Part shown: one piece after another, positions 1 through 64,000 of the stretch | Layout: each line of letters begins with the position of its first letter | How positions within the stretch are numbered: the stretch's first letter is position 1 | Assembly (NCBI GenBank): GCA_041653675.1 | Contig: JBAZEY010000004.1 | Span: 1,105 to 65,104 of the forward strand | From: Patescibacteria group bacterium | Lineage (GTDB): Bacteria > Patescibacteriota > Patescibacteriia > XYB2-FULL-38-15 | Length of the DNA stretch: 64,000 nucleotides | Direction: 5' to 3' | Position numbers and translations under genes: made by a program | The notes under the pieces: generated by a model | Database searches by the model: none | The model's input: the letters and a program-made list of their open reading frames with translations, nothing else | What the model was told of the DNA's origin: nothing

Positions 1-3000
1 GATGCAAGCGGCGTCGGCGGAATGGGCAAAGTCAGAGTTATTACAGGCCGCACGACCAAGATGATTTTTGTAACGGGCGTCTCTGCTGCCGCTTCTCACA
101 CCACCCGGTCCTATACCCCAATCAACTTGGACGCTTGTGATTGGGCCCGCGTTCTTATCGGCAGTGCCGAAGAATTGCATAGTCGCAACATACTGTCCGC
201 CGTAGCCGACGACGTTTATGGGTTCGGTGACGCCCGTTCCCGTAAAGCCGAAACCAGAGATACCACCGACCGTGACTCCGTTGATCAACATAGACGCCAC
301 CTCCGTAAGCGGTACGCACTTGTCGCCGGTACAATTTGTAATAGGCCAAACCTGCGGCACTGAGGGCCAATCCGATGTCGGAATACTCGGATCAATTTTA
401 TCGGTAATATTAATTGCGTTTCTTTGATCCGCTGGGTAATCGCTATCTCCGGGCAACCGATATGCACCAAGCGATTGTATTCCCGCATTTGAATCCCAGA
501 CCATGAAGCCATACGATTTAGCAAAAATCTTTTTCAAACGCTCCTTGGCTTTTGTTAGTGCTCCAGCATCTTCAATCGTAACTCTTGGCGGCGGAGCGTG
601 AAGGTCTGCGGCTATACATTCTCCGGGCATTAGGGCACCGCTACAAGTATATGCCCAACAACCATTGTCACTCTGGCATTTTAAACCTAATCTAGCTCCC
701 CCATTACAATCGCCGAGCACTATGCCGGGCGCGGGACTCTTAGAAGTCCTGCAATTATTTACCCAATCAGAGCTTAGGCCAGTAACGGGCACCGCGGTGC
801 TGGCACAGTAGCCGCCCGTGGAGCCACTGATAGCAGTACAAGTCTCTCTACTCGGGCAGGGATTGGCCGTATTGCAAAATTGATAACACTGATAACTTAC
901 GCAATTAATGTTTGTGGGGGGCGACGTCGTCGTATCGACATTGCATTCTTGCGCCGTGAAACAAGACGCAGCCGCGGGTGGGGCGGCTCCTTCCGGCTCC
1001 CCTATCCAAAGATACGGCCGAGATTCATTGCGGATTGTTCTATCCGTTTCTCTTTTTATTTCATAGCCCGAAAGACAAGTGTCCTCAGTCAATGGGTCAG
1101 TCGGGAGATTTATTGCTTTCTGGTCCGTCTTTAAACAAGTGGGAACGCGAAGATTAGTGTCAACTGGTGGGTTAGCTAGGCCAAAGGGCGTTTTCGGCGT
1201 ATTGTACGAATAATTAATTGACGGATAGAGCGCATTGGAGAAAACATAAGGAACGGAAGAAGTACGAGATGGACTGGAAAATTCCCAGACACGATCGGTC
1301 CAGGCCTTGTTTGAATCTAAACTGCTTAGATCTCTCGAAACTTGCGCCGCAACTTTGCAACCAATAAACGAATTTGCGCCGATACTCCGAGAAGGAGACG
1401 CATCCTTTTGGCAGTCGTTAAAATCATTTATACTTCTTCCCCCCGGGTGATCGCTAAGGTCATTCAAAATATAATAATCAATTTTCCCATCAGGGGCCCC
1501 CACAGGAAGTACGTCTTGGCGATTATTGATAAGACTACCAAGCGCCTCAAGATTGCAGGCCTGCCCTACGTTGGGGTTAGAAGGATCAGCATGTTTGGAA
1601 TTTTTTGGCACGCAACGAAAAGGAGCACGATTGTACATGTAACTAGTACACATACCGCCAGATTCGCATGGCGCCAAAACTACCCAATCTGTGTTTGTAT
1701 CGCAGCATTTACCTTCGTCATTGCAGAAATATCTACCATCGAACCCGCAGTCAAAAGCATTACGTGTTTCTTCCCCGGGATCTCCGTCGCATAAATCATC
1801 TGTCCCACACCCCAGCGGCCCCGCTGTGAACGCAAGATGAACTACCGACGGCCCCAGAGAAGCGCAATAATAACCATCGCTGGTTCGCAAAACCGTGTAG
1901 GATTCCGGGGCTAAACAAAAGTTGGCATTGACTATGGAAAAACCTGCTTCGGGGTAGTTATTATAAACATCCGGCGCGCCGGGGATTTGATCGATCGGAT
2001 ACCAGGTAAGACAAGCAAATTTGCTCGGATCACCATTGATGGAGGTAGCTGTGTCGCGTTCAAGACAATACCCTTGCCAGCCGATAACATCATCTTCTCG
2101 CTGATACCTAACGCAATCCGCGCCCGTGCCAAGACAATCCGTGGGAGCGTTGCATATTTGTCCGGGAGTGGAACCACCGACGCAAACATCCGGAATAGGA
2201 AGTGCCGAACTTGAACCCACCTCCGTTGAAAAATATTTAACAACCGACCCACCGCTGTAGGAAATTTTTCTATAAGAACATTCACAGGCGTCAGGATTTG
2301 TACCCGTGCAAGTTCCTCCCGCGCAGCTTCCTGCTGTTCCGTCACAATCACTATCTCCTGCACAACTATTGCCAATTTCTGTTCCTCTGACACAAACTTT
2401 GGCGCTGCAATCTTCGTTTCTCGTACACGCTCTCCCGTCCATTCCTCCGCCTTCACAAATTTTTTCTGTTTCGCAAACATTGGCTCCGGCAAAACCCGAC
2501 TTTTTGCTGGTGACGGTCCAACCGCCGGCAGAATTTCTGGTGGCTATAGTTACAGTATCCGGGAAGGGCGACGATTGCTCAGGATAAGCCCGACAAGAAG
2601 CGGTTTCTGTGTTGGTTGGGTCAAGAGATAAAATCGCGCCCGGAACAAAGGGATCGCCGCGGAAATTTGTCACGCAGAGGTGGTTGTAACACTTACCGCG
2701 ATCGCCGCAACGAGAACCGTTTATGTTACTGTCACAATAACCGAGAGAATCCGCACCACAAGAAATTTTTGTCGTTCCATCGGCGTTGAAACAACGATCT
2801 TCCACAAAAACTAAAGCGAGTTTAGAATTTTCCGGGGTGCCGATATTTATTCCGCGCAGATCGGGCGCTTGATATTGGTTATAGATGGAGTCGCCGGAAT
2901 AATCCATTCCTTTGAAAGTAGTATCGCGAGAAACATATAACTTTTTGCTCAAAATCTGGCGCGACGTTTCCGACGTAAAATTGGAGTCAGTACACTGCGC

Positions 3001-6000
3001 AGTGGCTTGGCCGACTTTGGCGTATTTATGACAAGACGAAACCGTATCGCAAAGAGTCTTTTGTCGTCCGGTTTGCGAATCAAAAGTTGAAGTCGTACCC
3101 GAACAAGTCAGCCACTCGCCGCAGACACGATCGCGACGGACCTGGACAAGACGGTTGGAATCATTGCTATTATTGGCAACAGTAATGGGCGTTCCGTCCT
3201 TTTCCAACAAAATCACATAAGGCGAATTATAACTATAGTTTGCGACATCCTGACAACCGAGAGTGGACGACTCGCCGGGGAATCGCTGCGCGCAATCGCT
3301 GTCCGCGCCGCAGAAATCGCCCCAATAATATTCATGGTTCGGTGGGCGAAGAATTTTTTCCAAGCACCTCTTACAATTTTCCCCGCCTTGGCTACAATCA
3401 ATCGGCGCGACAAGCCCGCCGGGATCACCCACCTTTTTTTCAGAACTTAAATAAGTCGCGTTGGCATTTTTGTTTAATTGCGGATTGCTTGTGTCGTTGA
3501 ACAAAACACAACCGCTTTTTTGCGAAGCCATTCCATTACAATTTCCCGAACTAATTTTGTCGTTGTTAACATAATAATAAGCCGCGCCGTACGGATCGTC
3601 GGAAGTGTCGCCCGGATCGGTAAATTTAGTGCATTGATCAGCCTGCGGAATACATTCACCCGCCCAACCGGAATACGGGCAAGAACGTTTGTTATAAGAG
3701 ACAGTGCAAGTTGTTCCAGCCTTACCCGTAGCTGTCACACCCGCCGTGCCACCGCCAACCGGAACCGGACCGCAACGACAAACACCATCGCCGTCTCCTT
3801 CCGGATCAATGCCGTCTCCCGGTTTATCTTGACAAACATAGGGCAGACTGCAATTGGCATCACCATTTTTCCAAATATTATAATATCCGCCGTTGAAGTT
3901 TGCCGGATCGCAAGGAGTAAGCGGGTCGGATGCTTTTTCTTGTTTTTTAAACCATCCGGAAACATTTTGCCCGCCAAGATTTACATTATCTTTCCATTCA
4001 CAAAGTCTATTTCCCGGATCTTTAAAATATAATTTTCCGCCGTCGGTCGTGGTATACTCTTCGCAACTCAAGAATCCAACTTGGCAGAGAATTCTGCCGG
4101 TCGGAGAATTATATAACGCCGGATCGGCCAGGAGATTTACCGTATTGTAAACCGGCTTGCCGCTATCGTCGATTTTCACATTGCCCGCGGCATCCAAGGT
4201 CGGCGAACCGAATTCAGCGCAACCTTTGTTTTGCGCGGCGCATTTATACGCATCGTTCACCACGATATAGGCAAAAGAGTCGGTTGGAATAGTAACGTTG
4301 TCAGACAATCTTTCCTCGTCCGAGAGAGACGGATCACTATCGTTTTCCGTATTAAACGTCTCCATGCTCGCCGCTATGTTGTTGTTGGTCTTTAATAATT
4401 TAGCGCAACCGGCCGCGTCGGGCGAACAAAGCCGCGAGAATGATTTTAGATAATGAAGTCCGTTCGCGCGATCATAGTAACTCGCGCAACCGAGTTGGGC
4501 TTGCGGCAAAAGCGCGGAAAGAACACATTCGTTTCGTTCACTCCACGATCCCCCGCTCGCGACACAAAAATCCAAACTGGTAATTGATGTGTTAACCGCG
4601 AAAGACCGGTCGCAGGAAGTTGGCGTCACCCAAGAATTTTTAACCACATAAATGTACGACTGAATTTCTCTCAAAATAATATTATCGAGATAAACCGGCG
4701 TCGTTCCGCCCGCCGCGGCAATTCGTAAAGTTTCGCCTCCGCCGACAACATCCCAATCAACATAAACCGGACCAAGTGAAAAATATCGCCAGTCAAAAGA
4801 AAGATTAGTTACGTTTCTTGTCGCTGAACTAAATCCCTTATCAGCGGAAGTGGCGCCCAAAAATTTAATATCCAATCTGCTATTTCCCTTGGCCCAAAAA
4901 GACAAGGTGTAAAAGCCATTTTTCCGGACCGAGGAAGCAAGATTTTTATCTATCGTCCCCGTGGCGCCGAAAGACAAAGATTTTCCGCCGACAACCAATG
5001 ATTCGGAACTTATAGTCGGTATGTCTGCTTCATCCCAACCGGTTGCCGCGCCATCGGCGGCGTCATCAAAAGTATCATTCAAAATTACCGCCGTGTTTGC
5101 TCCGGCATTTCCGCGATAAGCCCGGCATCCGACCGCTTCGTTTCCACATGATCGTGATTCGGGCAAATAAACATTATAAGCACATTCACTCTTTACCGTG
5201 TCCCATCTCCCCCCCGATGAGCCGCAATCACTGGCGCTGGAAATTGTTTTGCGGTATGGGTGGCAATCGTCAGTCGCGACGATTGTTTTGGAATATAGAC
5301 GATAATGTTTTAAACCGGCCGCGTCATAAAATTCTCGGCAGTCAGGATTAGTTAAAGTATCAGCTTTAGTACAAAGGCCAACCAAAGAAAGTCCATCGCA
5401 AGTTAAGCCGTCGGGCATAAGAGCCGTACATGGAGGAACACCGCCGTCCGGAGAAACGCCGTTACCCGGATCGCTGTCCGAAACCGGAGCGCTAACTACG
5501 TTACTCATTTTCAAATTCCAAGTTTTTAACTGATATCCAGTCGTATCAGATCCCTCCCAAGTATAGAAAGACTTCGAAGTCGCGCCTGGTTTTTCGCAAC
5601 GGCGGACATAATTGAAATTTGCCACGGCTTCATTTTCCAAACTCGTGAATTGATCGCAGCCAACATCCGCGGCGCTGCAAGTTCGCCCGGTCGCAGGAAT
5701 AAAATATACCGGAAATTTATCTTGTTCAAAATCAGTTTCAACTTGTTTAAAAGTCTGATAGCCAACGCACTCGGCCGGACAATAATCATCAGGATAATTA
5801 GCTACGCCTGGCACTGACGGATCACCATTTGTCGGTCGGTATTCATCGCAGCCCACGTCTTTTTCTTCGCAAGCCCTGGCAAAATTTCCGCATTGCTCGG
5901 CATCGTTTGTTTTATTCAATGCGCCGGAGGCGGTGTAGTCATAGCAAGAATAGTAATCCGGCGCGGTTTTTAGATAAAGCGCTTCGCCCGTTCTTCCCCA

Positions 6001-8409
6001 ACCTTCGTGATATTGCGAGGAAAAAGTTCCTTCTTCAAGCTGCACTGCGTCAATCAGACATTCGGGAGAGGCATTTCTTATTAAAACTTCGATTGTCGTG
6101 CTCGCGTCGCCCGACGGGAAGGTATGGATCGGGCCGTTAATTCTTCTGTACGATGTTGAATTCTCAAAATTCCCGCCAAGAACCGAAACTCCACCAAAAG
6201 TAAAATAATCCGTTGCCGCTTCTTCTCCGCAATTTTTTGCGTATAAACTTAAAGTAAAAGTCCGGTCGCCCCGCGGCGAATCAAGATTTACCACTTGCCT
6301 TACAGTCCCCGCCAAATTCAACGCCTTTTGTCCAAAATAAGTGTCCGAAGAGGAGGAAGCGGTACCACTCGTGGTTGACCATCCGGAAATAACGGGGGGT
6401 GTCCCGGAAACATTTTCAAAACTGCTGTTATTAACTAAATTTAATTTTGTATCTGAGGTTGTTCGTAAAAACTCATTACAGCCAGGCTCATCGCACTGAG
6501 TAATATTTTTATTAAAGAAAATTCTGTCGCTGCGGCGGGCGGCGGTTCCCGAACCCGTGAGAGTATCCTGCCACTGCCAGATATCCCCCACTTTTAATTG
6601 CCGATCCGAATACCAACGGCAACCGATATCGTCGGCGTTGCAAGGCGGACCATAATCAACAGTGTTCGTAACGTAAGCTACGTTTTGTCCATCGCTTTTT
6701 CTTAAAAGTTTACAAGTATCATATTGCGCGTCGCACTTATCACCGTCCAGCCGCCAAATATTTTTTTCTCTTGTGCAATAACCCCAGCCGCCTTCGCAAT
6801 TTCCCTGATCATCTTCGGCAATACAAGTCGGTGAATCAACGCAGGTTTCCTGGCGGAAACTATTTTCCGTGGTTTGAAGTAATGGACCATAAACCCGCGC
6901 CCGGCATTGTTCGGCCGGCGCTTTCAAAATCCAGTCTGGATCGATTAAATGACAATATTTGTGTTCCGCATCAGCCTCACCCGCGGCATTACAATCGTGA
7001 AAACGATCAACTACTTCTTTTAAACTCACTGGCTCGAGAGATGTCTGACTTTGCGCGGCGATTTCCCAACCAATGGAAATGATTCTCGCTTTTCTAAGTT
7101 TTACCAAATTACTGTAACAATAGCCGTAAGTATAACAATTTGGATCCTGATTTTTTGCCAAATTGGAAGGAGGAAAAAGCGGCCATTTGCCGTTCAAGTA
7201 CTCTTGTTCAATCGCCTCACCCACGGTAAGCGCCGCGCCGGTTTGCGCTTGCCGCACCCCGGCTTCAAATTTTCCATCCATCACGCAATTATTTGTTCCT
7301 TTAAATTTTTCGGGACAAACTATAAAATCCGACAAAATATCATAAGCGCCGCCTTCTTTAATTTGCGGCACGAGTAAATCGGCAAAAGCAAGTTCCGCCG
7401 CGCGACGTCCGCCCCAAGCTGTTCCCTCTGCCGAAGTCGCGTCGTCCCCTTCCGGGAAAAGATCTGCTAGGGAATACATGCCCTTGCTAAAAATATTCTC
7501 CATTGTTTTTGAAAGCAGCGTGCTAACAAAAGTAGAAACCATCATTGAGAGTATTCCTTGCGCTCCGGCAGAAAGCGCTTGACCGGACAAACTCCATTTT
7601 AAATTTTCCGCTTGAACCGGACCTTCTGTTTGTATTTGCGAAGTCTGACGAATAACCTCCGACGGAGTTTTAACTTTTCCACTGATTAATTCTGACGAAG
7701 GGAAAAATCCCTGCCCCTCTTCTCGGGTTAAGGCCGCTGTTTCCGAAGCGCTCTTTTCCACGCCAAATGCCCCAACGTATGCGCTCATGGCCAAATCAAG
7801 ATCTGTGCCCGCGCCATAGCCAATTTGGAATTGCGAAGCCGCTTCTCTTAAAAAATCTTCTGTCTGCACTTCAGCAATAAATGATTCCCAGTTTGAACGA
7901 ATTGATGACCATTCGCAAGTCGGCGGCGGCAATCCATCGGCATAAGTTTGAGCTAGTTGCAGCTGGAGAGCGAGCCCCAATCTCGGGTTTGGCGGGGCGC
8001 AAAAATTAACGCCAACCATATCGCCAAAACTTCCGATAAATTCACCTGCCGCGTCCAGAGCGGCGCTCTCTAAATAATCCCCCCACCCTTCCGTGGAGAA
8101 AAGCGGCATTTGTCCGTTTCCGCCAGAAGCCAAACTCACAGCTAAATCATAAGAAATTTTTTGCATGAAACGCGAAGCAGCATTAATCAAAGCCATCGTT
8201 CCGGCATTAACTACCAAAACTTTCAAAAAATCTTTTATATTTTTAATCGTTGTCTGAGTACTGGTTATTGGATCGGAAACAACCAGCTGCGCTTCGGCCG
8301 GATGGGCATAAAAAAAGACGCCGCTTAAAACCTGCGTCAAAATAAAAAATACTAAAACTGTGCTGACAGTCCATCTTCTCACTTTATGATTTTTTTGGAT
8401 AAGAGACAT
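1..8409 (-). CDS. Giant secreted Cys-rich surface protein, partial (N-terminal >=2803 aa in window; C-terminus beyond window start)
   Basis: ATG at 8407-8409 (minus strand). Hand translation gives MSLIQKNHKVRRWTVSTVLVFFILTQVLSGVFFYAHPAEAQLVV (signal peptide) and stays open for the ~970 nt checked, and again at nt 1-180. No minus-strand ORF in this frame appears in the track across 8.4 kb, as expected for one open frame with no in-window stop. Cys-rich modules read as CxxGxC/DCDG around 2300-2480. Confidence 0.6.
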   Translation of the reverse strand, partial: MSLIQKNHKVRRWTVSTVLVFFILTQVLSGVFFYAHPAEAQLVVSDPITSTQTTIKNIKDFLKVLVVNAGTMALINAASRFMQKISYDLAVSLASGGNGQMPLFSTEGWGDYLESAALDAAGEFIGSFGDMVGVNFCAPPNPRLGLALQLQLAQTYADGLPPPTCEWSSIRSNWESFIAEVQTEDFLREAASQFQIGYGAGTDLDLAMSAYVGAFGVEKSASETAALTREEGQGFFPSSELISGKVKTPSEVIRQTSQIQTEGPVQAENLKWSLSGQALSAGAQGILSMMVSTFVSTLLSKTMENIFSKGMYSLADLFPEGDDATSAEGTAWGGRRAAELAFADLLVPQIKEGGAYDILSDFIVCPEKFKGTNNCVMDGKFEAGVRQAQTGAALTVGEAIEQEYLNGKWPLFPPSNLAKNQDPNCYTYGYCYSNLVKLRKARIISIGWEIAAQSQTSLEPVSLKEVVDRFHDCNAAGEADAEHKYCHLIDPDWILKAPAEQCRARVYGPLLQTTENSFRQETCVDSPTCIAEDDQGNCEGGWGYCTREKNIWRLDGDKCDAQYDTCKLLRKSDGQNVAYVTNTVDYGPPCNADDIGCRWYSDRQLKVGDIWQWQDTLTGSGTAARRSDRIFFNKNITQCDEPGCNEFLRTTSDTKLNLVNNSSFENVSGTPPVISGWSTTSGTASSSSDTYFGQKALNLAGTVRQVVNLDSPRGDRTFTLSLYAKNCGEEAATDYFTFGGVSVLGGNFENSTSYRRINGPIHTFPSGDASTTIEVLIRNASPECLIDAVQLEEGTFSSQYHEGWGRTGEALYLKTAPDYYSCYDYTASGALNKTNDAEQCGNFARACEEKDVGCDEYRPTNGDPSVPGVANYPDDYCPAECVGYQTFKQVETDFEQDKFPVYFIPATGRTCSAADVGCDQFTSLENEAVANFNYVRRCEKPGATSKSFYTWEGSDTTGYQLKTWNLKMSNVVSAPVSDSDPGNGVSPDGGVPPCTALMPDGLTCDGLSLVGLCTKADTLTNPDCREFYDAAGLKHYRLYSKTIVATDDCHPYRKTISSASDCGSSGGRWDTVKSECAYNVYLPESRSCGNEAVGCRAYRGNAGANTAVILNDTFDDAADGAATGWDEADIPTISSESLVVGGKSLSFGATGTIDKNLASSVRKNGFYTLSFWAKGNSRLDIKFLGATSADKGFSSATRNVTNLSFDWRYFSLGPVYVDWDVVGGGETLRIAAAGGTTPVYLDNIILREIQSYIYVVKNSWVTPTSCDRSFAVNTSITSLDFCVASGGSWSERNECVLSALLPQAQLGCASYYDRANGLHYLKSFSRLCSPDAAGCAKLLKTNNNIAASMETFNTENDSDPSLSDEERLSDNVTIPTDSFAYIVVNDAYKCAAQNKGCAEFGSPTLDAAGNVKIDDSGKPVYNTVNLLADPALYNSPTGRILCQVGFLSCEEYTTTDGGKLYFKDPGNRLCEWKDNVNLGGQNVSGWFKKQEKASDPLTPCDPANFNGGYYNIWKNGDANCSLPYVCQDKPGDGIDPEGDGDGVCRCGPVPVGGGTAGVTATGKAGTTCTVSYNKRSCPYSGWAGECIPQADQCTKFTDPGDTSDDPYGAAYYYVNNDKISSGNCNGMASQKSGCVLFNDTSNPQLNKNANATYLSSEKKVGDPGGLVAPIDCSQGGENCKRCLEKILRPPNHEYYWGDFCGADSDCAQRFPGESSTLGCQDVANYSYNSPYVILLEKDGTPITVANNSNDSNRLVQVRRDRVCGEWLTCSGTTSTFDSQTGRQKTLCDTVSSCHKYAKVGQATAQCTDSNFTSETSRQILSKKLYVSRDTTFKGMDYSGDSIYNQYQAPDLRGINIGTPENSKLALVFVEDRCFNADGTTKISCGADSLGYCDSNINGSRCGDRGKCYNHLCVTNFRGDPFVPGAILSLDPTNTETASCRAYPEQSSPFPDTVTIATRNSAGGWTVTSKKSGFAGANVCETEKICEGGGMDGRACTRNEDCSAKVCVRGTEIGNSCAGDSDCDGTAGSCAGGTCTGTNPDACECSYRKISYSGGSVVKYFSTEVGSSSALPIPDVCVGGSTPGQICNAPTDCLGTGADCVRYQREDDVIGWQGYCLERDTATSINGDPSKFACLTWYPIDQIPGAPDVYNNYPEAGFSIVNANFCLAPESYTVLRTSDGYYCASLGPSVVHLAFTAGPLGCGTDDLCDGDPGEETRNAFDCGFDGRYFCNDEGKCCDTNTDWVVLAPCESGGMCTSYMYNRAPFRCVPKNSKHADPSNPNVGQACNLEALGSLINNRQDVLPVGAPDGKIDYYILNDLSDHPGGRSINDFNDCQKDASPSRSIGANSFIGCKVAAQVSRDLSSLDSNKAWTDRVWEFSSPSRTSSVPYVFSNALYPSINYSYNTPKTPFGLANPPVDTNLRVPTCLKTDQKAINLPTDPLTEDTCLSGYEIKRETDRTIRNESRPYLWIGEPEGAAPPAAASCFTAQECNVDTTTSPPTNINCVSYQCYQFCNTANPCPSRETCTAISGSTGGYCASTAVPVTGLSSDWVNNCRTSKSPAPGIVLGDCNGGARLGLKCQSDNGCWAYTCSGALMPGECIAADLHAPPPRVTIEDAGALTKAKERLKKIFAKSYGFMVWDSNAGIQSLGAYRLPGDSDYPADQRNAINITDKIDPSIPTSDWPSVPQVWPITNCTGDKCVPLTEVASMLINGVTVGGISGFGFTGTGVTEPINVVGYGGQYVATMQFFGTADKNAGPITSVQVDWGIGPGGVRSGSRDARYKNHLGRAACNNSDFAHSADAACI

Positions 8410-8420
8410 TTCTTTGAAAA

Positions 8421-9182
8421 TTATTTTTTCACCGTCTCTTCAAAAATTTTCATCAACGTCGCGTCGTCAACGCTATTTAACGTTGATTCGCTAACTCCGG
8501 CTTGGCGTAAAATTTCTCTGAGTTGCGCCGGCGTCATTTCGTTCGCATTAACATTGGTCGGCAAGGAAGAATTTATATTGGCATTAACATTACCGCCTCC
8601 CGCCACCCCGCCGGATTCTTTTAAAGTTTCATTGTAAAGTTCCAGAAGAGTTTCGTCGTCAAGGTTTGCGAGCGTCGCTTCGTCAACTCCGGCGGTTCGA
8701 AGAGCATCCCGGACTTCTTCTGCTGTCGCCGTACCCGTCAAAAATCCCCCAAGCTCTTCTTCTACCGAAACCTCTTCCGGAATTGTCTTGGCTTTTGCCG
8801 CGCCCTCTTCTATTTTTAAACAGGTTTTCCCTGCCGTACAATTTGGATCGTTCCCTGAAGTTACTTCTTCTTTATCGGAAAAACCATCTGAGTCAGAGTC
8901 GGCTAAGTACGCACTTGTACCATAAAGATATGTCTCGTCGTAATCAGTAAACCCATCACCGTCAGTATCGGTTTCCTGCATCGTGGCTAATCTTTCCGCC
9001 TCTTCTTCAAACTGTGTTTTCCACAACCCCTTGTCTTGGCCATATTTTGCAAAAGGAGCGCGCAAATATTTTGGATATTGCCAAATCGTTCCCAAAACTA
9101 TAACCACGCTTAAAATAACCAAAATCGTCACTCCGACTCTGATTCGGCGCTCTTTTCCCGGTTCTTTTTTGATTTCTTCCAT
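8421..9182 (-). CDS. Single-pass membrane protein with thrombospondin type-3-like DxDxDG Ca-binding motifs and a tandem ~36-aa C-terminal repeat
   Basis: N-terminal TM segment VGVTILVILSVVIVLGTIW. Motifs TDTDGDGFTDYDE and DSDSDGFSDKEE. Two repeats of the form AEEVRDALRTAGVDEATLANLDDETLLELYNETLKE. Stop lies 11 nt upstream of the giant ORF start. Confidence 0.7.
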   Translation of the reverse strand: MEEIKKEPGKERRIRVGVTILVILSVVIVLGTIWQYPKYLRAPFAKYGQDKGLWKTQFEEEAERLATMQETDTDGDGFTDYDETYLYGTSAYLADSDSDGFSDKEEVTSGNDPNCTAGKTCLKIEEGAAKAKTIPEEVSVEEELGGFLTGTATAEEVRDALRTAGVDEATLANLDDETLLELYNETLKESGGVAGGGNVNANINSSLPTNVNANEMTPAQLREILRQAGVSESTLNSVDDATLMKIFEETVKK

Positions 9183-9236
9183 ACTTTAATATAGTATAGC
9201 ACATCCAGTCCCATATTTAAATAAATTTTATACACA

Positions 9237-10082
9237 TTATTCATTCAGCCCATTAGCTAGCTTTATCCAGTCGCCTAAAGTCAAGTCCTGAGCTCTAATT
9301 TTCGGATCAAAACCAAATTTTACTAAAATATCCTGTACTTCTTTATTTTTCAGGCGCAGCCCGCCGGATAAATTATTTTGCAGCTGTTTGCGCCTGGCGG
9401 AAAATCCCATTTTGGCTAAGCGAAAAAACTTTTCCGGATCAATTTCTTTTTTATTTTTTTCGTAAATATTTTTAATATCAGAAATCTTTAAAATAGCCGA
9501 ATCCACTTCTGGTTCGGGCCAAAAAGCGCGGCGCGGAACAATGGCTACAATTTCCGGCTCGCCATAAAATTGGACCGAAAGCGAGAGCAAACTCATTTCG
9601 CCGGACTCCGCACAAATTCTCTCTGCTACTTCCTTTTGCACCATTACAGTTATCTCGCTCGGCCGCGGTTCTTCACTCAAAAATTTTCTAAACACCGCCG
9701 AAGTAATTTGATATGGCAGATTAGCGACAAGTTTATAATTATAATTTGATAATCGGTAGTCGGTAATTGGTAATTTTAAAATACTGCCCTCCGCGATTTC
9801 CACGTTTTTAAAATCAGACAAAATTTCTCGCGCCGCCTCCCCCACCGCCCTATCCGCCTCCACTGCCACCACTCGCCCAACCCGCCCGGCAAGCTCCGTT
9901 GTGAGCGTGCCAAACCCCGGACCAATTTCTAAAACTATATCATTCTTTTCTAAGTCAGCTGCCTGAACCATTGTTTCCAAAACCTCGCGGTCTACTAAAA
10001 AATTTTGTCCAAATTCCTTAGATGGACGAATTCCGTATTTTTTACAAAAATTTTTTATAACATTTAAATCAGTTAAATCCAC
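9237..10082 (-). CDS. rsmA: 16S rRNA (adenine1518/1519-N6)-dimethyltransferase RsmA/KsgA
   Basis: FGQNFL motif, SAM-binding GPGFGTLT, length 281 aa. Confidence 0.93.
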   Translation of the reverse strand: MDLTDLNVIKNFCKKYGIRPSKEFGQNFLVDREVLETMVQAADLEKNDIVLEIGPGFGTLTTELAGRVGRVVAVEADRAVGEAAREILSDFKNVEIAEGSILKLPITDYRLSNYNYKLVANLPYQITSAVFRKFLSEEPRPSEITVMVQKEVAERICAESGEMSLLSLSVQFYGEPEIVAIVPRRAFWPEPEVDSAILKISDIKNIYEKNKKEIDPEKFFRLAKMGFSARRKQLQNNLSGGLRLKNKEVQDILVKFGFDPKIRAQDLTLGDWIKLANGLNE

Positions 10083-10084
10083 AG

Positions 10085-10530
10085 AAATAAATTAAAAATT
10101 AAAAATGTAAAATTAAAAATTACAATTAAAAGTTCAAAATTACTTCCTGCCCTTGGTACTCATAATAATAGCGGCTAGTATACGCGACAGTTCATCAGTT
10201 TCTTTTAAAAGTTTGTCAATGTTTAATTTCTGGCCGTCGCGAAATAGACCGAGCCAGTATTTTGTTTCGTTGGCTGATTTAAGGGCAATAGTTAAAAAAT
10301 TTATAAAATCTCTTCGTGAACCGGCGGCCTGAGCTTCAATAATATTCGCACCGATACTCGTGGCGCAGCGCAGAAGTTGTTTGGCCATTATTTCAACAAT
10401 CCAATCTTTTCTATCTAACTTCTTAAGAAAACACAAAATTTCTAAACTAAAAATATAGGCGCGTTTTTTAATGTCAATTTTTAATTTTTCATTGTAATTT
10501 TGCATTTTTAATTTTGAATTTTGAATTAAA
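10085..10530. repeat. Inverted-repeat-bounded cassette carrying the four-helix-bundle (IVS-protein/Avd-like) gene
   Basis: Left arm near 10097-10127 is aaaattaaaaatgtaaaattaaaaattacaat. The reverse complement of the right arm near 10487-10517 is aaaattaaaaatgcaaaattacaatg. Confidence 0.5.
10140..10505 (-). CDS. Four-helix-bundle protein (23S rRNA intervening-sequence protein family, TIGR02436/PF05635; same family as DGR Avd)
   Basis: ATSIGANIIEAQAAGSRRDFINFLTIALKSANETKYWLGL matches the family core. The likely start is the internal MQNYNEK, not the upstream extension that overlaps the MFS gene. Confidence 0.8.
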   Translation of the reverse strand: MQNYNEKLKIDIKKRAYIFSLEILCFLKKLDRKDWIVEIMAKQLLRCATSIGANIIEAQAAGSRRDFINFLTIALKSANETKYWLGLFRDGQKLNIDKLLKETDELSRILAAIIMSTKGRK

Positions 10531-11680
10531 TTAACGCGTACAACGCCGTCATTGCCGCGGCTAAAATAAAAAGCGCGATCCAACTATCCGGAAAAAAGAA
10601 AAGAGTGACAAGGGCAAGCGCGCTCACAATAAGTTTTCCCAAAACTAGAGCCATCTGAAGAAAAATAACGCAATTCATCACGCTGGTTTTTTTCGCTTCT
10701 TCGTAAGTAATAGACGCGAGCGGAACGCCGACGGTTCTTCTTGAAATTCTGTATAATGAGTCGGTCATAAAAACGCCAACTCCGGAAATTACTAAAACTC
10801 TCATAAGCCAAGTAAAGGCCGTAAAAATAACTCCGATTTTTAAAACTTCGTGTCTTGACTCTTCATCCGTAATTCTTCCAATATATAAGGTTAAAATTGT
10901 TGCCACAAAGACGGAGGCAGAAATTAAAAATCCGATGGAAGCATAGGCCGGAATCATTAAAAAAATAAAAATTGGCCAAAGATAACCGGCCAAATGTTCT
11001 TCGCCAAAACCAAAATAAGAAAAAAGTTTTCGTCGATTCTCGGGCGCGACTAGCCGCTTCATTGAATCCCGATAAGAAAAAGGTACTGGCTCAAATTTTT
11101 CCGGAGTGGTGAGAAGAGGGATATTGGAAACTAGAATCAAAAAGGCAACAATAATAAACAAAACTTTAAATCCGACGGTCGCAATGACGACGCCGCCGAA
11201 AGCCGGTCCCAAAATCATTACGATAGAATCAAGCACCACTAAATTGGAAATCTCCCTGCCGCGCGATCCATCTTTACCGAAACGAGCAAAATCGGCGTGG
11301 TAACCCGGCCAATAAAGCGTTTTTTGGATGGCTAAAGAAATGACCGCGCTTACAATAAAAAAAGGATGGTAGGGAATGGCAAACAACGACAAGTAAAAGA
11401 GAATTAAAAAGGGCGTGGAAAAAAGTATGGCGTGTTCGTAGCCGCGACTACGGGCAAATTTTCCGCCAAGCGGTACTAATAAAAAGTACAGGGCGTAAAC
11501 GGCAATATAAAAAATCAAAATTTTGGATAAAGAAAATCCCAGGGTGTAAAGATAGATAGGCTCAAAAACGCCAACCGCCGAAACGGCAAAATCTAAAATC
11601 GCCGTCGACCAAAAAAGCTCCTTTAATTCCCGCGACATGCCATCCGCGAAATAACGATGATAAAAATTACGTAAAAACAT
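10526..11680 (-). CDS. Polytopic membrane transporter, MFS-like
   Basis: About 12 predicted TM helices across 384 aa with Gly/Pro-rich loops; no specific substrate motif recognised. Confidence 0.6.
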   Translation of the reverse strand: MFLRNFYHRYFADGMSRELKELFWSTAILDFAVSAVGVFEPIYLYTLGFSLSKILIFYIAVYALYFLLVPLGGKFARSRGYEHAILFSTPFLILFYLSLFAIPYHPFFIVSAVISLAIQKTLYWPGYHADFARFGKDGSRGREISNLVVLDSIVMILGPAFGGVVIATVGFKVLFIIVAFLILVSNIPLLTTPEKFEPVPFSYRDSMKRLVAPENRRKLFSYFGFGEEHLAGYLWPIFIFLMIPAYASIGFLISASVFVATILTLYIGRITDEESRHEVLKIGVIFTAFTWLMRVLVISGVGVFMTDSLYRISRRTVGVPLASITYEEAKKTSVMNCVIFLQMALVLGKLIVSALALVTLFFFPDSWIALFILAAAMTALYALI

Positions 11681-11724
11681 TTGTTTACGCCTCGAATATC
11701 AATTTAATTTTCAATGAATATTTT

Positions 11725-12675
11725 TTAACTTTTTTTTCTGAACCATTCCACTGTTTTTTCTAAACCTTCATCTAATTTTACTTTTGGTTCCCACCCGAGC
11801 TCACGTCTAATTTTTGAATAATCAAGAACGCTCCGCATTTGCTCGCCGGCGACTTTATTTTTGGCTGTCCCCTGCCCGATCGGCGCGCCGTGTATTTCGG
11901 AAGCGCGGGAACCCGTTAACTTTTTTAAAGTTTTAAAAAGTTTAAGAACATCTATTTCCCGGCTTGTTCCAACATTAAAAGATCCAACCTTTTTAGATTT
12001 TAACGCCAAGAGATTTGCCCGGACAACGTCGCCAATGTAAATATAGTCTCTCGTTTGTTTGCCGCTTCCGAAAATAACCGGCTGTTTTCCGTGGAGCATT
12101 TTATCAGTAAAAATAGCGATTACTCCCGCCTCACCCTCGGGACTCTGCCGCGGACCATAAACATTAGCCAACCGAAGAGCCGCGTAGGGTAATCCATGCG
12201 TCTTCCAAAAATAATGCAAATACATTTCGGCAGAAATTTTTGCCGCGCCGTATGGTGAAACAGGCAGGGCAAATTTATTTTCCGGCGTTGGCAGAACCGT
12301 CGCCTCTGAAGAAAGGGCGCCGCCGGTTGCCGCGAAAATAATTTTTTTCACTCCGTATTTCGCCGCATTTTGTAAAATATTAATTGTTCCTAAAACATTT
12401 ATCTCCGCGTCAAAGATCGGATCGCGCACCGAGGTCCGCGTGTCTATCTGAGCGGCGTAATGGAAAACAAACGCTGGTTTTTCTTTTTTAAAAATTCCCT
12501 GAATTTTTTTATCGCGAACGTCAATTTTATAAAATTTCGCCCGAGGATTAATATTTTGTTTTTTTCCTCTATACAAATTATCAATCACAACAACTCTGTG
12601 ACCGCGCTCGATTAACGCGTCAACAATATGAGAACCAATAAAGCCGGCGCCGCCAGTGACAATAATTTTTGCCAT
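11725..12675 (-). CDS. NAD-dependent epimerase/dehydratase (UDP-glucose 4-epimerase-like)
   Basis: N-terminal TGGAGFIGSH Rossmann motif and YxxxK catalytic region (SPYGAAK). Confidence 0.88.
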   Translation of the reverse strand: MAKIIVTGGAGFIGSHIVDALIERGHRVVVIDNLYRGKKQNINPRAKFYKIDVRDKKIQGIFKKEKPAFVFHYAAQIDTRTSVRDPIFDAEINVLGTINILQNAAKYGVKKIIFAATGGALSSEATVLPTPENKFALPVSPYGAAKISAEMYLHYFWKTHGLPYAALRLANVYGPRQSPEGEAGVIAIFTDKMLHGKQPVIFGSGKQTRDYIYIGDVVRANLLALKSKKVGSFNVGTSREIDVLKLFKTLKKLTGSRASEIHGAPIGQGTAKNKVAGEQMRSVLDYSKIRRELGWEPKVKLDEGLEKTVEWFRKKS

Positions 12676-12708
12676 AGATATAAATTTACAATTTTTAAAT
12701 TATATAAT

Positions 12709-13818
12709 TTATTTTTTTCCCGTTTCTTTTTTCCATTTTAAGTATGCTTCCATAAATGGCTCTAAATCTCCATCGAGCACTGTTTCCGCGTCCGCCGTTT
12801 CAAACTTTGTCCGATGGTCTTTAACCATTTTATATGGTTGTAAAACATACGATCGAATCTGGTTTCCCCACGCCGCCAAAACCCCCGCCCGTAATTTATC
12901 TATTTCTTTAGTTCTTGTTTCTTCTTGCAAATACAAAATTTTTGCTTTCAAAATTTTCAAAGCGGTTTCTTTATTTTGCGCCTGCGAACGCTCGCGCTGA
13001 CAACTAACTGTAAGGCCAGTTGGAATATGGACAGCTCTTACGGCCGAATAAGTTGTTTGCACACTTTGTCCGCCATGGCCGCTCGAAAGGAATGTATCAA
13101 TCCGTAAATCTTTTGGATCAATTTTTACTTCTGAAACATCTTCAATTTCCGGTAAAATTTCAACCAAAGCGAATGAAGTATGGCGCATTTTTTCCGCATC
13201 ATATGGAGAAATACGAACTAAGCGGTGAACACCAGATTCACTCCGAAGCCACCCATAAGCCATTCTGCCGGTAACCTTTATTGTAATACTTTTTATGCCC
13301 GCTTCCCCGCCGCGCGTCTCGTCAATAATTTCTGTCCGCCAACCCTTCTTTTCACAAAATCTAAGATACATTCGAAGAAGCATTTCCGCCCAATCCTGCG
13401 CTTCAGTACCGCCCGTTCCGGCATGAATCCCCAAAATGGCGTTCGCCCGATCGTGGGATTCAGAAAATAAAACAAAAAATTCTAATTTTTTAAACTTGGC
13501 AAGAAGCTCATTATATTTTTTTTCTATCTCTTCGCGGAGAGTTACTTCTTTATCTTTTTCATCAAGCCGAGCTAAATCCAAAACATCATCAACTTCTTTT
13601 TTCAGTTTTTCCCAAATTTCAACTTCCTCTTTTAAATCATTTAATCTTTGGCTCATTTCCCGCGCCGCTTCTTGGTCTTTCCAGAAGTCTGGCTCCGAAG
13701 TTATCTTTTCCAGATTAATAATTTCTTTTTTATTATTCTCTAATTTTAAAAGTTCAAAGGCCTTGGCTATCCTCTGTTTCAGGTCTTCTATATTTTTAAC
13801 CAACTCATCCATTTTCAT
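12709..13818 (-). CDS. prfB: Peptide chain release factor 2
   Basis: GGQ motif (GHGGQSVQTT), SPY/SPF-type tripeptide region, 369 aa. The frame is continuous with no programmed +1 frameshift. Confidence 0.9.
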   Translation of the reverse strand: MKMDELVKNIEDLKQRIAKAFELLKLENNKKEIINLEKITSEPDFWKDQEAAREMSQRLNDLKEEVEIWEKLKKEVDDVLDLARLDEKDKEVTLREEIEKKYNELLAKFKKLEFFVLFSESHDRANAILGIHAGTGGTEAQDWAEMLLRMYLRFCEKKGWRTEIIDETRGGEAGIKSITIKVTGRMAYGWLRSESGVHRLVRISPYDAEKMRHTSFALVEILPEIEDVSEVKIDPKDLRIDTFLSSGHGGQSVQTTYSAVRAVHIPTGLTVSCQRERSQAQNKETALKILKAKILYLQEETRTKEIDKLRAGVLAAWGNQIRSYVLQPYKMVKDHRTKFETADAETVLDGDLEPFMEAYLKWKKETGKK

Positions 13819-13845
13819 AAACTTCTCGTCCGCCTTTTTTCTAAA

Positions 13846-15087
13846 TTAATTATTATACTCTCCGAGCGTCACTTTGATGTTTTTTTCTTCGCCCTTACGT
13901 AAAATTTTTAGATTAATTTCATTGCCAGGATGAAATTTAGCTATTTCCCTGGACAACGGGTGCTCTTCGTCTATTTTTTGACTATTCAATTCCAAAATTA
14001 TGTCATTTTCTAAAAGGCCTGCTTTGTCTGCCGGAGATCCTGGTACTACAGCAAAATCTGTTTCTTTCTGCCCGCGCGCCACAAGCGCCCCATAATCCTT
14101 TTCCAGCTGATTTTCTTTGGCAATTTCTTTATTGATTAAAACATAGCGGACGCCAAGCCATGGCCGAACTATCTTTCCGTTTGCCTTAACACTTTCTATA
14201 TCTTGTTTGGCCGTATTAATCGGAATGGAAAAACCTATCAGCTGCCCTTGCTGGCTCATAGCTGTGTTAATGCCGATTACCTGGCCAGCCAAATTCACGA
14301 GCGGCCCGCCGGAATTTCCCGGATTAATCGCTGCGTCAGTTTGGATTGCCTCTTCGATTACTTCCGATCCGCCGCGATTGTCTCCGGCCTCTATCCGCCG
14401 ACCAATGCCAGAAATTACACCCTTAGTCACGGTATTTTTATATTCTCCCAATGAATTTCCAATCGCAATCACTGTTTGACCCAATTCGAGTTTATCTGAG
14501 TCGCCGAGCTCCACAATCGGAAGATCAGTGGCTTCAATTTTTAAAACTGCGATGTCTAAAAATGGATCTGTTGCTAAAATTTTCGCGTCATATTTTTTAT
14601 CATCATTTGTGATAACTGTATATTCCGCTTCCTCGTCGGACACTACGTGTTTATTTGTCAAAATCAAACCGTCCGAAGAAATGATAAATCCCGTCCCGCC
14701 GCCAATTTCCGTTTTGCCAGAAGTGCCGCTCGTATCTCCGGCACTGGGCGACCCGAAATTAAAAGGGAAACCAAAAATCTGCGAAAAATTATTGGAATTA
14801 TTAATTTTACTAATATCTTTAGAAACAACAATTGAAACTACGGCTGGAGCTACCTTTTTAACCGCACTAACTGTCGCCGATTCTTCAATCACCGCCTGAG
14901 TAATGGCTCGCTCGCTTAAAGTTCCTTCTCCTATCTGCACATCTTCACCTAAAAAAAATTTTTGAAACCACGGGATAATATGGCTCTTCCCATAAATTCC
15001 ACCAAGCATGCCGCCGATTCCGCCAAAAATTAAACTGACGAGCACCGCGGCAATTAAAACTTTTTGAAATTGTTTGTCTAGCTGCAT
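13846..15087 (-). CDS. htrA: HtrA/DegP-family serine protease with PDZ domain
   Basis: Catalytic triad context TNKHVV and GNSGGPL; N-terminal TM segment; C-terminal PDZ. Confidence 0.9.
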   Translation of the reverse strand: MQLDKQFQKVLIAAVLVSLIFGGIGGMLGGIYGKSHIIPWFQKFFLGEDVQIGEGTLSERAITQAVIEESATVSAVKKVAPAVVSIVVSKDISKINNSNNFSQIFGFPFNFGSPSAGDTSGTSGKTEIGGGTGFIISSDGLILTNKHVVSDEEAEYTVITNDDKKYDAKILATDPFLDIAVLKIEATDLPIVELGDSDKLELGQTVIAIGNSLGEYKNTVTKGVISGIGRRIEAGDNRGGSEVIEEAIQTDAAINPGNSGGPLVNLAGQVIGINTAMSQQGQLIGFSIPINTAKQDIESVKANGKIVRPWLGVRYVLINKEIAKENQLEKDYGALVARGQKETDFAVVPGSPADKAGLLENDIILELNSQKIDEEHPLSREIAKFHPGNEINLKILRKGEEKNIKVTLGEYNN

Positions 15088-15159
15088 ATCGTTTAGAATC
15101 AGTTAGTAACGGTATAAATTATTTTTTTAATTTATAACCTACACTCCTGATTCAAAAAA

Positions 15160-15462
15160 TTATTTTTTTAATTTCATCAAATAATGATTAAAATTAACTA
15201 CTCTGCCGTTTTCTATTTTTATCCCCTCTTTTTTTAACAGGGTAATTTTTTTCTTAACTCCACCTGAATAACCGCCCAAACTTCCGTCCGATTTCACCAC
15301 GCGATGGCAAGGAGTTTTTATGGGATGCGGATTTTTATGTAATGCCCCGCCAACCGCCCGCGGACCAGTTTTTAAAATCCTCGCGATTTCGCCATAGGTC
15401 GTCACTCTTCCTCGAGGAATTTTCTTCGTCAAAAATAAAACCTTCTCCTCAAATAGGCTCAT
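15160..15462 (-). CDS. MGMT-family protein (methylated-DNA-protein-cysteine methyltransferase DNA-binding domain)
   Basis: PCHRVV active-site motif; 100 aa stand-alone domain. Confidence 0.75.
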   Translation of the reverse strand: MSLFEEKVLFLTKKIPRGRVTTYGEIARILKTGPRAVGGALHKNPHPIKTPCHRVVKSDGSLGGYSGGVKKKITLLKKEGIKIENGRVVNFNHYLMKLKK

Positions 15463-15507
15463 ATATTAATTATAACAAAAAACTAGATAAAAGTAACCGG
15501 CGCCGAC

Positions 15508-16215
15508 CTACTCTCTTACCTCACAAATTTCAAAATTATATTTTATTTTCTCGCGTAATTCTTGCAAAAATTCGGCCGGATACGCCTTTGTTCCACGAAA
15601 TTCCGGCGCAAGAATTTTCTCCCCCGCCCGAAATTGCTGTAAATAATATTTTTTCGCCCCCTTAATAAATTCCGCGATCTTTAAAATGTCTTCCTTAACA
15701 TGAAGTCCCGGAACAATTGTGGTGCGAAATTCATATTCTAAACCGCTCCGCATTACAATACCAATACTCTCTTTAATATTATCAAGGCTCACCGCGCCTC
15801 CAACAACTTTTTCGTACGATTCTTTTTGTAATAATGTTTTTATATCCATCGCAATATAATCAATTAATTTCTCCTCAAGGAGCGCCTTAAGCATTTCTGA
15901 ATTAGTTCCATTAGTATCTAACTTTACTAAAAATCTAAGCGCTTTAATTTTTTTTATAAATTCTGGCAAATCGGGATAAAGTGTCGGCTCTCCTCCGGTA
16001 ATACAGACGCCGTCCAGGAGTCCGCGCCGTGAATTCAAAAAATCAAAAAAAAATTTTTCTTCAATAATCTCCGATAATTTAACTTTTTTCGGATCAATCA
16101 ACTCTGGATTATGACAAAAATGACAGCGAAAATTACAGCCAACAGTAAAAACCGTGCAAGCAATTTTGCCGGGATAATCGATTAAAGTTAATTTTTGTAA
16201 TCCACCAATAAGCAT
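15508..16215 (-). CDS. nrdG: Anaerobic ribonucleoside-triphosphate reductase activating protein (radical SAM)
   Basis: CNFRCHFC radical-SAM cluster motif; sits next to nrdD. Confidence 0.9.
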   Translation of the reverse strand: MLIGGLQKLTLIDYPGKIACTVFTVGCNFRCHFCHNPELIDPKKVKLSEIIEEKFFFDFLNSRRGLLDGVCITGGEPTLYPDLPEFIKKIKALRFLVKLDTNGTNSEMLKALLEEKLIDYIAMDIKTLLQKESYEKVVGGAVSLDNIKESIGIVMRSGLEYEFRTTIVPGLHVKEDILKIAEFIKGAKKYYLQQFRAGEKILAPEFRGTKAYPAEFLQELREKIKYNFEICEVRE

Positions 16216-16283
16216 AGGAGCATTTTATCACAAAACACGACCTCCATCAAAGGGCCGTGTTTTATAAAACTCATTTCTATCAT

Positions 16284-16433
16284 CTAAACTTCCTCTATCT
16301 GTTTATCGTAAGTCTTTCTTTCTCCAAATTCTGCTTGTTTCCCATCATTCCATTGGCTTACCGGGCGAAGATAGCCGACAACGCGGGAATAAATTTCACA
16401 CGCCTGCCGCTTTGTTTGTTTTTCCTCCGTCAT
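16284..16433 (-). CDS. Stand-alone glycyl-radical domain of class III RNR (49 aa), split from nrdD
   Basis: Hand translation MTEEKQTKRQACEIYSRVVGYLRPVSQWNDGKQAEFGERKTYDKQIEEV. The RVxGY...NxGKQxE segment matches the NrdD C-terminal glycyl-radical motif. It is below the 60-aa cutoff of the ORF track. Confidence 0.55.
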   Translation of the reverse strand: MTEEKQTKRQACEIYSRVVGYLRPVSQWNDGKQAEFGERKTYDKQIEEV

Positions 16434-16464
16434 ATATTTATTGTTAATTTATTAATTTTATTAA

Positions 16465-18495
16465 TTAACCCTTATACCCAATTTCTTCATCGCACTTCGG
16501 GCAGAAAGGATGCTCACCTGAGAGATAACCATGTTTTGGGCAAACACTAAAGGTTGGCGTCAGAGAAAAATACGGCAAGTGAAATTGGCCAGCAATTTTT
16601 TTAACAAGCAATTTTGCCGCATCGCCGTTAGGCAACCTTTCCCCGATAAAGCCATGCAGCACCGTACCTCCAGTATACCGCGTTTGCAGATCATCTTGCA
16701 AGCGCAAGGCTTCAAAATAATCGTTGGTAAATCCGACCGGTAAATGAGTAGAGTTTGTATAATAAGGAACAGCTCCTTTTTCTCGGTGAGCTTTTTCATT
16801 AGCAACAATAATTTCCGGATATTTTGCTTTGTCTTTTTTCACCAAGCTATAACTCGTGCCTTCGCCCGGAGTTGCTTCAAGATTATAAAGATTGTTTGTC
16901 TCAAGTTGATAATCCATTAGTCTCTCCCGCATAAAATCCAGAACCGACTTGGCAAAATCTTGTCCTTCTTCTGTCGCGATATTCCTTCCTAAGAAATTGA
17001 GGCAGGCTTCATTCATTCCAATCAAACCGATGGTATTAAAATGATTTCTCCAATATTCATTAAATCTTTCTTTAATTGGTGCAAGGTAATGGCGGCAGTA
17101 AGGATAAAGGCCCTTGCCGGTTAAGGTTTCTACAACCTCCCTCTTCATTTCAAGGCTCTTTTTGGCCAAATCCATAAGCCGTGCTAGGCGATCAAAAAAT
17201 TCTTTTCTGGTTTTTGAAAGATAACCAATGCGCGGCATATTGATGGTTACAACGCCAATTGAACCAGTCAAAGGATTGGCCGCGAAAAGTCCGCCACCTC
17301 GTTTTCTAAGTTCACGATTATCAAGACGCAGCCTACAGCACATTGACCGCGCGTCCTCGGCCTTCATATCGGAATTTACAAAATTAGCAAAATAAGGAAT
17401 GCCATATTTAGCCGTCATTTCCCAAATCGGATCAAATTCTTTCTTTTCCCAGTTAAAATCTGGCGTAATATTGTATGTTGGGATAGGAAAAGAAAAAACT
17501 CTGCCTTTCGCATCTCCGGAAATCATCACTTCGGCAAAAGCCTGATTAAACATATCCATTTCTACCTGAAATTCTCCATACTTTTCTTTTTGCGGCACTC
17601 CGCCAATAATTACTGCTTCATCCGCCATATTTTTAGGCGGAATAAGGTCCATAGTGATGTTGGTAAATGGCGTCTGAAAGCCAACGCGAGTAGGAACATT
17701 AACATTAAAAACAAATTCCTGCATGGCCTGCCGGACATCCTTGTAGGTCAAGTTGTCATAACGAATAAACGGAGCAAGAAGCGTGTCAAAATTAGCAAAA
17801 GCTTGGGCGCCGGCTACTTCACCTTGAAGAGTATAAAAGAAATTAACAATTTGTCCCAGGGCACTCCTCAAATGTTTCGCTGGTTTTGATTCTATTTTGC
17901 CCATCACTCCCCCAAATCCCCGCGTCAACAAATCGTGAAGATCCCAACCACAGCAATAAGCCGCCAAAATTTGTAAATCGTGAATATGGAAATCACCGTC
18001 CATATACGCATCTCTAATTTCTGGCGGATAAACTTTATTCAACCAATAATGAGAACTTATTGCCGAACTAATATGATTGTTCAAGCCTTGCAAAGAAAAA
18101 GCCATGTTACTATTTTCCCGGACTAACCAATCCAATTTATCTAAATAATTGCCCATCAGCTGATTTGAATCAACGAGAGCATTTAATTCGCGAATTTTAG
18201 CGTGCTGATCGCGATAGAGAATGTAAGCCTTGGCCACCCTCATTTGTCTCGCCCTAATCAAAACTTCTTCTACGATATCCTGAATTTCTTCAACAGCCGG
18301 TATTGACCGAGGATGAAATTTTTTATTTAAAACTTTCATCACTTGATCTGAAAGCCGGTTCGCTAACTTCTCATCCTTTTCCCCAGTAGCCTCTATTGCT
18401 TTCCCGACCGCCACCGCAACTTTTCCTTGATCAAAATCAACAATACGGCCATCTCTTTTTCTTATTTGGGTGATTTTATTCTGACTATATATCAT
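16465..18495 (-). CDS. nrdD: Anaerobic ribonucleoside-triphosphate reductase (class III) large protein, lacking the glycyl-radical tail
   Basis: N-terminal ATP-cone; C-terminal Zn-ribbon CPKHG...CPKCDEE; the ORF then stops (GYKG*) before the glycyl-radical motif. Confidence 0.9.
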   Translation of the reverse strand: MIYSQNKITQIRKRDGRIVDFDQGKVAVAVGKAIEATGEKDEKLANRLSDQVMKVLNKKFHPRSIPAVEEIQDIVEEVLIRARQMRVAKAYILYRDQHAKIRELNALVDSNQLMGNYLDKLDWLVRENSNMAFSLQGLNNHISSAISSHYWLNKVYPPEIRDAYMDGDFHIHDLQILAAYCCGWDLHDLLTRGFGGVMGKIESKPAKHLRSALGQIVNFFYTLQGEVAGAQAFANFDTLLAPFIRYDNLTYKDVRQAMQEFVFNVNVPTRVGFQTPFTNITMDLIPPKNMADEAVIIGGVPQKEKYGEFQVEMDMFNQAFAEVMISGDAKGRVFSFPIPTYNITPDFNWEKKEFDPIWEMTAKYGIPYFANFVNSDMKAEDARSMCCRLRLDNRELRKRGGGLFAANPLTGSIGVVTINMPRIGYLSKTRKEFFDRLARLMDLAKKSLEMKREVVETLTGKGLYPYCRHYLAPIKERFNEYWRNHFNTIGLIGMNEACLNFLGRNIATEEGQDFAKSVLDFMRERLMDYQLETNNLYNLEATPGEGTSYSLVKKDKAKYPEIIVANEKAHREKGAVPYYTNSTHLPVGFTNDYFEALRLQDDLQTRYTGGTVLHGFIGERLPNGDAAKLLVKKIAGQFHLPYFSLTPTFSVCPKHGYLSGEHPFCPKCDEEIGYKG

Positions 18496-18642
18496 AAATT
18501 GAGCGAATAAAATAACAAGATAACCTTGAAGAACATAAATTCGAGAAATCGGCGATAAATTTTCAAAACCCTATCTGATCCTCCTTCTCAAATCTGCTCC
18601 CGCTATCTTGCTATCGTATTATCTTATGAAATGAAATTTAAA

Positions 18643-19854
18643 TTACATTATTTTCTTTCGAAGAAACGCAGGAATGTCTAAATCCTCCGCCTCTCCTCCG
18701 TCGACTTTCTTGGCGGAAAAATTTTTGCCAGCGGCGTCTTTTTCTTCAGTCCCTTCAATGTCTCCAAATTCAGTAATTTTCTTTACTGGCCTTTTTTGAA
18801 ACTGACCAACGGACGGTTTTTCCGCTTCTTTCATTTTTCCAATTGTTGGGACGGAAAAAGTGCGGGCCGTTGGCAATTCCGCATCGTATGACGCCTTTCT
18901 TCTTTCAGTAAAGCCTGTGGCAATAACAGTAATCTTAATATTATCCTTCATGTTTTCATTAATTACCGCGCCAAAAATAACTTTCGCGTCAGGATCGGCC
19001 GATGCCGTAATAATTTTAGCCGCTTCAGCAACTTCATGCATACCCAAATTCTGACCACCCGTAACTGTAAAGAGTATTCCTCGCGCGCCATCAATAGACA
19101 TTTCTAAAAGCGGTGAAGAAATAGCCGCTTTTGCCGCCTCCTCCGCTCTTCCTTCTCCGCTCGCTTCTCCAATTCCCATCATTGCTGAACCCGCGTCTTT
19201 CATTATCGCCCGCACATCGGCAAAATCAACGTTAATCAAACCGGGTATTGTGATTAATTCGGAAATTCCTTGAACGCCATTTTTTAAAACTTCATCACAA
19301 GTCGTGAATGCATCCAAGAGAGAAGTTTTTTTATCAATAATTTGTAAAAGTCTGTCGTTCGGAATAGTTATCAAGGTATCAACCTTGTCTTCCAATTCCT
19401 CCATGGCTCGCTCGGCGATCGTCCGTCTCTGTGCTCCTTCAAAAGAAAAAGGCTTTGTCACAACCGCCACCGTGAGCGCTCCCTGATCGCGTGCGAGCTG
19501 AGCAACAATCGGCGACGCGCCTGATCCTGTCCCGCCGCCCAAGCCGCAAGTCACAAAAACCATGTCCGCGCCCTTCAAGGCATCTCTAATTTCATTTTGG
19601 CTCTCTTCGGCCGCGCGTCTTCCGACCTCCGCGTCCATTCCCGCCCCTAAGCCGCGAGTAATGGTTTTTCCAATGTGCAATCTCACTGGCGCTTCGGAAT
19701 AATGAAGAGCTTGCACGTCGGTATTGGCGGCAATAAATTCAACGCCTCTTATCTTGGCTTTGACCATGCGATTCACCGCCGAGCCGCCCGATCCCCCAAC
19801 GCCAACAACCTTGATCTTGGCAAAGGTTTCAATTTCTGGTTTTATTTCTGGCAT
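18643..19854 (-). CDS. ftsZ: Cell division protein FtsZ
   Basis: Tubulin signature [14 protein letters not shown]7 loop, 403 aa. Confidence 0.95.
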
Positions 19855-19857
19855 AAT

Positions 19858-19932
19858 TATAGCTTTTAGATTAAAGGTTTCAAATTTAAGATTTTGTTCT
19901 AACCTTAAATCTTAAATCCTCAATCTATTATG
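19858..19932. repeat. Imperfect palindromic element of the AGATTTAAGATT family in the ftsA-ftsZ intergenic region
   Basis: Left arm tagattaaaggtttcaaatttaagatttt. The reverse complement of the right arm is tagattgaggatttaagatttaaggtt. Confidence 0.5.
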
Positions 19933-21163
19933 GCATTAAAGATTTAAACCATTTTTTAACTTGGCTTGTCACTTTATCAATACTCTTGAAACGAGAGGCA
20001 AAACCGCTATTTCCCTCGTCGTAAACAGCGTTACCCCAAAGAACCAGCCCCAGGGCCGGGACAAAAGAAACATCGTTAACTTTATCAACTACGCTCGTAA
20101 CATTTTGAGGGCAACCCAAGGAAACCGGCAGGCGCAATTTTCTTTTTGCGATGTCTAAAATGCCTGGAAGTTTGGCTGTTGATCCAATAAGCACTACTCC
20201 GGAAGGCAGGAGCCCGCTCCGTCCTATTTTTTTTAATTCGCCGTCAATTTTTTCAAAAATTTCTTCAACTCTAGCCTCAATAATTTCGGCGATATATTTT
20301 TTAGAAACTAGCGTATCCTCCCCCGCCTCATAATCTCCAAGATTAATCTCGTCGCGCTTGCCAACATCTTTTGGTATGGCTGTCCCATGTTCTAATTTTA
20401 TTTTTTCAGCGGCATCGAGAGATGTGCGCAGACCAATCGCGACATCAGAAGTAATATGATCGCCGCCGATCGGCAAAAAGGCCGTATGCATAACATCTCC
20501 ACCCTCAAACACGGCAAGTTCAGTAGAAGTTCGGCCAATATTCGCCACGGCCACACCCAATTCTTTCTGGCGCGGGCTTGTCACTGCTTCTGAGGCGGCA
20601 AGAATAGAAAATACAACATCCTCAATATCAACACCTGTGCGATAAATGCACTTGGTCAAATTTTTTATATGCGAACTGAGCCCCTGAATAATCTGCGTTT
20701 CCACTTCAAGCCTTACTCCGCTCATGCCCAACGGATCGCGGATATTAACTTGGTTATCAATTGAAAAAGTTCTCGGAATAACATGTAAAATTTCAAAATT
20801 TGGCGGAGTAGCAACAGCGCGCGAGGCCTCAATTGATCTTTCCACGTCACCATCATCAATTTCGCCGTTTGGTTTAGCTATGGCAATAACGCCTTTACTT
20901 TTTTGAAAAATGATATGATCACCGGAAATGCCAACCCAAACCCGGTCAACGGGAACGCCCGTAACCCGCTCGGCTGCCTCAAAAGCCGCCGCGATACTCG
21001 AGGTGGCGTTTTCTACACTCTGAACCGTCCCGCGGCACACGCCTTCTGACGGCACTTCTATTGCCGCCAAAATTTTGGGTGCCCCGTTCTCGTCTCTCTG
21101 CCCCACAACTACTCGCGCGGCGGTTGAGCCCAGATCTAAGCCGGTGATGATTTCACTCCTCAT
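19928..21163 (-). CDS. ftsA: Cell division protein FtsA
   Basis: Actin-fold N-terminus GLDLGSTAARVVVG; adjacent to ftsZ. Confidence 0.9.
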   Translation of the reverse strand: MRSEIITGLDLGSTAARVVVGQRDENGAPKILAAIEVPSEGVCRGTVQSVENATSSIAAAFEAAERVTGVPVDRVWVGISGDHIIFQKSKGVIAIAKPNGEIDDGDVERSIEASRAVATPPNFEILHVIPRTFSIDNQVNIRDPLGMSGVRLEVETQIIQGLSSHIKNLTKCIYRTGVDIEDVVFSILAASEAVTSPRQKELGVAVANIGRTSTELAVFEGGDVMHTAFLPIGGDHITSDVAIGLRTSLDAAEKIKLEHGTAIPKDVGKRDEINLGDYEAGEDTLVSKKYIAEIIEARVEEIFEKIDGELKKIGRSGLLPSGVVLIGSTAKLPGILDIAKRKLRLPVSLGCPQNVTSVVDKVNDVSFVPALGLVLWGNAVYDEGNSGFASRFKSIDKVTSQVKKWFKSLMP

Positions 21164-21277
21164 AAATTAATCCTATATATTCTCGGTAAGTCTTATATTA
21201 TAAATAATCTAAAAACTTTTTGCAACAAGACTAAAATCCCTAATTTTATTTTGTCAAATTTTTAAAAATTTATTCCC

Positions 21278-21649
21278 CTAGCCTCTCAGCAAATCCACGA
21301 AATACGGCCCCAAAATCAGAACACCAACCACAATCGCTCCAACCGAAGAAAGTAAAACTACCGCGGCCATAATATCTTTGACCGTTTCAACATAAGGATG
21401 CATTCTTGGTTTTAAAACATCAATTACTCTTTCGAAAACACTGTTAATTAACTCTAACACTAAAACCATCATAATGACAAGCAAAAGAGCTATTGCTTCC
21501 CAAACTTTAACACGAAAAACTAAGGCTAAAATTAAAACTAAAAAACCCGCTACCACTTGAATTCTAAAACTTTGTTCTTCTTTAAAAACTCTAAATAATC
21601 CCCTGCTGGCGTAATGGAAACTTCTGATTAAGCGGCTTAAGCTAAACAT
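21278..21649 (-). CDS. dgkA: Diacylglycerol/undecaprenol kinase, DgkA family
   Basis: Three TM segments; conserved ELINSVFERVIDV motif. Confidence 0.8.
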   Translation of the reverse strand: MFSLSRLIRSFHYASRGLFRVFKEEQSFRIQVVAGFLVLILALVFRVKVWEAIALLLVIMMVLVLELINSVFERVIDVLKPRMHPYVETVKDIMAAVVLLSSVGAIVVGVLILGPYFVDLLRG

Positions 21650-21660
21650 AATTTAAATTT

Positions 21661-22086
21661 CTAAATTTTTTCCAAAATAACTTGCTCCATTTTTTTCATC
21701 TTCCTGGCCTCTCGCTCGCCCTTCTCGTGGTCAAAACCGCAAAGATGCAATAGGCCATGGACTAATAATTCCTTAATTTCTTGTTTCGTACTCCATCCGT
21801 ACTCCCTCGCCTGGCGCGCTGCTTGGGGAAAAGAAATTATTATCTCTCCAAAAAGTTTTATTCCCCCGCTCTTTTTTTCTTCGTAGATAAAACTTAATAC
21901 ATCTGTTGTTTTGTTTTTCCCGCGATAAAAACTATTTAATTTTTTCATTTCTGAATCGCCAACAAAAGCAACCGAAATTTCCGCATTTTTTATATTAACT
22001 TTTTTAAAAACCATTTTTACAATATTGGCGACCCACTTCTTCTCTATTTTTTTACCAACGCGCTGATTTATTTCAATCTTAATCAT
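21661..22086 (-). CDS. ybeY: rRNA maturation endoribonuclease YbeY
   Basis: HGLLHLCGFDHE zinc-binding motif. Confidence 0.9.
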   Translation of the reverse strand: MIKIEINQRVGKKIEKKWVANIVKMVFKKVNIKNAEISVAFVGDSEMKKLNSFYRGKNKTTDVLSFIYEEKKSGGIKLFGEIIISFPQAARQAREYGWSTKQEIKELLVHGLLHLCGFDHEKGEREARKMKKMEQVILEKI

Positions 22087-22104
22087 TTTTACATCATTAA
22101 AACC

Positions 22105-23094
22105 CTACAAACTCAATTTAAAACTCTTTATCATCATTTCAAAAGTGCTTTTATAATTCAATTCTGTTTTGCCCCCGAGACTATACGTAATGGCATAAAT
22201 TTTATCCCCCGAAGCGAAATAAGCTGTAAGCCCGTCAGGACTCTTTTTTCCGAGAAGGCCACTCTTAGTCATAACATCACTAAGTTCAGATGGACTAGTT
22301 CCGGGTGACTCAGCTAAATACCAATCCAAAAGCGGCAAACGATTCTGATTATCATCAATAACTACTTCTATAAGCTCTCCCGTGGCCGAAGTGAAAAGAA
22401 CTTCTCTCCCCGTTTCATCAAGAGCTCTCGCGATCCAAAGTGATGGATAAAAAACAGAATATTTAAAAGCTTGGCTATTATAAATTTTTACTAAATTTGT
22501 TTCTTCAATTTTCTGCGGAGCGAGGCCTGTCGGGTTATATAAATTTAAAATTTCCAGCGCGTCAGAATAAGAATCACCGTCGGTATCCGCGGTATTTTGA
22601 TCTGTACTAAACAAAGTTTCTTCAATGTCTGTTAACCCATCTCGGTCAGTATCAGCCGACGACGGTAGTTCAGCTGACGGCTCTGGCAATGGCGCGGGAC
22701 AATCGGCAAGGCATGTGATAGTACTCTCCCCTGATTCGCATGTGCCATTTCCACAAACTGGCGCCGGAGGAACATTAACAGGAACATTTACCGGAGTATT
22801 AACTGGCGGTACGTTCGCATTCACGGGCACGTTTGCCACCGTGTTGGTGTTAGCTGACGGCGTGGTGCTAGTCTTTGGTTTGCTGGTCAAACTTTGAGTA
22901 AAAAGATAGGCCGCAACGGCAACTAAAATTATAACAATAACAGCCATCGCAATAATTAATGTTGATTTTGACCCGCCGCTCTTCCCTTCCTTCGGAACTT
23001 TTACTTTCTTAAAATAAAATTGCTCCGGCATGGCCTTAATCTCGACCGGCGGTTCTTCGGCAATATTAATTGGTTTTGGCTCTCCGTTTGGCAT
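22105..23094 (-). CDS. Single-pass membrane protein with Pro/Val/Asn-rich linker, one CGNG Cys module, TSP3-like DxDxDG repeats and a C-terminal globular domain
   Basis: TM segment LIIAMAVIVIILVAVAAYLF; NVPVNANVPPVNTPVNVPVNVPP linker; CGNGTCESGE module; DTDRDGLTDIEE and DTDGDSYSD motifs. Confidence 0.65.
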   Translation of the reverse strand: MPNGEPKPINIAEEPPVEIKAMPEQFYFKKVKVPKEGKSGGSKSTLIIAMAVIVIILVAVAAYLFTQSLTSKPKTSTTPSANTNTVANVPVNANVPPVNTPVNVPVNVPPAPVCGNGTCESGESTITCLADCPAPLPEPSAELPSSADTDRDGLTDIEETLFSTDQNTADTDGDSYSDALEILNLYNPTGLAPQKIEETNLVKIYNSQAFKYSVFYPSLWIARALDETGREVLFTSATGELIEVVIDDNQNRLPLLDWYLAESPGTSPSELSDVMTKSGLLGKKSPDGLTAYFASGDKIYAITYSLGGKTELNYKSTFEMMIKSFKLSL

Positions 23095-23100
23095 AATATA

Positions 23101-23352
23101 AGATTTAAGATTGCAGATTTAAGATTTAAGATTTTGTAGTGAATGTTCTAAACCATAAAGCATTTTTGAGCATTCCTCATAATCTCTAATAAAATATTCT
23201 ATTTTTTCTTCCGATAAATACTTCTTTTCAAAAGCCATTTTCAAATGATGTTTTGTTTCTCTAATTTCTCCTTGAGCGCGACTAATACATTCTGTATAAA
23301 TGTTAATCTTCAACTCGCACGCCTTTAATCTTTAATCTTAAATCTTTAATCT
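23101..23352. repeat. AGATTTAAGATT-family inverted-repeat cassette enclosing a truncated four-helix-bundle gene
   Basis: Left arm agatttaagattgcagatttaagatttaagatttt (23101-23140). The reverse complement of the right arm (23320-23352) is ccatagattaaagatttaagattaaagattaaagg. Confidence 0.55.
23119..23313 (-). pseudogene. C-terminal half of a four-helix-bundle (IVS-protein/Avd-like) gene; N-terminal half absent
   Basis: ISRAQGEIRETKHHLKMAFEKKYLSEEKIEYFIRDYEECSKMLYGLEHSLQN aligns to the C-terminal two helices of the family. The upstream in-frame stop lies inside the flanking repeat. The annotated start is TTG. Confidence 0.6.
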
Positions 23353-23356
23353 ATGG

Positions 23357-24007
23357 TTATGGCTGCTCCAATAATCTTCCCGGCCCTTTCGGATTATATC
23401 CGGCTGTCACTTCCGCTCCATCCAAATATCCGTCACCATCTGTATCGGGATTTAAAGGATTAGTGAAATAAAGATTGACCTCGTCGCCATCTGTAAGCAC
23501 GTCGCCATCTGTATCGGGGTTTGTCGTATCAGTCCCGAGAGCTATTTCTTCTGTATTAGTTAAACCGTCACCATCTAAATCAACTTCTCCTGGGGCGGGA
23601 ATAACCGGCGCAGTTTCCAGAACTTCCGGTGGAACCTCTGCCGGCGTTTCATTAATATTGGATGGAATTTCAGCTGGAATATTTACTAGCGGCAAATTGG
23701 TATTTTGATTAGAAACGGTCGGAGTTTGTGTTCCAGTTTCTTCGGGCGCACTAGAAAATTGTCTCCAAACAAAATATCCGCCGCCGCCAAGAATTACAAC
23801 TAAAATCACGGCCGCTAAAACCAAAAACATTTTCTTTTTCCCCGGACCCCCAGCTTCCTCGCCGACTTCTTCCGGAGTTGCACCAACAGAAGCGGCTCCC
23901 CCGGGCATGCCGGGCACGGTCGGCGAAAGCGCGCCGGCCGGTCTTAATGGTTCTTGTTTCGTCGGCTCCACGCCGGCAAACATGTCTTCTGGTTCTTTGT
24001 CAAACAT
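23357..24007 (-). CDS. Single-pass membrane protein with TSP3/dockerin-like DxDxDG Ca-binding repeats
   Basis: TM segment FLVLAAVILVVILGGGGYFVW; motifs VDLDGDGLTNTEE, NPDTDGDVLTDGDE and NPDTDGDGYLDGAE. Confidence 0.7.
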   Translation of the reverse strand: MFDKEPEDMFAGVEPTKQEPLRPAGALSPTVPGMPGGAASVGATPEEVGEEAGGPGKKKMFLVLAAVILVVILGGGGYFVWRQFSSAPEETGTQTPTVSNQNTNLPLVNIPAEIPSNINETPAEVPPEVLETAPVIPAPGEVDLDGDGLTNTEEIALGTDTTNPDTDGDVLTDGDEVNLYFTNPLNPDTDGDGYLDGAEVTAGYNPKGPGRLLEQP

Positions 24008-24062
24008 AAATGTAGATAATTATTTTTAATTTACAATGAATGTTTAAATTTTTTAATTTTTT

Positions 24063-27000
24063 CTATCTCACGGTAAACTCACCGCTTCGCTCTTGACCCA
24101 CAGTAGTCATATCACTGCCTCTAAATAACTCTCCTTCACTGGCAGAAAGACTCCAGACAAGAGCAGATCCAGTTCCAGTGCTAAGATTGTATCTCCCCGC
24201 GCCAGTTGTGCCATTGTAAACAATCCGGAAATTGTGCAAACCTCTTGATAAAGTACTGATCACTAGATCTCTTCTGCAATCCGGTGTAAGTCCTCCGCCG
24301 GGAGCAGCACATATACTGGCATTAGTTATACCAACCTTATGGCCATCAATATAAACTTCAAAAACATCAGCCGCATTATTACTGCTCACATGCAGACTTA
24401 TCGTCGCACAGTCCGTCGCGTCATCCATACAGCCGTCGGTTCCACTATCATCATTCGGATCGCAAGCGTCAATTATTTCATCACTGTCAGTATCTGGGCT
24501 ATATCTTAGCCTGCAGGTTTCGCCAGCTGGACAATCACCAGTAACTCTACAAATCCGAGAAGCAGTAGCGCTACAGGTTCCCGTAGATTCATATTTTCTA
24601 TTATCACAAGCCCGACCCGTGGCGCAAGTAATCGCGCAAGACGAAGGACTGCAACCCGGCGAAGTCGGTGTGGTGAGATCTTGTGGCTTGCCCCAAGGAT
24701 TTGAAGTATCAACACAAATCCAACTCGCGGGATATGCCGGCAGACGGCTATCGCATTGTTCCGCGCCGCTCACTGTCCCATCGCCGCAAGTCGGACCGCT
24801 CGCCGTTCTTAACGTGCATTCACGGCTGCAATAATTACAAGTTGATCCATATGGCGCCGTACAAGGCGTACCGTTTACATCTTCGCCGGAATCGCACGTT
24901 TCTATTCCCGCTCTCGTAAATCCATCACCACAACTAGAATTCTGGCAATCTACACAAGCGTCTGTATCTACATCATTTGCGTCATCGCATTGTTCACCAC
25001 CTTCAACCGTGCCATTGCCGCATTCGCCGGTTACTGTGCAAACACCCCAACCTTCATCTCGCCACTGGCATTGTCTTACATCTCCCGATACCTCGCATTC
25101 CAAGGTTCTAACGCGCGGATATCCCGTCCCGGCTTCCGGAGAACACAATAAACATTCTTCTTCTGGTTCCGCGCAGTCCGAGTTGCTCTCACAAACTACA
25201 TTAAAATCATCTGAAAGAATGGGGCTGGCCGGACTCAAGTGTTCATCAACCGGAACACAAACTCCTCTCCCGGACAATAAATTTCTATCACATTCTTCTC
25301 GACCATCGGTCACGGTATTTCCGCAAAATGGCGCCGACCCGACACAACCCGCCGCGCAAATCGGTCGACAAGTGCTGCCCGGACAATCGCTGTCCACACG
25401 ACACGACGATCTATCATTATCACAAATTTTTCCATAATTTCCATTAAGACCTTCATCGTCGCACCGCTCGCCAAATCCGCTTTGCAAAATTCCATCTCCA
25501 CAATAACCGCCACTCATTCGGCAGACAGTAGAACATTGATATTCATTCGTCGGCAATGTCCCGCCTCCCGGAATTCTTCCTCCGCCCGGACCGCGATCGC
25601 AAGCTTCACCCGTATCAATAATCCCATTTCCGCAAGTAGGAAGACACGACCCCCAATCATTCCATCGACAAGTAGCTAAATTACAAGTTCGGCTTTGCCG
25701 ACCCGTTCCACTGCCGCAAGATTGTTCGCTCGTGCGGCACGTTCCGCCCGTAGCAACGCAATCCAAATCACTGCGGCAAAAACTTGTCGGATCCGAAGAA
25801 CATGTATTTAATAAACTCGGTTCGCATTCTTCGGCTTCGTTTTCCGGCGTCGCCGGATTATCAACATTTAGTATTCCATCACCACAAACTCCACCCACAC
25901 TGAAAGTTGTACCATCGCAAACATTTTCATATTTAATGTAGGCTGGAATAGCGTCTCTAAACCAACTCCAACTCGGAAGAATTATCGCGCCCGATGAATT
26001 AGTAAGCTTGTGTTCCAAATCACCGCCAATATTATAAAATCCCGTAGCTGATTCGTAACGATATTGGTAAATATGAGACAAATCGGGACAGTGGTAAGAT
26101 TCTGCGCTCGTGTTCCAACAAGTGTCAGGATTATAAGGATCTACGCAACCCTGAAATTTATTTACCGGATCTTGTGGTAATCCTCCGCCGAGTTCCTGCC
26201 CAAGCACGGCCCATGAATCCCACTTGCTCGTGGAAATCCCTCGAACATACGAACCGGCTTCCAGTTTTGGCGGATAACCTCGCGTCATCATATATCTTTC
26301 CACCTCGGCTTTGATTTTATCTAAATCAGATAAACGTTTAACATCACGGGCCAATTTATCTTTTGGCGCATCACACAAAGATTGTGTCGGAGTTTGTGGA
26401 CAATCCAAATCAGCCGAACAAGGAATCGCTTGATCATCTTCGTCCGTGACAGTTGCCGCGCCGCGCTTACAAACTTTATTATTTTCCAAATTAATATTAA
26501 AATTCCAATTTTCTACCAATTGATTATAAATATCAATTGTGTCCTGGCTGGCATCTTCATTATATGAAATCAAATAAACGTTTGTATAAATGTCTGGCCC
26601 GGAACTAGAGCCGCCAATAAGCGCCGGCTGGTTTGCCGCGGAAACATAAATTGTCCGACCATCTTCCACGGCTTGATATTGATCAACCGTTTTCCCACTC
26701 GGAGACGCCGGTCTGAATCCTTGGGCCGTGTACCAATCGGATAAAGCAAGGTGGTTTTCATTTGTATAAATTCTAATACCGATCGCGTCGGGCGAAGATT
26801 GGCAAGATCCGCCTTCCGGGGCGCACGGATTTTCCGTGTTACAAGGCAATTTGGAAAGGGTACAATAACTCCCCTGAACAAATAAGAAATATTCTCTGAG
26901 TAAAAAGTCAGATGATCCCGGCGGCTCCGGCGGATTATTTACAATCGGCGGATCGCTAACCGTCGGTAAATCATCGCTAAAACCAAGCTCTCCTCTGTCC

Positions 27001-30000
27001 TGGCAATAATATGTTTCAAAATTATATGTTTCATCAGCTAACCCTTCGCCCGTCACGCCAAATCTATCTGGCCATGGATTTTCACAAAGAAAAACTATCG
27101 CGTCGGCCCCGCTACCCAACACTCGTCCCACGGTTCGGGGAGATAAAATTGTATCGGCAGTAATTCTCGCTGAAACTAAAATTCTTGCTTCTCCGTTTTT
27201 ATTTTCCGCTTTCGCCTCTTGGCTAGCATTAAGTTCGCAAACTCCGCCGTCTCTACAATCGCTCGCGCTGTGACAAATTGCAGTCGATTCATTGGAACAA
27301 GCGCCTTCGGGATTTAAGCTAACTACTGTTGGATCGTTAGACACCCAATCTTCCCATTGCCAAGCGTACACCCCGGGCAAGGAAGAAATCGCTCTCCCCC
27401 GCGTGTCTCTCGGTATGGCGGAAAAATTGTGTGTTTCACCACTCTGCGTAAAAACATGAACCTCCGGCGTAAATGTCACTTGGCTCAAAGCACAAATGTC
27501 ACCGCCCGTCTTAAACGACCATTCATAAATTTCCCTGCCGCTGTAGGCCGCGGGGTATTCACCGGATAAGCTACCTCCACCCAACGCCACGCCTTTTGAA
27601 TTTCTAATCCCCTCAATCTCGGGCGTTGTAGAATTGTCACCTAAAATCAAAACTCTATAGTCATTATCACTATCAAAAGCTTTAGTTGGACTAAAGCTTA
27701 CTTCCGTCACCAAATTTCCACCTTTATTTACAACAACAGACGACGCTGTTCCCGGCCAGACGCACCACGGACTTCCCGGCGCGGCGCTCGCCGGCTCGCC
27801 GAGCAATGATTGCCCAAATTTATTGACGAAATCTTTTACTTGGCTAAAAATCTTTAAATCATTCTCAATTTTATTAATCGGCTTAACCAATATTCTCGCA
27901 ATCGGCGGAGGCAGCCACTTCTTTATTTTTTCAAAAAATTGCCAACCGGATTTTCCTTCGCCGGTCCATAGAGCTAATTGTACCGTTCCGTCAGGACACG
28001 TCCCGCCGTAATTGCCGACGACTAAAATATTACCCGTGACGCTCGCTGTTTCCATTACATCGTCAAATGTCACAGAAATTCTGGCATTGCGGCAAACTTC
28101 AACCGCTCCTGAATCACAACCAACCGCGCCATCCCGAGTGGGATCGCAGTTTGTCACTTTTGGTTTAAAGTAGCAACATGTGTTGCGGCCAACTCCCAAT
28201 TCGCAATCAGCGTCAGTTGTGCAAGATTGTGAAGTTGTTCCTGAACATATATTAGAAGTTGAAATACACGACAAACGAATTGCACTGCAATCCTGACCGC
28301 CGCAGCGCAAAGTCAAATCGCCGCTGTCGGATTTTCCCTCTGTCGCGGCTGAAATTTCCGTGGTGCTGGAATTTACTCCGGCCGCCACGTCCTCCGTGGC
28401 AAGATCAATTGCTTCGGCCGTTTGGTATGGATCAATTCTCGCGTCCGTGACTGTTCCTTCATTTAAGCAAGTATCACTGCAACCCGGCCCTGGAGCGTTC
28501 CCATCGTCGCAATCTTCACCGCGTTCTTTCGCCCGATTTCCACAAACTCCCCCGCCAGCCACAGATCCTTCGTGTTGGCAAATATTATTACATCCATCCC
28601 CCGAACGAGTATTTCCGTCATCACAATCTTCGCCAATTTGAATTATGCCATTACCACAAGTTGAATCATAACGCGCGTTTGATCCTTCGTTCAAACAAGT
28701 CGCATTACAACCATCAAGCGTTGCCGTATTGCCATCGTCACAGTCTTCGCCAAATTCTTTTACGCCATTTCCGCAAGATGGATAATTATTATCATTGGTA
28801 ATTGTTGCCACTCCTGGATCAGCCGATGCCCAGCCCCAATTATAATCCATAGCACCAAGCTGCTGGCCGTTCGGGCTACAGAGATCTGGCTCGCTGAAAG
28901 GCGTGGAAGAATAATTTTGCGTCGCGCCGATAAAATTCAAAATCGCGTTTTGCGGATCAACTGCCACGCGATCCACGGCGCAAGGACTGGCATCATCTTT
29001 AGTTTTGAAAGTCCAAGAGTAAGCAGAAAAAGCCGCCGGGTCGCCGGCCGGATAATTTAAATCAGTCAAATGGACGCCGCTCGTTGAAGTAACACGATCA
29101 GAAATAACGGCGCGATAATAAGTATTCGGCGTAAAGAGCACTAAAGGCTCAATAACCATTTTTTTTGCGACCGAATCGTAAGAAGTTCCTGCCAGAGAAA
29201 CTTCCTCCAGAGCTCTCGTTCCTTCATTTAAACAAGTTGTCGCGTTGCAGTTGGCCGGGAATGGAGATCCGTCACAATCTTCACCTTCTTCAACCAGGCC
29301 ATTACCGCAAACCGCGGCGGCGCCATCGCTGCCGATATTTAAACATGTGGTGCGATTACAACGCTCCGGAAATGGCACACCGTCGCAATCTTCACCGGTT
29401 TCGCGGCGATCATTGCCACAGTACGAACCATAAAGCGCGTTTGACCCTTCATTCAAACAAGTCGCGCTGCAACCGTCGCCTGCCGTCGCATTGCCGTCAT
29501 CACAATCTTCACCGGGCTCAATCACGCCATTGCCGCATTTCCAAATATAAAGATTAACATTTGCCGCGCTCTCCACGCTCGCCTGATTCATGTTTGTATT
29601 AAATTCCGCGCCGACTTCCGCGTTAGCGCAAGCATCACTGCAGTTCGGCCACGCATTTTCTACTCTTGGGTCTGTAAAATTAATTGTCAAATTTCCTGAG
29701 CCAAATTTACTTTCACTTGGAATTCCGCCGGTAATTCGAACCGGCAAACCAACTTCTGTTTCCGCCCGAGCCGTGGCAACTTCACTCGGAGTAATACTAC
29801 CAGCCACAGTGGCTTTTGAAATATCTGACGAAGTCCAGCGCCAAGGACTATAAGCGCTGCAATCAATTGTTATGCAAACATCGCCGGCCGCATAACACAA
29901 ACTATCATAATTCTGTGTCGCCCCAATACTTACTAAAGTCCGTTCATACGGAGAAACCCCAACTAAACCGATATCACACGTCTCGTCGCTGTCGCGGGTT

Positions 30001-32975
30001 TTAAATTGCCAAATATAATCGCCACCTTCCACTCCATCTCGGTCGCCATCCAAGAAAAATCCCCCATCCGGACAACCGGCGCCTCCAAGACAGCTTTCTA
30101 TTCCTGTGCCGGCAACCGCGTCACTTTTCAAAGTCACCTGATACCAAGTATTTTGCGTCCACTTTCTTCCTACCGGCAACAACTTAAGTTCAAAACCATC
30201 TTGATGGTCATCAATGTCACTAAATCTAACACTGCTGCCAGTAACCTCTGCTTTCGTCGTACAGGTTTGATCAGAACAGCTTTCAACTAAAATATTTGAT
30301 GTATTTACTGATGCTGGATTTATTTTTGTCGTGAAGCGCGCCGTTATTGTGGCGTTAACACAAACTCTCTCTCCTCCATCTCTGCCAGACCATGGTGAAG
30401 GTGAAGCCGGCCCCGGCGGTGGGGGATTGCTGCAGCTTTCTACCACTTGCGGATAAATCGGAAGTTGGCCAGTGGAAAATTGCCAGAAATAATACCCTTT
30501 ACCCGCGGCCGCAGCGCACGCTACGGCGCAACTGCCATCACGGCAACATTGCTGGCCGGAAGAACAAGTGGCGCCCGTGCGACAATCTTGAACTATAAAA
30601 TTAACACTATTTCCCGTTGCTCCCCCAGAAGTAACATTAACCGGACCGGTTTGGGTTCCGGTCGGAACAGGCGTAGAAATTTGTATGCCGTCAGTTGGAG
30701 TAACAGTCGCAGGAGTTGACCGATAAAAATTAACTAAAGCCGACGCGCCAAAGCGCTCGCCATCAATTCTCACCGGCAAATCAATCGGTCCATTGTCCGG
30801 AGTAATTTTACAAATTCCCGGACCGGCCGTTCCAGAATCAACCGTAAAATCCGATGTTGTTAAATCGCTTGTATCATCAGACTGGCCACCCGCGGTTCCA
30901 GCAGTCGTAATTTTTATAACATCTGTAACCGCGCCGGTCGGAACTTTTACAATAATTTGATCGTTTTTCCACCAATCAGCTCCGCAAGCCGCAGGAAAAT
31001 CTGTCGCGGCCAAAAGATCCGCGCCGCCGATATCTTTAAAAAATACTTGGCCGGTTTCATTGAGAAAATTGGCGCCAAAAATTGTCACGTACTCGCCTAT
31101 TGGCCCATGCGTCGGAGAAAAACTTAAAATTCTTGGCGCTTCGGCCGTGGCGACAACTTGGAAATTAATTGGATTGCTGTTTTCACCGCCAACCACGACT
31201 TGTACTGGAACCGTAGCCGGAGCGATTAAAGGTACAACCGCGCCAATGCTCGTGGGAGTCCAGAGACTAACTCGTTCTGCTCGTGTTCCGCCAAAAATTA
31301 TTTCACTTGTTCCTTGTGTCGCGCCAAATTGAGTGCCAGCAACAACTACTTCAATTCTCGGCTCGCCATTATCCGGCGTAATTGAACAAATTCCCGGCCG
31401 GCTTGTATCATTTATATCAAAATTTGGCAAAACCGGACCGCGCTCATCATCAGTTTGATCGGTATAGTCAGCTGCGGTCGCGCCGGTTGGCGGAGGCACC
31501 ACAACTTTTACCGGACCATCAGTCGCGCCAGCAGGAACAACCGCGATAATCTGATTATTTTGCCAAGTAGCTGAAGCAGGACAAGCCGGCGTTCCAGATA
31601 AAACATTATTAAAATAAACTTGGCCGGAAATATCTCCAAATCCTTGGCCAAAAATTGTCACGTAATTTCCTACTGCTCCATCGTTTGGCGAAACGGCAGT
31701 AATTTCTGGTAGAGTTCGGCAAACTCCGCCAATACATGATCCTCCGCGGCAATCTGTTCCGCTCGTGCAAGATCCTCCGTCGCAAGTTCCGCAATCCGCG
31801 CCACCACAATCAATATCTGTTTCATCCGCGTCCTGTCGCCCGTTAAAACAATGCGCCGCCCGGACAATTACGTCCACGCCGCCAGAAGTAGTATTATTGG
31901 AATCAATATCAAAAGCTTTCGTCGTCAAAGTATGTCTTGATCCAGCCGTAACGCCAGTTGTATCCCAATCAAAAATTGATGAATAGTCACGCGGCGTTGG
32001 ACCAGAGGGTGCATCAGTTCCAAGCGTTCCGCCATTTGAAAAATATTCCAAATAAGAAATTCCCGCGTCGTCTGTCGCGTGCGCCTCAATCGAAACTATC
32101 GCGTCAGCCGAAACAGAAGCGCCCGGATTGGGAGAAGTGATTCTTACTTCCGGCCCGGTCACGTCAACTAAATTTCCTGTTGTAAAATTGGCCGTACAAT
32201 TTGGCGCGAGTCCGCCACAAACTAAAAATTTTCCATCAGTACTTCGGAGACCGGTTGCCGCTTCCACCGTAAATTCCGTGTCCGCGTCAAAACATTTTCT
32301 GTCAACGTTCGGTGCCGGACAATTGGCACTCGGAACGAATTCCACGACCGTTCCGGAAGCGCTCGCTGTTCCGTCCACTAAACTTCCGTCAGCCGTCACG
32401 GTTAAATTTCCCGCTAAAGTTGTCGCGTCAACATTTTTGTTAAAAACAACGCGCACGACAACATTTCGAATTGGTATAGCGCCATTCGGCTGAATTCCGC
32501 GGACAACAAATGAATCAGACGGCAAACCACCGCCACCGCCTCCTCCACCACCGCCACCGCCTCCTCCACCACCGCCACCGCCTCCTCCACCACCGGTAAT
32601 GCCCGTCGCTTCCATTAATCTATTCATAACATACTGGGTGATGCCAAAAGAGAAAATAATAATAATCAAACCTATCAAAGCATTAACCAGAATTTTTTTG
32701 GCCTGCGATATCCGCTCCTCATTGCCGCCAGCCGTCATCCAAACAAAACCGCCGTAAATTACAATGGCTACGGCGACAATCCCCAAAAATCCGAGCGCTA
32801 CACGAATAATTTGCGCCGCGACCACTCGCGGATCTTCCGTCGGTAGAGCAATTTCATTTCCCACTTCATTCACCCCAAAATCCTGGGCGAAAATAGTTGT
32901 AGCAAACAAAAACGCACCCGTAATCAAAAACAGGGAAAAAAGAAATTTTAAAATTTTCTTCTCGTGTGGTTTCAT
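24063..32975 (-). CDS. Giant (2970 aa) Cys-rich cell-surface protein with N-terminal VirB2/TrbC-pilin-like double-TM domain and poly-Gly linker
   Basis: After the signal peptide (cleavage ...TIFAQ-D), LGFLGIVAVAIVIYGGFVWMTAGGNEE ... LIGLIIIIFSFGITQYVMNRL ... TGGGG parallels Ti VirB2 and RP4 TrbC. A run of about 24 Gly follows. Several CGNGxxExGEDCDDGNxxxGDGC repeats; beta-rich extracellular modules. Confidence 0.85.
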   Translation of the reverse strand: MKPHEKKILKFLFSLFLITGAFLFATTIFAQDFGVNEVGNEIALPTEDPRVVAAQIIRVALGFLGIVAVAIVIYGGFVWMTAGGNEERISQAKKILVNALIGLIIIIFSFGITQYVMNRLMEATGITGGGGGGGGGGGGGGGGGGGGGGGLPSDSFVVRGIQPNGAIPIRNVVVRVVFNKNVDATTLAGNLTVTADGSLVDGTASASGTVVEFVPSANCPAPNVDRKCFDADTEFTVEAATGLRSTDGKFLVCGGLAPNCTANFTTGNLVDVTGPEVRITSPNPGASVSADAIVSIEAHATDDAGISYLEYFSNGGTLGTDAPSGPTPRDYSSIFDWDTTGVTAGSRHTLTTKAFDIDSNNTTSGGVDVIVRAAHCFNGRQDADETDIDCGGADCGTCDGGSCTSGTDCRGGSCIGGVCRTLPEITAVSPNDGAVGNYVTIFGQGFGDISGQVYFNNVLSGTPACPASATWQNNQIIAVVPAGATDGPVKVVVPPPTGATAADYTDQTDDERGPVLPNFDINDTSRPGICSITPDNGEPRIEVVVAGTQFGATQGTSEIIFGGTRAERVSLWTPTSIGAVVPLIAPATVPVQVVVGGENSNPINFQVVATAEAPRILSFSPTHGPIGEYVTIFGANFLNETGQVFFKDIGGADLLAATDFPAACGADWWKNDQIIVKVPTGAVTDVIKITTAGTAGGQSDDTSDLTTSDFTVDSGTAGPGICKITPDNGPIDLPVRIDGERFGASALVNFYRSTPATVTPTDGIQISTPVPTGTQTGPVNVTSGGATGNSVNFIVQDCRTGATCSSGQQCCRDGSCAVACAAAAGKGYYFWQFSTGQLPIYPQVVESCSNPPPPGPASPSPWSGRDGGERVCVNATITARFTTKINPASVNTSNILVESCSDQTCTTKAEVTGSSVRFSDIDDHQDGFELKLLPVGRKWTQNTWYQVTLKSDAVAGTGIESCLGGAGCPDGGFFLDGDRDGVEGGDYIWQFKTRDSDETCDIGLVGVSPYERTLVSIGATQNYDSLCYAAGDVCITIDCSAYSPWRWTSSDISKATVAGSITPSEVATARAETEVGLPVRITGGIPSESKFGSGNLTINFTDPRVENAWPNCSDACANAEVGAEFNTNMNQASVESAANVNLYIWKCGNGVIEPGEDCDDGNATAGDGCSATCLNEGSNALYGSYCGNDRRETGEDCDGVPFPERCNRTTCLNIGSDGAAAVCGNGLVEEGEDCDGSPFPANCNATTCLNEGTRALEEVSLAGTSYDSVAKKMVIEPLVLFTPNTYYRAVISDRVTSTSGVHLTDLNYPAGDPAAFSAYSWTFKTKDDASPCAVDRVAVDPQNAILNFIGATQNYSSTPFSEPDLCSPNGQQLGAMDYNWGWASADPGVATITNDNNYPSCGNGVKEFGEDCDDGNTATLDGCNATCLNEGSNARYDSTCGNGIIQIGEDCDDGNTRSGDGCNNICQHEGSVAGGGVCGNRAKERGEDCDDGNAPGPGCSDTCLNEGTVTDARIDPYQTAEAIDLATEDVAAGVNSSTTEISAATEGKSDSGDLTLRCGGQDCSAIRLSCISTSNICSGTTSQSCTTDADCELGVGRNTCCYFKPKVTNCDPTRDGAVGCDSGAVEVCRNARISVTFDDVMETASVTGNILVVGNYGGTCPDGTVQLALWTGEGKSGWQFFEKIKKWLPPPIARILVKPINKIENDLKIFSQVKDFVNKFGQSLLGEPASAAPGSPWCVWPGTASSVVVNKGGNLVTEVSFSPTKAFDSDNDYRVLILGDNSTTPEIEGIRNSKGVALGGGSLSGEYPAAYSGREIYEWSFKTGGDICALSQVTFTPEVHVFTQSGETHNFSAIPRDTRGRAISSLPGVYAWQWEDWVSNDPTVVSLNPEGACSNESTAICHSASDCRDGGVCELNASQEAKAENKNGEARILVSARITADTILSPRTVGRVLGSGADAIVFLCENPWPDRFGVTGEGLADETYNFETYYCQDRGELGFSDDLPTVSDPPIVNNPPEPPGSSDFLLREYFLFVQGSYCTLSKLPCNTENPCAPEGGSCQSSPDAIGIRIYTNENHLALSDWYTAQGFRPASPSGKTVDQYQAVEDGRTIYVSAANQPALIGGSSSGPDIYTNVYLISYNEDASQDTIDIYNQLVENWNFNINLENNKVCKRGAATVTDEDDQAIPCSADLDCPQTPTQSLCDAPKDKLARDVKRLSDLDKIKAEVERYMMTRGYPPKLEAGSYVRGISTSKWDSWAVLGQELGGGLPQDPVNKFQGCVDPYNPDTCWNTSAESYHCPDLSHIYQYRYESATGFYNIGGDLEHKLTNSSGAIILPSWSWFRDAIPAYIKYENVCDGTTFSVGGVCGDGILNVDNPATPENEAEECEPSLLNTCSSDPTSFCRSDLDCVATGGTCRTSEQSCGSGTGRQSRTCNLATCRWNDWGSCLPTCGNGIIDTGEACDRGPGGGRIPGGGTLPTNEYQCSTVCRMSGGYCGDGILQSGFGERCDDEGLNGNYGKICDNDRSSCRVDSDCPGSTCRPICAAGCVGSAPFCGNTVTDGREECDRNLLSGRGVCVPVDEHLSPASPILSDDFNVVCESNSDCAEPEEECLLCSPEAGTGYPRVRTLECEVSGDVRQCQWRDEGWGVCTVTGECGNGTVEGGEQCDDANDVDTDACVDCQNSSCGDGFTRAGIETCDSGEDVNGTPCTAPYGSTCNYCSRECTLRTASGPTCGDGTVSGAEQCDSRLPAYPASWICVDTSNPWGKPQDLTTPTSPGCSPSSCAITCATGRACDNRKYESTGTCSATASRICRVTGDCPAGETCRLRYSPDTDSDEIIDACDPNDDSGTDGCMDDATDCATISLHVSSNNAADVFEVYIDGHKVGITNASICAAPGGGLTPDCRRDLVISTLSRGLHNFRIVYNGTTGAGRYNLSTGTGSALVWSLSASEGELFRGSDMTTVGQERSGEFTVR
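32528..32596. repeat. Perfect 3x tandem 21-nt repeat encoding the poly-Gly linker
   Basis: The unit gccaccgcctcctccaccacc occurs three times on the plus strand, in frame (7 Gly per unit). Confidence 0.7.
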
Positions 32976-33034
32976 AATCCGGCCACACTAATATTTATTG
33001 CGAACTTAAAACGTTTTTGTCTTTTACTCTAATT

Positions 33035-34075
33035 CTATTTTAACGTGAATGTCTGAATAATCTGTCTCGCTTCATTTAAAATATCTTCATATTTCTGATC
33101 CTCCAAACCGGGCCTGCCAGCATAATCACCACCGCTTGTGTAATAAAAGGCCCACAGGTTGCTGTCTTTAATAAAAGTCTGCGGATAATCCACAACATAT
33201 GGATCATTTTTATCTTCAATTCTTACAATATTTATTTGCACGTAACGTCCATTGTCATTTTCTGAGGTTAGACGGAATGCTCTTATCTTAGAGTACCCAG
33301 GATCTGCCACCTGCTCTGCTTTTATTTTCCCCCAAGAAGCTGGAAATGTCAGAGAAAAACCATATGCACTATTTGTATAGGTCGTAGGGGCCGCAGGTGT
33401 TGAAAAATACAAAGCTACATCTGTCAATGTATCTTCGCACAAATTTAACGCGGCCACTTTTGCTGTGTAATCCGGTTCTTCCGGTTCCGGCGCGGCGCCA
33501 CCGCCACACCCGCCTTCCCAAAGTAATTTATCAGAATATGCGTGCAACGGACCAAACCCACCGACGTTACAGAAAGCAGTATTGTCATTACTAAAACCAA
33601 CAAATTTTTCGTTGGTCCAATTGTTGTAATTAGGGGTGACGACTAAAGTTAGGCCGTTTAAATTTAAAGTTTTTCGACTGCCGGTATTTGCTTGATCGAT
33701 AAAACTATTAAACTCCTGATTACTGCACTTTACTCCAACCAGCACGCTTGTATTTTCTTTATAAAGAGACCAATTTTCAACCTGGTCTACAATGGGAGCA
33801 ACACATTTTCCTTTATCGCAAACAAAATCCCCCAAACATGGCTCCGCCACGCTGCACTCCGGAGATTCTAACCGCGCTGTTAAATCGTCTATCTGCTGTT
33901 GCAGTGATTGCTTCGCGTTCGTTAAATTTTCCTGTGCAGTTTGCAATTGCATTGCCTGCCAAAAGTAAACTCCACCACCGACAATAAGGGCTGTGAGAAC
34001 CACGGAAATTAAAACCGTAGCAATGGTGGGAAATTTTTTAGGACTTACTGGCTGCGTGATTGGTTGGTTTTCCAT
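33035..34075 (-). CDS. Membrane-anchored hypothetical protein (N-terminal TM, coiled coil, Cys-containing ectodomain)
   Basis: TM segment IATVLISVVLTALIVGGGVYFW; coiled coil QENLTNAKQSLQQQIDDLTARL; CxxxxC pairs follow. Confidence 0.6.
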   Translation of the reverse strand: MENQPITQPVSPKKFPTIATVLISVVLTALIVGGGVYFWQAMQLQTAQENLTNAKQSLQQQIDDLTARLESPECSVAEPCLGDFVCDKGKCVAPIVDQVENWSLYKENTSVLVGVKCSNQEFNSFIDQANTGSRKTLNLNGLTLVVTPNYNNWTNEKFVGFSNDNTAFCNVGGFGPLHAYSDKLLWEGGCGGGAAPEPEEPDYTAKVAALNLCEDTLTDVALYFSTPAAPTTYTNSAYGFSLTFPASWGKIKAEQVADPGYSKIRAFRLTSENDNGRYVQINIVRIEDKNDPYVVDYPQTFIKDSNLWAFYYTSGGDYAGRPGLEDQKYEDILNEARQIIQTFTLK

Positions 34076-34103
34076 AAAGTTTTTAAATTACTAAATTTTA
34101 AAT

Positions 34104-35963
34104 TTATTCTATCGGCCACGTGCAACCCGCGCCGACGGGATCAGTGCAACTTGTTCCAGCAGCTGGCCCAACTGGTTCATAAAAACAATTTTGATAAATA
34201 TCTTTAATTCTATGCGTCGCCCGCGGAAAATATCTTACGAGATTCTCGTCAACCGCCGCGCCATCAGCGCAAGTCGGCGCCGGAGCAGGCGCTTCAGTGC
34301 TCTCAATAAACTCCCCATGATAAATTATTGCTTTATGTTTTACCGGCGTTCCTCCGCGCGGTGTGGGCACGCCAAGGGCGTCTGTCCCCTCCCCTCCCAA
34401 AGTAAACCAAACGGCGCAAGCGTCGCGTTCGTTATCATCTAAAATTATATTTTCTGAAGAAAAACTAGTCACACTCATTGGTTTACTAAATCTAAATTCA
34501 ACCGGCGCGTCGAGCGCTACATCACTTCCACTCGCCGCTGGTAGGAGAGTTTCAATTCTCGGCGGAATTAAATCAATTGTATTATTGGTAGCAAAATCCC
34601 AAGCATAATTATCGGTTGGCGGACCTTCGGCCACGTCATCTCCGTCTCCGTCTAAAGAATTTCCTACCACGTCAGTCGCACCAGTGTAAGGCATTTCTGC
34701 TTCTGGCGGAGTTGTACCTAGACGCGCGGCTTTTACATTCACGGAAATATCAGCATCAGCGGGCAAACAAAAAACATCACCGCCGCAGGAATTTGTCCCA
34801 CATCGAAAATCGGTTGTAAATTCTATAGTTTTATATTGATTGCCAATCGCCCAAGTTCCAGCAACGGGTCCGGGAACCGGCACACCGTCGGCCAAAACTT
34901 CAATTTTATCAAAACCTTCCGCCGTTTTGCCGGCCACGGTTGTCGGATCCATGGCTTCGTCAAAATTTACTTGAACTAAAATATTTCTGGCGTTTGTCGT
35001 TGCGTCTCCCGGAATTACGCTTTCCACTTCTGGCGGCGTAACATCAACAAAAGTGCTCACTTCAAAATCCCAGGCATAACCATCACTAAACGCGCCAGTA
35101 AAGGCGTCTCCTCCGTCGGCCTTTTTCAAACCAGGCTTTAACGCCACCGTATACCAAATATTTTCCGATGGACTCCCTAAAAGTTCCGCCGGATCAAAGG
35201 TGAAATTTTTTAAATCAGTCGTGAAACCAACCCTTGCCTCGCCCGGCTCCAAATAATTGATCACGCCACCCGCACCGGTTTCTCCCTGGAGGGATTGATA
35301 AATTCTAATATTTTCGCTCTTTATCGGTAAAACCGTTGCCGGAGTGACGGCCACGCCTCCGAGTGTATCATCTCCAGGATTGGCCGGATCGTTAATCTCA
35401 TAACCTTCAATAATTGTATCCAGCGCCATTGGCTCTTTGAAAGTGATAATAACTTTTGTATTTCGGGCAATGCCCGTGCCGCCGCGTGGTGGATAATGGC
35501 TTTCAATAATACTATTGCCAAGTGCGCCGGAGTAGCGGCCAACCGCCGGCGGTCCGCCTCCTCCGCCGCCCGCGCCTCCTCCGCCGCCCAAGGCGCTAAT
35601 CAACGTATTTAATACATATTGTGTAATTCCAAACGCCATCAAAATAATCACTAAACCAATCAAGCCATTTGTTAAAATTTTCTTGGCGGTGGCAATTTTT
35701 TCTTCATTCCCGGCTGAAGTCATCCAAACAAAACCGCCGTAGAGCACAATGCCCAGCGCGACAACTCCCAAAAATCCGAGTACAACTCGGATGATTCTCG
35801 CGGCAATCACGCGCGGGTCGCCATCAACCAGAGCAATCTCATTTCCCACTTCGTTTAATCCAAAATTCTGAGCCAAAGCAATTTGGACAAACAAAAGACT
35901 GGCCGTGATAACGGTCAACCCCATTAAAATCTTTAACGCCCTTTTAACTTGCATGTGCGGCAA
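34104..35963 (-). CDS. 619-aa paralog with VirB2/TrbC-pilin-like N-terminal domain, poly-Gly linker and extracellular beta-rich region
   Basis: AQNFGLNEVGNEIALVDGDPRVIAARIIRVVLGFLGVVALGIVLYGGFVWMTSAGNEEKIATAKKILTNGLIGLVIILMAFGITQYVLN is nearly colinear with the N-terminus of the 2970-aa protein; GGGGGAGGGGGGPP linker follows. Confidence 0.8.
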   Translation of the reverse strand: MPHMQVKRALKILMGLTVITASLLFVQIALAQNFGLNEVGNEIALVDGDPRVIAARIIRVVLGFLGVVALGIVLYGGFVWMTSAGNEEKIATAKKILTNGLIGLVIILMAFGITQYVLNTLISALGGGGGAGGGGGGPPAVGRYSGALGNSIIESHYPPRGGTGIARNTKVIITFKEPMALDTIIEGYEINDPANPGDDTLGGVAVTPATVLPIKSENIRIYQSLQGETGAGGVINYLEPGEARVGFTTDLKNFTFDPAELLGSPSENIWYTVALKPGLKKADGGDAFTGAFSDGYAWDFEVSTFVDVTPPEVESVIPGDATTNARNILVQVNFDEAMDPTTVAGKTAEGFDKIEVLADGVPVPGPVAGTWAIGNQYKTIEFTTDFRCGTNSCGGDVFCLPADADISVNVKAARLGTTPPEAEMPYTGATDVVGNSLDGDGDDVAEGPPTDNYAWDFATNNTIDLIPPRIETLLPAASGSDVALDAPVEFRFSKPMSVTSFSSENIILDDNERDACAVWFTLGGEGTDALGVPTPRGGTPVKHKAIIYHGEFIESTEAPAPAPTCADGAAVDENLVRYFPRATHRIKDIYQNCFYEPVGPAAGTSCTDPVGAGCTWPIE

Positions 35964-35997
35964 AGTTAAATTTCTAATTTTGCGTTTTTGTTTTTGA

Positions 35998-36462
35998 CTA
36001 TTTTTTATCTAAAAATTCTTTCACCATTTTACTAACCGCGTCTCCCCCGGCCCGACCCCCGGCTGCTTTCATCACAGCGCCCATCACTTTGCCAAAATCT
36101 CCCGGACCGGAAGCGGCAGTTTCTTTAATCTTTTCTTCCACGATTTTTCTTAATTCTGCTTCCGGGAGTTCTGCTGGTAAATATTTGGCCAAAATATCCA
36201 ATTCAGCTTTTTCTTTAGAAACCAAATCAGCTCGGCCGCCTTTTTCATATTCAGAAATCGAGTCTTTATGCTTTTTAACTTCGGAATTAATTACCTTTAT
36301 CACGTCCTCATCGGAAAATTCTTTTCTCCCGCCAGCAATTTCCGCGTTCAAGACCGCGGCCCGAAGCATGGACAAAACCGAAACTACGGCCTCGCTTTTG
36401 CTTTTACGCGCCTCTATAAAATCTTTTTCAATTTGCTCTTTTAAGGTCATGATGGAGAACAA
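35998..36462 (-). CDS. GatB/YqeY domain protein
   Basis: YqeY-family sequence; conserved rpsU-yqeY adjacency. Confidence 0.8.
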   Translation of the reverse strand: MFSIMTLKEQIEKDFIEARKSKSEAVVSVLSMLRAAVLNAEIAGGRKEFSDEDVIKVINSEVKKHKDSISEYEKGGRADLVSKEKAELDILAKYLPAELPEAELRKIVEEKIKETAASGPGDFGKVMGAVMKAAGGRAGGDAVSKMVKEFLDKK

Positions 36463-36464
36463 AT

Positions 36465-36716
36465 TTATCTTCTAAATTTATTTCTCGGTTCAAATTCATC
36501 TTTGAGCTTGCCGATTTTTTTCAAGTATTCGCGCTTTTTCTTAATTTCCTCACGGCGCAATGCCGATGCTTTTTGCAAATTGCGGCTTTTTTCTGATGTA
36601 TGAAATCTGATTTTCTTTGCCTGCAACAATTTTCCGCTTTGCTGAACGCGGCGGCTAAATCTTCTCATCATGCTTTCAAAGGTTTCTCCCCTTTTTCTTT
36701 TTACTTCTTGACCCAT
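36465..36716 (-). CDS. rpsU: 30S ribosomal protein S21
   Basis: ETFESMMRRFSRRVQQSGKLLQAKKIRFHTSEKSR matches the S21 core; basic C-terminal extension. Confidence 0.8.
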   Translation of the reverse strand: MGQEVKRKRGETFESMMRRFSRRVQQSGKLLQAKKIRFHTSEKSRNLQKASALRREEIKKKREYLKKIGKLKDEFEPRNKFRR

Positions 36717-36764
36717 TCTTTCACCTCACTTTCTTAAGATTATATTATTATATGATAAATTATG

Positions 36765-38147
36765 TTATTTGGCTATGCCATTTGTTAATTTCTTTTTCAT
36801 CTCCTGAATAATCTTCACAAAATCCACAATTTCTTGGGAACCGCCCTCCATATCTCGAATAATAATTGTGCCATCGAGCACTTCTTTCTGTCCCAAAATC
36901 AAAGCATATCTTGCGCCAAGTTTATTGGCTATTTCAAGTTGTTTTTTCAAACCTTCCTTTGTTAAACCGTGCGTAATGAAGAATCCGGCTCGACGCAAAT
37001 CTTCAATTAAGGCAAAACTTTTTTTTCTAGCTTGTTCGCCAAGCTGGGCCAAGAAGATATCTGGAACGGTAATCGGCGGAACTTCAATATTATTCTCTTT
37101 TATTTTAACAATTAAACGTTCTGCGCCCAAAGCAACGCCACAAGCAGGAGTCGGCCGCCCACCCAAAACTTCAACTAAATTATCATAGCGCCCTCCCCCG
37201 CCTAAAGCTTCCGGTTTTTGACCAGTTATTTGATTTTCTTCGGAAAAAAATTCAAAAACGGTTTTAGTGTAATAATCCAAACCGCGCACAAGATATGGAT
37301 TTAGATTATATGGAACAGCCGCGTCGTCAAGATATTCTAAAACTCTTACAAAATGATTTTTACAGTCCTCGCAAAGATAATCGACAATTTGCGGCGCTCC
37401 TTCTTTTAATGGCTCGCAGCCCGCTTCCTTACAATCTAAAATGCGAAGAGGATTTTTAACTAACCTTTTTTTGCATTCCTCACAAAGAGAGCTTCGGCGA
37501 TCGCGATAGTAATTTACCAATTTATTTTTATAAGATTCGCGGCACTTAGAACAGCCAATACTGTTTATTTGAACGTTTATTTTTAACCCAAGAGATTGAA
37601 TTAGATTATAAGTTAAAAAAATTATTTCTGCGTCAATGACCGCGTTGCCGTCACCCAGCGCTTCAAAACCAAACTGGTGGAAAGCTCTCTGCCGGCCGGC
37701 TTGCGGGCGTTCATGACGAAACATCGGACCAAAATAAAAAAACTTTACCGGTTGAGGAAGATTTATCATGCCGTGCTGAACATAAGCTCTCGCGATTGAA
37801 GCTGTCGCTTCGGGACGTAAACATACATTTTCTCCGCCGCGATCGATAAACGTAAACATTTCCTTGCCAACAATATCCGTTTCTCCGCCCACCGCTCTGT
37901 TAAACAACGCTGTTTCTTCTAAAATCGGCGTTTCAATAAATTCATAACCATAATTAGCGGAAAAATTTTCCGCTTGTCTTTTAACAAAATGCCAATATTT
38001 ATATTCTCCCGGCAAAAGATCCTTCATCCCGCGGAGTGTTTGAAAAACTCTCGCTTTCTGCGGACCAGCGGCTTTGACTTTTTTCTGCTTTTTGACAATC
38101 ACTCGCGGCTTTTTTGCCTTTTTTTGAATTTTTGCTTTTTTAGGCAT
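36765..38147 (-). CDS. hisS: Histidyl-tRNA synthetase with Lys-rich N-terminal extension
   Basis: Class II motifs and the HisRS-specific GGRYD signature (LGGGGRYDNL). Confidence 0.92.
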   Translation of the reverse strand: MPKKAKIQKKAKKPRVIVKKQKKVKAAGPQKARVFQTLRGMKDLLPGEYKYWHFVKRQAENFSANYGYEFIETPILEETALFNRAVGGETDIVGKEMFTFIDRGGENVCLRPEATASIARAYVQHGMINLPQPVKFFYFGPMFRHERPQAGRQRAFHQFGFEALGDGNAVIDAEIIFLTYNLIQSLGLKINVQINSIGCSKCRESYKNKLVNYYRDRRSSLCEECKKRLVKNPLRILDCKEAGCEPLKEGAPQIVDYLCEDCKNHFVRVLEYLDDAAVPYNLNPYLVRGLDYYTKTVFEFFSEENQITGQKPEALGGGGRYDNLVEVLGGRPTPACGVALGAERLIVKIKENNIEVPPITVPDIFLAQLGEQARKKSFALIEDLRRAGFFITHGLTKEGLKKQLEIANKLGARYALILGQKEVLDGTIIIRDMEGGSQEIVDFVKIIQEMKKKLTNGIAK

Positions 38148-38153
38148 ACTTAA

Positions 38154-38804
38154 TTACTGGTTATATTCGGGTGTTTCAAAAATTTTTAATTTATCGAATG
38201 GCCATCCTCTAAACCACACCTTGCCAACAATGCTTTCTCTTTTGATTGGGCCAAAGCTTCGCGAATCAAAACTCGCTAAACGATTATCACCCATAATAAA
38301 ATATTCTTCCACGCCAAGAGAAATTGTCCGATCGCCAAAGGTTTTAATCTCTTCTTCCAAATAATTCTCTTTTAGAAGCAAACCTTCTCGATTGTCACCA
38401 TTGAAAACCGTTATTTTCCCGTTTTTTATTTCTAATGTTTCATTGGGCAAACCAATAATTCTTTTTATAAAATATTGGCTCGGATCTCTTGGATATTTAA
38501 AAACCACAATATCTCCCCTCTCTGGCGAATTGAAACGATAACCTATTTCATTAATAATCAAATATTCATGATCAAAAAAATTCGGCTCCATAGACGCGCC
38601 CTTAACATAAAAGGGCTGAATTAAAAAATAACGCACGGGCACAATAATGGCCAGCGAAATTAAAATTACTTTGATAATTTCCAAAGTGTATTCGGTAAAG
38701 CGTTTTATGGCCGCTTCTTTTTTAACTTCACTTTTGGGTTCCGCGGCTGGCTCTACTAGTCCCAACTCATCTTTATTTTTTAATATGGGCATAATATTTT
38801 TCAC
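38154..38804 (-). CDS. lepB: Signal peptidase I
   Basis: GASMEPNF Ser box, N-terminal TM, box E GDNR. Confidence 0.9.
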   Translation of the reverse strand: MKNIMPILKNKDELGLVEPAAEPKSEVKKEAAIKRFTEYTLEIIKVILISLAIIVPVRYFLIQPFYVKGASMEPNFFDHEYLIINEIGYRFNSPERGDIVVFKYPRDPSQYFIKRIIGLPNETLEIKNGKITVFNGDNREGLLLKENYLEEEIKTFGDRTISLGVEEYFIMGDNRLASFDSRSFGPIKRESIVGKVWFRGWPFDKLKIFETPEYNQ

Positions 38805-38828
38805 AATTATAACTTATTAAACCAACAA

Positions 38829-38902
38829 TGGACGATGGAGGATTCGAACCTCCGACCTTTCGAATGTGAATCGAACGCTCTAACCAACTGAGCTAATCGT
38901 CC
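38829..38902 (-). tRNA. tRNA-Val (anticodon CAC)
   Basis: Cloverleaf GGACGAT/ATCGTCC acceptor, anticodon loop TTCACAT, T-loop GGTTCGAATCC; no encoded CCA. Confidence 0.85.
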
Positions 38903-39074
38903 ACAAAGGACGGCGTAACAAAATTTAAGCAAGAGATTCTTGCCTTTCTTAAATTTATACCTTAAAGTATTCATATTATAACACGTGAACTTTAGAAAAG
39001 CAAGTCGTTTTTATAAGTCGCGGCGGGCCTTATTTTAACTAGAAAAATGCTCAAATTTCGCCTTTTACAAAATT

Positions 39075-39085
39075 TGTTATATAAT
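39075..39085 (+). promoter_or_regulatory. Putative extended -10 promoter (TGtTATATAAT) for the LCP gene
   Basis: ttTGtTATATAATggg lies about 35 nt upstream of the ATG; TTTACA upstream at non-optimal spacing. Confidence 0.3.
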
Positions 39086-39121
39086 GGGAAAATAACAAAG
39101 AATCATTGACCCCTGAAATTA

Positions 39122-40570
39122 ATGAAAATTAATCTGCTAGAAAAAAATCCAATACAAAATCCGAAAAAGGGCTTGTCTATTTTCTGGAAATCAGCAATCG
39201 CCTGTGGAATCATCGCCCCTCTTTTTTTAGTCCAGACTACTTTTTTTAAGGGAAACTTTAATCCCTTTCTGAAAATTGGCGCAGCGCTCCAAACTTTTGA
39301 ATTTAGTAATATTACCGAATGGGTGAGCCAGATTGGGAAATTAATCCGGAGCGAAGATAAAATTCTAAAAGGAGAAAAAGATAATCGCGTGAATTTTTTA
39401 CTCCTGGGCATGGGCGGCGCGGGCCATGATGGCGCGTATCTTACTGACACAATGATTCTCGCGAGTTTTGATCCCAAGGAAAATAAAGTCGCGATGGTTT
39501 CTATCCCCCGCGATTTGGCTGTTCCCGTGCCCGGATATGGGCAGAGGAAAATAAATAGTATTAATGCTTATGCTGAAGCTAAAGAAGATGGCAGTGGCGG
39601 CGAAGAAACAAGTCAAGTCGTGGGCCAAGTCCTTGATATCCCTATACATTATTACGTGAGGGCTGATTTCCAAGGTTTTGAAACTTTAATAGACAAACTA
39701 GGTGGAATTTCTATATATGTTGAAAAATCTTTTGTTGATAACCAATATCCGACCAACGATGAAAAATATCAAACCCTGACTTTCGAAGAGGGCTGGCAGA
39801 CAATGGATGGTGACACGGCTCTGAAATTTGTCCGCTCCCGCCATGGTACAAATGGAGAAGCCTCTGATTTCGCGCGAAGCCGGCGGCAGCAAAAAGTTTT
39901 AGTGTCCTTAAAGGAAAAAATTCTTTCTTTCAGCACCCTCTTAAATCCGGTTAAAATTCAGGGTGTGTATGACGCGGTAAAAAATTCTATCGACACAAAC
40001 ATGGAAATGTGGGAAATTGTGAGAATGAGCCACTTGGCGCGGGATGTTGATACGGAAAAAATTATTCATCAAGTTTTGAGCGCCGACGAAGGAGGGCTCT
40101 TGGTCGCCGCGAATATTGACGGCGCCTATGTTCTAGAACCCCGAACGGGAAATTTTAGCGAGATACAATTTTTAGTAAAAAATATTTTTAATACGGCCTC
40201 AGAAATAAATTTTGAAGATAAGCCCGAACCGACCCGCATTGAAATTCAAAATGGCACAAAGATAACGGGTTTGGCTTCGCGAACCGCCGAAATGCTTGAT
40301 AAATTTGATTATAAAGTAACTAGGGTAAGTAATGCCGAGGAACAAAATTACGAAAACACAATTATTTATGATCTAACTGAGGGAGCAAAAAATGACGATC
40401 TCACCTTTTTAAAAACGAAATTAAATGCTGACGTCTCGCTCTCTCTCCCCTCTTGGCTTACAAATTCATCCGCCTCCGCGGAAGTTAATCTCTTTAATCA
40501 ACCTCCAGTTATCGCAAAAAATAATTCAACAGATTTTCTGATTATCCTTGGCAAAAACGCCACTTTTTAA
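39122..40570 (+). CDS. LytR-CpsA-Psr (LCP) family cell-envelope phosphotransferase
   Basis: N-terminal TM, LCP core LLLGMGGAGHDGAYLTDTMILASFDP...VSIPRD. Confidence 0.88.
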   Translation: MKINLLEKNPIQNPKKGLSIFWKSAIACGIIAPLFLVQTTFFKGNFNPFLKIGAALQTFEFSNITEWVSQIGKLIRSEDKILKGEKDNRVNFLLLGMGGAGHDGAYLTDTMILASFDPKENKVAMVSIPRDLAVPVPGYGQRKINSINAYAEAKEDGSGGEETSQVVGQVLDIPIHYYVRADFQGFETLIDKLGGISIYVEKSFVDNQYPTNDEKYQTLTFEEGWQTMDGDTALKFVRSRHGTNGEASDFARSRRQQKVLVSLKEKILSFSTLLNPVKIQGVYDAVKNSIDTNMEMWEIVRMSHLARDVDTEKIIHQVLSADEGGLLVAANIDGAYVLEPRTGNFSEIQFLVKNIFNTASEINFEDKPEPTRIEIQNGTKITGLASRTAEMLDKFDYKVTRVSNAEEQNYENTIIYDLTEGAKNDDLTFLKTKLNADVSLSLPSWLTNSSASAEVNLFNQPPVIAKNNSTDFLIILGKNATF

Positions 40571-40572
40571 CT

Positions 40573-41931
40573 ATGTTATTCACTATTGCTATTGTTGGCC
40601 GAGCCAACGTCGGCAAATCAACTCTTTTCAATCGCCTGCTTGAACGACCTAAGGCAATTGTCTCGAGCGTAGCCGGCACAACCCGCGATCGAAATTACGG
40701 CCAAGCTCGGTGGCGCGGCCGTGATTTTGTGGTAGTTGATACTGGTGGCCTTGAAGACGCGGCCTTGTATTCAGAAGATATTAAAAAGCAAGTAGATATT
40801 GCCATTGCCAAAGCCGACTTAGTAGTTTTTTTAGTTGACTTAAAAGAAGGCCTCATGCCGCAGGATCGCGCTATTTCCAAGCTCTTAAAAAAACTGAAGA
40901 AGCCCGTAATTCTCGTCGGCAATAAAGCAGACATGCCAAGGATTTTTGCCGAAGCGGAAAATAAAGAATGGCTAAAACTCGCGTTTGGCAAACCCCTGCC
41001 GCTTTCCGCCGCAAATGGCGCGGGAACCGGAGACTTGCTTGATAAAATTTTTGAATTTTTTAAAAAAGAAACGGCCGAAGAAGATTCGGAAAAAATTTCC
41101 GCCGTGCCTCCTATTAAAGTTGCAATTTTGGGAAAACCAAATGCTGGAAAGTCATCGCTCTTAAATTCCCTTCTGGGAGAAGAACGGGTTTTGGTAAGTG
41201 AGGTTCCGTTTACTACCCGCGAACCGCAGGACATGATTCTGCTTTATCGCGATCAGCCATTTTTACTGATTGACACCGTGGGTATGCGGAAAAAAGCCCA
41301 TGTTGCTCCGGGATTAGAAAAAGTCGGCGTGAAACGGAGCATCGCCGCCATGGAGCGGGCTGACGTTGTCCTTTTTGTGACCGAAGCCTCGGAACAAATG
41401 ACCTCTCAGGACAAACATCTTTCTGAATTAATTTTAGAAAAAAATATTGGCCTCATTATCGTCGCCAACAAATGGGATCTAGTAAAAAAAGAGGGGTCGC
41501 AAACCATGAATCTCTTTGTTAATTATTACAATCAATTCTTCCCCTATCTCGACTGGGCTCCCATTCTCTTTATCTCGGCCAAAACCGGAGAAAAAGTTCA
41601 TAAAATATTAGATCTTGTTTTAGAAATAAAAAATAAAAGAGAGAAATTTATCAAAGCCGAGGAATTGAAAAGTTTTTTAAGAGAAACGCTAGCCAAACAT
41701 TGGGCTGTTATCCATCACCGAAAAAAATCAGGCTTCGGCGCGCGGCCGAAAATTATTAGCCTTGTCCAGACTGGCGTAAATCCCCCGACTTTTCACCTCA
41801 TCACCACTTCCCGGGAAAAACTTCCTGATGCCTTTATAAAATTTATTGAAAATAAATTCCGCGAGCGTTTTGATTTTGTTGGCACGCCAATAAGACTTGA
41901 GGTAAGACAAATTAAGAAAAAAAATGCCTAA
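40573..41931 (+). CDS. der: Ribosome-associated GTPase Der/EngA
   Basis: Two tandem GTPase domains (GRANVGKSTLFN and GKPNAGKSSLLN) plus C-terminal KH-like domain. Confidence 0.93.
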   Translation: MLFTIAIVGRANVGKSTLFNRLLERPKAIVSSVAGTTRDRNYGQARWRGRDFVVVDTGGLEDAALYSEDIKKQVDIAIAKADLVVFLVDLKEGLMPQDRAISKLLKKLKKPVILVGNKADMPRIFAEAENKEWLKLAFGKPLPLSAANGAGTGDLLDKIFEFFKKETAEEDSEKISAVPPIKVAILGKPNAGKSSLLNSLLGEERVLVSEVPFTTREPQDMILLYRDQPFLLIDTVGMRKKAHVAPGLEKVGVKRSIAAMERADVVLFVTEASEQMTSQDKHLSELILEKNIGLIIVANKWDLVKKEGSQTMNLFVNYYNQFFPYLDWAPILFISAKTGEKVHKILDLVLEIKNKREKFIKAEELKSFLRETLAKHWAVIHHRKKSGFGARPKIISLVQTGVNPPTFHLITTSREKLPDAFIKFIENKFRERFDFVGTPIRLEVRQIKKKNA

Positions 41932-41951
41932 ACGCCGCTACCACCAACAAT

Positions 41952-42524
41952 ATGAAACTCATTGTCGGCCTGGGTAATCCAGGCAAAGAGTATAAAAACA
42001 CAAGACACAACGCCGGCTTTGTTGTAATTTCGGATTTCGGGCTCCAGGTTTCAGATTTTTCCGATTGGAAAATAAACAAAAAATTTAACGCGGAAATTTC
42101 CGAAGGAAAAATCGGCGGCAAAAAAATAGTTTTACTCCGGCCACAAACTTTTATGAATAACTCCGGCCAAGCAGTCGCCGCGGCAGCTGGATTTTATAAA
42201 ATAAAACCGGCTGATATTTTAGTAATTCACGACGACATTGATTTGCCTCTTGGAAAACTTAGAATTAAAAAAGATGGATCTTCGGGAGGGCATCGCGGGG
42301 TAGAATCAATTATTACGACTCTTAACTCAAAAAATTTCACCAGATTAAAAATCGGTGTCGCGCCCGAGGCCAGACCGAAAAATTTTGACGCGGCTGATTT
42401 TGTTTTGAAAAAATTTATCAAGGCGGAAACAAAAAAAGTTTCTGAAATAACTAAAAAAGCAACCGAAGCGGTTGCCGTGATTTTGGCCGAAGGAACCGAC
42501 GAGGCCATGAACCAATTCAATTAA
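41952..42524 (+). CDS. pth: Peptidyl-tRNA hydrolase
   Basis: LIVGLGNPG...TRHNAGF signature. Confidence 0.93.
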   Translation: MKLIVGLGNPGKEYKNTRHNAGFVVISDFGLQVSDFSDWKINKKFNAEISEGKIGGKKIVLLRPQTFMNNSGQAVAAAAGFYKIKPADILVIHDDIDLPLGKLRIKKDGSSGGHRGVESIITTLNSKNFTRLKIGVAPEARPKNFDAADFVLKKFIKAETKKVSEITKKATEAVAVILAEGTDEAMNQFN

Positions 42525-42539
42525 ATTTTACTCATAACA

Positions 42540-42641
42540 CTGCCTGCCAGCGTAAAATTCGTTCCAAAAAGGAAAAAACCTTAACTTACGGCTACTTGTT
42601 AGATCAGGAGGGGTGATCATCGCTTTCGCCGCTGGCAGACA
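42540..42641 (+). other. Structured intergenic element (13-bp long-range helix enclosing two hairpins); candidate small RNA or complex terminator
   Basis: ctgcctgccagcg pairs with cgctggcagacag at 12 of 13 positions; internal hairpins uucc-aaaaa-ggaa and gauca-ggaggg-ugauc. Confidence 0.3.
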
Positions 42642-42758
42642 GAGGTACAAACACAATTTAAATATCTTGATATCTTAACAGAAATTGCACCTTTTTGTCA
42701 AGATCCTCACACTGAAATTTTAACGGCAATTTTTGACTTTAACCTAAAATATTTTCGC

Positions 42759-43859
42759 ATGATCCCCCAGGATGATTTAAAATATTGGGTCGCTATCTCC
42801 AGATATCCGAAAATTGGCGCGACTCGCCTTGTAAAACTTTTTAATTTTTTCCACTCTATGAAAGAAGCCTGGCAGGCTTCTTTTTCCGAACTGCGCCAAG
42901 CTGGATTGGACGAAAATATTGTCCACGATTTTTTGGCTCAAAAAATGACGGTGAATCCTGATACTGAATGGGAAAGATTAGAGAAAGAAGATATTAGTAT
43001 CATAACTATTAACGCTGAAAAATATCCAAAATTACTAAAAGAAATTTGGAACCCTCCCGCGATTTTATATGTTAAAGGCAGTCTTCCGCCTGACGATGAA
43101 TTTAATTTAGCCGTAGTTGGCACGAGAAAAATCAGCACTTACGGCCGGCAACTAACTTCTCTTTTAACCGGCGAATTAGTACAAAATGGTTTTAATATTA
43201 TAAGTGGCTTGGCTTTGGGAGTCGACGCGCTTGCTCATCAGACCACTGTGCGGCTCGGAGGAAAAACCGTAGCAGTGCTCGGCGGAGGCATAGACAATGA
43301 AAGTATTTATCCGGCAGGAAATCGATTTTTAGCTTCGGAAATCGTAAAAACCGGCGGAGCCGTAATTTCGGAGTATCCTTTGGGGGCAATCTCTATGCCT
43401 GGAAATTTTCCCCATCGAAACCGTATCGTTTCCGGCCTCTCTCTCGGTACGCTCGTTATTGAAGCAGCCGAGGAGTCTGGTGCCCTGATCACGGCTCGCT
43501 GCGCCTTAGAACAAAATCGCGAAGTTTTTGCCGTGCCGGGCAGTATTTTTAATCCCACTTCCGCTGGTCCTAATAAATTGATAAAAATGGGAGCCAAAGC
43601 CGTGACTGAAGTTAATGATATTCTAGAAACCCTTAATTTGGATCAAGCTGCTGATTTTACAAAAAACAAAAAACTCCTCCCCACCTCGCCGGAAGAAGCA
43701 AAAATTATCGAAAGTCTCTCTCCTGAACCAACACATATTGATAAGGTTATTTTGACCTCCGGACTTGACGCAGCCAAAGTTGGTGCTATACTAACGCTTA
43801 TGGAAATGAAGGGAATGGTAAGAAACTTGGGCGGAATGAATTATGTTATTGGAAAATAA
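42759..43859 (+). CDS. dprA: DNA processing protein DprA/Smf
   Basis: Rossmann-like DprA core GLALGVDALAHQ...GSIFNPTSAGPNKLI; adjacent to topA. Confidence 0.9.
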   Translation: MIPQDDLKYWVAISRYPKIGATRLVKLFNFFHSMKEAWQASFSELRQAGLDENIVHDFLAQKMTVNPDTEWERLEKEDISIITINAEKYPKLLKEIWNPPAILYVKGSLPPDDEFNLAVVGTRKISTYGRQLTSLLTGELVQNGFNIISGLALGVDALAHQTTVRLGGKTVAVLGGGIDNESIYPAGNRFLASEIVKTGGAVISEYPLGAISMPGNFPHRNRIVSGLSLGTLVIEAAEESGALITARCALEQNREVFAVPGSIFNPTSAGPNKLIKMGAKAVTEVNDILETLNLDQAADFTKNKKLLPTSPEEAKIIESLSPEPTHIDKVILTSGLDAAKVGAILTLMEMKGMVRNLGGMNYVIGK

Positions 43860-43883
43860 ACAAAAAATTATAAATTATTATTT

Positions 43884-46094
43884 ATGAATTTAGTAATCGT
43901 CGAATCTCCGACGAAGGCAAAAACTATTTCAAAATTTTTAGGCAAAGACTTCCAAATAAAGTCTTCTTTTGGGCACCTGCGCGATTTGCCACAAAAAGAA
44001 ATGGGCATTGATATTGAACATAATTTTCTGCCCCATTATGTTGTCCCGCGCAAAAATCAAAAGACGGTGACTGATTTAAAAAAATCAGCCGCCAAAGCTA
44101 AATTCATTTACTTCGCATCTGACGAAGACCGCGAAGGAGAAGCCATCTCTTGGCACTTAACACAAATATTAAAGCCAAAAGCCGGACAAGCTCGCCGGAT
44201 TGCTTTTCATGAAATTACAAAAGATGCGATTTTGAAAGCGCTAGAAAATCCCCGCGACCTTGATCTTAATATGGTTGACGCCCAACAGGCTCGCCGAGTT
44301 TTGGATCGCCTTGTTGGTTATGAACTCTCCCCGTTTCTCTGGCGAAAAGTTGCCAAGGGTTTATCGGCCGGCCGCGTCCAATCCGTCGCCGTCCGCTTGA
44401 TCGTTGAACGCGAGCGGGAAATCCAAAAATTTGTGCCGGAAGAGTATTGGAATATTGAAGGAGATTTCCAAAAAGAAAATGCCGGTGAAAAATTTTCCGC
44501 GAAATTGAATAAAATCAATGACAAAGTTTTAGATAAATTTGCCATAAAATCAAAAACTGAAGCTGATAAAATCCTGAAGGATCTTGACGGCCGAAATTAT
44601 CGCGTTGCCGATATTGAAGAAAAAGAAACCAAGCGCACTCCCCCGCCGCCATTCATCACTTCAACCCTGCAGCAGGACGCCAACCGCCGCCTGGGATTTT
44701 CGGCAAAACAAACAATGCTTATCGCTCAGCAATTATACGAAGGTGCGGATTTAGGTAATGAGGGTTCAGTTGGTTTAATTACCTACATGAGAACCGACTC
44801 GGTAAATCTCGCGGAAAAATTTTTGTCTGAGGCGCGGTCATATCTTAAAAAATCTTTCGGCGAAAAATATTTAGCTCCAAGTTCGCGCCGTTTTACCACT
44901 AAATCAAAATTGGCGCAAGAAGCGCATGAAGCCATCCGTCCGACCGAAGCGGCGCGCGATCCGGAGTCCGTCCGCCCGTATTTAGATGATCATCAATATA
45001 AACTTTATAATTTAATCTGGCGGCGGGCTGTGGCTAGCCAAATGGCTGACGCGGCGTTAATCGGCACGGCCATAGACATTGAAGCGGAAAAATCCGATGC
45101 CAAAAATCAATATAGTTTCCGCGCGAATGGTTTGACTATAAAATTTGACGGCTTTTTAAAAGTTTACGGCACGAGTCAGGAAACAATTCTGCCGGTTTTC
45201 AAACTAAAAGAACTTTTGGAATTATTAAAATTAAATCCAAACCAACATTTTACCGAACCGCCGGCGAGATTCTCCGACGCCTCGCTTGTCAAAACGCTTG
45301 AAGAATACGGCATCGGCCGTCCGTCAACTTATGCCCCGACTATTTCCACGATTATTGATCGCGGTTATGTAGAAAAAATTGAAGGACGAAGATTAAAGCC
45401 CACGGAAATCGCTTTTACGGTGAATGATTTATTAGTGGAACATTTTCCCAACATTGTTGATTTTAAATTTACTGCTCGAATGGAAGATGATTTGGATGAA
45501 ATTGCCGAAGGAAAAAAGAAATGGGTCCCGGTAATTAAAGAATTTTATATGCCATTTAAAGAAAATCTTGATCAAAAGTATAAAGAAGTGAGCAAAGCCG
45601 AAGAGCCAACAAATGAAATTTGTGAAAAATGCGGATCGCCCATGGTTATTAAAACCGGACGCTACGGAAAATTTTTAGCCTGCAGCGGATTTCCCAAATG
45701 CCGGAATATTAAATCGTTGGGAAAAGAAGGCGGCGGCGAGCTTGAACCGGAAACGACAAATGAAATTTGCGATAAGTGCGGCGCGCCAATGATAATAAAG
45801 CACGGCCGTTTCGGAAAATTTTTATCGTGCTCAAAATATCCTGAATGTAAAAATATGAAGCCGCTCGTGAAATCGACCGGCGTCGCCTGCTCCGAATGTG
45901 GCAAGGGAGAAATCGTTGAGCGGCGTTCCAAGCGCGGCCGGACATTTTATTCTTGCAACCAATATCCAAATTGTAAATTTGCTCTTTGGTCAAAACCGAC
46001 CGGGGAAAAATGCCCGAAATGTGGAAGCCTAGTGGTTTATGGAAAAAACGATACGGTTGCTTGCTCCAATAAAGAATGCGATTATAAAAAGTAA
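43884..46094 (+). CDS. topA: DNA topoisomerase I with three C-terminal C4 zinc ribbons
   Basis: Toprim N-terminus; repeats CEKCGSPM...CSGFPKC, CDKCGAPM...CSKYPEC and CSECGKG...CNQYPNC. Confidence 0.95.
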   Translation: MNLVIVESPTKAKTISKFLGKDFQIKSSFGHLRDLPQKEMGIDIEHNFLPHYVVPRKNQKTVTDLKKSAAKAKFIYFASDEDREGEAISWHLTQILKPKAGQARRIAFHEITKDAILKALENPRDLDLNMVDAQQARRVLDRLVGYELSPFLWRKVAKGLSAGRVQSVAVRLIVEREREIQKFVPEEYWNIEGDFQKENAGEKFSAKLNKINDKVLDKFAIKSKTEADKILKDLDGRNYRVADIEEKETKRTPPPPFITSTLQQDANRRLGFSAKQTMLIAQQLYEGADLGNEGSVGLITYMRTDSVNLAEKFLSEARSYLKKSFGEKYLAPSSRRFTTKSKLAQEAHEAIRPTEAARDPESVRPYLDDHQYKLYNLIWRRAVASQMADAALIGTAIDIEAEKSDAKNQYSFRANGLTIKFDGFLKVYGTSQETILPVFKLKELLELLKLNPNQHFTEPPARFSDASLVKTLEEYGIGRPSTYAPTISTIIDRGYVEKIEGRRLKPTEIAFTVNDLLVEHFPNIVDFKFTARMEDDLDEIAEGKKKWVPVIKEFYMPFKENLDQKYKEVSKAEEPTNEICEKCGSPMVIKTGRYGKFLACSGFPKCRNIKSLGKEGGGELEPETTNEICDKCGAPMIIKHGRFGKFLSCSKYPECKNMKPLVKSTGVACSECGKGEIVERRSKRGRTFYSCNQYPNCKFALWSKPTGEKCPKCGSLVVYGKNDTVACSNKECDYKK

Positions 46095-46107
46095 ATAATA
46101 TCATAAA

Positions 46108-46139
46108 ACACCCCGCCACAAGCCGGGGTGTTTTGATTT
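46108..46139 (+). terminator. Intrinsic terminator of topA
   Basis: 8-bp stem acaccccg/cggggtgt, loop ccacaagc, followed by tttgattt. Confidence 0.7.
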
Positions 46140-46149
46140 AATTATTATT

Positions 46150-46186
46150 GAAAATAAAAAAAGCCGTTCACGCGAACGCGAACGGC
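46150..46186 (-). terminator. Intrinsic terminator of the 46200..46943 gene
   Basis: Stem gccgttc/gaacggc followed on the minus strand by tttttttatttt. Confidence 0.7.
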
Positions 46187-46199
46187 ACTCCCTCACTCC

Positions 46200-46943
46200 T
46201 TACGGAAAGATGCGGTGGAAAAGTCGGTGAAACCGCCAGGCGACAACGAGGAACGGCCAGCGGAGCCATTGCCATCTCGTAACCGGAATGTAGAAATTCC
46301 AAAGGATGAAACTCGCCTGACACTCTTGCGAGCAAAACCCTAGCCGAGACAGCACTCCGTTCCACATAAGAGGACTCGCGTCGACCTCATGTCTTCTTCT
46401 TTCTTCCCTGGTTAGCCACCGACGAGCAAAAAGGTTATACCTTCTGAGCCGCCGGTAAACCAAAGGAGAACTCACGAACGGATAAAAGTCCGTCCCCGCT
46501 ACGGGCTTCCCACACATGCACGCGGTTTGCGCTTCCTCCACGGATTGAGGCGACGAACCCAGCGGTGGAAGGCGAATGTGCCACTTCTCGCACAGCGCGA
46601 CAGCATTCGGAAGCCTGCGCCGTTTGCCCTTGAACGGTGCGTCCATTCCTCTGGCAGTGTAGTTGACGATTCTCCGCGCAAGTTCCTTTGCGGTATGTTT
46701 TCTGGCAAGCCAAACTGCCACGAAGAAGATCACCACTACGGCGAGAACAAACAAGAACCCCTTGCCCTTGCCAAACCGTAGGACAAGAAAGATGCCCGCC
46801 AAACACCCGATGAGTCCCTCGACTAAGTGGGTGAACAACTTTTTCCAGTTAACTTTCTCTCCCTTGGCCCGATATCGTAGCACGTCGGACAGCGTGACTA
46901 TTACCACGTATACGATAGGAGCCATCAACCATTCAAACCACAT
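46200..46943 (-). CDS. GC-rich hypothetical protein: two N-terminal TM helices, then Cys/Arg/Trp-rich C-terminal region; likely horizontally acquired
   Basis: About 55-58% GC versus roughly 40% locally. Strong SD AAGGAGGG 5 nt upstream of the ATG, with a TTGACA -35 further up. GC3-rich codons throughout. Stop sits right before the strong terminator. Confidence 0.5.
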   Translation of the reverse strand: MWFEWLMAPIVYVVIVTLSDVLRYRAKGEKVNWKKLFTHLVEGLIGCLAGIFLVLRFGKGKGFLFVLAVVVIFFVAVWLARKHTAKELARRIVNYTARGMDAPFKGKRRRLPNAVALCEKWHIRLPPLGSSPQSVEEAQTACMCGKPVAGTDFYPFVSSPLVYRRLRRYNLFARRWLTREERRRHEVDASPLMWNGVLSRLGFCSQECQASFILWNFYIPVTRWQWLRWPFLVVAWRFHRLFHRIFP

Positions 46944-47049
46944 GACACCCTCCTTGTTGCTAAAAGACGGTCTTAAAGTAAAACTCTTTATAACAAAATT
47001 GTCAAGGGTTATTTACAAATTCTTTATTTTAATCTAAAATTAATTTGCT

Positions 47050-48531
47050 ATGATAACGATTGATGATTTAATACAAAAAATAAAATTTTACGCACCAAAT
47101 GCCGACCTGGATTTGGTGCGTTTAGCTTTTGATTACGCCAAAAAGGCGCACAACGGCCAGAAGCGGCTTTCAGGTGAACCGTATATTAATCACCCGCTTG
47201 CTACGGCTATGAATTTGGCGGAAATGAAATTGCATCAAGATATTATCATCGCCGGCCTTTTACACGACGTCCCAGAAGAAACTCGTCCAGAAAATCCTGA
47301 AATCGCCCTTCGTGAAATAAAACATAATTTTGGCGAAGAAGTTGCTTTCATGGTTCGCGGCATTACCAAACTCGGAAAAATAAAATACCGCGGCATGGAA
47401 CGGTATTTGGAAAACTTAAGAAAAATGTTTGTAGCCATGGCCGAAGATGTCCGGGTAATTTTTATAAAATTCGCCGACCGATTGCATAACTTGGAAACGC
47501 TTAACGCCCAACCCCCGGCAAAACAAAAGCGTATTGCCATGGAGACAATGGAAATTTACGCTCCGATTGCGAACCGCCTTGGCATGGGAGAAATTAAGGG
47601 TCGACTTGAAGACTCTGCTTTTCCATATCTTTATCCTAAAGATTACGATAAATTAAAAAAAGAAGTTGCTCCCCGCTATAGAGCAAAAGAAGAATATTTA
47701 AAAAAGATAAGAGTAAAACTATTAAAAACTATAGCTAGCTTTTCCCTCGGCGCGCCAGGAGAAGGGTCTGAAATGCAGCGAGTTAAGGTTTACTCCATCC
47801 ACGGCCGAACCAAGCGTCTCTGGAGTATCTACAAAAAATTACAACAGAAGGGCTATGACGACCTTTCAAAAATTTATGATATCGTAGCGCTTCGCGTAAT
47901 CGTGGAAACCGTAGCTGAGTGTTATACAGTTTTAGGAATTATCCATCAATTGTGGAAACCCCTAAAAGGCCGCATTAAAGATTATATCGCCCAGCCAAAA
48001 CCAAACGGCTATCAGTCTCTCCATACCACTGTTTTCTGCGACGACGGAGAAATTGTAGAATTTCAAATCAGAACCAAAAAGATGCACGAGGAGGCTGAAT
48101 ACGGCATTGCCTCACACTGGTATTACGACGAGCAGGGTTCGATGCCTGTCGCGAAAGACTTGAAGTGGGTCAAAGAATTAACAAAATGGAAAAGGGAATT
48201 TGAAGAAAACCAAAAATATCTTGAATCATTAAAAATTGATGTTTTCCAAAATAGAATTTTTGTTTTCACGCCTAAGGGCGACGTTATTGATTTGCCGGAG
48301 AATTCTACTCCAGTTGATTTTGCTTACACCCTGCACTCCGACCTTGGAGATAAATGCACTGGCGCAAAAATTAATGAACAAATTGCGAAACTTGATACGA
48401 AGTTACAAAGCGGCGATGTTATAGAAATTATCACTGATAAAAATAGGAAAACTCCTTCCGCCGACTGGCTGAAATTTGTTAAAACCAATGCCGCCCGTCA
48501 TAAAATTAAAAGCCGCCTGAAGACGAAATAA
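47050..48531 (+). CDS. Short bifunctional RelA/SpoT-family (p)ppGpp synthetase/hydrolase (HD + synthetase + TGS, no ACT)
   Basis: HD motif HDVPEET; synthetase domain and TGS-like C-terminus; 493 aa. Confidence 0.88.
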   Translation: MITIDDLIQKIKFYAPNADLDLVRLAFDYAKKAHNGQKRLSGEPYINHPLATAMNLAEMKLHQDIIIAGLLHDVPEETRPENPEIALREIKHNFGEEVAFMVRGITKLGKIKYRGMERYLENLRKMFVAMAEDVRVIFIKFADRLHNLETLNAQPPAKQKRIAMETMEIYAPIANRLGMGEIKGRLEDSAFPYLYPKDYDKLKKEVAPRYRAKEEYLKKIRVKLLKTIASFSLGAPGEGSEMQRVKVYSIHGRTKRLWSIYKKLQQKGYDDLSKIYDIVALRVIVETVAECYTVLGIIHQLWKPLKGRIKDYIAQPKPNGYQSLHTTVFCDDGEIVEFQIRTKKMHEEAEYGIASHWYYDEQGSMPVAKDLKWVKELTKWKREFEENQKYLESLKIDVFQNRIFVFTPKGDVIDLPENSTPVDFAYTLHSDLGDKCTGAKINEQIAKLDTKLQSGDVIEIITDKNRKTPSADWLKFVKTNAARHKIKSRLKTK

Positions 48532-48532
48532 A

Positions 48533-48567
48533 AAATCACCCCACGGTAATCGCAGGGTGATTTTTTT
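48533..48567. terminator. Bidirectional intrinsic terminator between the rel homolog (+) and parB (-)
   Basis: aaaaaatcaccc-cacggtaatcgca-gggtgattttttt: a stem flanked by an A-run and a T-run. Confidence 0.7.
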
Positions 48568-48570
48568 ATA

Positions 48571-49431
48571 TTATCTTTTGGAAATCTTTTTGATTATATC
48601 ACTGTATTCTTCGTCGCTGTAGAAATGAATGATTATGTGCCCCTTGCTTCCTCTTTTTTTAATTTCCACTTTCGTTCCAAAAACGCCACGTAATAATTCT
48701 TCTTTTGCCGCGAGCGCCGGATCGACTTTTCTTTGTCTCACTCCCTTTACTTTTCTGACAGCTCCTTCCACGTCGCGGACGGTCATTTCATTTTTTAAAA
48801 TTTTGGAAAAATATTTTAACTGCGATCTCTCATCGGGTAAAGACAAAAGTGTTCTGCCGTGGCTTTCTTTTATTTTCCCGCTTCGCAATGCTTGCAAAAT
48901 TTCTTCTGGCAAACTTAGCAGGCGTAAAGTGTTAGCGATGACCGGCCGGCTTTTCCCGACTCGCACGGCCACTTCCTCCTGCGTCAAACTAAATTCATCC
49001 ATTAATCTTTGAAATGCCCTGCCTTCTTCAATCGGATTTAAATTTTTTCTTTGGATATTTTCAATTAAAGCCAACTCTAGTTTTTCTTGATCCTTTGCCG
49101 TTCTGACAATTGCCGGCACGGTTCGAAGATTCAAAAATTTAGCGGCACGGAAACGGCGTTCGCCGGCGATTAATTCGTAATTTTCTCCATCAATTTTTGT
49201 GACAACAAGCGGCTGCAAAATTCCATGTTCTTTGATGGAATTTATTAAATCCTCTAAATCCTGATAACCAAAATCTTCGCGCGGCTGTTTGGGATTTGGC
49301 CTAATGTTCTTTACTGGCGCATCAATAAGGCGGACGCCTTGGGGCGCCGCTTCAGCTCCGGAAGAAAATGCTTGAATAATTTTTTTTGGTGGAATTAAAG
49401 AGTTTAGTCCCCTGCCCAAACCGTATGACAT
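48571..49431 (-). CDS. parB: Chromosome partitioning protein ParB/Spo0J
   Basis: ParB box GERRFRAA plus HTH. Confidence 0.92.
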   Translation of the reverse strand: MSYGLGRGLNSLIPPKKIIQAFSSGAEAAPQGVRLIDAPVKNIRPNPKQPREDFGYQDLEDLINSIKEHGILQPLVVTKIDGENYELIAGERRFRAAKFLNLRTVPAIVRTAKDQEKLELALIENIQRKNLNPIEEGRAFQRLMDEFSLTQEEVAVRVGKSRPVIANTLRLLSLPEEILQALRSGKIKESHGRTLLSLPDERSQLKYFSKILKNEMTVRDVEGAVRKVKGVRQRKVDPALAAKEELLRGVFGTKVEIKKRGSKGHIIIHFYSDEEYSDIIKKISKR

Positions 49432-49458
49432 ATCTTAAAAAAAATTAATTTCTAATTT

Positions 49459-50223
49459 TTAAAATCTGAATTCCAAAATTTCTCGCGCCAGTCTTTCGTA
49501 TGCTTTTGCTCCCTTGCTTTTTTCGTCGTAGTGCAAAATTGTTAAACCATGCGATGGAGCCTCGGCTAATCTGACGTTTCTCGGAATAACCGACCGAAAA
49601 ATTTTATTTGGAAAATATTGGTATAATTCTTTCAAAATCGCATCTGATAATCCAACACGGCTGTCAAACATTGTAATGACCGCGCCCAAAATTTTTAAAT
49701 CAGGCTTTAAATTGTCTTGAACAAGCTTAATTGTTTCCAATAATTGGCCAAGTCCTTCCAAGGCATAATATTCCGCTTGGACGGGAATAAAAACATGATC
49801 AGCCGCAGTCAGACTATTTATTGTAAGAAGTCCAAGCGACGGCGGACAATCAATAATGATGTAATCAAAATCATTTCGCGCTTCAAGAAGAGCATCATGC
49901 AGACGAAATTCTCGCCGGTCAGCCCCAACAAGTTCTACGTTTGCTCCGGCTAAAGAAACCGTGGCTGGAGCGACTTTATAACCCTGAATGGGGGTATTAA
50001 CAACAATATCGCGAAACGCGGCTCCTCCGGTAATGGCTTCGTAAATTCCTTTTTCTAAATTACGATGATCAATGCCAAGGCCAGAGGTAGCATTGGCTTG
50101 AGGATCCATATCAACAAGCAAAACAAATTTTCCGAGATGAGCTAAATAAGCGCCCAAATTCACGGCAGTCGTTGTTTTCCCGACTCCTCCTTTTTGGTTG
50201 ACAATAGAAATAATTTGAGCCAT
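49459..50223 (-). CDS. parA: Chromosome partitioning ATPase ParA/Soj
   Basis: Deviant Walker A NQKGGVGKTTTAVNLG. Confidence 0.93.
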   Translation of the reverse strand: MAQIISIVNQKGGVGKTTTAVNLGAYLAHLGKFVLLVDMDPQANATSGLGIDHRNLEKGIYEAITGGAAFRDIVVNTPIQGYKVAPATVSLAGANVELVGADRREFRLHDALLEARNDFDYIIIDCPPSLGLLTINSLTAADHVFIPVQAEYYALEGLGQLLETIKLVQDNLKPDLKILGAVITMFDSRVGLSDAILKELYQYFPNKIFRSVIPRNVRLAEAPSHGLTILHYDEKSKGAKAYERLAREILEFRF

Positions 50224-50309
50224 AATGAATTATCTGCCCCTTAATATTAAATTATTATACCCGAATATTGCTTTTTTGACAACTTTGGAGTAAAATAAGA
50301 CTAAACTGA

Positions 50310-50393
50310 CGCCGATGTGGCGGAACTGGCATACGCGTGCGACTCAAAATCGCATTCCCTTACGGGATTGTGGGTTCAACTCCCACCATCGGC
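50310..50393 (+). tRNA. tRNA-Leu (anticodon CAA), type II with long variable arm
   Basis: GCCGATG/CATCGGC acceptor, anticodon loop CTCAAAA, variable arm TCCCTTACGGGA, T-arm GTGGGTTCAACTCCCAC. Confidence 0.85.
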
Positions 50394-50439
50394 ACTTTGA
50401 CAAATTCTTAAAAACCTGTTATCCTATTAGATCAATTAT

Positions 50440-50514
50440 AGCGGGGTGGAGAAGTAGCATCTCGCCTGGCCCATAACCAGGAGACCGCCGGTGCAAATCC
50501 GGCCCCCGCAACCA
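50440..50514 (+). tRNA. Initiator tRNA-fMet (anticodon CAU) with encoded CCA
   Basis: 3' half GGTGCAAATCCGGCCCCCGCAACCA is almost identical to E. coli tRNA-fMet. Unpaired 1:72 (A/A) and A11:U24 are initiator hallmarks. Anticodon loop CCCATAA has an unusual C33. Confidence 0.8.
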
Positions 50515-50606
50515 AAATTGTTATTTAGATTATATAAGTCAGGGACGGATTTTTAGGAAAGGGGTCGGGAAAACGTAGTTTTCCCGATTTGCGGAAATAT
50601 TAAAAC

Positions 50607-50652
50607 CGCGGGGTTTTAAGGAGCGAAGCGACAAATCCGGCCCCCGCAACCA
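50607..50652 (+). pseudogene. Internally deleted partial copy of tRNA-fMet (acceptor 5' strand + T-loop remnant + acceptor 3' strand + CCA)
   Basis: CGCGGGG...AAATCCGGCCCCCGCAACCA repeats the termini of the upstream tRNA-fMet and lacks the D and anticodon arms. A hairpin tcgggaaaac/gttttcccga followed by ttt lies just upstream. Confidence 0.55.
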
Positions 50653-50689
50653 AACTTTTTGTCTTTTTAAATAAACCCAACAGTAGCAA

Positions 50690-50765
50690 GGCTGGGTAGC
50701 TCAATTGGTAGAGCGTGGGACTCATAAGCCCGAGGTAGTGGGTTCGAAACCCACCCCAGCCACCA
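50690..50765 (+). tRNA. Elongator tRNA-Met (CAU); a lysidine-modified tRNA-Ile2 cannot be excluded
   Basis: Standard 76 nt. GGCTGGG/CCCAGCC acceptor paired at 1:72. Anticodon loop CTCATAA. T-arm GTGGGTTCGAAACCCAC. CCA encoded. Confidence 0.8.
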
Positions 50766-50772
50766 AAGTTAT

Positions 50773-51237
50773 ATGCTCTTAACAGTTCATGCTGCGGCCG
50801 GTGCTATAATCGGCCAACAAATCAATAACCCTATTCTGGCTTTTGTTTTAGCTTTTGTCTCCCACTTTATTTTAGACATGGTTCCTCATGGGGATCAAGA
50901 CTGGATTGACGAATATAAGGGCGACCAAAAGTCTAAAGTAAAAAAAATCATTAGTATTGTAGTGATTGATGCTGTGATTTTACTTGGTCTTTTAATCTCC
51001 AGATATTTTTATATAGATTCATTCATGCCAAGTTTAAACATCGCCGTGGGAATTTTGGGCGGAATTTTACCCGATCTTCTTGTCGCTTGTCATGAATTAT
51101 CGGACAAACTTTTCAAAAATATCTATAAGTTTCATTTTATAATGCACGATCTAATAAAAGTAAAGCAACCTACGATCGTTCAGAGTGTCGTATTTCAGGC
51201 GGTTATTTTGGGTGTCCTGCTTATTTATTTTATTTAG
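50773..51237 (+). CDS. Small polytopic membrane protein, possibly YdjM/DUF457-like membrane-bound metal-dependent hydrolase
   Basis: N-terminal MLLTVHAAAGA...HFILDMVPHG His/Asp-rich segment in TM context. Confidence 0.4.
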   Translation: MLLTVHAAAGAIIGQQINNPILAFVLAFVSHFILDMVPHGDQDWIDEYKGDQKSKVKKIISIVVIDAVILLGLLISRYFYIDSFMPSLNIAVGILGGILPDLLVACHELSDKLFKNIYKFHFIMHDLIKVKQPTIVQSVVFQAVILGVLLIYFI

Positions 51238-51248
51238 ATAAGATTAAA

Positions 51249-51277
51249 CCGCCCCGTAATTATACGGGGCGGTTTTT
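51249..51277. terminator. Bidirectional intrinsic terminator
   Basis: accgccccgta-attat-acggggcggt followed by tttttt and preceded by an A-rich stretch. Confidence 0.7.
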
Positions 51278-51293
51278 TGATATTTAATTTTCT

Positions 51294-52502
51294 CTATTTT
51301 GCAACTTCTTTATAAATCTCCAGCGTCTCGCGCGCGCATTTTTCCCAATTAAATTTTTGGGCCTGGACCACTCCCCTTTTTTTAAGATCCTCTTCGAAAA
51401 TTTTATCCGTCAAGATTTTTTCTAACGCCGCGGAAATTTCTTCGGGCCTGCCGGGGTCGACAAGTACCGCGGCCTGACCGGCAATTTCCGGCAAAGATGA
51501 TTTATCTGATGTAATAGTTGGCACACCAAGTGATAATGCCTCAAGAACCGGTAAGCCAAAACCCTCGTAAAAAGACGGGAAAACAAAACACGTGGCGCCT
51601 TTTATTAAAGTAAATTTTTCCCGGCCAGGCACATAGCCAATATATTTTATTTCTCCGCTCCCCCCTATTTTTTTTCTACACACTTCAATCTCTTTAAAAA
51701 TATTTTCATATTTCCATCCCCTAGCCCCAGCTAAAATCAACTGATATTTTTTGCCAAACTTATCGTCTTTCCAAACTAGCTTACAAAACGCTTTAACTAA
51801 ACCAACAATATTTTTTCTAGGTTCAATTGTTCCCAAAAACAAAATGTAATTATCTTTCAAGCCGTACTTTATTTTTAAATCTTCAAAACAAACCTCTGAT
51901 TTAACCCCGCAAACAGTATCCTTTTTTGACGGCAAATTTCTAAATTCCACCCCTTCGTAAATTACTTTTATCCTCTCCGGTTTTATTTTAAAAATTTCCG
52001 TAATATCTTTTTTAGTATGGTTTGAAACGGCAATTATTTTTGTTGCCTTTTTAAAACTCTTAGGAACTACTGTTTTCGTTGAAAATCTTTGGCCGATTAA
52101 AAATTTTCCCGGAAACCATTTTGGATTTTTATAGATAGCGAGATCATGAACCGTTATGATTGATTTTCCCTTATAGGCCAAAGGTAAAGTATAAGCTGGG
52201 GAATGGAAAACATCTAATTTTTCTTTTTCAATGGCGCTCGCCGTTAAGAGATGAGAAAAGGCAAAGGGCAAATAATGTTTGTATTGGTGAAATGGAAAAA
52301 ATTTTATTTTTACGTTCGGCGCGCCGGCAATCATCTCTTCTGCGGCGTCTTTGGAAAGTAAATTATCAAAAAAAAGAACATACTCGTTCTTTTTGTCTAT
52401 TTTTAATAGATTACTTACTAAAAAAAATGTGTAATGTCCAACGCCAGCGGCCTCTCCGTAACCAGGATTTAAGATAGTTCTGCAATCAATCCCAACGCGC
52501 AT
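51294..52502 (-). CDS. Glycosyltransferase family 4 (GT-B)
   Basis: EGFGLPVLEALSLGVPTITS signature. Confidence 0.88.
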   Translation of the reverse strand: MRVGIDCRTILNPGYGEAAGVGHYTFFLVSNLLKIDKKNEYVLFFDNLLSKDAAEEMIAGAPNVKIKFFPFHQYKHYLPFAFSHLLTASAIEKEKLDVFHSPAYTLPLAYKGKSIITVHDLAIYKNPKWFPGKFLIGQRFSTKTVVPKSFKKATKIIAVSNHTKKDITEIFKIKPERIKVIYEGVEFRNLPSKKDTVCGVKSEVCFEDLKIKYGLKDNYILFLGTIEPRKNIVGLVKAFCKLVWKDDKFGKKYQLILAGARGWKYENIFKEIEVCRKKIGGSGEIKYIGYVPGREKFTLIKGATCFVFPSFYEGFGLPVLEALSLGVPTITSDKSSLPEIAGQAAVLVDPGRPEEISAALEKILTDKIFEEDLKKRGVVQAQKFNWEKCARETLEIYKEVAK

Positions 52503-52511
52503 AATCTTTAT

Positions 52512-53480
52512 TTACCATTGATAATTTATAAAAGCCCAGTCAACCAATCCTTTAATCTCCTTAAATCTATCCTCTGTAGTCGCGCTGCCTAAAACTACGG
52601 CTACTATTTTATGCCCGCCGCGCATAACTTCCACCGCCAAATTATATCCGGATTCTTCAATATATCCGGTTTTACCTCCGATAAAATTATACGGATCATC
52701 ATTTAAAAAACTCCATAATAATTCATCTGTACTTTTTACATAATAAGTTTTCTCGCTATTGATCGGGCTAAAAACATACCTTCTTTGTAATGTCGCCGAT
52801 TTTATTTCTTCTCTTTCCATGGCCGCAGCAATAAGGCGAGCTATATCACGAGCCGTTCCTTGATTTTCCGGCAAAAGACCCGTGGGATCAACAAAAGTGG
52901 TATCTTTTAAACCAAGCTCTTCTGCTTTTTTATTCATTTCCACAACAAAATCTTTTTGTTCCATTCCCGTGGAACGTGCCAAAGCAATCGCGGCATTATT
53001 GACCGATCCAACCAAAGCCATATTAAATAAATCCTTAACCGTCACTTCTTCTGGCGAACGAGCATAAACTATCCCACCCTCACGATCGTCTGCCCTTGTT
53101 AAACGTACTTTTTTATTCCAATCCGGTTCGTTATCCAAAAAAACTAAAACTGTCATAAGCTTAGTTAAACTGGCCAGGGGTCTTTTTTCTTGAGAATTTT
53201 TTGCAAACAAAACCGTACCCGTTCCCTCATCAAAAACTAATGCCGATTTTGCCGTCGTTAAAATCCCAAGGCTCTTGCTGTCTCCTCTTTTCTGCGGCGC
53301 GCGAGGTTCGGCTCTCGGCAAACTAAATTGCTGGCTATCGCCTTCACTTTGTTGGTCAAATGTTTCTTCAAGATAATTTTCATTTGTCAAACCAGAAACA
53401 GCCGTCTCAGTGCTCTCCGGAGAATAAGCAGCGAACGGAGTAAAAATTAAAATTATGCTTAAGATGATAGAAAACATCAT
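52512..53480 (-). CDS. Serine-type D-Ala-D-Ala carboxypeptidase (peptidase S11, PBP5-like)
   Basis: SxxK (ASLTKLMT), SxN (SVNNAA), KTG (GKTG); signal peptide. Confidence 0.85.
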   Translation of the reverse strand: MMFSIILSIILIFTPFAAYSPESTETAVSGLTNENYLEETFDQQSEGDSQQFSLPRAEPRAPQKRGDSKSLGILTTAKSALVFDEGTGTVLFAKNSQEKRPLASLTKLMTVLVFLDNEPDWNKKVRLTRADDREGGIVYARSPEEVTVKDLFNMALVGSVNNAAIALARSTGMEQKDFVVEMNKKAEELGLKDTTFVDPTGLLPENQGTARDIARLIAAAMEREEIKSATLQRRYVFSPINSEKTYYVKSTDELLWSFLNDDPYNFIGGKTGYIEESGYNLAVEVMRGGHKIVAVVLGSATTEDRFKEIKGLVDWAFINYQW

Positions 53481-54049
53481 ACAGTTACTTTATCTTGTGG
53501 CGGTACGTCGGTTGATAAATTTAAAATTTTATCTAAAATTTCACTCTTGGATAATTTGTCATAATCGGGCAAATCGCTCGCCTTAGTAATTCCGAGATAA
53601 CGCAAAAAATCAAAGGTGATGTTGAAAAGTGGCTCGCCTCCCTTATCGGAACTTTTTGATTCCACTAAACCCTTGATCATTAAATTTCTTAAAATCAAAC
53701 TACAATTAACTCCGCGAATTTGTTCAAGGTCTGATTTTACTATTGGTCCGCGATAAGCAACGATCGTTAACGTCTCAAGCGCCGGGCGAGTAAGTTCACC
53801 CGTCATTTCATCTTTCAAAAAATCTTTCACCATTTTTGACGAATCTCCACAGGTGGACATTTGATATTCCCCGTCAATTTCCATTATCTTAATCCCTCTT
53901 TTATTTGTTTCACAATCTTCCGATAAATCTTTCAATAACTTTTTTACTTCCTCCTTTTCGCCGCCAACCTGCTCACATATTTTTTTCAAACTAAGCGGCC
54001 GACTTGCCACAAAAAGTAAACTTTCTATTTTTGATTTTAAATTAGCCAT
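53477..54049 (-). CDS. scpB: Segregation and condensation protein B
   Basis: Tandem winged-helix ScpB pattern; overlaps scpA by gene order. Confidence 0.85.
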   Translation of the reverse strand: MANLKSKIESLLFVASRPLSLKKICEQVGGEKEEVKKLLKDLSEDCETNKRGIKIMEIDGEYQMSTCGDSSKMVKDFLKDEMTGELTRPALETLTIVAYRGPIVKSDLEQIRGVNCSLILRNLMIKGLVESKSSDKGGEPLFNITFDFLRYLGITKASDLPDYDKLSKSEILDKILNLSTDVPPQDKVTV

Positions 54050-54059
54050 AAATTATATT

Positions 54060-54764
54060 TTATATACTGTCTCCCTTTTTAATATTGATCTCACCAAACA
54101 TTTCTTCTTGCCGTACAATAATGTGTCTATGTTTTAAAAGTTCTAGCACGGCTAAAAAATGAACGATAATTTCCACTTTATTTTTCGCTTTTGAAACTAT
54201 CGTGTGAAATTTAATTTCAATATTTTGCCGGATCAGATCTCTGATGTGCTGTATTTTCTCTTGGATAGAAATTGCACTTTTAACTACGCCGCGAGGTAAA
54301 CGAACAATCGGTTCGAGGTCATCTATAATTTCGCGCATCACCTGAATCAATCTTTCCTTCGTGAGCCAGGTTGGTGGGTTAAATAAAATATCTCCTACTC
54401 CAAGCGGCGGACGTTCCCGGACAAAAGTAAAGCGTTTCCCCAAAATCATTTTATGAATTACAAGGGACGCATCGCGGTATTCTTTATAAATCTTAAGCTG
54501 CGCGGCTAAATCTGAACCATCATCTCCTTCAAGTTCAATTGAAGGCAAAAGAGCCTTAGATTTAATCCAAAGAAGTTTGGCGGCTACCACCAAAAAATCA
54601 GCCATCTCTGCTGGATTAAGATTGTCCATTCGCTCAATATACTCGACAAACTGATCAGCAATATGAGAGAGAGAAATATCCGTGATATTCATCTCCTCTT
54701 TCTCGATCATCTGTAGAAGGAGATCAAACGGACCCTCAAATTTTTCGATTTTTACTTGATACAT
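54060..54764 (-). CDS. scpA: Segregation and condensation protein A
   Basis: ScpA kleisin N-terminus LLLQMIEKEEMNITDISLSHIADQF. Confidence 0.85.
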   Translation of the reverse strand: MYQVKIEKFEGPFDLLLQMIEKEEMNITDISLSHIADQFVEYIERMDNLNPAEMADFLVVAAKLLWIKSKALLPSIELEGDDGSDLAAQLKIYKEYRDASLVIHKMILGKRFTFVRERPPLGVGDILFNPPTWLTKERLIQVMREIIDDLEPIVRLPRGVVKSAISIQEKIQHIRDLIRQNIEIKFHTIVSKAKNKVEIIVHFLAVLELLKHRHIIVRQEEMFGEINIKKGDSI

Positions 54765-54770
54765 CTTATA

Positions 54771-54855
54771 ATTCCTAGCGAGCCCACAAGCAAAAACGAA
54801 GTTTTTATTTGGGGCGAGCGACGGAATTTCAAGCGCCGCAGCGCTTATTTTTTCT
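54771..54855. repeat. Copy 1 of an ~85-bp direct repeat (leader of scpA)
   Basis: ataattcctagcgagcc...ggggcgagcgacggaatttcaagcgccgcagcgcttat, about 80% identical to copy 2. Confidence 0.6.
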
Positions 54856-55312
54856 TTCCAAAAATACCGAGAGTCCCGCCTGTCGCTTTAATAAAATTTT
54901 TCGCCGTCATTACTACCGACTCTTCAAATGTCCCTGCCCCCGCAATAACCTGTTTTGCTTTCAAAATTCCCTTATCTATATAAACTGGAACTTTGTAAAT
55001 TTGGCCGAAGGGTGAAAGGGCGCCGGGTTTAATTTTAAATACTTTTTTCATTATCCCTTCTTTTGGAATCTCAATTTTTTTCGCCTTAACTAATTTCTTT
55101 AATTTTCCCAGATCTAGCTTGTGAGAAGCCGGCAAGACGGCTAAAAGATAAACTTTATCCGCCTTTATTACCAAAGTTTTAGCAATATCGCCAAGTTTCG
55201 CGCCAAGTGTCTGAGCCACGTCGTAGGCTGTATAAACGGTTTTGTGTCTAACTATTTTATACTTAATTTTGGCTTTGTCAAGGTAGCTTAAAAGTTTTTT
55301 GGGGATAGCCAT
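54845..55312 (-). CDS. YbaK/ProX-like aminoacyl-tRNA deacylase domain protein
   Basis: PGALSPFG motif typical of YbaK/ProX editing domains. Confidence 0.7.
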   Translation of the reverse strand: MAIPKKLLSYLDKAKIKYKIVRHKTVYTAYDVAQTLGAKLGDIAKTLVIKADKVYLLAVLPASHKLDLGKLKKLVKAKKIEIPKEGIMKKVFKIKPGALSPFGQIYKVPVYIDKGILKAKQVIAGAGTFEESVVMTAKNFIKATGGTLGIFGKKK

Positions 55313-55317
55313 ATTTA

Positions 55318-55400
55318 TAATTCCTAGCGAGCCGCAAGCGAAAGTTTACTTTCATTTAGGGCGAGCGACGGAATTTAAAGCGCCGCAACGGCGCTTATGT
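55318..55400. repeat. Copy 2 of the ~85-bp direct repeat (leader of the ybaK-like gene)
   Basis: ataattcctagcgagccgcaagcgaaag...tagggcgagcgacggaatttaaagcgccgcaacggcgcttat, including a perfect hairpin aagcgccg-caa-cggcgctt. Confidence 0.6.
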
Positions 55401-56825
55401 TTTTTTATTTTTTCTTAATCGTAAAACCTGCCAAACCATAACTGCAACCATCGAAGCTGCAAAAATTATCCAAGCAACTAAAACGGCGACCAGGGCGGCG
55501 CCTTCGTAACTATATGTCCAATATCCAAAACCGTAACTTGACCGAGCCAATAATACGAGCGCGCCAAACGTTACCGTAACTAAAAGGACCAAGCTCTGAA
55601 AAATCCAGGCAAGAGCTTTTATAACATTATTTTTTACAAAAATATGCAGGAGAGTACAAACTACAAAAATCAAGCCTGGGGGAGAAAGAATTCCAATCAC
55701 TAGAGAAATGCTAAGCATTACCAAAAAAACTAAAATTCCAACCAGAACATTTTCCCAATCCGCTTCGGGCACCCCAACTTCGTCATTATCCGAGGCGTCG
55801 CGAAGATATAGGTCATAGGTCATTTCCGACGGCTGCATATACCGCGATAGCTTTGTCAGATAATATTTTTTCTCTTCGGGCGCAATCCAATAATCTCCGT
55901 TCGATTCAATTGCTAATTTTTCAATATCTTTCGATTTCACCCAATCGGCGTAATTAGTAGTGAACCCAGGCAAATCTTTTTTATGATCGGCAAAAACATA
56001 AAGAAGAATATTCACGCCCGGCTGCCAGGGATAATAGTAATCTGAAATTGGCGCGGCCTCAATTGCAGAAGGGGCACTAACGGTCGCTCCCGCACTTCCG
56101 CCAACCGCCTGTCCACTTTTTATCCCGCCGCTCTCCATCATAAGAGGAACCGGTTCGGGATTAGGATATTTAAAATATTCGGCAATTCCGGAAATCTTCA
56201 ACGGAAAAACAATTTTCGAAGAAGAAAAAATAAATTTTAATGGCACGGCATGTCCTTGTCTCAATTGCGCCTCAACTCCCCCGCTCAATGATTTGGCATC
56301 AAGTTTGATGGCAGTAAAATACCATTTATTATTAATATAATCATCAAACAAATATTTTCCTTCTTCCGGAAATTGATATTTATTTTCCTTCAACCATTTC
56401 GTCAGAGCCTCTGGATCGTCGGCTTCAAGGACAGTAATGTCGTAATACTCATCCTTTTTTGTTTCAAGAACCGTTACGCCGCTCTCTTCCGCTGCCATGT
56501 CCCGCGACGCGCCGCTATACATTGGCATTACCCCATAATCATATTCTGGCGCAGTTAATTTGTTCAGGGCGGTAAAAAGTTCGTCAGTTGATTTTGAAAC
56601 CTCTGGGCGGGAAGGGGTTGGCACAATCCAACTAAAATTTTCCGCGTCACCCTGAAAAGTTACGGAAAGAATCATCGTTTCCGTACTTCCATTATGAAAA
56701 ATCACGGCTTTTTGATCAGTCTCCTGCATCCAATAATCTGGCGGTGGAAAAATCGCGCCATCAGCCTTCACAATTGCCGGCATCGCGAGAGCAATAATAC
56801 TAAGCGCAAAGATAATTTTTTTCAT
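55395..56825 (-). CDS. Hypothetical secreted/membrane protein (signal peptide, large ectodomain, C-terminal cluster of TM helices)
   Basis: Signal peptide MKKIIFALSIIALAMPAIVKA; four or five C-terminal TM helices. Confidence 0.6.
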   Translation of the reverse strand: MKKIIFALSIIALAMPAIVKADGAIFPPPDYWMQETDQKAVIFHNGSTETMILSVTFQGDAENFSWIVPTPSRPEVSKSTDELFTALNKLTAPEYDYGVMPMYSGASRDMAAEESGVTVLETKKDEYYDITVLEADDPEALTKWLKENKYQFPEEGKYLFDDYINNKWYFTAIKLDAKSLSGGVEAQLRQGHAVPLKFIFSSSKIVFPLKISGIAEYFKYPNPEPVPLMMESGGIKSGQAVGGSAGATVSAPSAIEAAPISDYYYPWQPGVNILLYVFADHKKDLPGFTTNYADWVKSKDIEKLAIESNGDYWIAPEEKKYYLTKLSRYMQPSEMTYDLYLRDASDNDEVGVPEADWENVLVGILVFLVMLSISLVIGILSPPGLIFVVCTLLHIFVKNNVIKALAWIFQSLVLLVTVTFGALVLLARSSYGFGYWTYSYEGAALVAVLVAWIIFAASMVAVMVWQVLRLRKNKKT

Positions 56826-56848
56826 AAACTAAACGAGTTAATATTTAA

Positions 56849-59215
56849 TTATTCTTTGTTAAGTGCCAGGTGTTTAGTCAAAGCTCCTCGCAAAACGTCA
56901 TCTACGTCTTTAGCAAAAATAAATTTTAAATCTTTTCTGACATTAGCCGGAATTTCTTCCAAGTCTTTTTCATTATCCTTGGGTAAAATTATTGTTTTTA
57001 CGTCGGCCCGGTGAGCGGCTAAAACTTTTTCTTTAACTCCACCAATTTCTAAAGCGCGGCCGCGGAGCGTCACTTCGCCGGTCATCCCAACATCTTTTTT
57101 AATAGGCGTTCCTGTTAAAACTGATATAATCGCCGTCGCCATGGCTACGCCAGCTGACGGACCGTCCTTCGGAATCGCTCCGGCCGGAACATGAATATGA
57201 ATGTCTGAATCTTTATAAAATTTGTCTTTAATACCAAAAGATTTGGCGCGTGATCGGGCATAAGAATATGCCGCTTGCGCCGATTCCTGCATAACTTTGC
57301 CGAGTTGTCCGGTTAAAATCAACTGTCCCTTTCCCGGCATTTTAGTCGCCTCAATTAAAAGTATTTCGCCGCCCGCCTGTGTCCAAGCTAGGCCAGTTGA
57401 AACCCCAACTTCATCTTTTTTCTCAGCCATTGTTGTATGATATTTTTCTGGTCCTAAAAATTGGTGAAGATCGGAAATGCCAACTTTATAATTTTTCTCG
57501 TCGCCCTCAGCAATTTTTCGCGCCACCTTTCGACAGATAGCGGAAATATTTCTTTCAAGCTCGCGGACGCCGGCTTCGCGCGTATATTCCCTTATAACAG
57601 CCCTAACTGCCGGTTCGGTAATGATAAGCCTCTCGCCATCATGCAAGCCGTTCTCTTTTAATTGTTTGGGAATGAGAAAATTTTTCGCAATATGAAATTT
57701 TTCTTCCTCAATGTATCCGGGAAATTCGATCATCTCCATGCGGTCGCGAAGCGCCGGCGGAATGGTATCTAAAACATTGGCCGTGGTAATAAACATCACA
57801 TCCGACAAATCAAACGGGATTTCAAGATAATGATCTGAAAAAGCGTAATTTTGTTCTGGATCCAGTGCTTCAAGCAACGCGGCTGACGGATCGCCGCGAA
57901 AATCGGCTCCAACTTTATCAATTTCATCAAGCATAAAAACGGGATTTTTCATGCCAGCTGTATTTACTCCCTGGATGATTCTGCCTGGCAGAGCGCCGAC
58001 ATAAGTTCGTCGATGGCCGCGAATTTCTGCCTCATCGCGAATGCCGCCGAGTGACATTCTAAAAAATTTTCGGCCAAGAGCTTTGGCGATAGATTTTCCA
58101 ATAGAAGTTTTGCCCGTTCCTGGCGGCCCGGAAAAACAAAGGATTGGACCCTTAATTTTCCCAACTAGCTTTTGCACGGCCAAATATTCCAAAATTCTTT
58201 CTTTAACTTTATCTAAACCATAATGATCTTCATCAAGAACTTTTTGAGCTTTTTTAATATCAACCTTACTTTCGGTCTTTTTCGACCACGGCAACATAAT
58301 TAACCAATCAAGATAGGTTCTAATATAAGAAATTTCCGGACTAAAAGACGGCATTTTTTCAAGACGCGCCAACTCTTTTAGGGCCTGCTCCTTTGCTTCG
58401 GGAGCCATCCCGGCCTTTTCTATTTTTTCTTTTAATTCCTCTACCTCACTCCGACCGCCGGCCATACCCAATTCTTTTTCAATCGTTTTCATCTGCTCGC
58501 GCAAAAACATTTCTTTTTCCATTTTTCCCAACTCCTTGCCGGTTTCCGCCTGAATTTTTTGAGCCATGCGTAAAACTTTCAATTGCCTCCCGATCGATTC
58601 CCCAAGTTTCCCCAATTTATTTTCAATATTGTCGGCTTCAAGAATCGCCTGCTTCTCATCAACTTTAAAATCCAAATTTATTGTCATCAAGTCAGCCAAT
58701 TCCCATGGGTCAGTAATATTTAAAATTACCAAAAGCACGTCGAAAGGAACAGTCGCACCAAGCGAAACACATTCCTTAAATTGATTAATCAAACTATACA
58801 TCAAGGCTTCAATCCGTTCTGTCTTTTTAACCATCGGCTCCGGGGCTGGCTCAACTTTAACTCTGATAAAAGGATCAAATGATAAAAATTCTGTAATTTT
58901 TGCACGAATCATTCCCTCAACTACGATTCGCACAGACCCATCGGGCTGTTTTGTAATTTCCCTAATTTTAGCGAGTGTGCCGACAGAATAAAGATCATCC
59001 TTGGTAATTTTATCTCCCACGTCTTTTTTTTCTGCGACACAAACTGCCATCTGATCGTGCTGCATCGCATAATCTAAAGCTTTCAAAGTTTTTTCTTTTT
59101 TAACTATTAAAGTCAAAGCAACTCTCGGAAAAACAACAACGTCAACCAGCGGAATTATAGCTAGTTCTTTTTTAGCCTTACTGTCCAGCGTGCTTAAATT
59201 TTTTTCTGCCTCCAT
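56849..59215 (-). CDS. lon: ATP-dependent Lon protease
   Basis: Walker A GPPGTGKTS; catalytic Ser context PKDGPSAGVAMATAI; Lon N-terminal domain. Confidence 0.95.
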   Translation of the reverse strand: MEAEKNLSTLDSKAKKELAIIPLVDVVVFPRVALTLIVKKEKTLKALDYAMQHDQMAVCVAEKKDVGDKITKDDLYSVGTLAKIREITKQPDGSVRIVVEGMIRAKITEFLSFDPFIRVKVEPAPEPMVKKTERIEALMYSLINQFKECVSLGATVPFDVLLVILNITDPWELADLMTINLDFKVDEKQAILEADNIENKLGKLGESIGRQLKVLRMAQKIQAETGKELGKMEKEMFLREQMKTIEKELGMAGGRSEVEELKEKIEKAGMAPEAKEQALKELARLEKMPSFSPEISYIRTYLDWLIMLPWSKKTESKVDIKKAQKVLDEDHYGLDKVKERILEYLAVQKLVGKIKGPILCFSGPPGTGKTSIGKSIAKALGRKFFRMSLGGIRDEAEIRGHRRTYVGALPGRIIQGVNTAGMKNPVFMLDEIDKVGADFRGDPSAALLEALDPEQNYAFSDHYLEIPFDLSDVMFITTANVLDTIPPALRDRMEMIEFPGYIEEEKFHIAKNFLIPKQLKENGLHDGERLIITEPAVRAVIREYTREAGVRELERNISAICRKVARKIAEGDEKNYKVGISDLHQFLGPEKYHTTMAEKKDEVGVSTGLAWTQAGGEILLIEATKMPGKGQLILTGQLGKVMQESAQAAYSYARSRAKSFGIKDKFYKDSDIHIHVPAGAIPKDGPSAGVAMATAIISVLTGTPIKKDVGMTGEVTLRGRALEIGGVKEKVLAAHRADVKTIILPKDNEKDLEEIPANVRKDLKFIFAKDVDDVLRGALTKHLALNKE

Positions 59216-59220
59216 AAATA

Positions 59221-59300
59221 TTAGATTATAGATTTAAGGTTACAGATTTAAGAAATTTTTCGCCACCATCTCACTTTAATCTTAAATCTTTAATCTGAAA
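59221..59300. repeat. Palindromic element of the AGATTTAAGATT family
   Basis: Left arm tagattatagatttaaggttacagatttaagaaa. The reverse complement of the right arm is tagatttcagattaaagatttaagattaaag. About 18-nt loop. Confidence 0.55.
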
Positions 59301-59301
59301 T

Positions 59302-59598
59302 CTATTTGAAAGGTAACGATGCTTGTTTGCCCTGCAAACTTTTCGCCACTTTTCGTCCTATCGCCGTCAATTTTATTTCTTTAATAAACCATTTTTTCGG
59401 CGTCCGGACACCGTAGCCAATAAGAAAACCCTTGTCAATTAATCTTTCCAGGGATTTTGTGACAATATTTACTCTATCCTCCATCTTGGGCGGCCGCTTT
59501 TGCTTATCATAAAACCGCAAAATTTTTCCACGGCCAAACTTGTTCTTTTCTGCGTAGCCCAAGCCCAAAATATACTTTTGGAGAAGGGATATTTTCAT
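59302..59598 (-). CDS. Small basic hypothetical protein (98 aa)
   Basis: ORF only; no recognisable motif. Confidence 0.4.
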   Translation of the reverse strand: MKISLLQKYILGLGYAEKNKFGRGKILRFYDKQKRPPKMEDRVNIVTKSLERLIDKGFLIGYGVRTPKKWFIKEIKLTAIGRKVAKSLQGKQASLPFK

Positions 59599-59633
59599 AA
59601 TCTAATGATAGCAAAAAAATGGCTTATTGTAAA

Positions 59634-59657
59634 TTAAAAAAGCGGCCATAAAGCCGC
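59634..59657 (-). terminator. Intrinsic terminator after the HD-domain gene
   Basis: gcggc-cataaa-gccgc followed on the minus strand by tttttt. Confidence 0.5.
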
Positions 59658-59677
59658 AATATTTCTTTTGTTATTTT

Positions 59678-60322
59678 TCATTCTTTTCCAGCAATTTCCT
59701 TATCTATTCTTTTGAAAAAATCAACCATAAACTTATGGCGCTCCTTCGCAATTCTTCTGCCCTCCGCAGTTAACATCCGGTCTTTTATTCCGGATAACTT
59801 AAGCGCGAACTCGCGGTAAGCCGTATCTTCCCGGCTGAAAGCCTTAGTTTTTTTAATATCAACATCACTGTTATGCAGCCTTGCCCCGATTTCCCCAGCA
59901 AAGAGAAACGCCCGGCCGATTCCGACCGCGCCGATTGCGTCCAGTTTATCGGCATCAAATAAAATTTTTGCTTCTTTTGACTTCGGGATATTTTTCCCTC
60001 TGAAACGATGACATCTGATACAATGAACAACCTGCTCTATTTTTTTCTCCGGAAAGTTAATTTTTTTAAGAATCGCTCGCGCTCTTTCCGCCCCATGCTC
60101 CGCATGGCAGACGGCACCATTTCTCTTATCAGCATAATCTCTTGAAATATCATGCAGTATGGCGGCTAATTTCAAAATATCAAGATCTGCCTTTTCCTCT
60201 TTTCCGATGCGGAGGGCAAGATTATAAACTCTTTCCGTGTGATCCCATCCATGGCTACCCCGAGCGCTTTGGAAAAATTTTTTCGCCTCTTTTTCTATTT
60301 TTTCCAAAAATTTATTATCCAT
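59678..60322 (-). CDS. HD-domain phosphohydrolase
   Basis: H...HD motif (LHDISR) and downstream His/Asp. Confidence 0.8.
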   Translation of the reverse strand: MDNKFLEKIEKEAKKFFQSARGSHGWDHTERVYNLALRIGKEEKADLDILKLAAILHDISRDYADKRNGAVCHAEHGAERARAILKKINFPEKKIEQVVHCIRCHRFRGKNIPKSKEAKILFDADKLDAIGAVGIGRAFLFAGEIGARLHNSDVDIKKTKAFSREDTAYREFALKLSGIKDRMLTAEGRRIAKERHKFMVDFFKRIDKEIAGKE

Positions 60323-60740
60323 TTATTTTAGAAAAATCACCATCTAAAATTATTGGCTGCATGGCGATGATTTCATCTTTATAGCCCATTTCTGGAATTG
60401 GGTTTAAAAGAAAAATTTTCTTGTTTAAAACATGAGCAAAACCCATTTCCATCAAGGTATTGCCGCCAATATAATTTGAGATTCCATTTTTATCAAAATT
60501 ACAAATGAGTACGGCATCGCCACTTTTAATACAATCATACCACCATTTGATAAAGTTATGTTCCCTCTTTATTTCAGCATGATTCGCAGATATTCCATTA
60601 ATTAATTCTTTGGCGGTACCATCGGCGATACCAAACATATCTTCGTGCATCATGGGTTCATGTCTCATTTCTTTCAACTTATGGTAAATTTCAACAAGTT
60701 TTTCCGCAAATTTTACACTTCCACAAATTGTGATTTTCAT
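60315..60740 (-). CDS. Nucleoside 2-deoxyribosyltransferase-like (flavodoxin-fold) protein
   Basis: ICGS...YIGGNTLMEMGFAHVLNKKIFLL resembles the NDT/LOG-like GxxxExGxAxxxxK core. Confidence 0.5.
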   Translation of the reverse strand: MKITICGSVKFAEKLVEIYHKLKEMRHEPMMHEDMFGIADGTAKELINGISANHAEIKREHNFIKWWYDCIKSGDAVLICNFDKNGISNYIGGNTLMEMGFAHVLNKKIFLLNPIPEMGYKDEIIAMQPIILDGDFSKING

Positions 60741-60741
60741 G

Positions 60742-62133
60742 TTATTTTTCCGCTATTTTAATGTGCGCTTCTTTCAATTGCTGTTCCGGCAGTTCCGACG
60801 GCGCGCCCATCATTAAATCCCTGGCATCTGAAGTTTTTGGAAAAGCCATCACTTCGCGAATGTTCGGTTCGCCGGCGAAAAGCATGGCCAATCTATCAAG
60901 CCCGGGCGCGATACCACCGTGCGGCGGCGCCCCGTAAGTAAAAGCCTCAAACATATGGCCAAAGCGTAATTCCGCATCGTCTTTACCAACGCCAAGCAAC
61001 CGAAAAATTTTTGACTGTAAATTTCGATCATGAATTCTAATACTTCCGCCGCCAACTTCATAACCATTTAACACTAAATCATAAGCATACGCTCGAACAT
61101 CAAGCGGATGTTCTTCCAAATCCTCCAAATCCTCTTTGTGTGGCATAGTAAATGGGTGATGTTCGGAAACTAATTTTTTCTCACTATCTGACCATTTAAA
61201 AAGCGGGAAATCGATTACCCAACAAAACGCTAATTCGTTTTTGTCATTTTTATTTTCACGCAAATCCGGCTTGTCGCTTTTATATTTTTTTATTGCTTCG
61301 TCATAGGTCAGAACCGGGAAAGGTATTTTTTGAATTTTTTTATCGGGTGCCACGGCTCCTGCCAAATGAATCATCAACTCTTCCGTGAGTTTCATTACAT
61401 CCTCTTGATCAACAAAAGACATTTCCATATCAAGCTGAGTAAATTCCGGCTGGCGATCGCCGCGCTGATCCTCGTCGCGAAAACATCGAGCAATCTGAAA
61501 ATATTTTTCAAAACCAGCTACCATTAACAATTGTTTAAACTGCTGTGGCGACTGCGGCAAGACATAAAATTCCCCAGTATGTAAGCGCGACGGAACAATA
61601 TATTCGCGCGCGCCTTCCGGCGTACCTTTCGTAATGTAGGGCGTTTCAATTTCTGCAAAATCACGCTCATGTAAAAATTTCTTTATTTCATCAAGCATTT
61701 TGCTTCGAAGCATTATATTCTTTTTCATCCGTTCACTCCGCAAATCAAGGTATCTGTATTTCATGCGCAATTCTTCACTAACAGGCGTTGTGTCTTTATC
61801 AATTTCAAAAGGCAAAGTTTTTGATTCATTTAAAATTTCTAACTTCTGGGCCTCCATTTCTACCGTGCCGGTTAACATTTTTGGGTTAACCATTTTCTCT
61901 GGCCGCTTGTTTACTTTTCCGGTAATGGCCACAACAAACTCCGAACGCAGTTTATCGGCCAATGCCATGAATTCTTTATCTTTGGAGGCAAAAATAACCT
62001 GGATCAAACCAGTCGCGTCGCGAAGATCAATAAAAATAATTTTCCCCATGTCGCGGCGGACATTAACCCAACCTTTAAGCAAAACTTCTTCTCCGACCTT
62101 ATTAACCGTATCTTTGATTAGTGTGCGTGTCAT
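60742..62133 (-). CDS. aspS: Aspartyl-tRNA synthetase, short archaeal/eukaryal type
   Basis: N-terminal OB fold; motif 2 FRDEDQRGDRQPEFTQLD; AspRS-specific GGGSIRIHD; motif 3 GLDRLAML. Confidence 0.9.
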   Translation of the reverse strand: MTRTLIKDTVNKVGEEVLLKGWVNVRRDMGKIIFIDLRDATGLIQVIFASKDKEFMALADKLRSEFVVAITGKVNKRPEKMVNPKMLTGTVEMEAQKLEILNESKTLPFEIDKDTTPVSEELRMKYRYLDLRSERMKKNIMLRSKMLDEIKKFLHERDFAEIETPYITKGTPEGAREYIVPSRLHTGEFYVLPQSPQQFKQLLMVAGFEKYFQIARCFRDEDQRGDRQPEFTQLDMEMSFVDQEDVMKLTEELMIHLAGAVAPDKKIQKIPFPVLTYDEAIKKYKSDKPDLRENKNDKNELAFCWVIDFPLFKWSDSEKKLVSEHHPFTMPHKEDLEDLEEHPLDVRAYAYDLVLNGYEVGGGSIRIHDRNLQSKIFRLLGVGKDDAELRFGHMFEAFTYGAPPHGGIAPGLDRLAMLFAGEPNIREVMAFPKTSDARDLMMGAPSELPEQQLKEAHIKIAEK

Positions 62134-62142
62134 AAAAAATAT

Positions 62143-63435
62143 TTATGGTCTTAATCTATTAATCATTCTTGGAAAAGGAATTGTCTCGCGGATATGATGA
62201 ATCCCACACATCCAGCCAGTAATGCGCTCTAAGCCATAACCAAAACCAGAATGCGGCACTGAACCGTATTTTCTTAAATCCAGATACCATTCAAAATCCG
62301 CAAGCGGCATTTTTTCTTCTTTCATTCGCGAAAGCAATAAATCATAATTATCCTCGCGCTCTGAGCCGCCGATAATTTCTCCATGGCCTTCCGGAGCAAT
62401 TAAATCTGATCCCAAAACAAATTCCGGATTTTCTGGATCGCGTTTCATATAAAATGCTTTGATTTGCCGCGGCCACTTCTCCACAAAAATCGGCACGTCA
62501 GAATCTTGCGTTAATAAAGTTTCATCGTCTGCGCCAAGATCTTCACCGTCTTTAATGTCCGAACCCAACGCCTGAACTTTTTTAATTGCCTCTGTATAAG
62601 TTATTCTGCCAAACGGCGCTTTTACTTTTTCCAATTTTGAAATATCCCGTTCTAAAATTTCTAGTTCTTTTCTGTTTTTTTCCAAAACTTTTTCCACGAT
62701 ATAGCAAATTAATTCTTCCTGAATCTTCATATTGCCTTCGTGGTTTACAAAAGCCGCTTCGGCGTCCATCATCCAAAATTCAGTAAGGTGCCGGCGGGTT
62801 TTTGATTTTTCCGCCCGGAAAGTCGGACCGAAATCAAAACATCGGCCAAAACTCATAACCGCGGCTTCAAGATAAAGCTGGCCTGACTGCGCTAAGTACG
62901 CTTTTCCTAAATCAAAATATGGAACTTCAAACAAGGTCGTTGTTCCCTCGCAAGCCGTCGGCGTCAAAATCGGCGTGTCAATTTTTATAAAACCATTTTG
63001 ATTAAAATATTCGTACGTCGCGTTGATCACTGTATTTCTGACGCGGAGCGTTGCCCACTGTTTTGACGAACGAAGCCAAAGATGGCGGAGATCAAGCAAA
63101 AATTCTGGGCCGTGTTCTTTTTTACCAATTGGGTATTCTTCGGCGATCTGAACAATTTTTAAGTCTTTAACTTGTAATTCGTACTCTTCTTTTTTCGGAT
63201 GTTTGCTGACCGTGCCAGAAATTTCCACTGACGTTTCCATGGTAATTTTTTCACAAACTTCCCAAATTTCCGCGGCTACTTCTTTTTTAGAAACAATCGC
63301 CTGAATGAAACCGGAGCCGTCCCGGACTTGTAAAAAGAAAATGCTGCCCGACGAGCGGAAATTATAAATCCAGCCGCGGACTGCGACTTCCTGGCCTAAA
63401 TATTGACTAATATCCTTAAGTAAAATCGTCTGCAT
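62143..63435 (-). CDS. asnS: Asparaginyl-tRNA synthetase
   Basis: FRAEKSKTRRHLTEFWMMDAEAAF (AsnRS motif 2 region); class IIb OB-fold N-terminus; 430 aa. Confidence 0.88.
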   Translation of the reverse strand: MQTILLKDISQYLGQEVAVRGWIYNFRSSGSIFFLQVRDGSGFIQAIVSKKEVAAEIWEVCEKITMETSVEISGTVSKHPKKEEYELQVKDLKIVQIAEEYPIGKKEHGPEFLLDLRHLWLRSSKQWATLRVRNTVINATYEYFNQNGFIKIDTPILTPTACEGTTTLFEVPYFDLGKAYLAQSGQLYLEAAVMSFGRCFDFGPTFRAEKSKTRRHLTEFWMMDAEAAFVNHEGNMKIQEELICYIVEKVLEKNRKELEILERDISKLEKVKAPFGRITYTEAIKKVQALGSDIKDGEDLGADDETLLTQDSDVPIFVEKWPRQIKAFYMKRDPENPEFVLGSDLIAPEGHGEIIGGSEREDNYDLLLSRMKEEKMPLADFEWYLDLRKYGSVPHSGFGYGLERITGWMCGIHHIRETIPFPRMINRLRP

Positions 63436-63446
63436 ATAATTGTTTA

Positions 63447-63475
63447 ATTATAGAGAATATATTGATTTTGAGCAA
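63447..63475 (-). promoter_or_regulatory. Sigma70-type promoter of asnS (TTGCTC-17-TATAAT) giving an essentially leaderless mRNA
   Basis: Minus-strand reading ttgctc-aaaatcaatatattctc-tataat-taaacaattatATG; the -10 ends about 11 nt before the ATG and there is no SD. Confidence 0.5.
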
Positions 63476-63539
63476 GATTGACGACAATCTAATAATTTGG
63501 TAAGGTTAGAAACCCCGAAATGGGGTAAGGAGGAGTATT

Positions 63540-64000
63540 TTGGAAAAGCAGATTCAGACGGCTTATGGAGAGGTCAACCTTGAGGTTCGCGAACTCAACG
63601 GTTCGCGAATTCTCGTAACCCAGGAATCCTTCGACTTTCTGGCAGGCACGAAGAGCCGTGGCGGATCCTTGAAGGAAAGGCTCGCAGCCCCCCGCGGCAC
63701 CGTGCTCATTCCGTCATGGTACGACTTCGGAGGACGGGGTAAGGAACGCCTACACCACATCGTCCCTGCCGGCATCTACGAGGCTCTGCGGCGCGCCGCT
63801 CATACCCTTCGGAAATACGGGCTAAAGAAAACGCCTGGCGAACTTCAGAACCTTCGCTCCATCTCCGACCGACTAAGCCGCGATCTCGCCATCCTCATGG
63901 AGGGGAAGTCTGCGTCGAGTCGCGATTTGGTGGAGGTCCGATATGACCTCACACGGATCGCTCAAGTGCTCGGCGGATCCAGAAACAAGCTCAAGTTGGA
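63540..64000 (+). CDS. GC-rich hypothetical protein, partial (runs off window end), TTG start with strong SD
   Basis: Hand translation from TTG at 63540 gives LEKQIQTAYGEVNLEVRELNGSRILVTQESFDFLAGTK... and stays open for 153 codons to the window end. SD TAAGGAGGAG lies 7 nt upstream. Roughly 58% GC, unlike the neighbourhood. Confidence 0.4.
   Translation, partial: MEKQIQTAYGEVNLEVRELNGSRILVTQESFDFLAGTKSRGGSLKERLAAPRGTVLIPSWYDFGGRGKERLHHIVPAGIYEALRRAAHTLRKYGLKKTPGELQNLRSISDRLSRDLAILMEGKSASSRDLVEVRYDLTRIAQVLGGSRNKLKL

Follow-up and report, generated by a model that had tools for sequence, protein, structure and literature searches.

A giant cysteine-rich protein family of Patescibacteria with a predicted surface location and a conserved membrane-partner gene

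Positions 1..8409 (minus strand) of the window, the whole 64,000-nt stretch of Patescibacteria DNA that was analyzed, correspond to codons 1-2803 of an intact gene of 2907 codons. In hundreds of species, members of its large, unannotated family keep their position and come with a dedicated membrane partner. We consider it somewhat probable (roughly 55%) that the product is exported by Sec and acts as a surface fibre or adhesin that docks on the membrane partner and contacts host glycans or envelope components. Patescibacteria make up a very large portion of bacterial diversity, and their cultivated members are attached to host cells. To our knowledge, the contact molecules outside Saccharibacteria are essentially unknown. 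We see in the giant protein a definite candidate, open to testing, for a surface or attachment structure common to the lineage.

Results

Reading frame and integrity of the giant gene

Translation of the window from 8409 to 1, beginning at the ATG at 8409-8407, revealed 0 stops across all 2803 in-window codons, and the remaining five frames over positions 1-8409 contained 77-199 stops each. The initial annotation had described a single open minus-strand frame of at least 2803 aa without an in-window stop; this holds, and the full length is 2907 aa. The complete protein (P0001), of which the in-window translation is an exact prefix (residues 1-2803), carries the NCBI label 'hypothetical protein' and derives from a Patescibacteria MAG. 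An independent Logan assembly contig (L001) and the window agreed at every base of a 14,329-nt overlap (0 mismatches). The stop codon, which the initial annotation proposed to look for beyond the window, was found in L001 as a TAA after 312 more coding bases past position 1, in agreement with P0001. The gene was missing from the ORF list solely because its frame runs off the window edge and the lister omits such frames, as had been supposed. At the level of the window this is an ordinary outcome, a genuine long gene beyond the reach of an ORF lister.

Relative to two relatives, nucleotide differences at codon positions 1/2/3 numbered 379/284/908 and 362/265/866, a third-position excess in the giant frame. 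Because substitutions pile up at the third positions of the minus frame, the plus-strand ORFs within 1..8400 are antisense artefacts, as first proposed. Judged from sequence comparison, purifying selection is acting on the giant's frame. The giant has full-length, collinear homologues at 28-65% identity. It is inherited vertically, as part of the chromosome of the Patescibacteria lineage.

A decayed, non-functional frame or an assembly artefact has practically no probability. Nothing was found in favor of this idea, whose sole grounds are the 'hypothetical' label and the MAG origin, and it is opposed by the identical independent assembly, the third-position bias, more than 2000 related clusters and the open frame itself: in-frame stops, named in the initial annotation as the mark of a pseudogene, numbered 0 in 2907 codons. 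At the level of sequence analysis, a pseudogene was ruled out on these points.

The giant gene accounts for about 1% of a genome of roughly 0.9-1 Mb. Together with the gene of a second giant protein of 2970 aa (24063-32975, minus strand), it takes up 27% of the window ((8409 + 8913)/64,000), the share initially estimated.

Family breadth, gene neighborhood and membrane partner

Homology searches gave 222 matches among 8000 scored candidates, with lengths of 2374-3307 aa among the 120 matches listed. The family spanned 2210 clusters at 50% identity, 966 of them at E<=1e-30. The N-terminal domain was located at the N-terminus in 150 of 150 proteins among the matches listed, most of which were 2500-3800 aa long; shorter family matches are probably fragments. 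Relatives occurred in at least 452 species genomes, with record titles including Uhrbacteria, Falkowbacteria and Parcubacteria. We found no description of the family in the literature.

Directly upstream of the giant lies a partner gene of 253 aa (8421..9182, minus strand), whose stop codon precedes the ATG of the giant by 11 nt. The partner protein is short and basic at its N-terminus and contains a single TM helix, a pair of TSP3-type repeats of the Ca-binding kind, helical repeats and a DPNCxxGKxC loop. It was found immediately upstream on the same strand in all 68 informative loci, with a gap of mostly -25 to +15 nt, and ksgA lay further upstream in 63 of these 68. The partner-giant order was kept even in homologues of 30-36% identity, and housekeeping genes (prfA, ksgA) stood beside the cassette in every locus examined. 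Strong conservation and a housekeeping locus are unusual for host-specific adhesins and are equally compatible with a structural role in the envelope.

Signal peptide and surface retention

Residues 1-40 (8290..8409, minus strand) form a predicted signal peptide with a basic n-region (K7, K9, R11 and R12), a hydrophobic core at residues 13-35 and the c-region HPAEA/Q, where the slash marks the predicted cleavage site. The basic n-region followed by an h-region and the small residues at -3/-1 correspond, on sequence, to a type I (SPase I) signal peptide. The AEA/Q motif occupies residues 38-41, and A40 was conserved in >90% of sequences. Of 220 family members, 190 had an AxA motif and 122 had AxAQ, bearing out the early call of an N-terminal signal peptide. 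Cleavage after AEA would leave QLVVSDPITSTQTTIK as the mature N-terminal peptide, and a signal peptidase I gene is encoded within the window.

The segment at residues 13-35 was the sole hydrophobic segment of P0001 (Kyte-Doolittle >1.5). No second one was found, indicating that the protein has no TM anchor of its own. The sortase-anchored (LPXTG) class was ruled out, since no LPx[TSA]G motif occurred anywhere in P0001 and the C-terminus (...FAGRVIVVPK) contained no hydrophobic window. An RTX/Bap-type assignment was likewise rejected. Since P0001 brings no covalent or transmembrane anchor, its retention at the surface most likely depends on the conserved N-terminal third.

Modular organization of the giant protein

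P0001 contains 140 Cys (4.8%), an even number, of which 81 were conserved at >90%. The initial annotation had reported Cys-rich modules with CxxGxC and DCDG motifs. The Cys-richness was confirmed, but each named motif occurred only once; the recurrent element was C-x6-C (15 occurrences vs 6.6 +/- 2.3 in shuffled sequences), mostly in the form CxxxxxGCxx[YF].

From N- to C-terminus, the protein comprises a helical N-terminal domain, a core, two CBM_4_9-type domains interleaved with Cys-hairpin modules, a variable region and a C-terminal domain; the following coordinates all refer to the minus strand. The N-terminal helical domain (residues 41-350, 7360..8289) is Cys-poor, with one conserved pair, C137/C165, and its mature N-terminus QLVVSDPITSTQTT is VirB5/DUF4141-like. 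The core (residues 351-650, 6460..7359) is the most conserved part and includes a small, confidently modelled helical subdomain at about residues 375-495 (nt 6925-7287) as well as the first Cys-hairpin module of ~100 aa (residues 543-647), recognized by profile comparison. A first CBM_4_9-like beta domain is weakly indicated at residues ~655-800 (6010..6447) by the pattern LNLVNNSSFE..GW and by an hhalign probability of 78% to the second copy, over 15 columns only. Next comes the Cys-hairpin module in its second copy (residues 815-921, 5647..5967), which matched residues 1301-1400 with an hhalign probability of 96% (E 3.7e-9). The second CBM_4_9-type domain lies at residues ~1107-1250 (4660..5091). 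Here PF02018, with a cut-off of 25.9 bits, was matched by the homologues P0009 (30.5) and P0014 (31.4), both matches mapping to giant residues 1107-1209, whereas P0001 itself was sub-threshold. The third module copy (residues 1301-1400, 4210..4509), again found by profile comparison, precedes a central conserved Cys-rich region (residues 1400-2200, 1810..4209) with many invariant Cys and C-x6-C hairpins.

The family alignment revealed that the N-terminal two-thirds of the giant are conserved and that residues 2200-2750 are variable. This indel-rich, least conserved region (160..1809) had a column occupancy of 0.28-0.66 and a conservation of 0.10-0.31, and may determine specificity. The Cys-rich domain at the C-terminus (residues 2751-2907) is conserved and ends in ...DNWGWC...GRVIVVPK; only residues 2751-2803 are in the window, at 1..159. 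Self-BLASTP of P0001 detected no long internal repeats, the ~100-aa Cys module being visible by profile comparison only.

A domain search on the full protein, as suggested in the initial annotation, was carried out with Pfam, NCBIfam and PHROGs and yielded no domain, the sole match being a sub-threshold one to VirB5. PDB sequences were searched with phmmer and with profiles, using the full-length protein, the N-terminal domain and the core, and gave no match for the giant; the N-terminal domain returned only an unrelated processing protease (E 0.77). An AF2 model of residues 1-352, built from a 30-sequence alignment, was all-helical with three long helices (pLDDT 59), and Foldseek of this model against PDB gave nothing better than E 1.5. 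The model of residues 345-660 (37 sequences, pLDDT 66) was confident at ~375-495 only, and its Foldseek comparison with PDB and with viral models yielded nothing better than E 1.

The CBM_4_9-type domains bear on another reading, in which the giant is a secreted enzyme or toxin, e.g. one degrading polysaccharides or cell walls, whose CBM-type domains would guide a catalytic core located in residues 351-500 to its target. CBM_4_9 domains usually occur alongside glycoside hydrolases, and residues 375-495, the most conserved stretch, have invariant D, E, H, K and R and a compact, confident model. The title of a preprint connects giant genes in other bacteria, ultrasmall or predatory, with cell-wall degradation (bioRxiv 10.1101/2023.11.21.568195), which also speaks for an enzyme. 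However, no catalytic family was matched in Pfam, NCBIfam, PHROGs or PDB, and the conserved positions are mainly Cys and structural residues. We regard an enzymatic role as very improbable.

A short VirB5-like N-terminus

The N-terminal domain may alternatively be a VirB5-type minor-pilin module, which would place the giant at the tip or base of the VirB2-like pilus of a Patescibacteria T4SS-like machinery; the 2970-aa neighbor would likewise be displayed, through its VirB2-like pilin module. Like the giant, VirB5 of the Agrobacterium-type T4SS has an AxA site, then Q-[FLW]-V-V-[ST]-D-P-x-T and then a helical region. The mature N-terminus of the giant, QLVVSDPITSTQTT, matches Agrobacterium VirB5 QFVVSDPATEAETL, both directly after the AxA site, and AEA/QLVVSDP in P0001 and ARA/QFVVSDP in VirB5 both conform to AxA/Q[FLW]VV[ST]DP. 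Two variants, Q[FLW]VV[ST]DP and [LI]PVxD, were common to both families. Among 30 members, four matched NCBIfam VirB5 (NF010434; best E 0.0012) and five matched Pfam DUF4141 (best E 5e-4), which is recorded on several VirB5 homologues, and hhalign against a VirB5 alignment gave a probability of 47% (E 2e-4). The all-helical model with its three long helices and the two T4SS_pilin-domain proteins encoded in the window are consistent with this assignment, as is the reported projection of the N-terminus of VirB5 out of the pilus tip (PMC9259494).

On the other hand, the likeness spans about 15-50 residues only, signal peptide included, and the motif or the PVxD variant was present in only 51 of 220 members. 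All VirB5 and DUF4141 scores were far under the curated cut-offs (18.8 bits vs 346 for NF010434), and DUF4141 had no match in member 1. Profile search of PDB sequences with the N-terminal domain matched no T4SS protein, although these sequences presumably include the solved VirB5 homologues TraC and TrwJ. Foldseek was also blank for this domain, though its model is of low confidence. The window and 10-kb flanks around three homologues contained no T4SS gene next to the giant and encoded neither VirB4 nor VirB6. VirB5 itself is about 220 aa long and encoded inside T4SS operons, whereas the giant has 2907 aa and a housekeeping locus. A survey of Patescibacteria T4SS, which we count against this assignment, detected VirB5 homologues in one of two genomes with MPF_T-group VirB4 and ascribed such Gram-negative-type systems to independent acquisition (PMC12102498).

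We weigh the VirB5-type reading as unlikely. We hold equally little expectation that this lineage displays giant disulfide-rich adhesins on a T4SS-derived pilus, via a divergent VirB5-like module in P0001 and a VirB2-like one in its 2970-aa neighbor. If it did, the small TM/TSP3 proteins adjoining both giants might be assembly or docking factors, and the giants would be the adhesins that were sought but went undetected in the survey of Patescibacteria T4SS.

Discussion

Proposed surface role

In the surface fibre or adhesin reading, the giant would be exported through Sec, and signal peptidase I would cleave it behind the conserved AxA (AEA/Q in P0001). The mature protein of ~300 kDa would fold extracellularly as a chain of modules stabilized by disulfides from its 140 mostly invariant Cys, on the assumption that extracellular disulfides form in a probable anaerobe. 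From gene adjacency, the N-terminal third (helical domain and core) may dock on the ectodomain of the putatively co-transcribed partner, possibly in a calcium-dependent manner. The two lectin-like CBM_4_9-type domains and the variable distal region would be presented outward, and the fibre or adhesin could thereby contact glycans or envelope components of the host cell. Such contact would suit the episymbiotic way of life that has been inferred for these bacteria.

The same conservation has also to be considered for a cell-envelope structural component, such as an S-layer-like lattice, scaffold or spacer, that is needed for envelope integrity and is not an adhesin. A gene that is syntenic, vertically inherited and placed beside housekeeping genes (prfA, ksgA) in all loci examined would suit such a component, as would the high full-length conservation, the invariant Cys and the obligate membrane partner. 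However, Pfam and NCBIfam gave no match to SLH or to any further domain known from S-layers or from cell-wall binding, on which basis the S-layer (SLH) class was rejected. A Cys-rich composition is atypical of S-layer proteins, and the indel-rich variable region and the CBM-type domains suggest ligand recognition. We consider a structural envelope role doubtful, if worth bearing in mind, and favor a surface fibre or adhesin.

Comparison with known systems

The giant belongs to an already known kind, the large Cys-rich extracellular proteins of CPR bacteria, although its family is unannotated. This class (PMC4736985) is described by a length above 1000 aa, a signal peptide, several per cent Cys and a CPR genome, and P0001 shows all of these features, with 2907 aa, a Cys content of 4.8%, its signal peptide and an origin in a Patescibacteria MAG. 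The large Cys-rich extracellular proteins of Ca. Peribacter riflensis were proposed to serve in attachment (Anantharaman et al. 2016, PMC4736985); like the giant, they have signal peptides, a predicted extracellular location, several per cent Cys and no functional annotation, and they come from putative symbionts with small genomes. The Peribacter proteins are encoded in a multi-gene cluster, are strain-variable and are weakly similar to Myxococcus Cys-rich repeats (PMC4736985), whereas the giant has a single conserved syntenic locus, an obligate partner and full-length conservation across at least 452 species. Myxococcus-type repeats (TIGR02232/DUF4215) were absent from P0001, and six were found in the 2970-aa neighbor.

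This neighbor (150 Cys) resembles the giant in size, in genome and strand, and in an adjoining small TM protein with TSP3 repeats. It alone has a T4SS_pilin VirB2-like N-terminus, extra hydrophobic segments and DUF4215/TIGR02232, TIG, Big_5 and Big_7 domains. In P0001, with its one hydrophobic segment, T4SS_pilin (PF18895) had no Pfam match at E<=1, in agreement with the initial statement that the giant lacks the VirB2-like domain of the other giant. Paralogy of the two proteins was ruled out (best BLASTP E 0.15). CBM_4_9 (PF02018) modules are matched above the cut-off in homologues, at the position equivalent to residues 1107-1209; P0001 itself stays below it, and no catalytic domain stands beside the modules.

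In Patescibacterium danicum (class ABY1), giant exoproteins with FhaB domains have been read as host adhesins (PMC11809585). They exceed 4900 aa and have no full-length homologues, from which rapid evolution was suggested (PMC11809585). The giant described here differs in having no FhaB match and in forming a collinear conserved family; both are giant predicted exoproteins of related Patescibacteria.

Integrity of the giant gene

The initial annotation had proposed, from the sequence alone, a single open minus-strand frame without an in-window stop, encoding at least 2803 amino acids of a surface protein. Translation from window position 8409 to 1 on the minus strand, beginning with the ATG at 8409-8407, gave 2803 codons and zero stops, whereas each of the five other frames was interrupted by 77-199 stops over this 8.4-kb stretch, indicating that the open frame is not due to chance. 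The gene was missing from the ORF tool listing because it runs past the window edge. In a protein search, the whole query matched P0001 at 100% identity. This protein, a "hypothetical protein" from a Patescibacteria MAG, is 2907 aa long, and the translated in-window frame was an exact prefix of it. L001, a Logan contig assembled independently and equal to the window across 14,329 nt, holds the entire gene, and the expected stop was found there as a TAA after 312 coding bases past window position 1. Nucleotides differing from two relatives, at 77% amino-acid identity, numbered 379/284/908 and 362/265/866 at codon positions 1/2/3 of this frame, a third-position bias that reads as the signature of purifying selection. 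The exact prefix, the identity with L001 and the codon-position bias indicate a real, intact gene. The plus-strand ORFs in 1-8400 are therefore antisense artefacts, as had been suggested. The stop-free frame, the identical L001 and the selection signature rule out a pseudogene as far as sequence can tell, and we give this reading practically no weight.

Anatomy of the product

P0001 contains 140 cysteines (4.8%), of which 81 were kept in >90% of sequences in a 118-sequence family alignment. Its N-terminus consists of a basic n-region, a hydrophobic core and HPAEA/Q, in agreement with the signal peptide originally called. A40 was >90% conserved in the same alignment and the AxA motif was present in 190 of 220 family members; this conservation supports predicted cleavage by signal peptidase I, a gene for which is present in the window. 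The only hydrophobic segment comprised residues 13-35. A hydrophobicity scan and a motif check of the full protein revealed neither a C-terminal hydrophobic segment nor LPxTG, and hence no known anchor.

Region borders were drawn from conservation along the 118-sequence alignment. A helical N-domain with few cysteines (residues 41-350) is followed by the most highly conserved core (351-650). After a long Cys-rich middle part, conservation is poor and indels are frequent in residues 2200-2750, and the protein ends in a conserved Cys-rich C-terminal domain (2751-2907). Segment profile comparison revealed three copies of a Cys module of about 100 aa at residues 543-647, 815-921 and 1301-1400 (probability 96% and 82%). 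The Cys-rich character noted initially was borne out, but the CxxGxC/DCDG modules were not: each motif occurred once, and C-x6-C recurred instead, with 15 occurrences versus 6.6 ± 2.3 in shuffles, mostly of the form CxxxxxGCxx[YF]. Thus, the gene is intact and under selection, and its 2907-aa product has signal-peptide features, conserved cysteines and modular repeats.

A precomputed CBM_4_9 match was recorded in about 60% of the homologues among those listed. Two of them, P0009 and P0014, exceeded the Pfam cut-off on re-scan, with matches aligning to P0001 residues 1107-1209, and a weaker CBM_4_9-like segment was seen at residues 655-800. Scans of full P0001 with Pfam, NCBIfam and PHROGs found no domain, including no known catalytic domain, and a secreted enzyme or toxin appears very unlikely.

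Short N-terminal likeness to VirB5

We also considered whether a VirB5-like module displays the giant at a pilus tip. NCBIfam gave a weak VirB5 match at residues 25-59; the processed N-terminus of Agrobacterium VirB5, ARA/QFVVSDPATEAETL, closely resembles AEA/QLVVSDPITSTQTT of P0001, and two N-terminal variants, Q[FW]VV[ST]DP and [LM]PVID, are common to the VirB5 alignment and the giant family. Hhalign-type profile-profile comparison of the N-domain with the VirB5 alignment gave a probability of 47% (E 2e-4), and Pfam DUF4141, recorded on several VirB5 homologues, matched 5 of 30 family members (best E 5e-4). The R388 structure has the N-terminus of VirB5 extending out of the pentamer like a pore-former (PMC9259494). 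However, the likeness spans only a short stretch, part of it signal peptide, the motif occurred in only 51 of 220 family members, scores were far under curated thresholds, and no T4SS genes were found beside the giant gene in the window or in the 10-kb flanks of three homologues. A survey of Patescibacteria T4SS found widespread VirB2-like pilins but no PrgB-type adhesins. Of two genomes with VirB4 in the MPF_T group, it reported VirB5 homologues in one, and it explained such Gram-negative-type systems by independent acquisition (PMC12102498). For these reasons, we did not take pilus-tip display as the explanation and regard it as improbable. An AF2 model of residues 1-352 was all-helical with low confidence (pLDDT 59), and no Foldseek match of this model in PDB was better than E 1.5.

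Family and distribution

The protein search yielded 222 significant matches among 8000 scored candidates. Among the 120 matches listed, lengths ranged from 2374 to 3307 aa, and source names, where given, were Falkowbacteria, Uhrbacteria, Parcubacteria or Patescibacteria. The N-domain profile retrieved 2210 clusters at 50% identity, 966 of them at E<=1e-30. In all of the best 150 of the 2210 clusters the domain was N-terminal and nearly all proteins were 2500-3800 aa; the architecture is therefore monolithic, with no sign of domain shuffling. Relatives occurred in 452 genomes when one genome per species was scanned, showing a wide but lineage-restricted distribution. Among records with this Patescibacteria-specific gene (L005, L012, L013, L017, L020, L021, L074 and many others), many are titled "uncultured Gammaproteobacteria bacterium", and further ones Kapaibacterium, Methylomirabilis or Acutalibacteraceae. 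The Gammaproteobacteria labels are probably wrong, since many of the genomes so labelled have chromosomes of about 0.9 Mb (e.g., OZ246416.1, OZ246400.1); records with such titles are probably mislabelled or mis-binned.

Locus and membrane partner

Three homologues of only 30-36% identity shared the gene order prfA, epimerase, (MFS), ksgA, small protein, giant. The small protein (window 8421-9182, minus strand, 253 aa) starts with a short basic stretch and contains a single TM helix, a conserved RAPF motif, a pair of TSP3-type calcium-binding repeats, a DPNCxxGKxC loop and helical repeats. Its HMM was run on 80 fetched loci; in all 68 with enough upstream sequence it lay directly upstream of the giant on the same strand, with gaps mostly of -25 to +15 nt (11 nt between stop codon and ATG in the window), and ksgA was upstream in 63. 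These results show that the TM/TSP3 partner is obligate. The remaining window genes are housekeeping (KsgA, RF, HtrA, NrdD/G, FtsZ/A, ParAB, tRNAs, Lon, aminoacyl-tRNA synthetases), and the window is chromosomal core DNA, not a mobile element.

Genes downstream of the giant were not conserved across other genomes; here, the gene that comes next lies on the opposite strand just past window position 1 (L001 14730-15344) and encodes a 204-aa Cys-/Asp-rich putative lipoprotein (MTGCPDGDDCP...). A 23S rRNA intervening-sequence protein homologue is located at 10140-10583 (minus). The 147-aa mechanical ORF, which begins with TTG, overlaps with the MFS gene; as the gene called in L001 is 121 aa, translation probably begins further downstream.

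Second giant and other window features

Directly downstream of the neighbouring 2970-aa giant (24063-32975, minus) is a small membrane protein (23357-24007, minus) that has one membrane span and TSP3 calcium-binding repeats. Small TM/TSP3 proteins thus adjoin both giants, upstream of P0001 and downstream of its neighbour; they have a DTDGDG...DxDxDG block in common and little else, and "giant plus TM/TSP3 accessory" may be a general rule. Directly upstream of the 2970-aa giant (33035-35963, minus) are a protein of 619 aa that combines a second T4SS_pilin domain with Big_5, and a 346-aa membrane protein without clear family, forming with it a three- or four-gene surface cluster, near which neither VirB4 nor VirB6 was found. 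Uncharacterised proteins at 22105-23094 and 33035-34075 (both minus) flank the cluster; they gave weak PsbP/PsbP_2-like matches (E 0.006-0.03) and may be paralogous accessory proteins. G+C was clearly raised in the giant regions (1-8000 and 24000-36000), at 0.45-0.50 versus 0.38-0.43 in most of the window, which may stem from amino-acid composition (Gly, Ala, Cys, Asp) or from a separate history.

Within 38000-50800, genes turn to the plus strand near 39 kb and return to the minus strand near 46-48 kb, and cumulative GC skew flattens from 40 to 46 kb. This stretch also holds parA and parB (48571-50223) and a cluster of tRNA-Leu and two tRNA-Met genes (50311-50765); Rfam reported only three of the four tRNAs found by ARAGORN.

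Proposed role and comparison with known giants

Judging from sequence features, the giant would be exported by Sec, its signal peptide then cleaved, and would fold extracellularly with stabilization by disulfides. It would dock on the TM/TSP3 partner and most likely serve as a fibre or adhesin at the cell surface, where its lectin-like domains and variable distal region would be exposed. The product might instead be a structural envelope protein, which we consider unlikely. The initial finding on the giant was correct.

Attachment has been proposed as the role of large Cys-rich extracellular proteins noted in CPR Peribacteria (PMC4736985), and giant FhaB-type proteins have been reported in Patescibacterium (PMC11809585). 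P0001 is of the same general kind but belongs to a separate, unannotated family, and is unrelated to the neighbouring 2970-aa giant. Whereas the giants described so far are strain-variable or orphan, the P0001 gene is a core gene, conserved and syntenic, and has its own dedicated partner.

Follow-up and report, generated by a model that had tools for sequence, protein, structure and literature searches.

Why does a small gene for a four-helix-bundle (4HB) protein, bracketed by inverted repeats, fill the space between a transporter gene and rsmA in a patescibacterial genome? The window, i.e. the whole 64,000-nucleotide stretch of contig JBAZEY010000004.1 that we analysed, harbours the following features at this locus.

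9237 to 10082, minus strand: rsmA/ksgA, the downstream host gene, with a GTG start (TIGR00755, E 3.8e-69)
10083 to 10525, minus strand: the whole cassette, 443 nt, which fills the spacer between the MFS gene and rsmA exactly
10085 to 10141, minus strand: the 3' (downstream) arm, an array of T-rich heptamers on the sense strand, complementary to the 5' arm
10140 to 10505, minus strand: the intact 4HB protein gene (PF05635/TIGR02436), ATG start, 121 codons plus stop codon
10476 to 10532, minus strand: the 5' (upstream) arm, an A-rich heptamer array on the sense strand
10526 to 11680, minus strand: the gene of an MFS transporter (MFS_1, by profile match), the upstream host gene

The 121-residue product, which contains the peptide SIGANIIEAQAAGSRRDFINFLTIALKSANETKYWL, exceeds the curated cutoffs of both family models, with 75 bits for PF05635 (E 6.3e-21; cutoff 33.8) and 87.6 bits for TIGR02436 (E 5.7e-25; cutoff 24). 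It is predicted to be a single-domain, up-down four-helix bundle, with helices at residues 4-28, 35-59, 64-92 and 97-118 of the AF2 monomer model (pLDDT 91.2). The nearest PDB structure is 2RLD (TM 0.80-0.87, identity 38-41%, profile E 1.7e-22), whose crystal entry has five chains. PADLOC and PHROGs searches gave no matches, which leaves a defence-system or phage-protein reading without support.

The two arms form a 57-nt inverted repeat with 81% complementarity. The 5' arm covers the stop codon of the MFS gene and the spacer of 20 nt and extends past the ATG through the first ~9 codons of the 4HB gene, and its best-aligned core covers positions -22 to +22 around the ATG (10483-10527). The 3' arm begins at the 4HB stop codon and ends 3 nt short of the rsmA GTG, with the best-aligned core at +5 to +49 past the stop (10090-10134). 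Both are built of ~7-nt A-tract units arranged in arrays; lag-7 periodicity is present in the 5' arm, and the 3' arm has a lag-7 array at 10087-10131. The core motif AATTAAAAATGYAAAATTA occurs four times in the window, always within the two arms (0.04 copies expected), and the composition-controlled alignment score of the arms reaches z = 8.0 relative to dinucleotide shuffles. The z-score of their duplex energy is only -1.5; the free-energy statistic alone is unimpressive because heptamer arrays pair partly by composition. The whole-cassette RNA fold is as stable as its shuffles (z 0.01), and the long-range stem between the arms appears in both the MFE and the centroid structures of a 476-nt transcript.

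The first-pass annotation had thus described the locus well in its main lines: an intact gene of the PF05635/TIGR02436 family, placed between rsmA and an MFS transporter, in a cassette bounded by inverted repeats whose right arm overlaps the first codons. Two lengths need correction. The ORF is real, at 121 rather than 122 aa, and the inverted repeats, put at about 30 nt, are nearly twice that long.

The cassette is embedded between its host genes. Gaps of 57 nt to rsmA and 20 nt to the MFS gene separate the 4HB gene from its neighbours, and all three genes lie on the minus strand. Four promoter-like sites were found in the cassette, where 2.4 +/- 1.3 are expected, i.e. no significant excess, and a scan of the cassette for rho-independent terminators found none. 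At homologous loci, 79 of 80 upstream neighbours and 73 of 79 downstream neighbours are co-directional with the 4HB gene (baseline 83%), at median gaps of 33 nt and 56 nt. The cassette is oriented like the gene upstream of it, and there is neither space nor a signal for a promoter or terminator of its own. It does not lie within a 23S or 16S rRNA gene: an Rfam scan of the window returned tRNAs only and no rRNA, and LSU rRNA was found in none of 40 homologous loci. A regular-expression search for conserved 23S motifs in the homologous loci gave isolated low-quality matches only.

We analysed the recurrence of the arms in a set of 86 non-redundant homologous genes from at least 12 phyla. Their inverted-repeat z-scores have a median of 5.7, with 80% above 3, whereas shifted controls have a median of -0.1, with 1% above 3 (Mann-Whitney p 1e-30). 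At the median, the 5' arm runs from -24 to +15 and the 3' arm from +2 to +44 past the stop; the ATG lies inside the 5' arm in 70% of cases, and a 7-nt periodicity is present in both arms. An arm aligns better with its partner in the same element than with the arms of other loci (35.5 versus 22; Wilcoxon p 2.6e-13). Within single genomes, own arms outscore swapped arms in 16 of 18 comparisons (33.3 versus 18.1). RNAduplex free energy, which we also tried as the repeat statistic, gave -32.0 for own arms and -32.8 for shifted windows; as GC content confounds free energy, it was replaced by the composition-controlled alignment score. GC-richer coding controls reach RNAduplex energies as good as those of the AU-rich arms.

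Covariation between the arms was assessed in 36 aligned sequences over a helix of 44 pairs. Cells with changes on both sides number 151, against 87 +/- 8 in shuffles (0/500 as high). The covariation score is 0.217, compared with 0.133 after shuffling and 0.04-0.08 when the helix is slid by 1-3 columns. Sliding it by 7 columns in either direction preserves 60-65% Watson-Crick pairing, and therefore much of the pairing reflects the repetitive heptamer design rather than one fixed register. RNAalifold returned no consensus helix and no pairs for the cassette alignment; since the arms are AU-rich, neither this program nor the whole-cassette fold z is informative here.

The unit of gene plus arms recurs over many phyla, with arms that are specific to each element. 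This architecture is also found in cultured Bacteroidota and on Nostoc plasmids. The family is large, with 11,566 cluster representatives at 50% identity and E <= 1e-3, and 3,405 at E <= 1e-10.

The window contains a second, decayed cassette and two hairpins devoid of an ORF.

19855 to 19927, minus strand: ORF-less heptamer hairpin in the ftsA-ftsZ spacer, a candidate cassette relic
23095 to 23356, minus strand: second, decayed cassette with AGATTTA-type heptamers in lag-7 arrays
59214 to 59305, minus strand: heptamer hairpin without an ORF, upstream of lon; candidate cassette relic

The arms of the decayed cassette (23100-23133 and 23323-23352) match over 26 nt at 88%. Its ORF is a 64-aa remnant (23119-23313), the equivalent of a PF05635 protein's C-terminal half, with a Pfam E of 5.7e-08 over profile positions 60-106 and a TIGR02436 E of 1.5e-07. 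The hairpin in the ftsA-ftsZ spacer is more stable as sense RNA (-19.3 kcal/mol, z -4.0) than as antisense RNA (-11.8). From the AGATTTA units they have in common with the decayed cassette, we infer that the ORF-less hairpins are related to the cassettes. AGATTTA-type arms were sought in 190 loci and found in none, so the evidence for this link comes from the window. No comparable hairpin is present in the ftsA-ftsZ spacer of the relative L003.

The closest two relatives that we found, L095 and L096, lack the cassette between the MFS gene and rsmA. In L095, whose rsmA is 77% identical, the site is empty and reads MFS-TAA-ATTAAA-ATG-rsmA, with a spacer of 6 nt. In L096 the same spacer holds not the cassette but a Y1 (IS200-like) transposase with REP-like hairpins. 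L096 does have a PF05635 cassette of another kind, which follows its TSP3 gene; the corresponding spacer of the window measures 11 nt. The cassette is therefore present or absent at exact gene-to-gene junctions among related genomes. In addition, single genomes carry several copies, with unrelated arms and in unrelated operons. The 4HB gene is the only ORF of the cassette, and neither an encoded transposase nor multiple near-identical copies were found within the 64 kb. A look-up of identical proteins always returned an identical context and thus gave no sign that the element has moved very recently. The first-pass annotation had proposed that absence from close relatives or polymorphism among them, together with a genome devoid of reverse transcriptase (RT) and TR/VR, would speak for a selfish element resembling the intervening sequences (IVSs) of rRNA genes. 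The part of this proposal that concerns relatives is borne out by L095 and L096, and a selfish IVS-like element is therefore favoured.

Our preferred reading, which we hold with somewhat better than even confidence, is that of a discrete, insertable cassette of the IVS type, made of one PF05635 gene and inverted, element-specific heptamer arrays, that resides between co-directional genes and is processed at the RNA level. Read-through from the MFS gene would carry the cassette into the transcript. The A-rich 5' array, which holds the start codon, would then pair with the U-rich 3' array after the stop codon in a duplex of ~45 bp, and translation of the 4HB protein would be confined to the time before the 3' arm is made. 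As in the 23S IVS of Coxiella, the arms would probably form a duplex in RNA that RNase III cleaves, so that the cassette would be released from the polycistronic transcript, just as the homologous ORF-containing IVS is excised from pre-23S rRNA by RNase III without religation. Such excision would let the element occupy rRNA genes or operon spacers while leaving the flanking RNA unharmed. The protein, presumably pentameric and Avd-like, probably binds the nucleic-acid structure of the arms. Counting against this reading are the whole-cassette fold that is as stable as its shuffles, the lack of an RNAalifold helix and the pairing that persists when the helix is slid by 7 columns.

The arms might alternatively act in DNA, as terminal inverted repeats or hairpin ends of a mobile element read by a transposase or recombinase provided in trans; the 4HB gene would then be a passenger or encode an accessory factor, and any pairing in RNA would be incidental. 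A protein that reads both ends would be equally expected to cause covariation of the arms in each element, and the precise junctions of presence and absence fit this scenario well, as does the Y1 transposase with REP-like hairpins in the L096 spacer. Moreover, the non-Watson-Crick positions show no bias towards G:U over A:C (88 versus 101 in fixed register; 74 versus 96 in local alignments), and the complementarity could therefore be upheld in DNA. However, a pure DNA transposon predicts neither the 79/80 co-orientation with the upstream gene nor the fixed register of the ATG inside the 5' arm. No target-site duplication is evident between the window and L095 or between L096 and the window, the two filled/empty comparisons, in which host proteins have diverged by 22-28%, so that a short duplication could have been erased. 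The arm motif has no further copy in the 64-kb window, and the arms differ between copies in one genome, so that a single trans-acting transposase would have to read many sequences. On balance, we regard the DNA-level account as unlikely.

The cassette might also be a resident, vertically inherited and non-mobile gene for a nucleic-acid-binding protein that serves the cell, with the arrays controlling its translation or mRNA stability. Comparison of the window gene with its L003 copy (dN 0.093, dS 1.6, dN/dS ~0.06) points to strong purifying selection on the protein. The L003 copy occupies the same spot upstream of rsmA although this genome is distant and its rsmA is 46% identical, and this shared position could reflect long vertical residence instead of mobility. 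A position between glycosyltransferase genes is likewise stable over many contigs. A resident gene is nevertheless difficult to reconcile with its absence from the two closest relatives and the clean 6-nt junction of L095, with several copies per genome that have unrelated arms and operons, or with the spread of ~55% identical proteins over at least 12 phyla, including one archaeon. The existence of truncated and ORF-less copies argues in the same direction, as do the family members that CPR bacteria carry within genes for 16S and 23S rRNA (PMC11270868). We thus consider a resident gene quite improbable.

More speculatively, the IVS-type cassette that we favour could be an autonomous mini-element, in which a pentameric 4HB ring reads about six heptamers of its own arms and either autoregulates in a TRAP-like manner or marks the excised RNA for copying by an RT in trans, as Avd might. 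We give this idea little credence. If it were true, 23S IVSs, stand-alone 'S23 family' genes and the Avd of diversity-generating retroelements (DGRs) would share the ancestry of one heptamer-guided mobile cassette, and the heptamer hairpins without an ORF would represent footprints or landing pads of that cassette.

The first-pass annotation had raised the hypothesis of an orphan Avd or a DGR remnant, which would diversify the giant surface proteins encoded next to it. In its favour, CPR genomes commonly contain DGRs, PF05635 shares homology with Avd, the fold resembles that of bAvd (TM 0.65-0.81), and giant genes are indeed nearby. Nevertheless, we consider this hypothesis very unlikely, and for the window it is largely refuted. 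As the annotation had already remarked, neither an RT nor a TR/VR pair is found there: 20 window ORFs, including all unannotated ones of 280-500 aa, are devoid of an RVT domain, and the direct repeats of at least 45 nt show mismatches over all four bases, with no A-biased pair. Furthermore, no RT is present in about 10 Pfam-annotated contexts of homologues, the protein matches neither NF033474 nor PF22296 (bAvd) at E <= 0.01, and the combination of inverted repeats with heptamers is foreign to DGRs. Finally, a chance origin of the repeat in AT-rich, low-complexity intergenic DNA, which the A-rich and T-rich arms, the modest duplex-energy z and the whole-RNA fold z of 0 might suggest, is refuted by a motif found in the two arms alone, by the alignment z of 8.0 and by the recurrence of arms in 80% of homologues with shifted controls centred on zero, and we deem it practically negligible.

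ORF-containing rRNA IVSs have been known since the early 1990s, and to our knowledge their origin, the function of their proteins and their means of spread are still unexplained. The recurrence of the packaged unit in many phyla suggests that the IVSs of rRNA genes form one subset, and a minority, within a very large family of insertable cassettes. The defining unit of this family would be a PF05635 gene with inverted, element-specific heptamer arrays, and its usual home the spacer of co-transcribed genes. The old IVS puzzle thereby becomes testable, through RNase III processing of operon mRNAs at the arms and heptamer binding by the protein, with the Chondrinema and Nostoc plasmids and Bacteroides thetaiotaomicron BT_0352 as cultured test beds. 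The Chondrinema locus, on plasmid NZ_CP111046.1 of C. litorale WSW3-B12 at 250,600-251,300, has the 4HB gene between an RND adaptor and a permease; the Nostoc locus is on plasmid NZ_CP040299.1 of Nostoc sp. TCL26-01 at 27,190-27,750. The family also bears on the evolutionary origin of the DGR Avd. For annotation, a 'four helix bundle protein' gene in an operon, a CRISPR locus or a polysaccharide cluster has probably been inserted there and is not a component of the pathway. In the literature, which we covered incompletely, we found no account of operon-embedded, heptamer-bracketed PF05635 cassettes; an earlier description is possible.

Several known systems share features with the cassette. 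Its terminal inverted repeats are those expected of a TIR element or MITE. The Correia/nemis MITEs of Neisseria and the enterobacterial ERIC/IRU elements are bounded by inverted repeats, lie within operons, are co-transcribed and form RNA hairpins that are RNase substrates. They are geneless, exist as numerous near-identical copies and show target-site duplications. In the window, the two hairpins without an ORF behave similarly to these elements; in contrast, the PF05635 cassettes each have their own arm sequence and a conserved gene.

At the protein level, the closest solved structures are the stand-alone members of the 'S23 ribosomal protein family' BT_0352 (PDB 2RLD) and Xcc0516 (PDB 2GSC). 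The bAvd proteins (PDB 4DWL and 8UB7) also have a four-helix-bundle fold, and members of their family assemble into pentameric barrels and bind RNA stem-loops. However, they are only 15-18% identical to the window protein (E 0.3-0.5), whose structure groups with 2RLD and 2GSC (TM 0.8), and the window cassette has no RT, TR or VR but does have heptamer-array inverted repeats.

The closest parallel is with the 23S IVSs of Leptospira, Coxiella burnetii, Xanthomonas and Brucella, which code for PF05635 proteins (S23p/IVP) and have terminal inverted repeats around the ORF. The Coxiella IVS is 428-444 nt long, compared with 443 nt here, and its termini form a 28-bp inverted-repeat stem that is cut by RNase III (PMC4990558); in the window cassette, the terminal complementarity of 57 nt at 81% would likewise enclose the ORF in a stem. 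In both, the ribosome-binding and start region lies in or beside the stem. ORF-less relatives exist in both cases, and the sporadic distribution, also common to both, has been taken to suggest horizontal spread of ORF-containing IVSs (PMC4990558, PMC11270868). They differ in location, the window cassette residing in the spacer of a protein-coding operon and not in helix 9, 25 or 45 of 23S rRNA. They also differ in the fate of the gene, as the Coxiella ORF is reported to be decaying and probably untranslated, whereas that of the window is under strong purifying selection. The resemblance to ORF-containing rRNA IVSs noted in the first-pass annotation nonetheless holds, and it is strengthened by a common detail: three to four tandem heptamers precede the S23p ATG in Coxiella (PMC4990558), and tandem heptamers stand right before the ATG of the PF05635 ORF, in the loop of the window cassette, as well.

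The first-pass annotation had placed an intact PF05635/TIGR02436 gene between rsmA and an MFS transporter gene. Profile searches confirmed this four-helix-bundle (4HB) gene (PF05635, E 6.3e-21, 75 bits vs a cutoff of 33.8; TIGR02436, E 5.7e-25), and the quoted peptide is present in the translation; its product is 121 rather than 122 aa long. The predicted flanking inverted repeats are also present, as arms longer than the ~30 nt initially described. All three genes are on the same strand.

Intact cassette and neighbouring genes
9237-10082, minus strand: rsmA (TIGR00755, E 3.8e-69), 57 nt downstream of the 4HB gene
10085-10141 and 10476-10532, minus strand: inverted arms of the cassette, 57 nt, 81% complementary (repeat search)
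10140-10505, minus strand: intact 4HB ORF, 121 aa, ATG start, stop included
10526-11680, minus strand: MFS transporter gene, 20 nt upstream of the 4HB gene

Four copies of the 19-nt arm core exist in the 64-kb window, all of them within these two arms (0.04 expected). The window derives from a Patescibacteria MAG, and two public assemblies contain an identical protein and context. A scan of the cassette revealed no terminator, and promoter-like sites were not significantly in excess. The rsmA start codon is GTG immediately after the 3' arm (10080-10082) and ATG at the empty site of a relative (L095, 2501-2503).

On the sense strand, the upstream arm is rich in A and the downstream arm in T, a composition that by itself allows some pairing. 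GC content confounded a duplex-energy statistic, whose z of -1.5 for the window was unconvincing. A Smith-Waterman alignment of the 5' flank to the reverse-complemented 3' flank, scored against dinucleotide shuffles, yielded z = 8.0. The comparison set comprised 86 non-redundant homologous genes, from 80 loci of a species-representative genome scan and the contexts of database homologues; they belong to CPR lineages, Omnitrophota, Zixibacteria, Ignavibacteria, Dehalococcoidia, Planctomycetota, Bacteroidales, a Methanophagales archaeon and others. Their median z is 5.7, and a chance origin of the repeat is extremely unlikely, given that z exceeds 3 in 80% of them vs 1% of controls taken 1.1 kb away in each locus (median z -0.1; p ~1e-30). 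Gene and arms form a conserved unit.

Counting from the ATG, the 5' arm has a median span of -24 to +15, and it includes the ATG in 70% of elements; the 3' arm spans +2 to +44 past the stop. Autocorrelation of both arms peaks at lags 7 and 14, a sharp 7-nt period. An arm consists of about six copies of a heptamer that is peculiar to the element, and the opposite arm carries the complementary array; the heptamer is AAAATTN in the window cassette and, for example, GCGTAAA, CTCAAAA, GGAATTA or CAGTNNN in others. A strict lag-7 scan of the window gave three hits, all in cassette arms, and none after block shuffling.

Arms belonging to one element co-evolve. They score 35.5 with each other vs 22 with arms of other loci (Wilcoxon p 2.6e-13). 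A host-composition artefact was ruled out, since own arms also outscore swapped arms within multi-copy genomes (16 of 18 comparisons; 33.3 vs 18.1). We tested covariation on a hand-drawn 44-pair helix in an alignment of 36 elements anchored on ATG and stop, with 500 shuffles. Standard pairs amount to 76.1% vs 70.6% after shuffling, and cells changed on both sides to 151 vs 87 +/- 8 (0/500 in both cases). The covariation score is 0.217 vs 0.133 for shuffles and 0.04-0.08 when the helix is slid by 1-3 columns, with compensatory changes at 23 pairs. A shift of +/-7 columns retains 60-65% Watson-Crick pairs, which tandem arrays predict. Arm complementarity is thus maintained; because G:U cells are not in excess over A:C cells (88 vs 101; 74 vs 96 in a second count), the data are compatible with both RNA- and DNA-level readings.

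The cassettes are co-oriented with their neighbours and tightly embedded, typically in operon interiors. The neighbour upstream shares the cassette's strand in 79 of 80 cases, and that downstream in 73 of 79; the corresponding rate for the remaining neighbouring gene pairs of these loci is 83%. Median gaps are 33 and 56 nt, respectively. Hosts include the spacer of two glycosyltransferase genes, pilin genes (in one case with three copies in 6 kb) and, on a Chondrinema plasmid, the junction between the genes for an RND adaptor and the associated permease. LSU rRNA was absent from all 40 homologous loci tested. CPR pilin-gene operons (L183-L190) contain two PF05635 cassettes and a stand-alone 86-aa GIY-YIG gene; their upstream content differs among otherwise identical contigs, which suggests that small selfish genes of several kinds occupy these spacers. 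In Nostoc sp. TCL26-01, a plasmid (NZ_CP040299.1) has a family member at 27283-27639 whose arms are of AGTAAAA-type heptamers; it separates cas2 from cas1 and is encoded on the other strand. Such insertions could account for the reported statistical association of '23S rRNA IVP' with CRISPR loci (PMC10910872).

We propose that the cassette would be transcribed by read-through from the upstream gene and that its arms would pair in the RNA as a ~45-bp duplex, hiding the start codon once the 3' arm is made. The predicted fold has the long-range arm stem in both MFE and centroid. RNase III cleavage would then free the cassette and leave the flanking cistrons usable, and a pentameric protein would bind the arm structure. 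We lean slightly towards this combination of read-through, RNA duplex, RNase III release and pentamer binding as a whole.

A scan for rsmA relatives yielded 80 loci. Between related genomes, cassettes are present or absent precisely at gene junctions. The closest relative, L095 (identity to the window: rsmA 77%, epimerase 79%, MFS 92%), has the order epimerase-MFS-rsmA and a clean empty site, where just ATTAAA separates the MFS stop from the rsmA ATG. In L096 (rsmA 72% identical), the same spacer holds a Y1/IS200-like transposase gene and GC-rich hairpins, and it appears to be an insertion hot spot. This transposase (1866-2500; 161 aa, PF01797 E 6e-7) is followed by repeated GC-rich hairpins CGCGGGCTAAAGCCCGCGGCTACCG in a REP/RAYT-like arrangement. 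L096 also has a different PF05635 cassette after a TSP3-repeat gene (E 1.1e-33, GGAATTA heptamers, 18-nt perfect inverted repeat), where the window has only an 11-nt spacer. A DNA-level transposon could be envisaged for such filled and empty sites, yet we consider it unlikely. No target-site duplication is visible in either comparison (window/L095 and L096/window), where a divergence of 22-28% at the protein level could have erased a short one.

In the distant L003 (rsmA 46%, epimerase 56% identical), an 86%-identical 4HB gene also lies just upstream of rsmA. Its dN of 0.093 relative to the window gene, vs a saturated dS of 1.6, indicates strong purifying selection on the protein. The shared site is compatible with ancient vertical residence followed by loss and with independent gain. 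That the gene is a non-mobile, regulated host gene, as this selection might suggest, seems improbable to us, considering the empty site. The MFS gene is missing from the L003 locus; it is 92-93% identical between the window and L095 or L096, and 94% between the latter, vs 72-79% for the flanking rsmA and epimerase genes, and may itself have been recently acquired.

In addition to the intact cassette, for which we slightly favour RNA-level release, the window harbours decay products.

Decayed cassette and ORF-less hairpins
19855-19927: ORF-less hairpin in the ftsA-ftsZ spacer, AGATTTA/AGATTAA heptamers
23095-23356: decayed PF05635 cassette, AGATTTA-type heptamer arms at 23100-23133 and 23323-23352 (26 nt, 88%)
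59214-59305: ORF-less hairpin upstream of lon, AGATTTA/AGATTAA heptamers

The decayed cassette is flanked by a TSP3-repeat protein gene and by a 329-aa gene that lacks annotation; its arms enclose a 64-aa remnant of the C-terminal half of PF05635 only (profile positions 60-106, E 5.7e-08; TIGR02436 E 1.5e-07). Judging from their shared units and positions, the ORF-less hairpins may be cassette relics; for the first, the sense RNA gives the better fold (-19.3, z -4.0; antisense -11.8). A second tRNA-Met called by ARAGORN at 50440-50514 is not recovered by the Rfam tRNA model at its gathering threshold.

The AF2 model of the 121-aa protein has four helices (pLDDT 91.2). Residues 1-4 are disordered, and the near-invariance of M1, Q2 and N3 fits a nucleotide-level constraint imposed by the arm. 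Among 1.84 billion cluster representatives, a profile search retrieved 11,566 members at E <= 1e-3 (3,405 at E <= 1e-10), nearly all of 100-135 aa. The nearest solved structures are 2RLD (BT_0352; 38-41% identity, TM 0.80-0.87) and 2GSC, and identity to bAvd (4DWL, 8UB7) is only 15-18%. The protein did not reach E 0.01 against NF033474 or PF22296. An orphan Avd or remnant diversity-generating retroelement (DGR), as hypothesized in the first-pass annotation, is not supported within the window and is very unlikely. No RVT domain was found in 20 window ORFs, including every otherwise unannotated one of plausible RT size, or among annotated neighbours of the homologues, and direct repeats of at least 45 nt in the window gave no TR/VR pair with adenine-specific mismatches. 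Lack of an RT or TR/VR pair throughout the genome, together with absence or polymorphism of the cassette in close relatives, had been named beforehand as favouring a selfish IVS-like element over a DGR; the L095 site is empty. The giant 2970-aa gene (24063-32975) has internal repeats D1-D3, spaced by ~115-760 nt, and stretches of 76-78% identity (D4, D7) are common to its 5' end and that of the neighbouring 619-aa Big_5/T4SS-pilin gene (34104-35963), with mismatches devoid of adenine bias.

Avd binds an RNA stem-loop of the DGR RNA (bioRxiv 10.1101/2023.10.23.563531). The closest known system is the Coxiella burnetii intervening sequence (IVS), which is 428-444 nt long and lies in helix 45 of 23S rRNA, with an S23p (PF05635) ORF in the loop and 3-4 tandem heptamers (GACAGAT) right before the ATG; RNase III cuts its 28-bp terminal inverted-repeat stem, which removes the Shine-Dalgarno region (PMC4990558). 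In CPR bacteria, some 16S and 23S insertions contain 23S_rRNA_IVP ORFs (PMC11270868). Our non-exhaustive literature search found no description of operon-embedded, heptamer-bracketed PF05635 cassettes. The 4HB gene is in itself unremarkable within its known family; what makes the cassette a variant is the packaged unit and its distribution, a more general finding than the window sequence alone could reveal. The resemblance to the stem-and-ORF layout of rRNA IVSs noted at first reading extends to all structural features of an ORF-containing IVS except location. As it lies outside any rRNA gene, and residence there defines an IVS, we class the cassette as an IVS-like variant that would work like an IVS rather than as an IVS proper.

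Follow-up and report, generated by a model that had tools for sequence, protein, structure and literature searches.

What defines glycyl-radical enzymes is a radical glycine at the C-terminal end of their catalytic chain. The canonical class III ribonucleotide reductase (RNR) NrdD, an oxygen-sensitive enzyme that supplies the building blocks of DNA and is known from phage T4, E. coli and T. maritima (PDB 4COI/4U3E), combines a catalytic core with an ATP-cone, a Cys-His-Cys-Cys zinc ribbon and an RVxGY loop, and its activating enzyme NrdG is encoded next to it. Pyruvate formate-lyase (PFL) is cut by oxygen at its radical glycine, and the damaged enzyme is restored by YfiD (PMC8683613). YfiD, also referred to as GrcA (E. 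coli), and Y06I of phage T4 are small separate proteins that bear the radical glycine, are presumed to be activated by the activase of the parent enzyme and complement a parent without a usable Gly loop (PMC8683613). According to reviews, such spare parts are known for formate lyases only (PMC13450708; PMC8683613); as of 2026, none had been identified for other glycyl-radical enzymes (PMC13450708), and whether these possess them is an explicit question in the field (PMC8683613).

Ribonucleotide reductases of other classes are known to be encoded in pieces, with other break points. The class II enzyme NrdJa/NrdJb (Pseudomonas, Thermus phage; PMC9669993, PMC3653736) derives from two adjacent ORFs that jointly correspond to a one-chain homolog, and its two products assemble non-covalently into the active form. 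The class I NrdA of Aeromonas phage Aeh1 (PMC3045599) is likewise a gene in pieces with two adjacent ORFs and a non-covalent assembly of their products into an active enzyme, in this case split by a homing-endonuclease insertion. In neither of them is the radical-bearing element parted from the barrel. Genes for NrdD that are discontinuous at the DNA level have been reported from phages, i.e. the T4 gene with its group I intron and six split nrdD cases (PMC3653736). In these phage genes, too, radical element and barrel stay together. These interruptions are introns, inteins, homing endonucleases or unexplained recent breaks (phiAS4), in contrast to the locus described below, where the break is ancient and conserved and merely a 31-nt spacer without any such element is found. 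In a literature search that covered papers outside subscription-only access, an NrdD divided in this way was not found described.

In the window, that is, the whole 64-kb stretch of DNA analyzed here, three co-oriented genes follow each other on the minus strand, on which all features given below are located. The first one encodes the catalytic subunit of a class III RNR (nrdD core, 676 aa, 16465-18495), which ends with ...HPFCPKCDEEIGYKG right after its zinc ribbon and is closed by a TAA stop codon. After an AT-rich spacer of 31 nt (16434-16464) that reads ttaataaaattaataaattaacaataaatat, a new ATG opens an ORF of 49 codons (16284-16433) with the product MTEEKQTKRQACEIYSRVVGYLRPVSQWNDGKQAEFGERKTYDKQIEEV, a stand-alone glycyl-radical peptide with the motif RVVGY. 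The next gene is nrdG (15508-16215), whose 235-aa product is assigned to the radical-SAM activating enzymes by TIGR02495 (NrdG2; 223 bits vs. a cut-off of 131) as well as by Pfam Radical_SAM and Fer4_12. An earlier sequence-only reading of this DNA had already reported the end of nrdD behind the ribbon, the 31-nt spacer and the short RVxGY-bearing ORF, all of which are borne out, the quoted spacer exactly so, on a strand that this reading had left unnamed. Its description of the glycyl-radical domain as a separate unit, however, applies to one half of this domain: the Gly loop lies on an ORF of its own, while the zinc ribbon remains on NrdD.

The two polypeptides share a single NrdD profile between them. 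Pfam NRDD (PF13597, 562 positions) matches the core with positions 1-529 (604 bits vs. a cut-off of 26, E 3e-181) and the peptide with positions 531-562 (E 1.8e-10), and the NCBIfam models PRK08270 (1036 bits on the core vs. a cut-off of 548) and TIGR02487 (539 bits vs. 326) are partitioned in the same manner. This match of core and peptide to a split NrdD profile is far above chance. The RVxGY motif is absent from the core polypeptide, which ends at profile position 529, and is found on the next ORF. A colinear arrangement also results from the alignment with T. maritima NrdD, in which the core covers residues 99-611 and the peptide residues 614-646 (together 99-646), and the RVVGY of the peptide aligns to RIVGY (Gly621) in 4COI. 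As judged from these alignments, the break point is the short linker between zinc ribbon and Gly loop. At E<=0.01, the peptide matches solely PF13597 in Pfam and solely NrdD models in NCBIfam, without a match to PF01228, and neither of these collections contains a dedicated model for the stand-alone peptide. With PF13597 rather than PF01228 as its family, the peptide is not a homolog of GrcA, and the analogy between both would be a functional one alone. They would also differ in their relation to the parent enzyme, as GrcA (~127 aa) rescues an oxygen-cleaved PFL that was originally complete, whereas the NrdD encoded here lacks a loop of its own from the outset, which would turn the peptide into an obligate subunit.

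The core itself retains the further elements of a class III enzyme. An ATP-cone, the allosteric activity domain, occupies NrdD residues 10-99 (18199-18468; PF03477, E 1.1e-20). The adjacent Cys386 and Cys387 in RSMCCRLRLD (17335-17340), whose columns are invariant in a 10-sequence alignment (A1), presumably form the thiyl-radical finger loop that is meant to receive the radical from the peptide glycine. The zinc ribbon C652-P-K-H655...C665-P-K-C668 (16492-16542), which aligns to svCedgH...CpvC just upstream of RIVGY in T. maritima NrdD, is kept on the core and conserved in all 120 closest homologs. It is followed by the C-terminal tail D-E-E-I-G-Y-K-G (16468-16491). Tails of the form C-D-E-E-[IM]-G-[YF] characterize split cores and occur in almost all of the 118 truncated proteins among these homologs and in neither of the two fused ones. 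The core is ~70% identical to fused relatives, and all invariant columns of the catalytic core are retained. Compared with canonical NrdD, the chain is broken between ribbon and Gly loop with the predicted radical glycine on a separate 49-aa polypeptide, and ~17 extra residues are present as new termini: the core ends in DEEIGYKG, and the peptide begins with MTEEKQTKRQA. By the sequences of its core, ribbon and activase, the predicted enzyme is a class III RNR, albeit one without the same-chain radical glycine that defines the family.

The 49-aa peptide carries a complete Gly loop, KRQAC-EIYSRVVG20YLRPVSQWNDGKQAEF. Its glycyl-radical motif R17-V-V-G20-Y21 spans 16371-16385, and the alignment to 4COI makes Gly20 (codon 16374-16376) the predicted radical site. 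In a set of 120 peptides, S-R-V-V-G-Y-L-R-P is nearly invariant and forms part of an almost invariant core, K-R-[QT]-x-C-E-[VI]-[YF]-S-R-V-V-G-Y-L-R-P-V-x-Q-W-N-D-G-K-Q-A-E-F-x-x-R-K. Upstream of the motif, the basic residues K8-R9 precede Cys12 (16398-16400), which corresponds to position Gly-8. Cysteine occurs at this position in all 120 peptides, while arginine at Gly-11 and lysine at Gly-12 are found in 116 and 90 of them, respectively. Fused relatives have the second CxxC just 12-17 residues N-terminal to the glycine, and in 45 of them, the Gly-8 position is occupied by C (33), T (9), N (2) or A (1). A role of Cys12 as fourth zinc ligand was considered and is unsupported, given that the Cys/His/Cys/Cys ribbon of T. 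maritima does without this cysteine and that 33 of the 45 fused relatives possess it too. Tryptic digestion is predicted to release QACEIYSR and VVGYLRPVSQWNDGK from the peptide, and the C-terminal fragment of the core would end with ...CDEEIGYK.

The closest locus for which DNA was available (L001, on the 567-kb JGI contig Ga0265297_10000039) comprises these three genes in identical order and served as reference for dN/dS. Nucleotide identity and dN/dS amount to 85% and 0.024 for nrdD and to 89% and 0.035 for the peptide ORF (12.5 synonymous and 2.5 non-synonymous differences); the dN/dS of nrdG is 0.114. From this substitution pattern, the peptide ORF is evidently a constrained, translated gene on which purifying selection acts as strongly as on nrdD (0.035 vs. 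0.024), and on the same measure all three genes are strongly constrained.

Within this lineage, the split form is the norm: among the 120 closest NrdD homologs (67-93% identity), 118 end just past the zinc ribbon. The other two (P0189 and P0221) are fused, with the sequence ...CPHCQHRAEVYSRIVGYLRP..., and ~70% identical to the core in the window. A search with the peptide afforded 402 homologs, and the best 120 of these 402 are all 41-83 aa in length. Their source labels comprise Patescibacteria, Parcubacteria, Aenigmarchaeota and Micrarchaeota, and the source databases refer to the peptide as 'hypothetical protein' or by the name of the whole enzyme. When 1.84 billion cluster representatives were scanned exhaustively with HMMER, 3,228 matches were obtained. 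The best 150 of these 3,228 are all 48-127 aa long; ~135 of the 150 begin with Met and lack CxxC, six have a zinc ribbon of their own, and three to four resemble fragments of fused genes. Altogether, the stand-alone peptides represent more than 130 clusters at 50% identity. A phage source of the peptide was considered and rejected; a tblastn search against 50,697 phage records gave three weak matches, two of them under annotated nrdD and one in an unannotated record.

The gene order nrdD core-peptide-nrdG was encountered in CPR bacteria as well as in Aenigm-, Micr-, Pace-, Woese- and Nanobdellota archaea (DPANN). It is present, for example, in three loci of Aenigmarchaeota (L002-L004), where NrdD has 985 aa and nrdR lies upstream, and in one of Micrarchaeota (L005); another split-type locus (L018) resides on the 896-kb chromosome OW818634.1. 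A scan of species-representative genomes with an NrdD alignment provided 80 loci. The locus sample is biased in that L001-L005 were found via the peptide itself. Gly domains were detected with an HMM built from peptides. A fused NrdD was found in 40 loci, whereas 20 have a split with a short peptide as in the window and 14 a split with a short peptide in which RVVGW-LTP replaces RVVGY-LRP. Seven loci combine a truncated or degenerate NrdD with a Gly domain of 84-102 aa that bears its own CxxC...CxxC ribbon, four (L030, L050, L058 and L060) a complete fused NrdD with an extra ribbon-bearing Gly domain, and in one locus the contig ends before the region. Wherever enough downstream DNA was available, a Gly domain is present, either fused or encoded by the following co-oriented ORF, and the truncated cores of the sampled loci are paired one-to-one with a peptide ORF. 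The next gene is nrdG in 41 of 43 related loci.

A neighbour-joining tree (Kimura distances, 668 columns), which is indicative only, places all ribbon-bearing stand-alone domains together with the fused-plus-extra-domain loci in a separate clade (bootstrap 99). The RVVGW group is monophyletic (bootstrap 100), while the short-peptide group from CPR reaches bootstrap values of 55-61 and includes one fused member (L011). A single origin of the split was discarded: the tree favours at least two origins, i.e. the S1/S1b forms and the ribbon-domain clade (bootstrap 99), and monophyly of all S1 forms is weak (55-61). On this indicative basis, stand-alone Gly proteins appear to have arisen at least twice. 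An identity of 63-67% between DPANN copies and the CPR protein further suggests a transfer between CPR and DPANN, the two ultra-small groups.

The ribbon-bearing domains of this sister clade (~85-100 aa; L030, L050, L058, L060, L045, L056, L059, L028 and L043; Parcubacteria/Moraniibacteria-type) have the same NrdD-type Gly loop as the peptide in the window and share with it the location between nrdD and nrdG and the presumed action in trans. Unlike the window peptide, they contain a second CxxC...CxxC ribbon (NRDD positions 510-562) and belong to a separate NrdD clade. No description of them was found in the searchable literature. In L030, L050, L058 and L060, a complete NrdD stands beside an extra Gly domain of 86-88 aa, which is the layout of a spare part. 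In L045 (EQKTEVFLKVGEEE) and L059 (DQKAEGFLVAGED), the resident loop looks decayed in comparison to EQKTEVYSRVVGY, and an intact stand-alone domain is located next to it. This combination would be expected had a spare part turned essential, and both arrangements of the sister clade can be read as intermediates.

The intergenic region between peptide ORF and nrdG harbors a conserved element (16222-16267) that consists of a 17-bp hairpin (-23.8 kcal/mol, z -2.1) and an overlapping promoter-like sequence, TTGATG-17-TAAAAT with an extended TG, as identified by folding and a promoter scan. In L001, this element is conserved and one of its pairs is compensatory, and no terminator-like site was found on the minus strand of the region. 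In the spacer between nrdD and the peptide ORF, conservation in L001 extends over the last 12 nt, aacaataaatat. An intron, intein or homing endonuclease in the break was rejected, as the spacer measures 31 nt and has neither an ORF nor significant structure nor a match in Rfam.

The vicinity of the two ORFs, which lie on the same strand and jointly equal a single-chain NrdD, could also be accounted for by recoding: a frameshift, hop or bypass over the spacer would fuse both into one NrdD chain, so that the split would exist at the DNA level alone. In one relative (L084), a TGA stop codon is indeed followed directly by an in-frame ATG. In the window, however, the peptide ORF is in frame +1 relative to nrdD, and additional stops are located inside the spacer, which makes a simple read-through from nrdD into the peptide ORF impossible; RNA structure in the 31 nt is not significant (z -0.34). 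Moreover, a common geometry is missing, as the spacers of 32 split loci with short peptides measure between -20 and 187 nt and distribute over the three frame offsets as 13/11/8, and nearly all of the small ORFs start with their own ATG, which in archaeal copies is preceded by a strong Shine-Dalgarno sequence (GGAGG). These observations argue for independent initiation and against a fixed recoding device. In the window, no Shine-Dalgarno motif was found upstream of the peptide ORF; this is unremarkable, since such a motif precedes only seven of the window's 40 long ORFs, which resemble one another in their AT-rich upstream regions. Also opposed to recoding, both pieces have acquired conserved ends of their own: DEEIGY at the C-terminus of the core and KR[QT]xC at the N-terminus of the peptide. 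Overall, we consider recoding very unlikely. A lone stop followed by a short AT-rich insert could, in a single sequence, likewise stem from a sequencing or assembly error, a recent indel or the decay of a pseudogene, with nrdD being either intact in reality or out of use. The sequence-only reading had allowed for an insertion, an indel or a sequencing problem behind the spacer and for relatives that are all fused. Neither idea withstands the comparison of split and fused forms, in which the end point is shared by 118 of the 120 closest NrdDs, a set drawn from numerous independent assemblies and sources, with spacers that vary in length and frame. With dN/dS values of 0.024-0.035 for both pieces, an arrangement that is conserved over two domains of life and more than 130 stand-alone peptide clusters at 50% identity, an artefact or a decaying gene is hardly conceivable.

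Two other explanations accept the split and assign a different role to the peptide. It might be a facultative spare part or radical reservoir for a complete NrdD encoded elsewhere in the genome, and the adjacent truncated core might be inactive or serve another purpose. Layouts of this type do exist in the sister clade (L030, L050, L058 and L060), and the view of this genome is the 64-kb window. Within this window, on the other hand, a search with the peptide HMM gave no second Gly domain, and purifying selection on the truncated core is very strong. This core also keeps the invariant core columns at ~70% identity to fused relatives and belongs to a sample of loci with one-to-one pairing of core and peptide. 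Hence, we regard a spare part for another NrdD as unlikely. Alternatively, the main role of the peptide could be to regulate NrdG or to occupy it as a decoy substrate, for instance by buffering the activase, and not to carry the catalytic radical. Short RVxGY-containing peptides do serve as substrates of glycyl-radical activases, as is known from studies on PFL-AE. A decoy would, however, leave the highly conserved core without any radical source, and the peptide conserves the whole barrel-inserting segment (...LRPVxQWNDGKQAEF..RK), which extends beyond the motif needed for activase recognition. This makes a predominantly regulatory function a highly improbable one.

Against this background, the locus quite probably encodes a functional two-subunit class III (anaerobic) RNR in which the glycyl-radical loop comes in trans from the peptide and NrdG is its activase. 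A GrcA-like supply in trans had been the other suggestion of the sequence-only reading, and it gains support from comparative data, i.e. the co-occurrence of core and peptide, purifying selection on the peptide ORF (dN/dS 0.035), the taxonomic span over CPR and DPANN, and the presence of nrdG as next gene in 41 of 43 loci. In such an enzyme, the peptide would dock non-covalently on the core and thereby place Gly20 in the barrel beside Cys386/387. The acidic tail of the core facing the basic N-terminus of the peptide suggests, on the level of sequence, that these two segments constitute a docking pair. NrdG together with S-adenosylmethionine may abstract the hydrogen of Gly20, either from the free peptide or from the complex. 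The Gly20 radical could then give rise to a thiyl radical and, subsequently, to nucleotide reduction as in single-chain NrdD. In an AlphaFold2 model of the concatenated core and peptide (62-row alignment), the core is confident, while the Gly loop (residues 673-699) has a pLDDT <50; the fused control P0189, modeled with the same alignment, is equally low at residues 684-692. The finger-loop region of the core is of low confidence in both models.

Conceivably, the split is related to oxygen damage. After cleavage at the glycine by oxygen, the cell would have to replace a 49-residue 'fuse' instead of a chain of ~725 residues. In addition, a detachable loop may give the activase easier access. 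By analogy, this would correspond to the GrcA/YfiD principle made obligate. Such a rationale of oxygen repair or activase access is possible, although we would sooner doubt it than rely on it.

For genome annotation, the consequences are of a practical nature. ORFs of 40-55 aa fall below the usual cut-offs for gene calling and are listed as 'hypothetical' or remain uncalled, and metabolic reconstructions may therefore score the corresponding NrdDs as truncated or non-functional. With regard to the question whether glycyl-radical enzymes other than formate lyases have spare parts, the loci described here are candidates from the class III RNRs, in two possible forms: an obligate split as in the window, and a spare domain beside a complete enzyme as in the sister clade. 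They may offer a natural system for studying how a Gly domain leaves and re-enters the barrel in the course of activation, whether the activase acts on a free peptide, and how tiny-genome anaerobes withstand transient oxygen. Specialists in RNRs and glycyl-radical enzymes would hardly expect a separate mini-protein to be the routine radical carrier of two large radiations. In its widest form, which we put forward tentatively and as a proposition with slightly less in its favour than against it, the essential anaerobic RNR of much of CPR and DPANN would be an obligate heteromer that carries its radical cofactor on a disposable subunit of ~40-55 aa. Together with the spare parts of the sister clade, it would then be the first detachable-radical system outside pyruvate formate-lyase, with a series from 'spare part' to 'obligate radical subunit' that may have been selected for cheap repair of oxygen damage in minimal genomes.

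In four independent assemblies (the related nrdD loci L030, L050, L058 and L060), a complete, fused NrdD, which carries its own glycine loop on the same chain, is followed by an extra ORF of 86–88 aa and then by nrdG. The extra ORFs (L030:2354–2620, L050:5159–5422, L058:5176–5436 and L060:5201–5464) bear a zinc ribbon of their own, CHDCG...CKxC, together with the glycine loop EVYSRVVGYIRP, and match positions 510–562 of the Pfam NRDD model; nrdR is additionally found upstream in L058. By analogy with GrcA, the autonomous glycyl-radical spare part of pyruvate formate-lyase, this is a spare-part-like layout, but for class III RNR. Stand-alone glycine domains are also encoded at L045:5104–5403 and L059:5077–5385, where they adjoin NrdD C-termini that end near 5080. 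The tails of these two NrdDs read EQKTEVFLKVGEEE and DQKAEGFLVAGED where relatives show EQKTEVYSRVVGY, and look like decayed resident glycine loops next to an intact stand-alone domain.

The split NrdD cores, which end after the zinc ribbon and leave the radical glycine to a separate short peptide, terminate in a tail of the form C-D-E-E-[IM]-G-[YF] (window 16468–16491, minus strand). Among the homologs P0121–P0240, i. e. the 120 closest to the window NrdD, this tail is almost invariant in split cores and missing in fused relatives. It could serve in docking or be the remnant of a loop.

The peptides themselves vary after the radical glycine. The split systems L013–L023, L025, L031 and L063 form one monophyletic group (bootstrap 100), with small ORFs about 60–185 nt downstream of nrdD that encode the peptide sequence CIVYSRVVGWLTPVKNYNPGK, in which Trp replaces the canonical Tyr after the radical glycine and LRP has become LTP. 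Other peptide clusters, e. g. P0264, P0276 and P0286, display an RVVGF-LTP form. Three small proteins from the exhaustive profile scan (P0241, P0248 and P0335) harbor the glycine motif twice in tandem, e. g. ...EVYSRVVGYLSPVSHWNEGKKEEWEVYSRVVGYLSPVSHWNEGKKEEW..., which may reflect true duplications or assembly artefacts. The spacing between the two genes differs as well: in L010 (Falkowbacteria; around 5050–5254), a spacer of 187 nt separates nrdD from the small ORF, and tandem tccctaa repeats lie immediately 5′ of the latter. In L084 (Nanobdellota), the TGA stop of nrdD is directly followed by the in-frame ATG of a 38-aa peptide ORF (around 5020–5025), the sole sampled case in which a fused chain could arise by simple read-through.

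Between peptide ORF and nrdG, the window contains an intergenic element (16222–16267, minus strand) with a hairpin of 17 bp (RNA folding energy −23.8 kcal/mol, z −2.1) that overlaps a promoter-like TTGATG-17-TAAAAT sequence with extended TG. The element, which is kept in L001, the closest locus with DNA, with one compensatory pair, may mark the end of the nrdD–peptide transcript, the start of the nrdG transcript, or both. Across the window (GC content 43%), 40 ORFs reach a length of 150 aa or more, and only 7 of these are preceded by a Shine-Dalgarno-like motif; upstream regions are AT-rich instead. A giant ORF of 2,970 aa (24063–32975, minus strand), whose N-terminus matches a type IV secretion pilin-like domain (PF18895) and which also contains Ig-like domains (Big_5, Big_7, TIG) and DUF4215 repeats, probably encodes a large surface protein.

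The closest named homolog of the window NrdD stems from Candidatus Falkowbacteria (83% identity), so that the window probably belongs to a genome of the Patescibacteria (CPR). The records of several loci that group with CPR NrdDs are titled, e. g., 'uncultured Gammaproteobacteria', apparently as a placeholder. Aligned with the window NrdD (alignment A1), the cores from L003 (Aenigmarchaeota) and L005 (Micrarchaeota) share 63–67% identity with the CPR bacterial protein, which suggests that the split operon was transferred between DPANN archaea and CPR bacteria.
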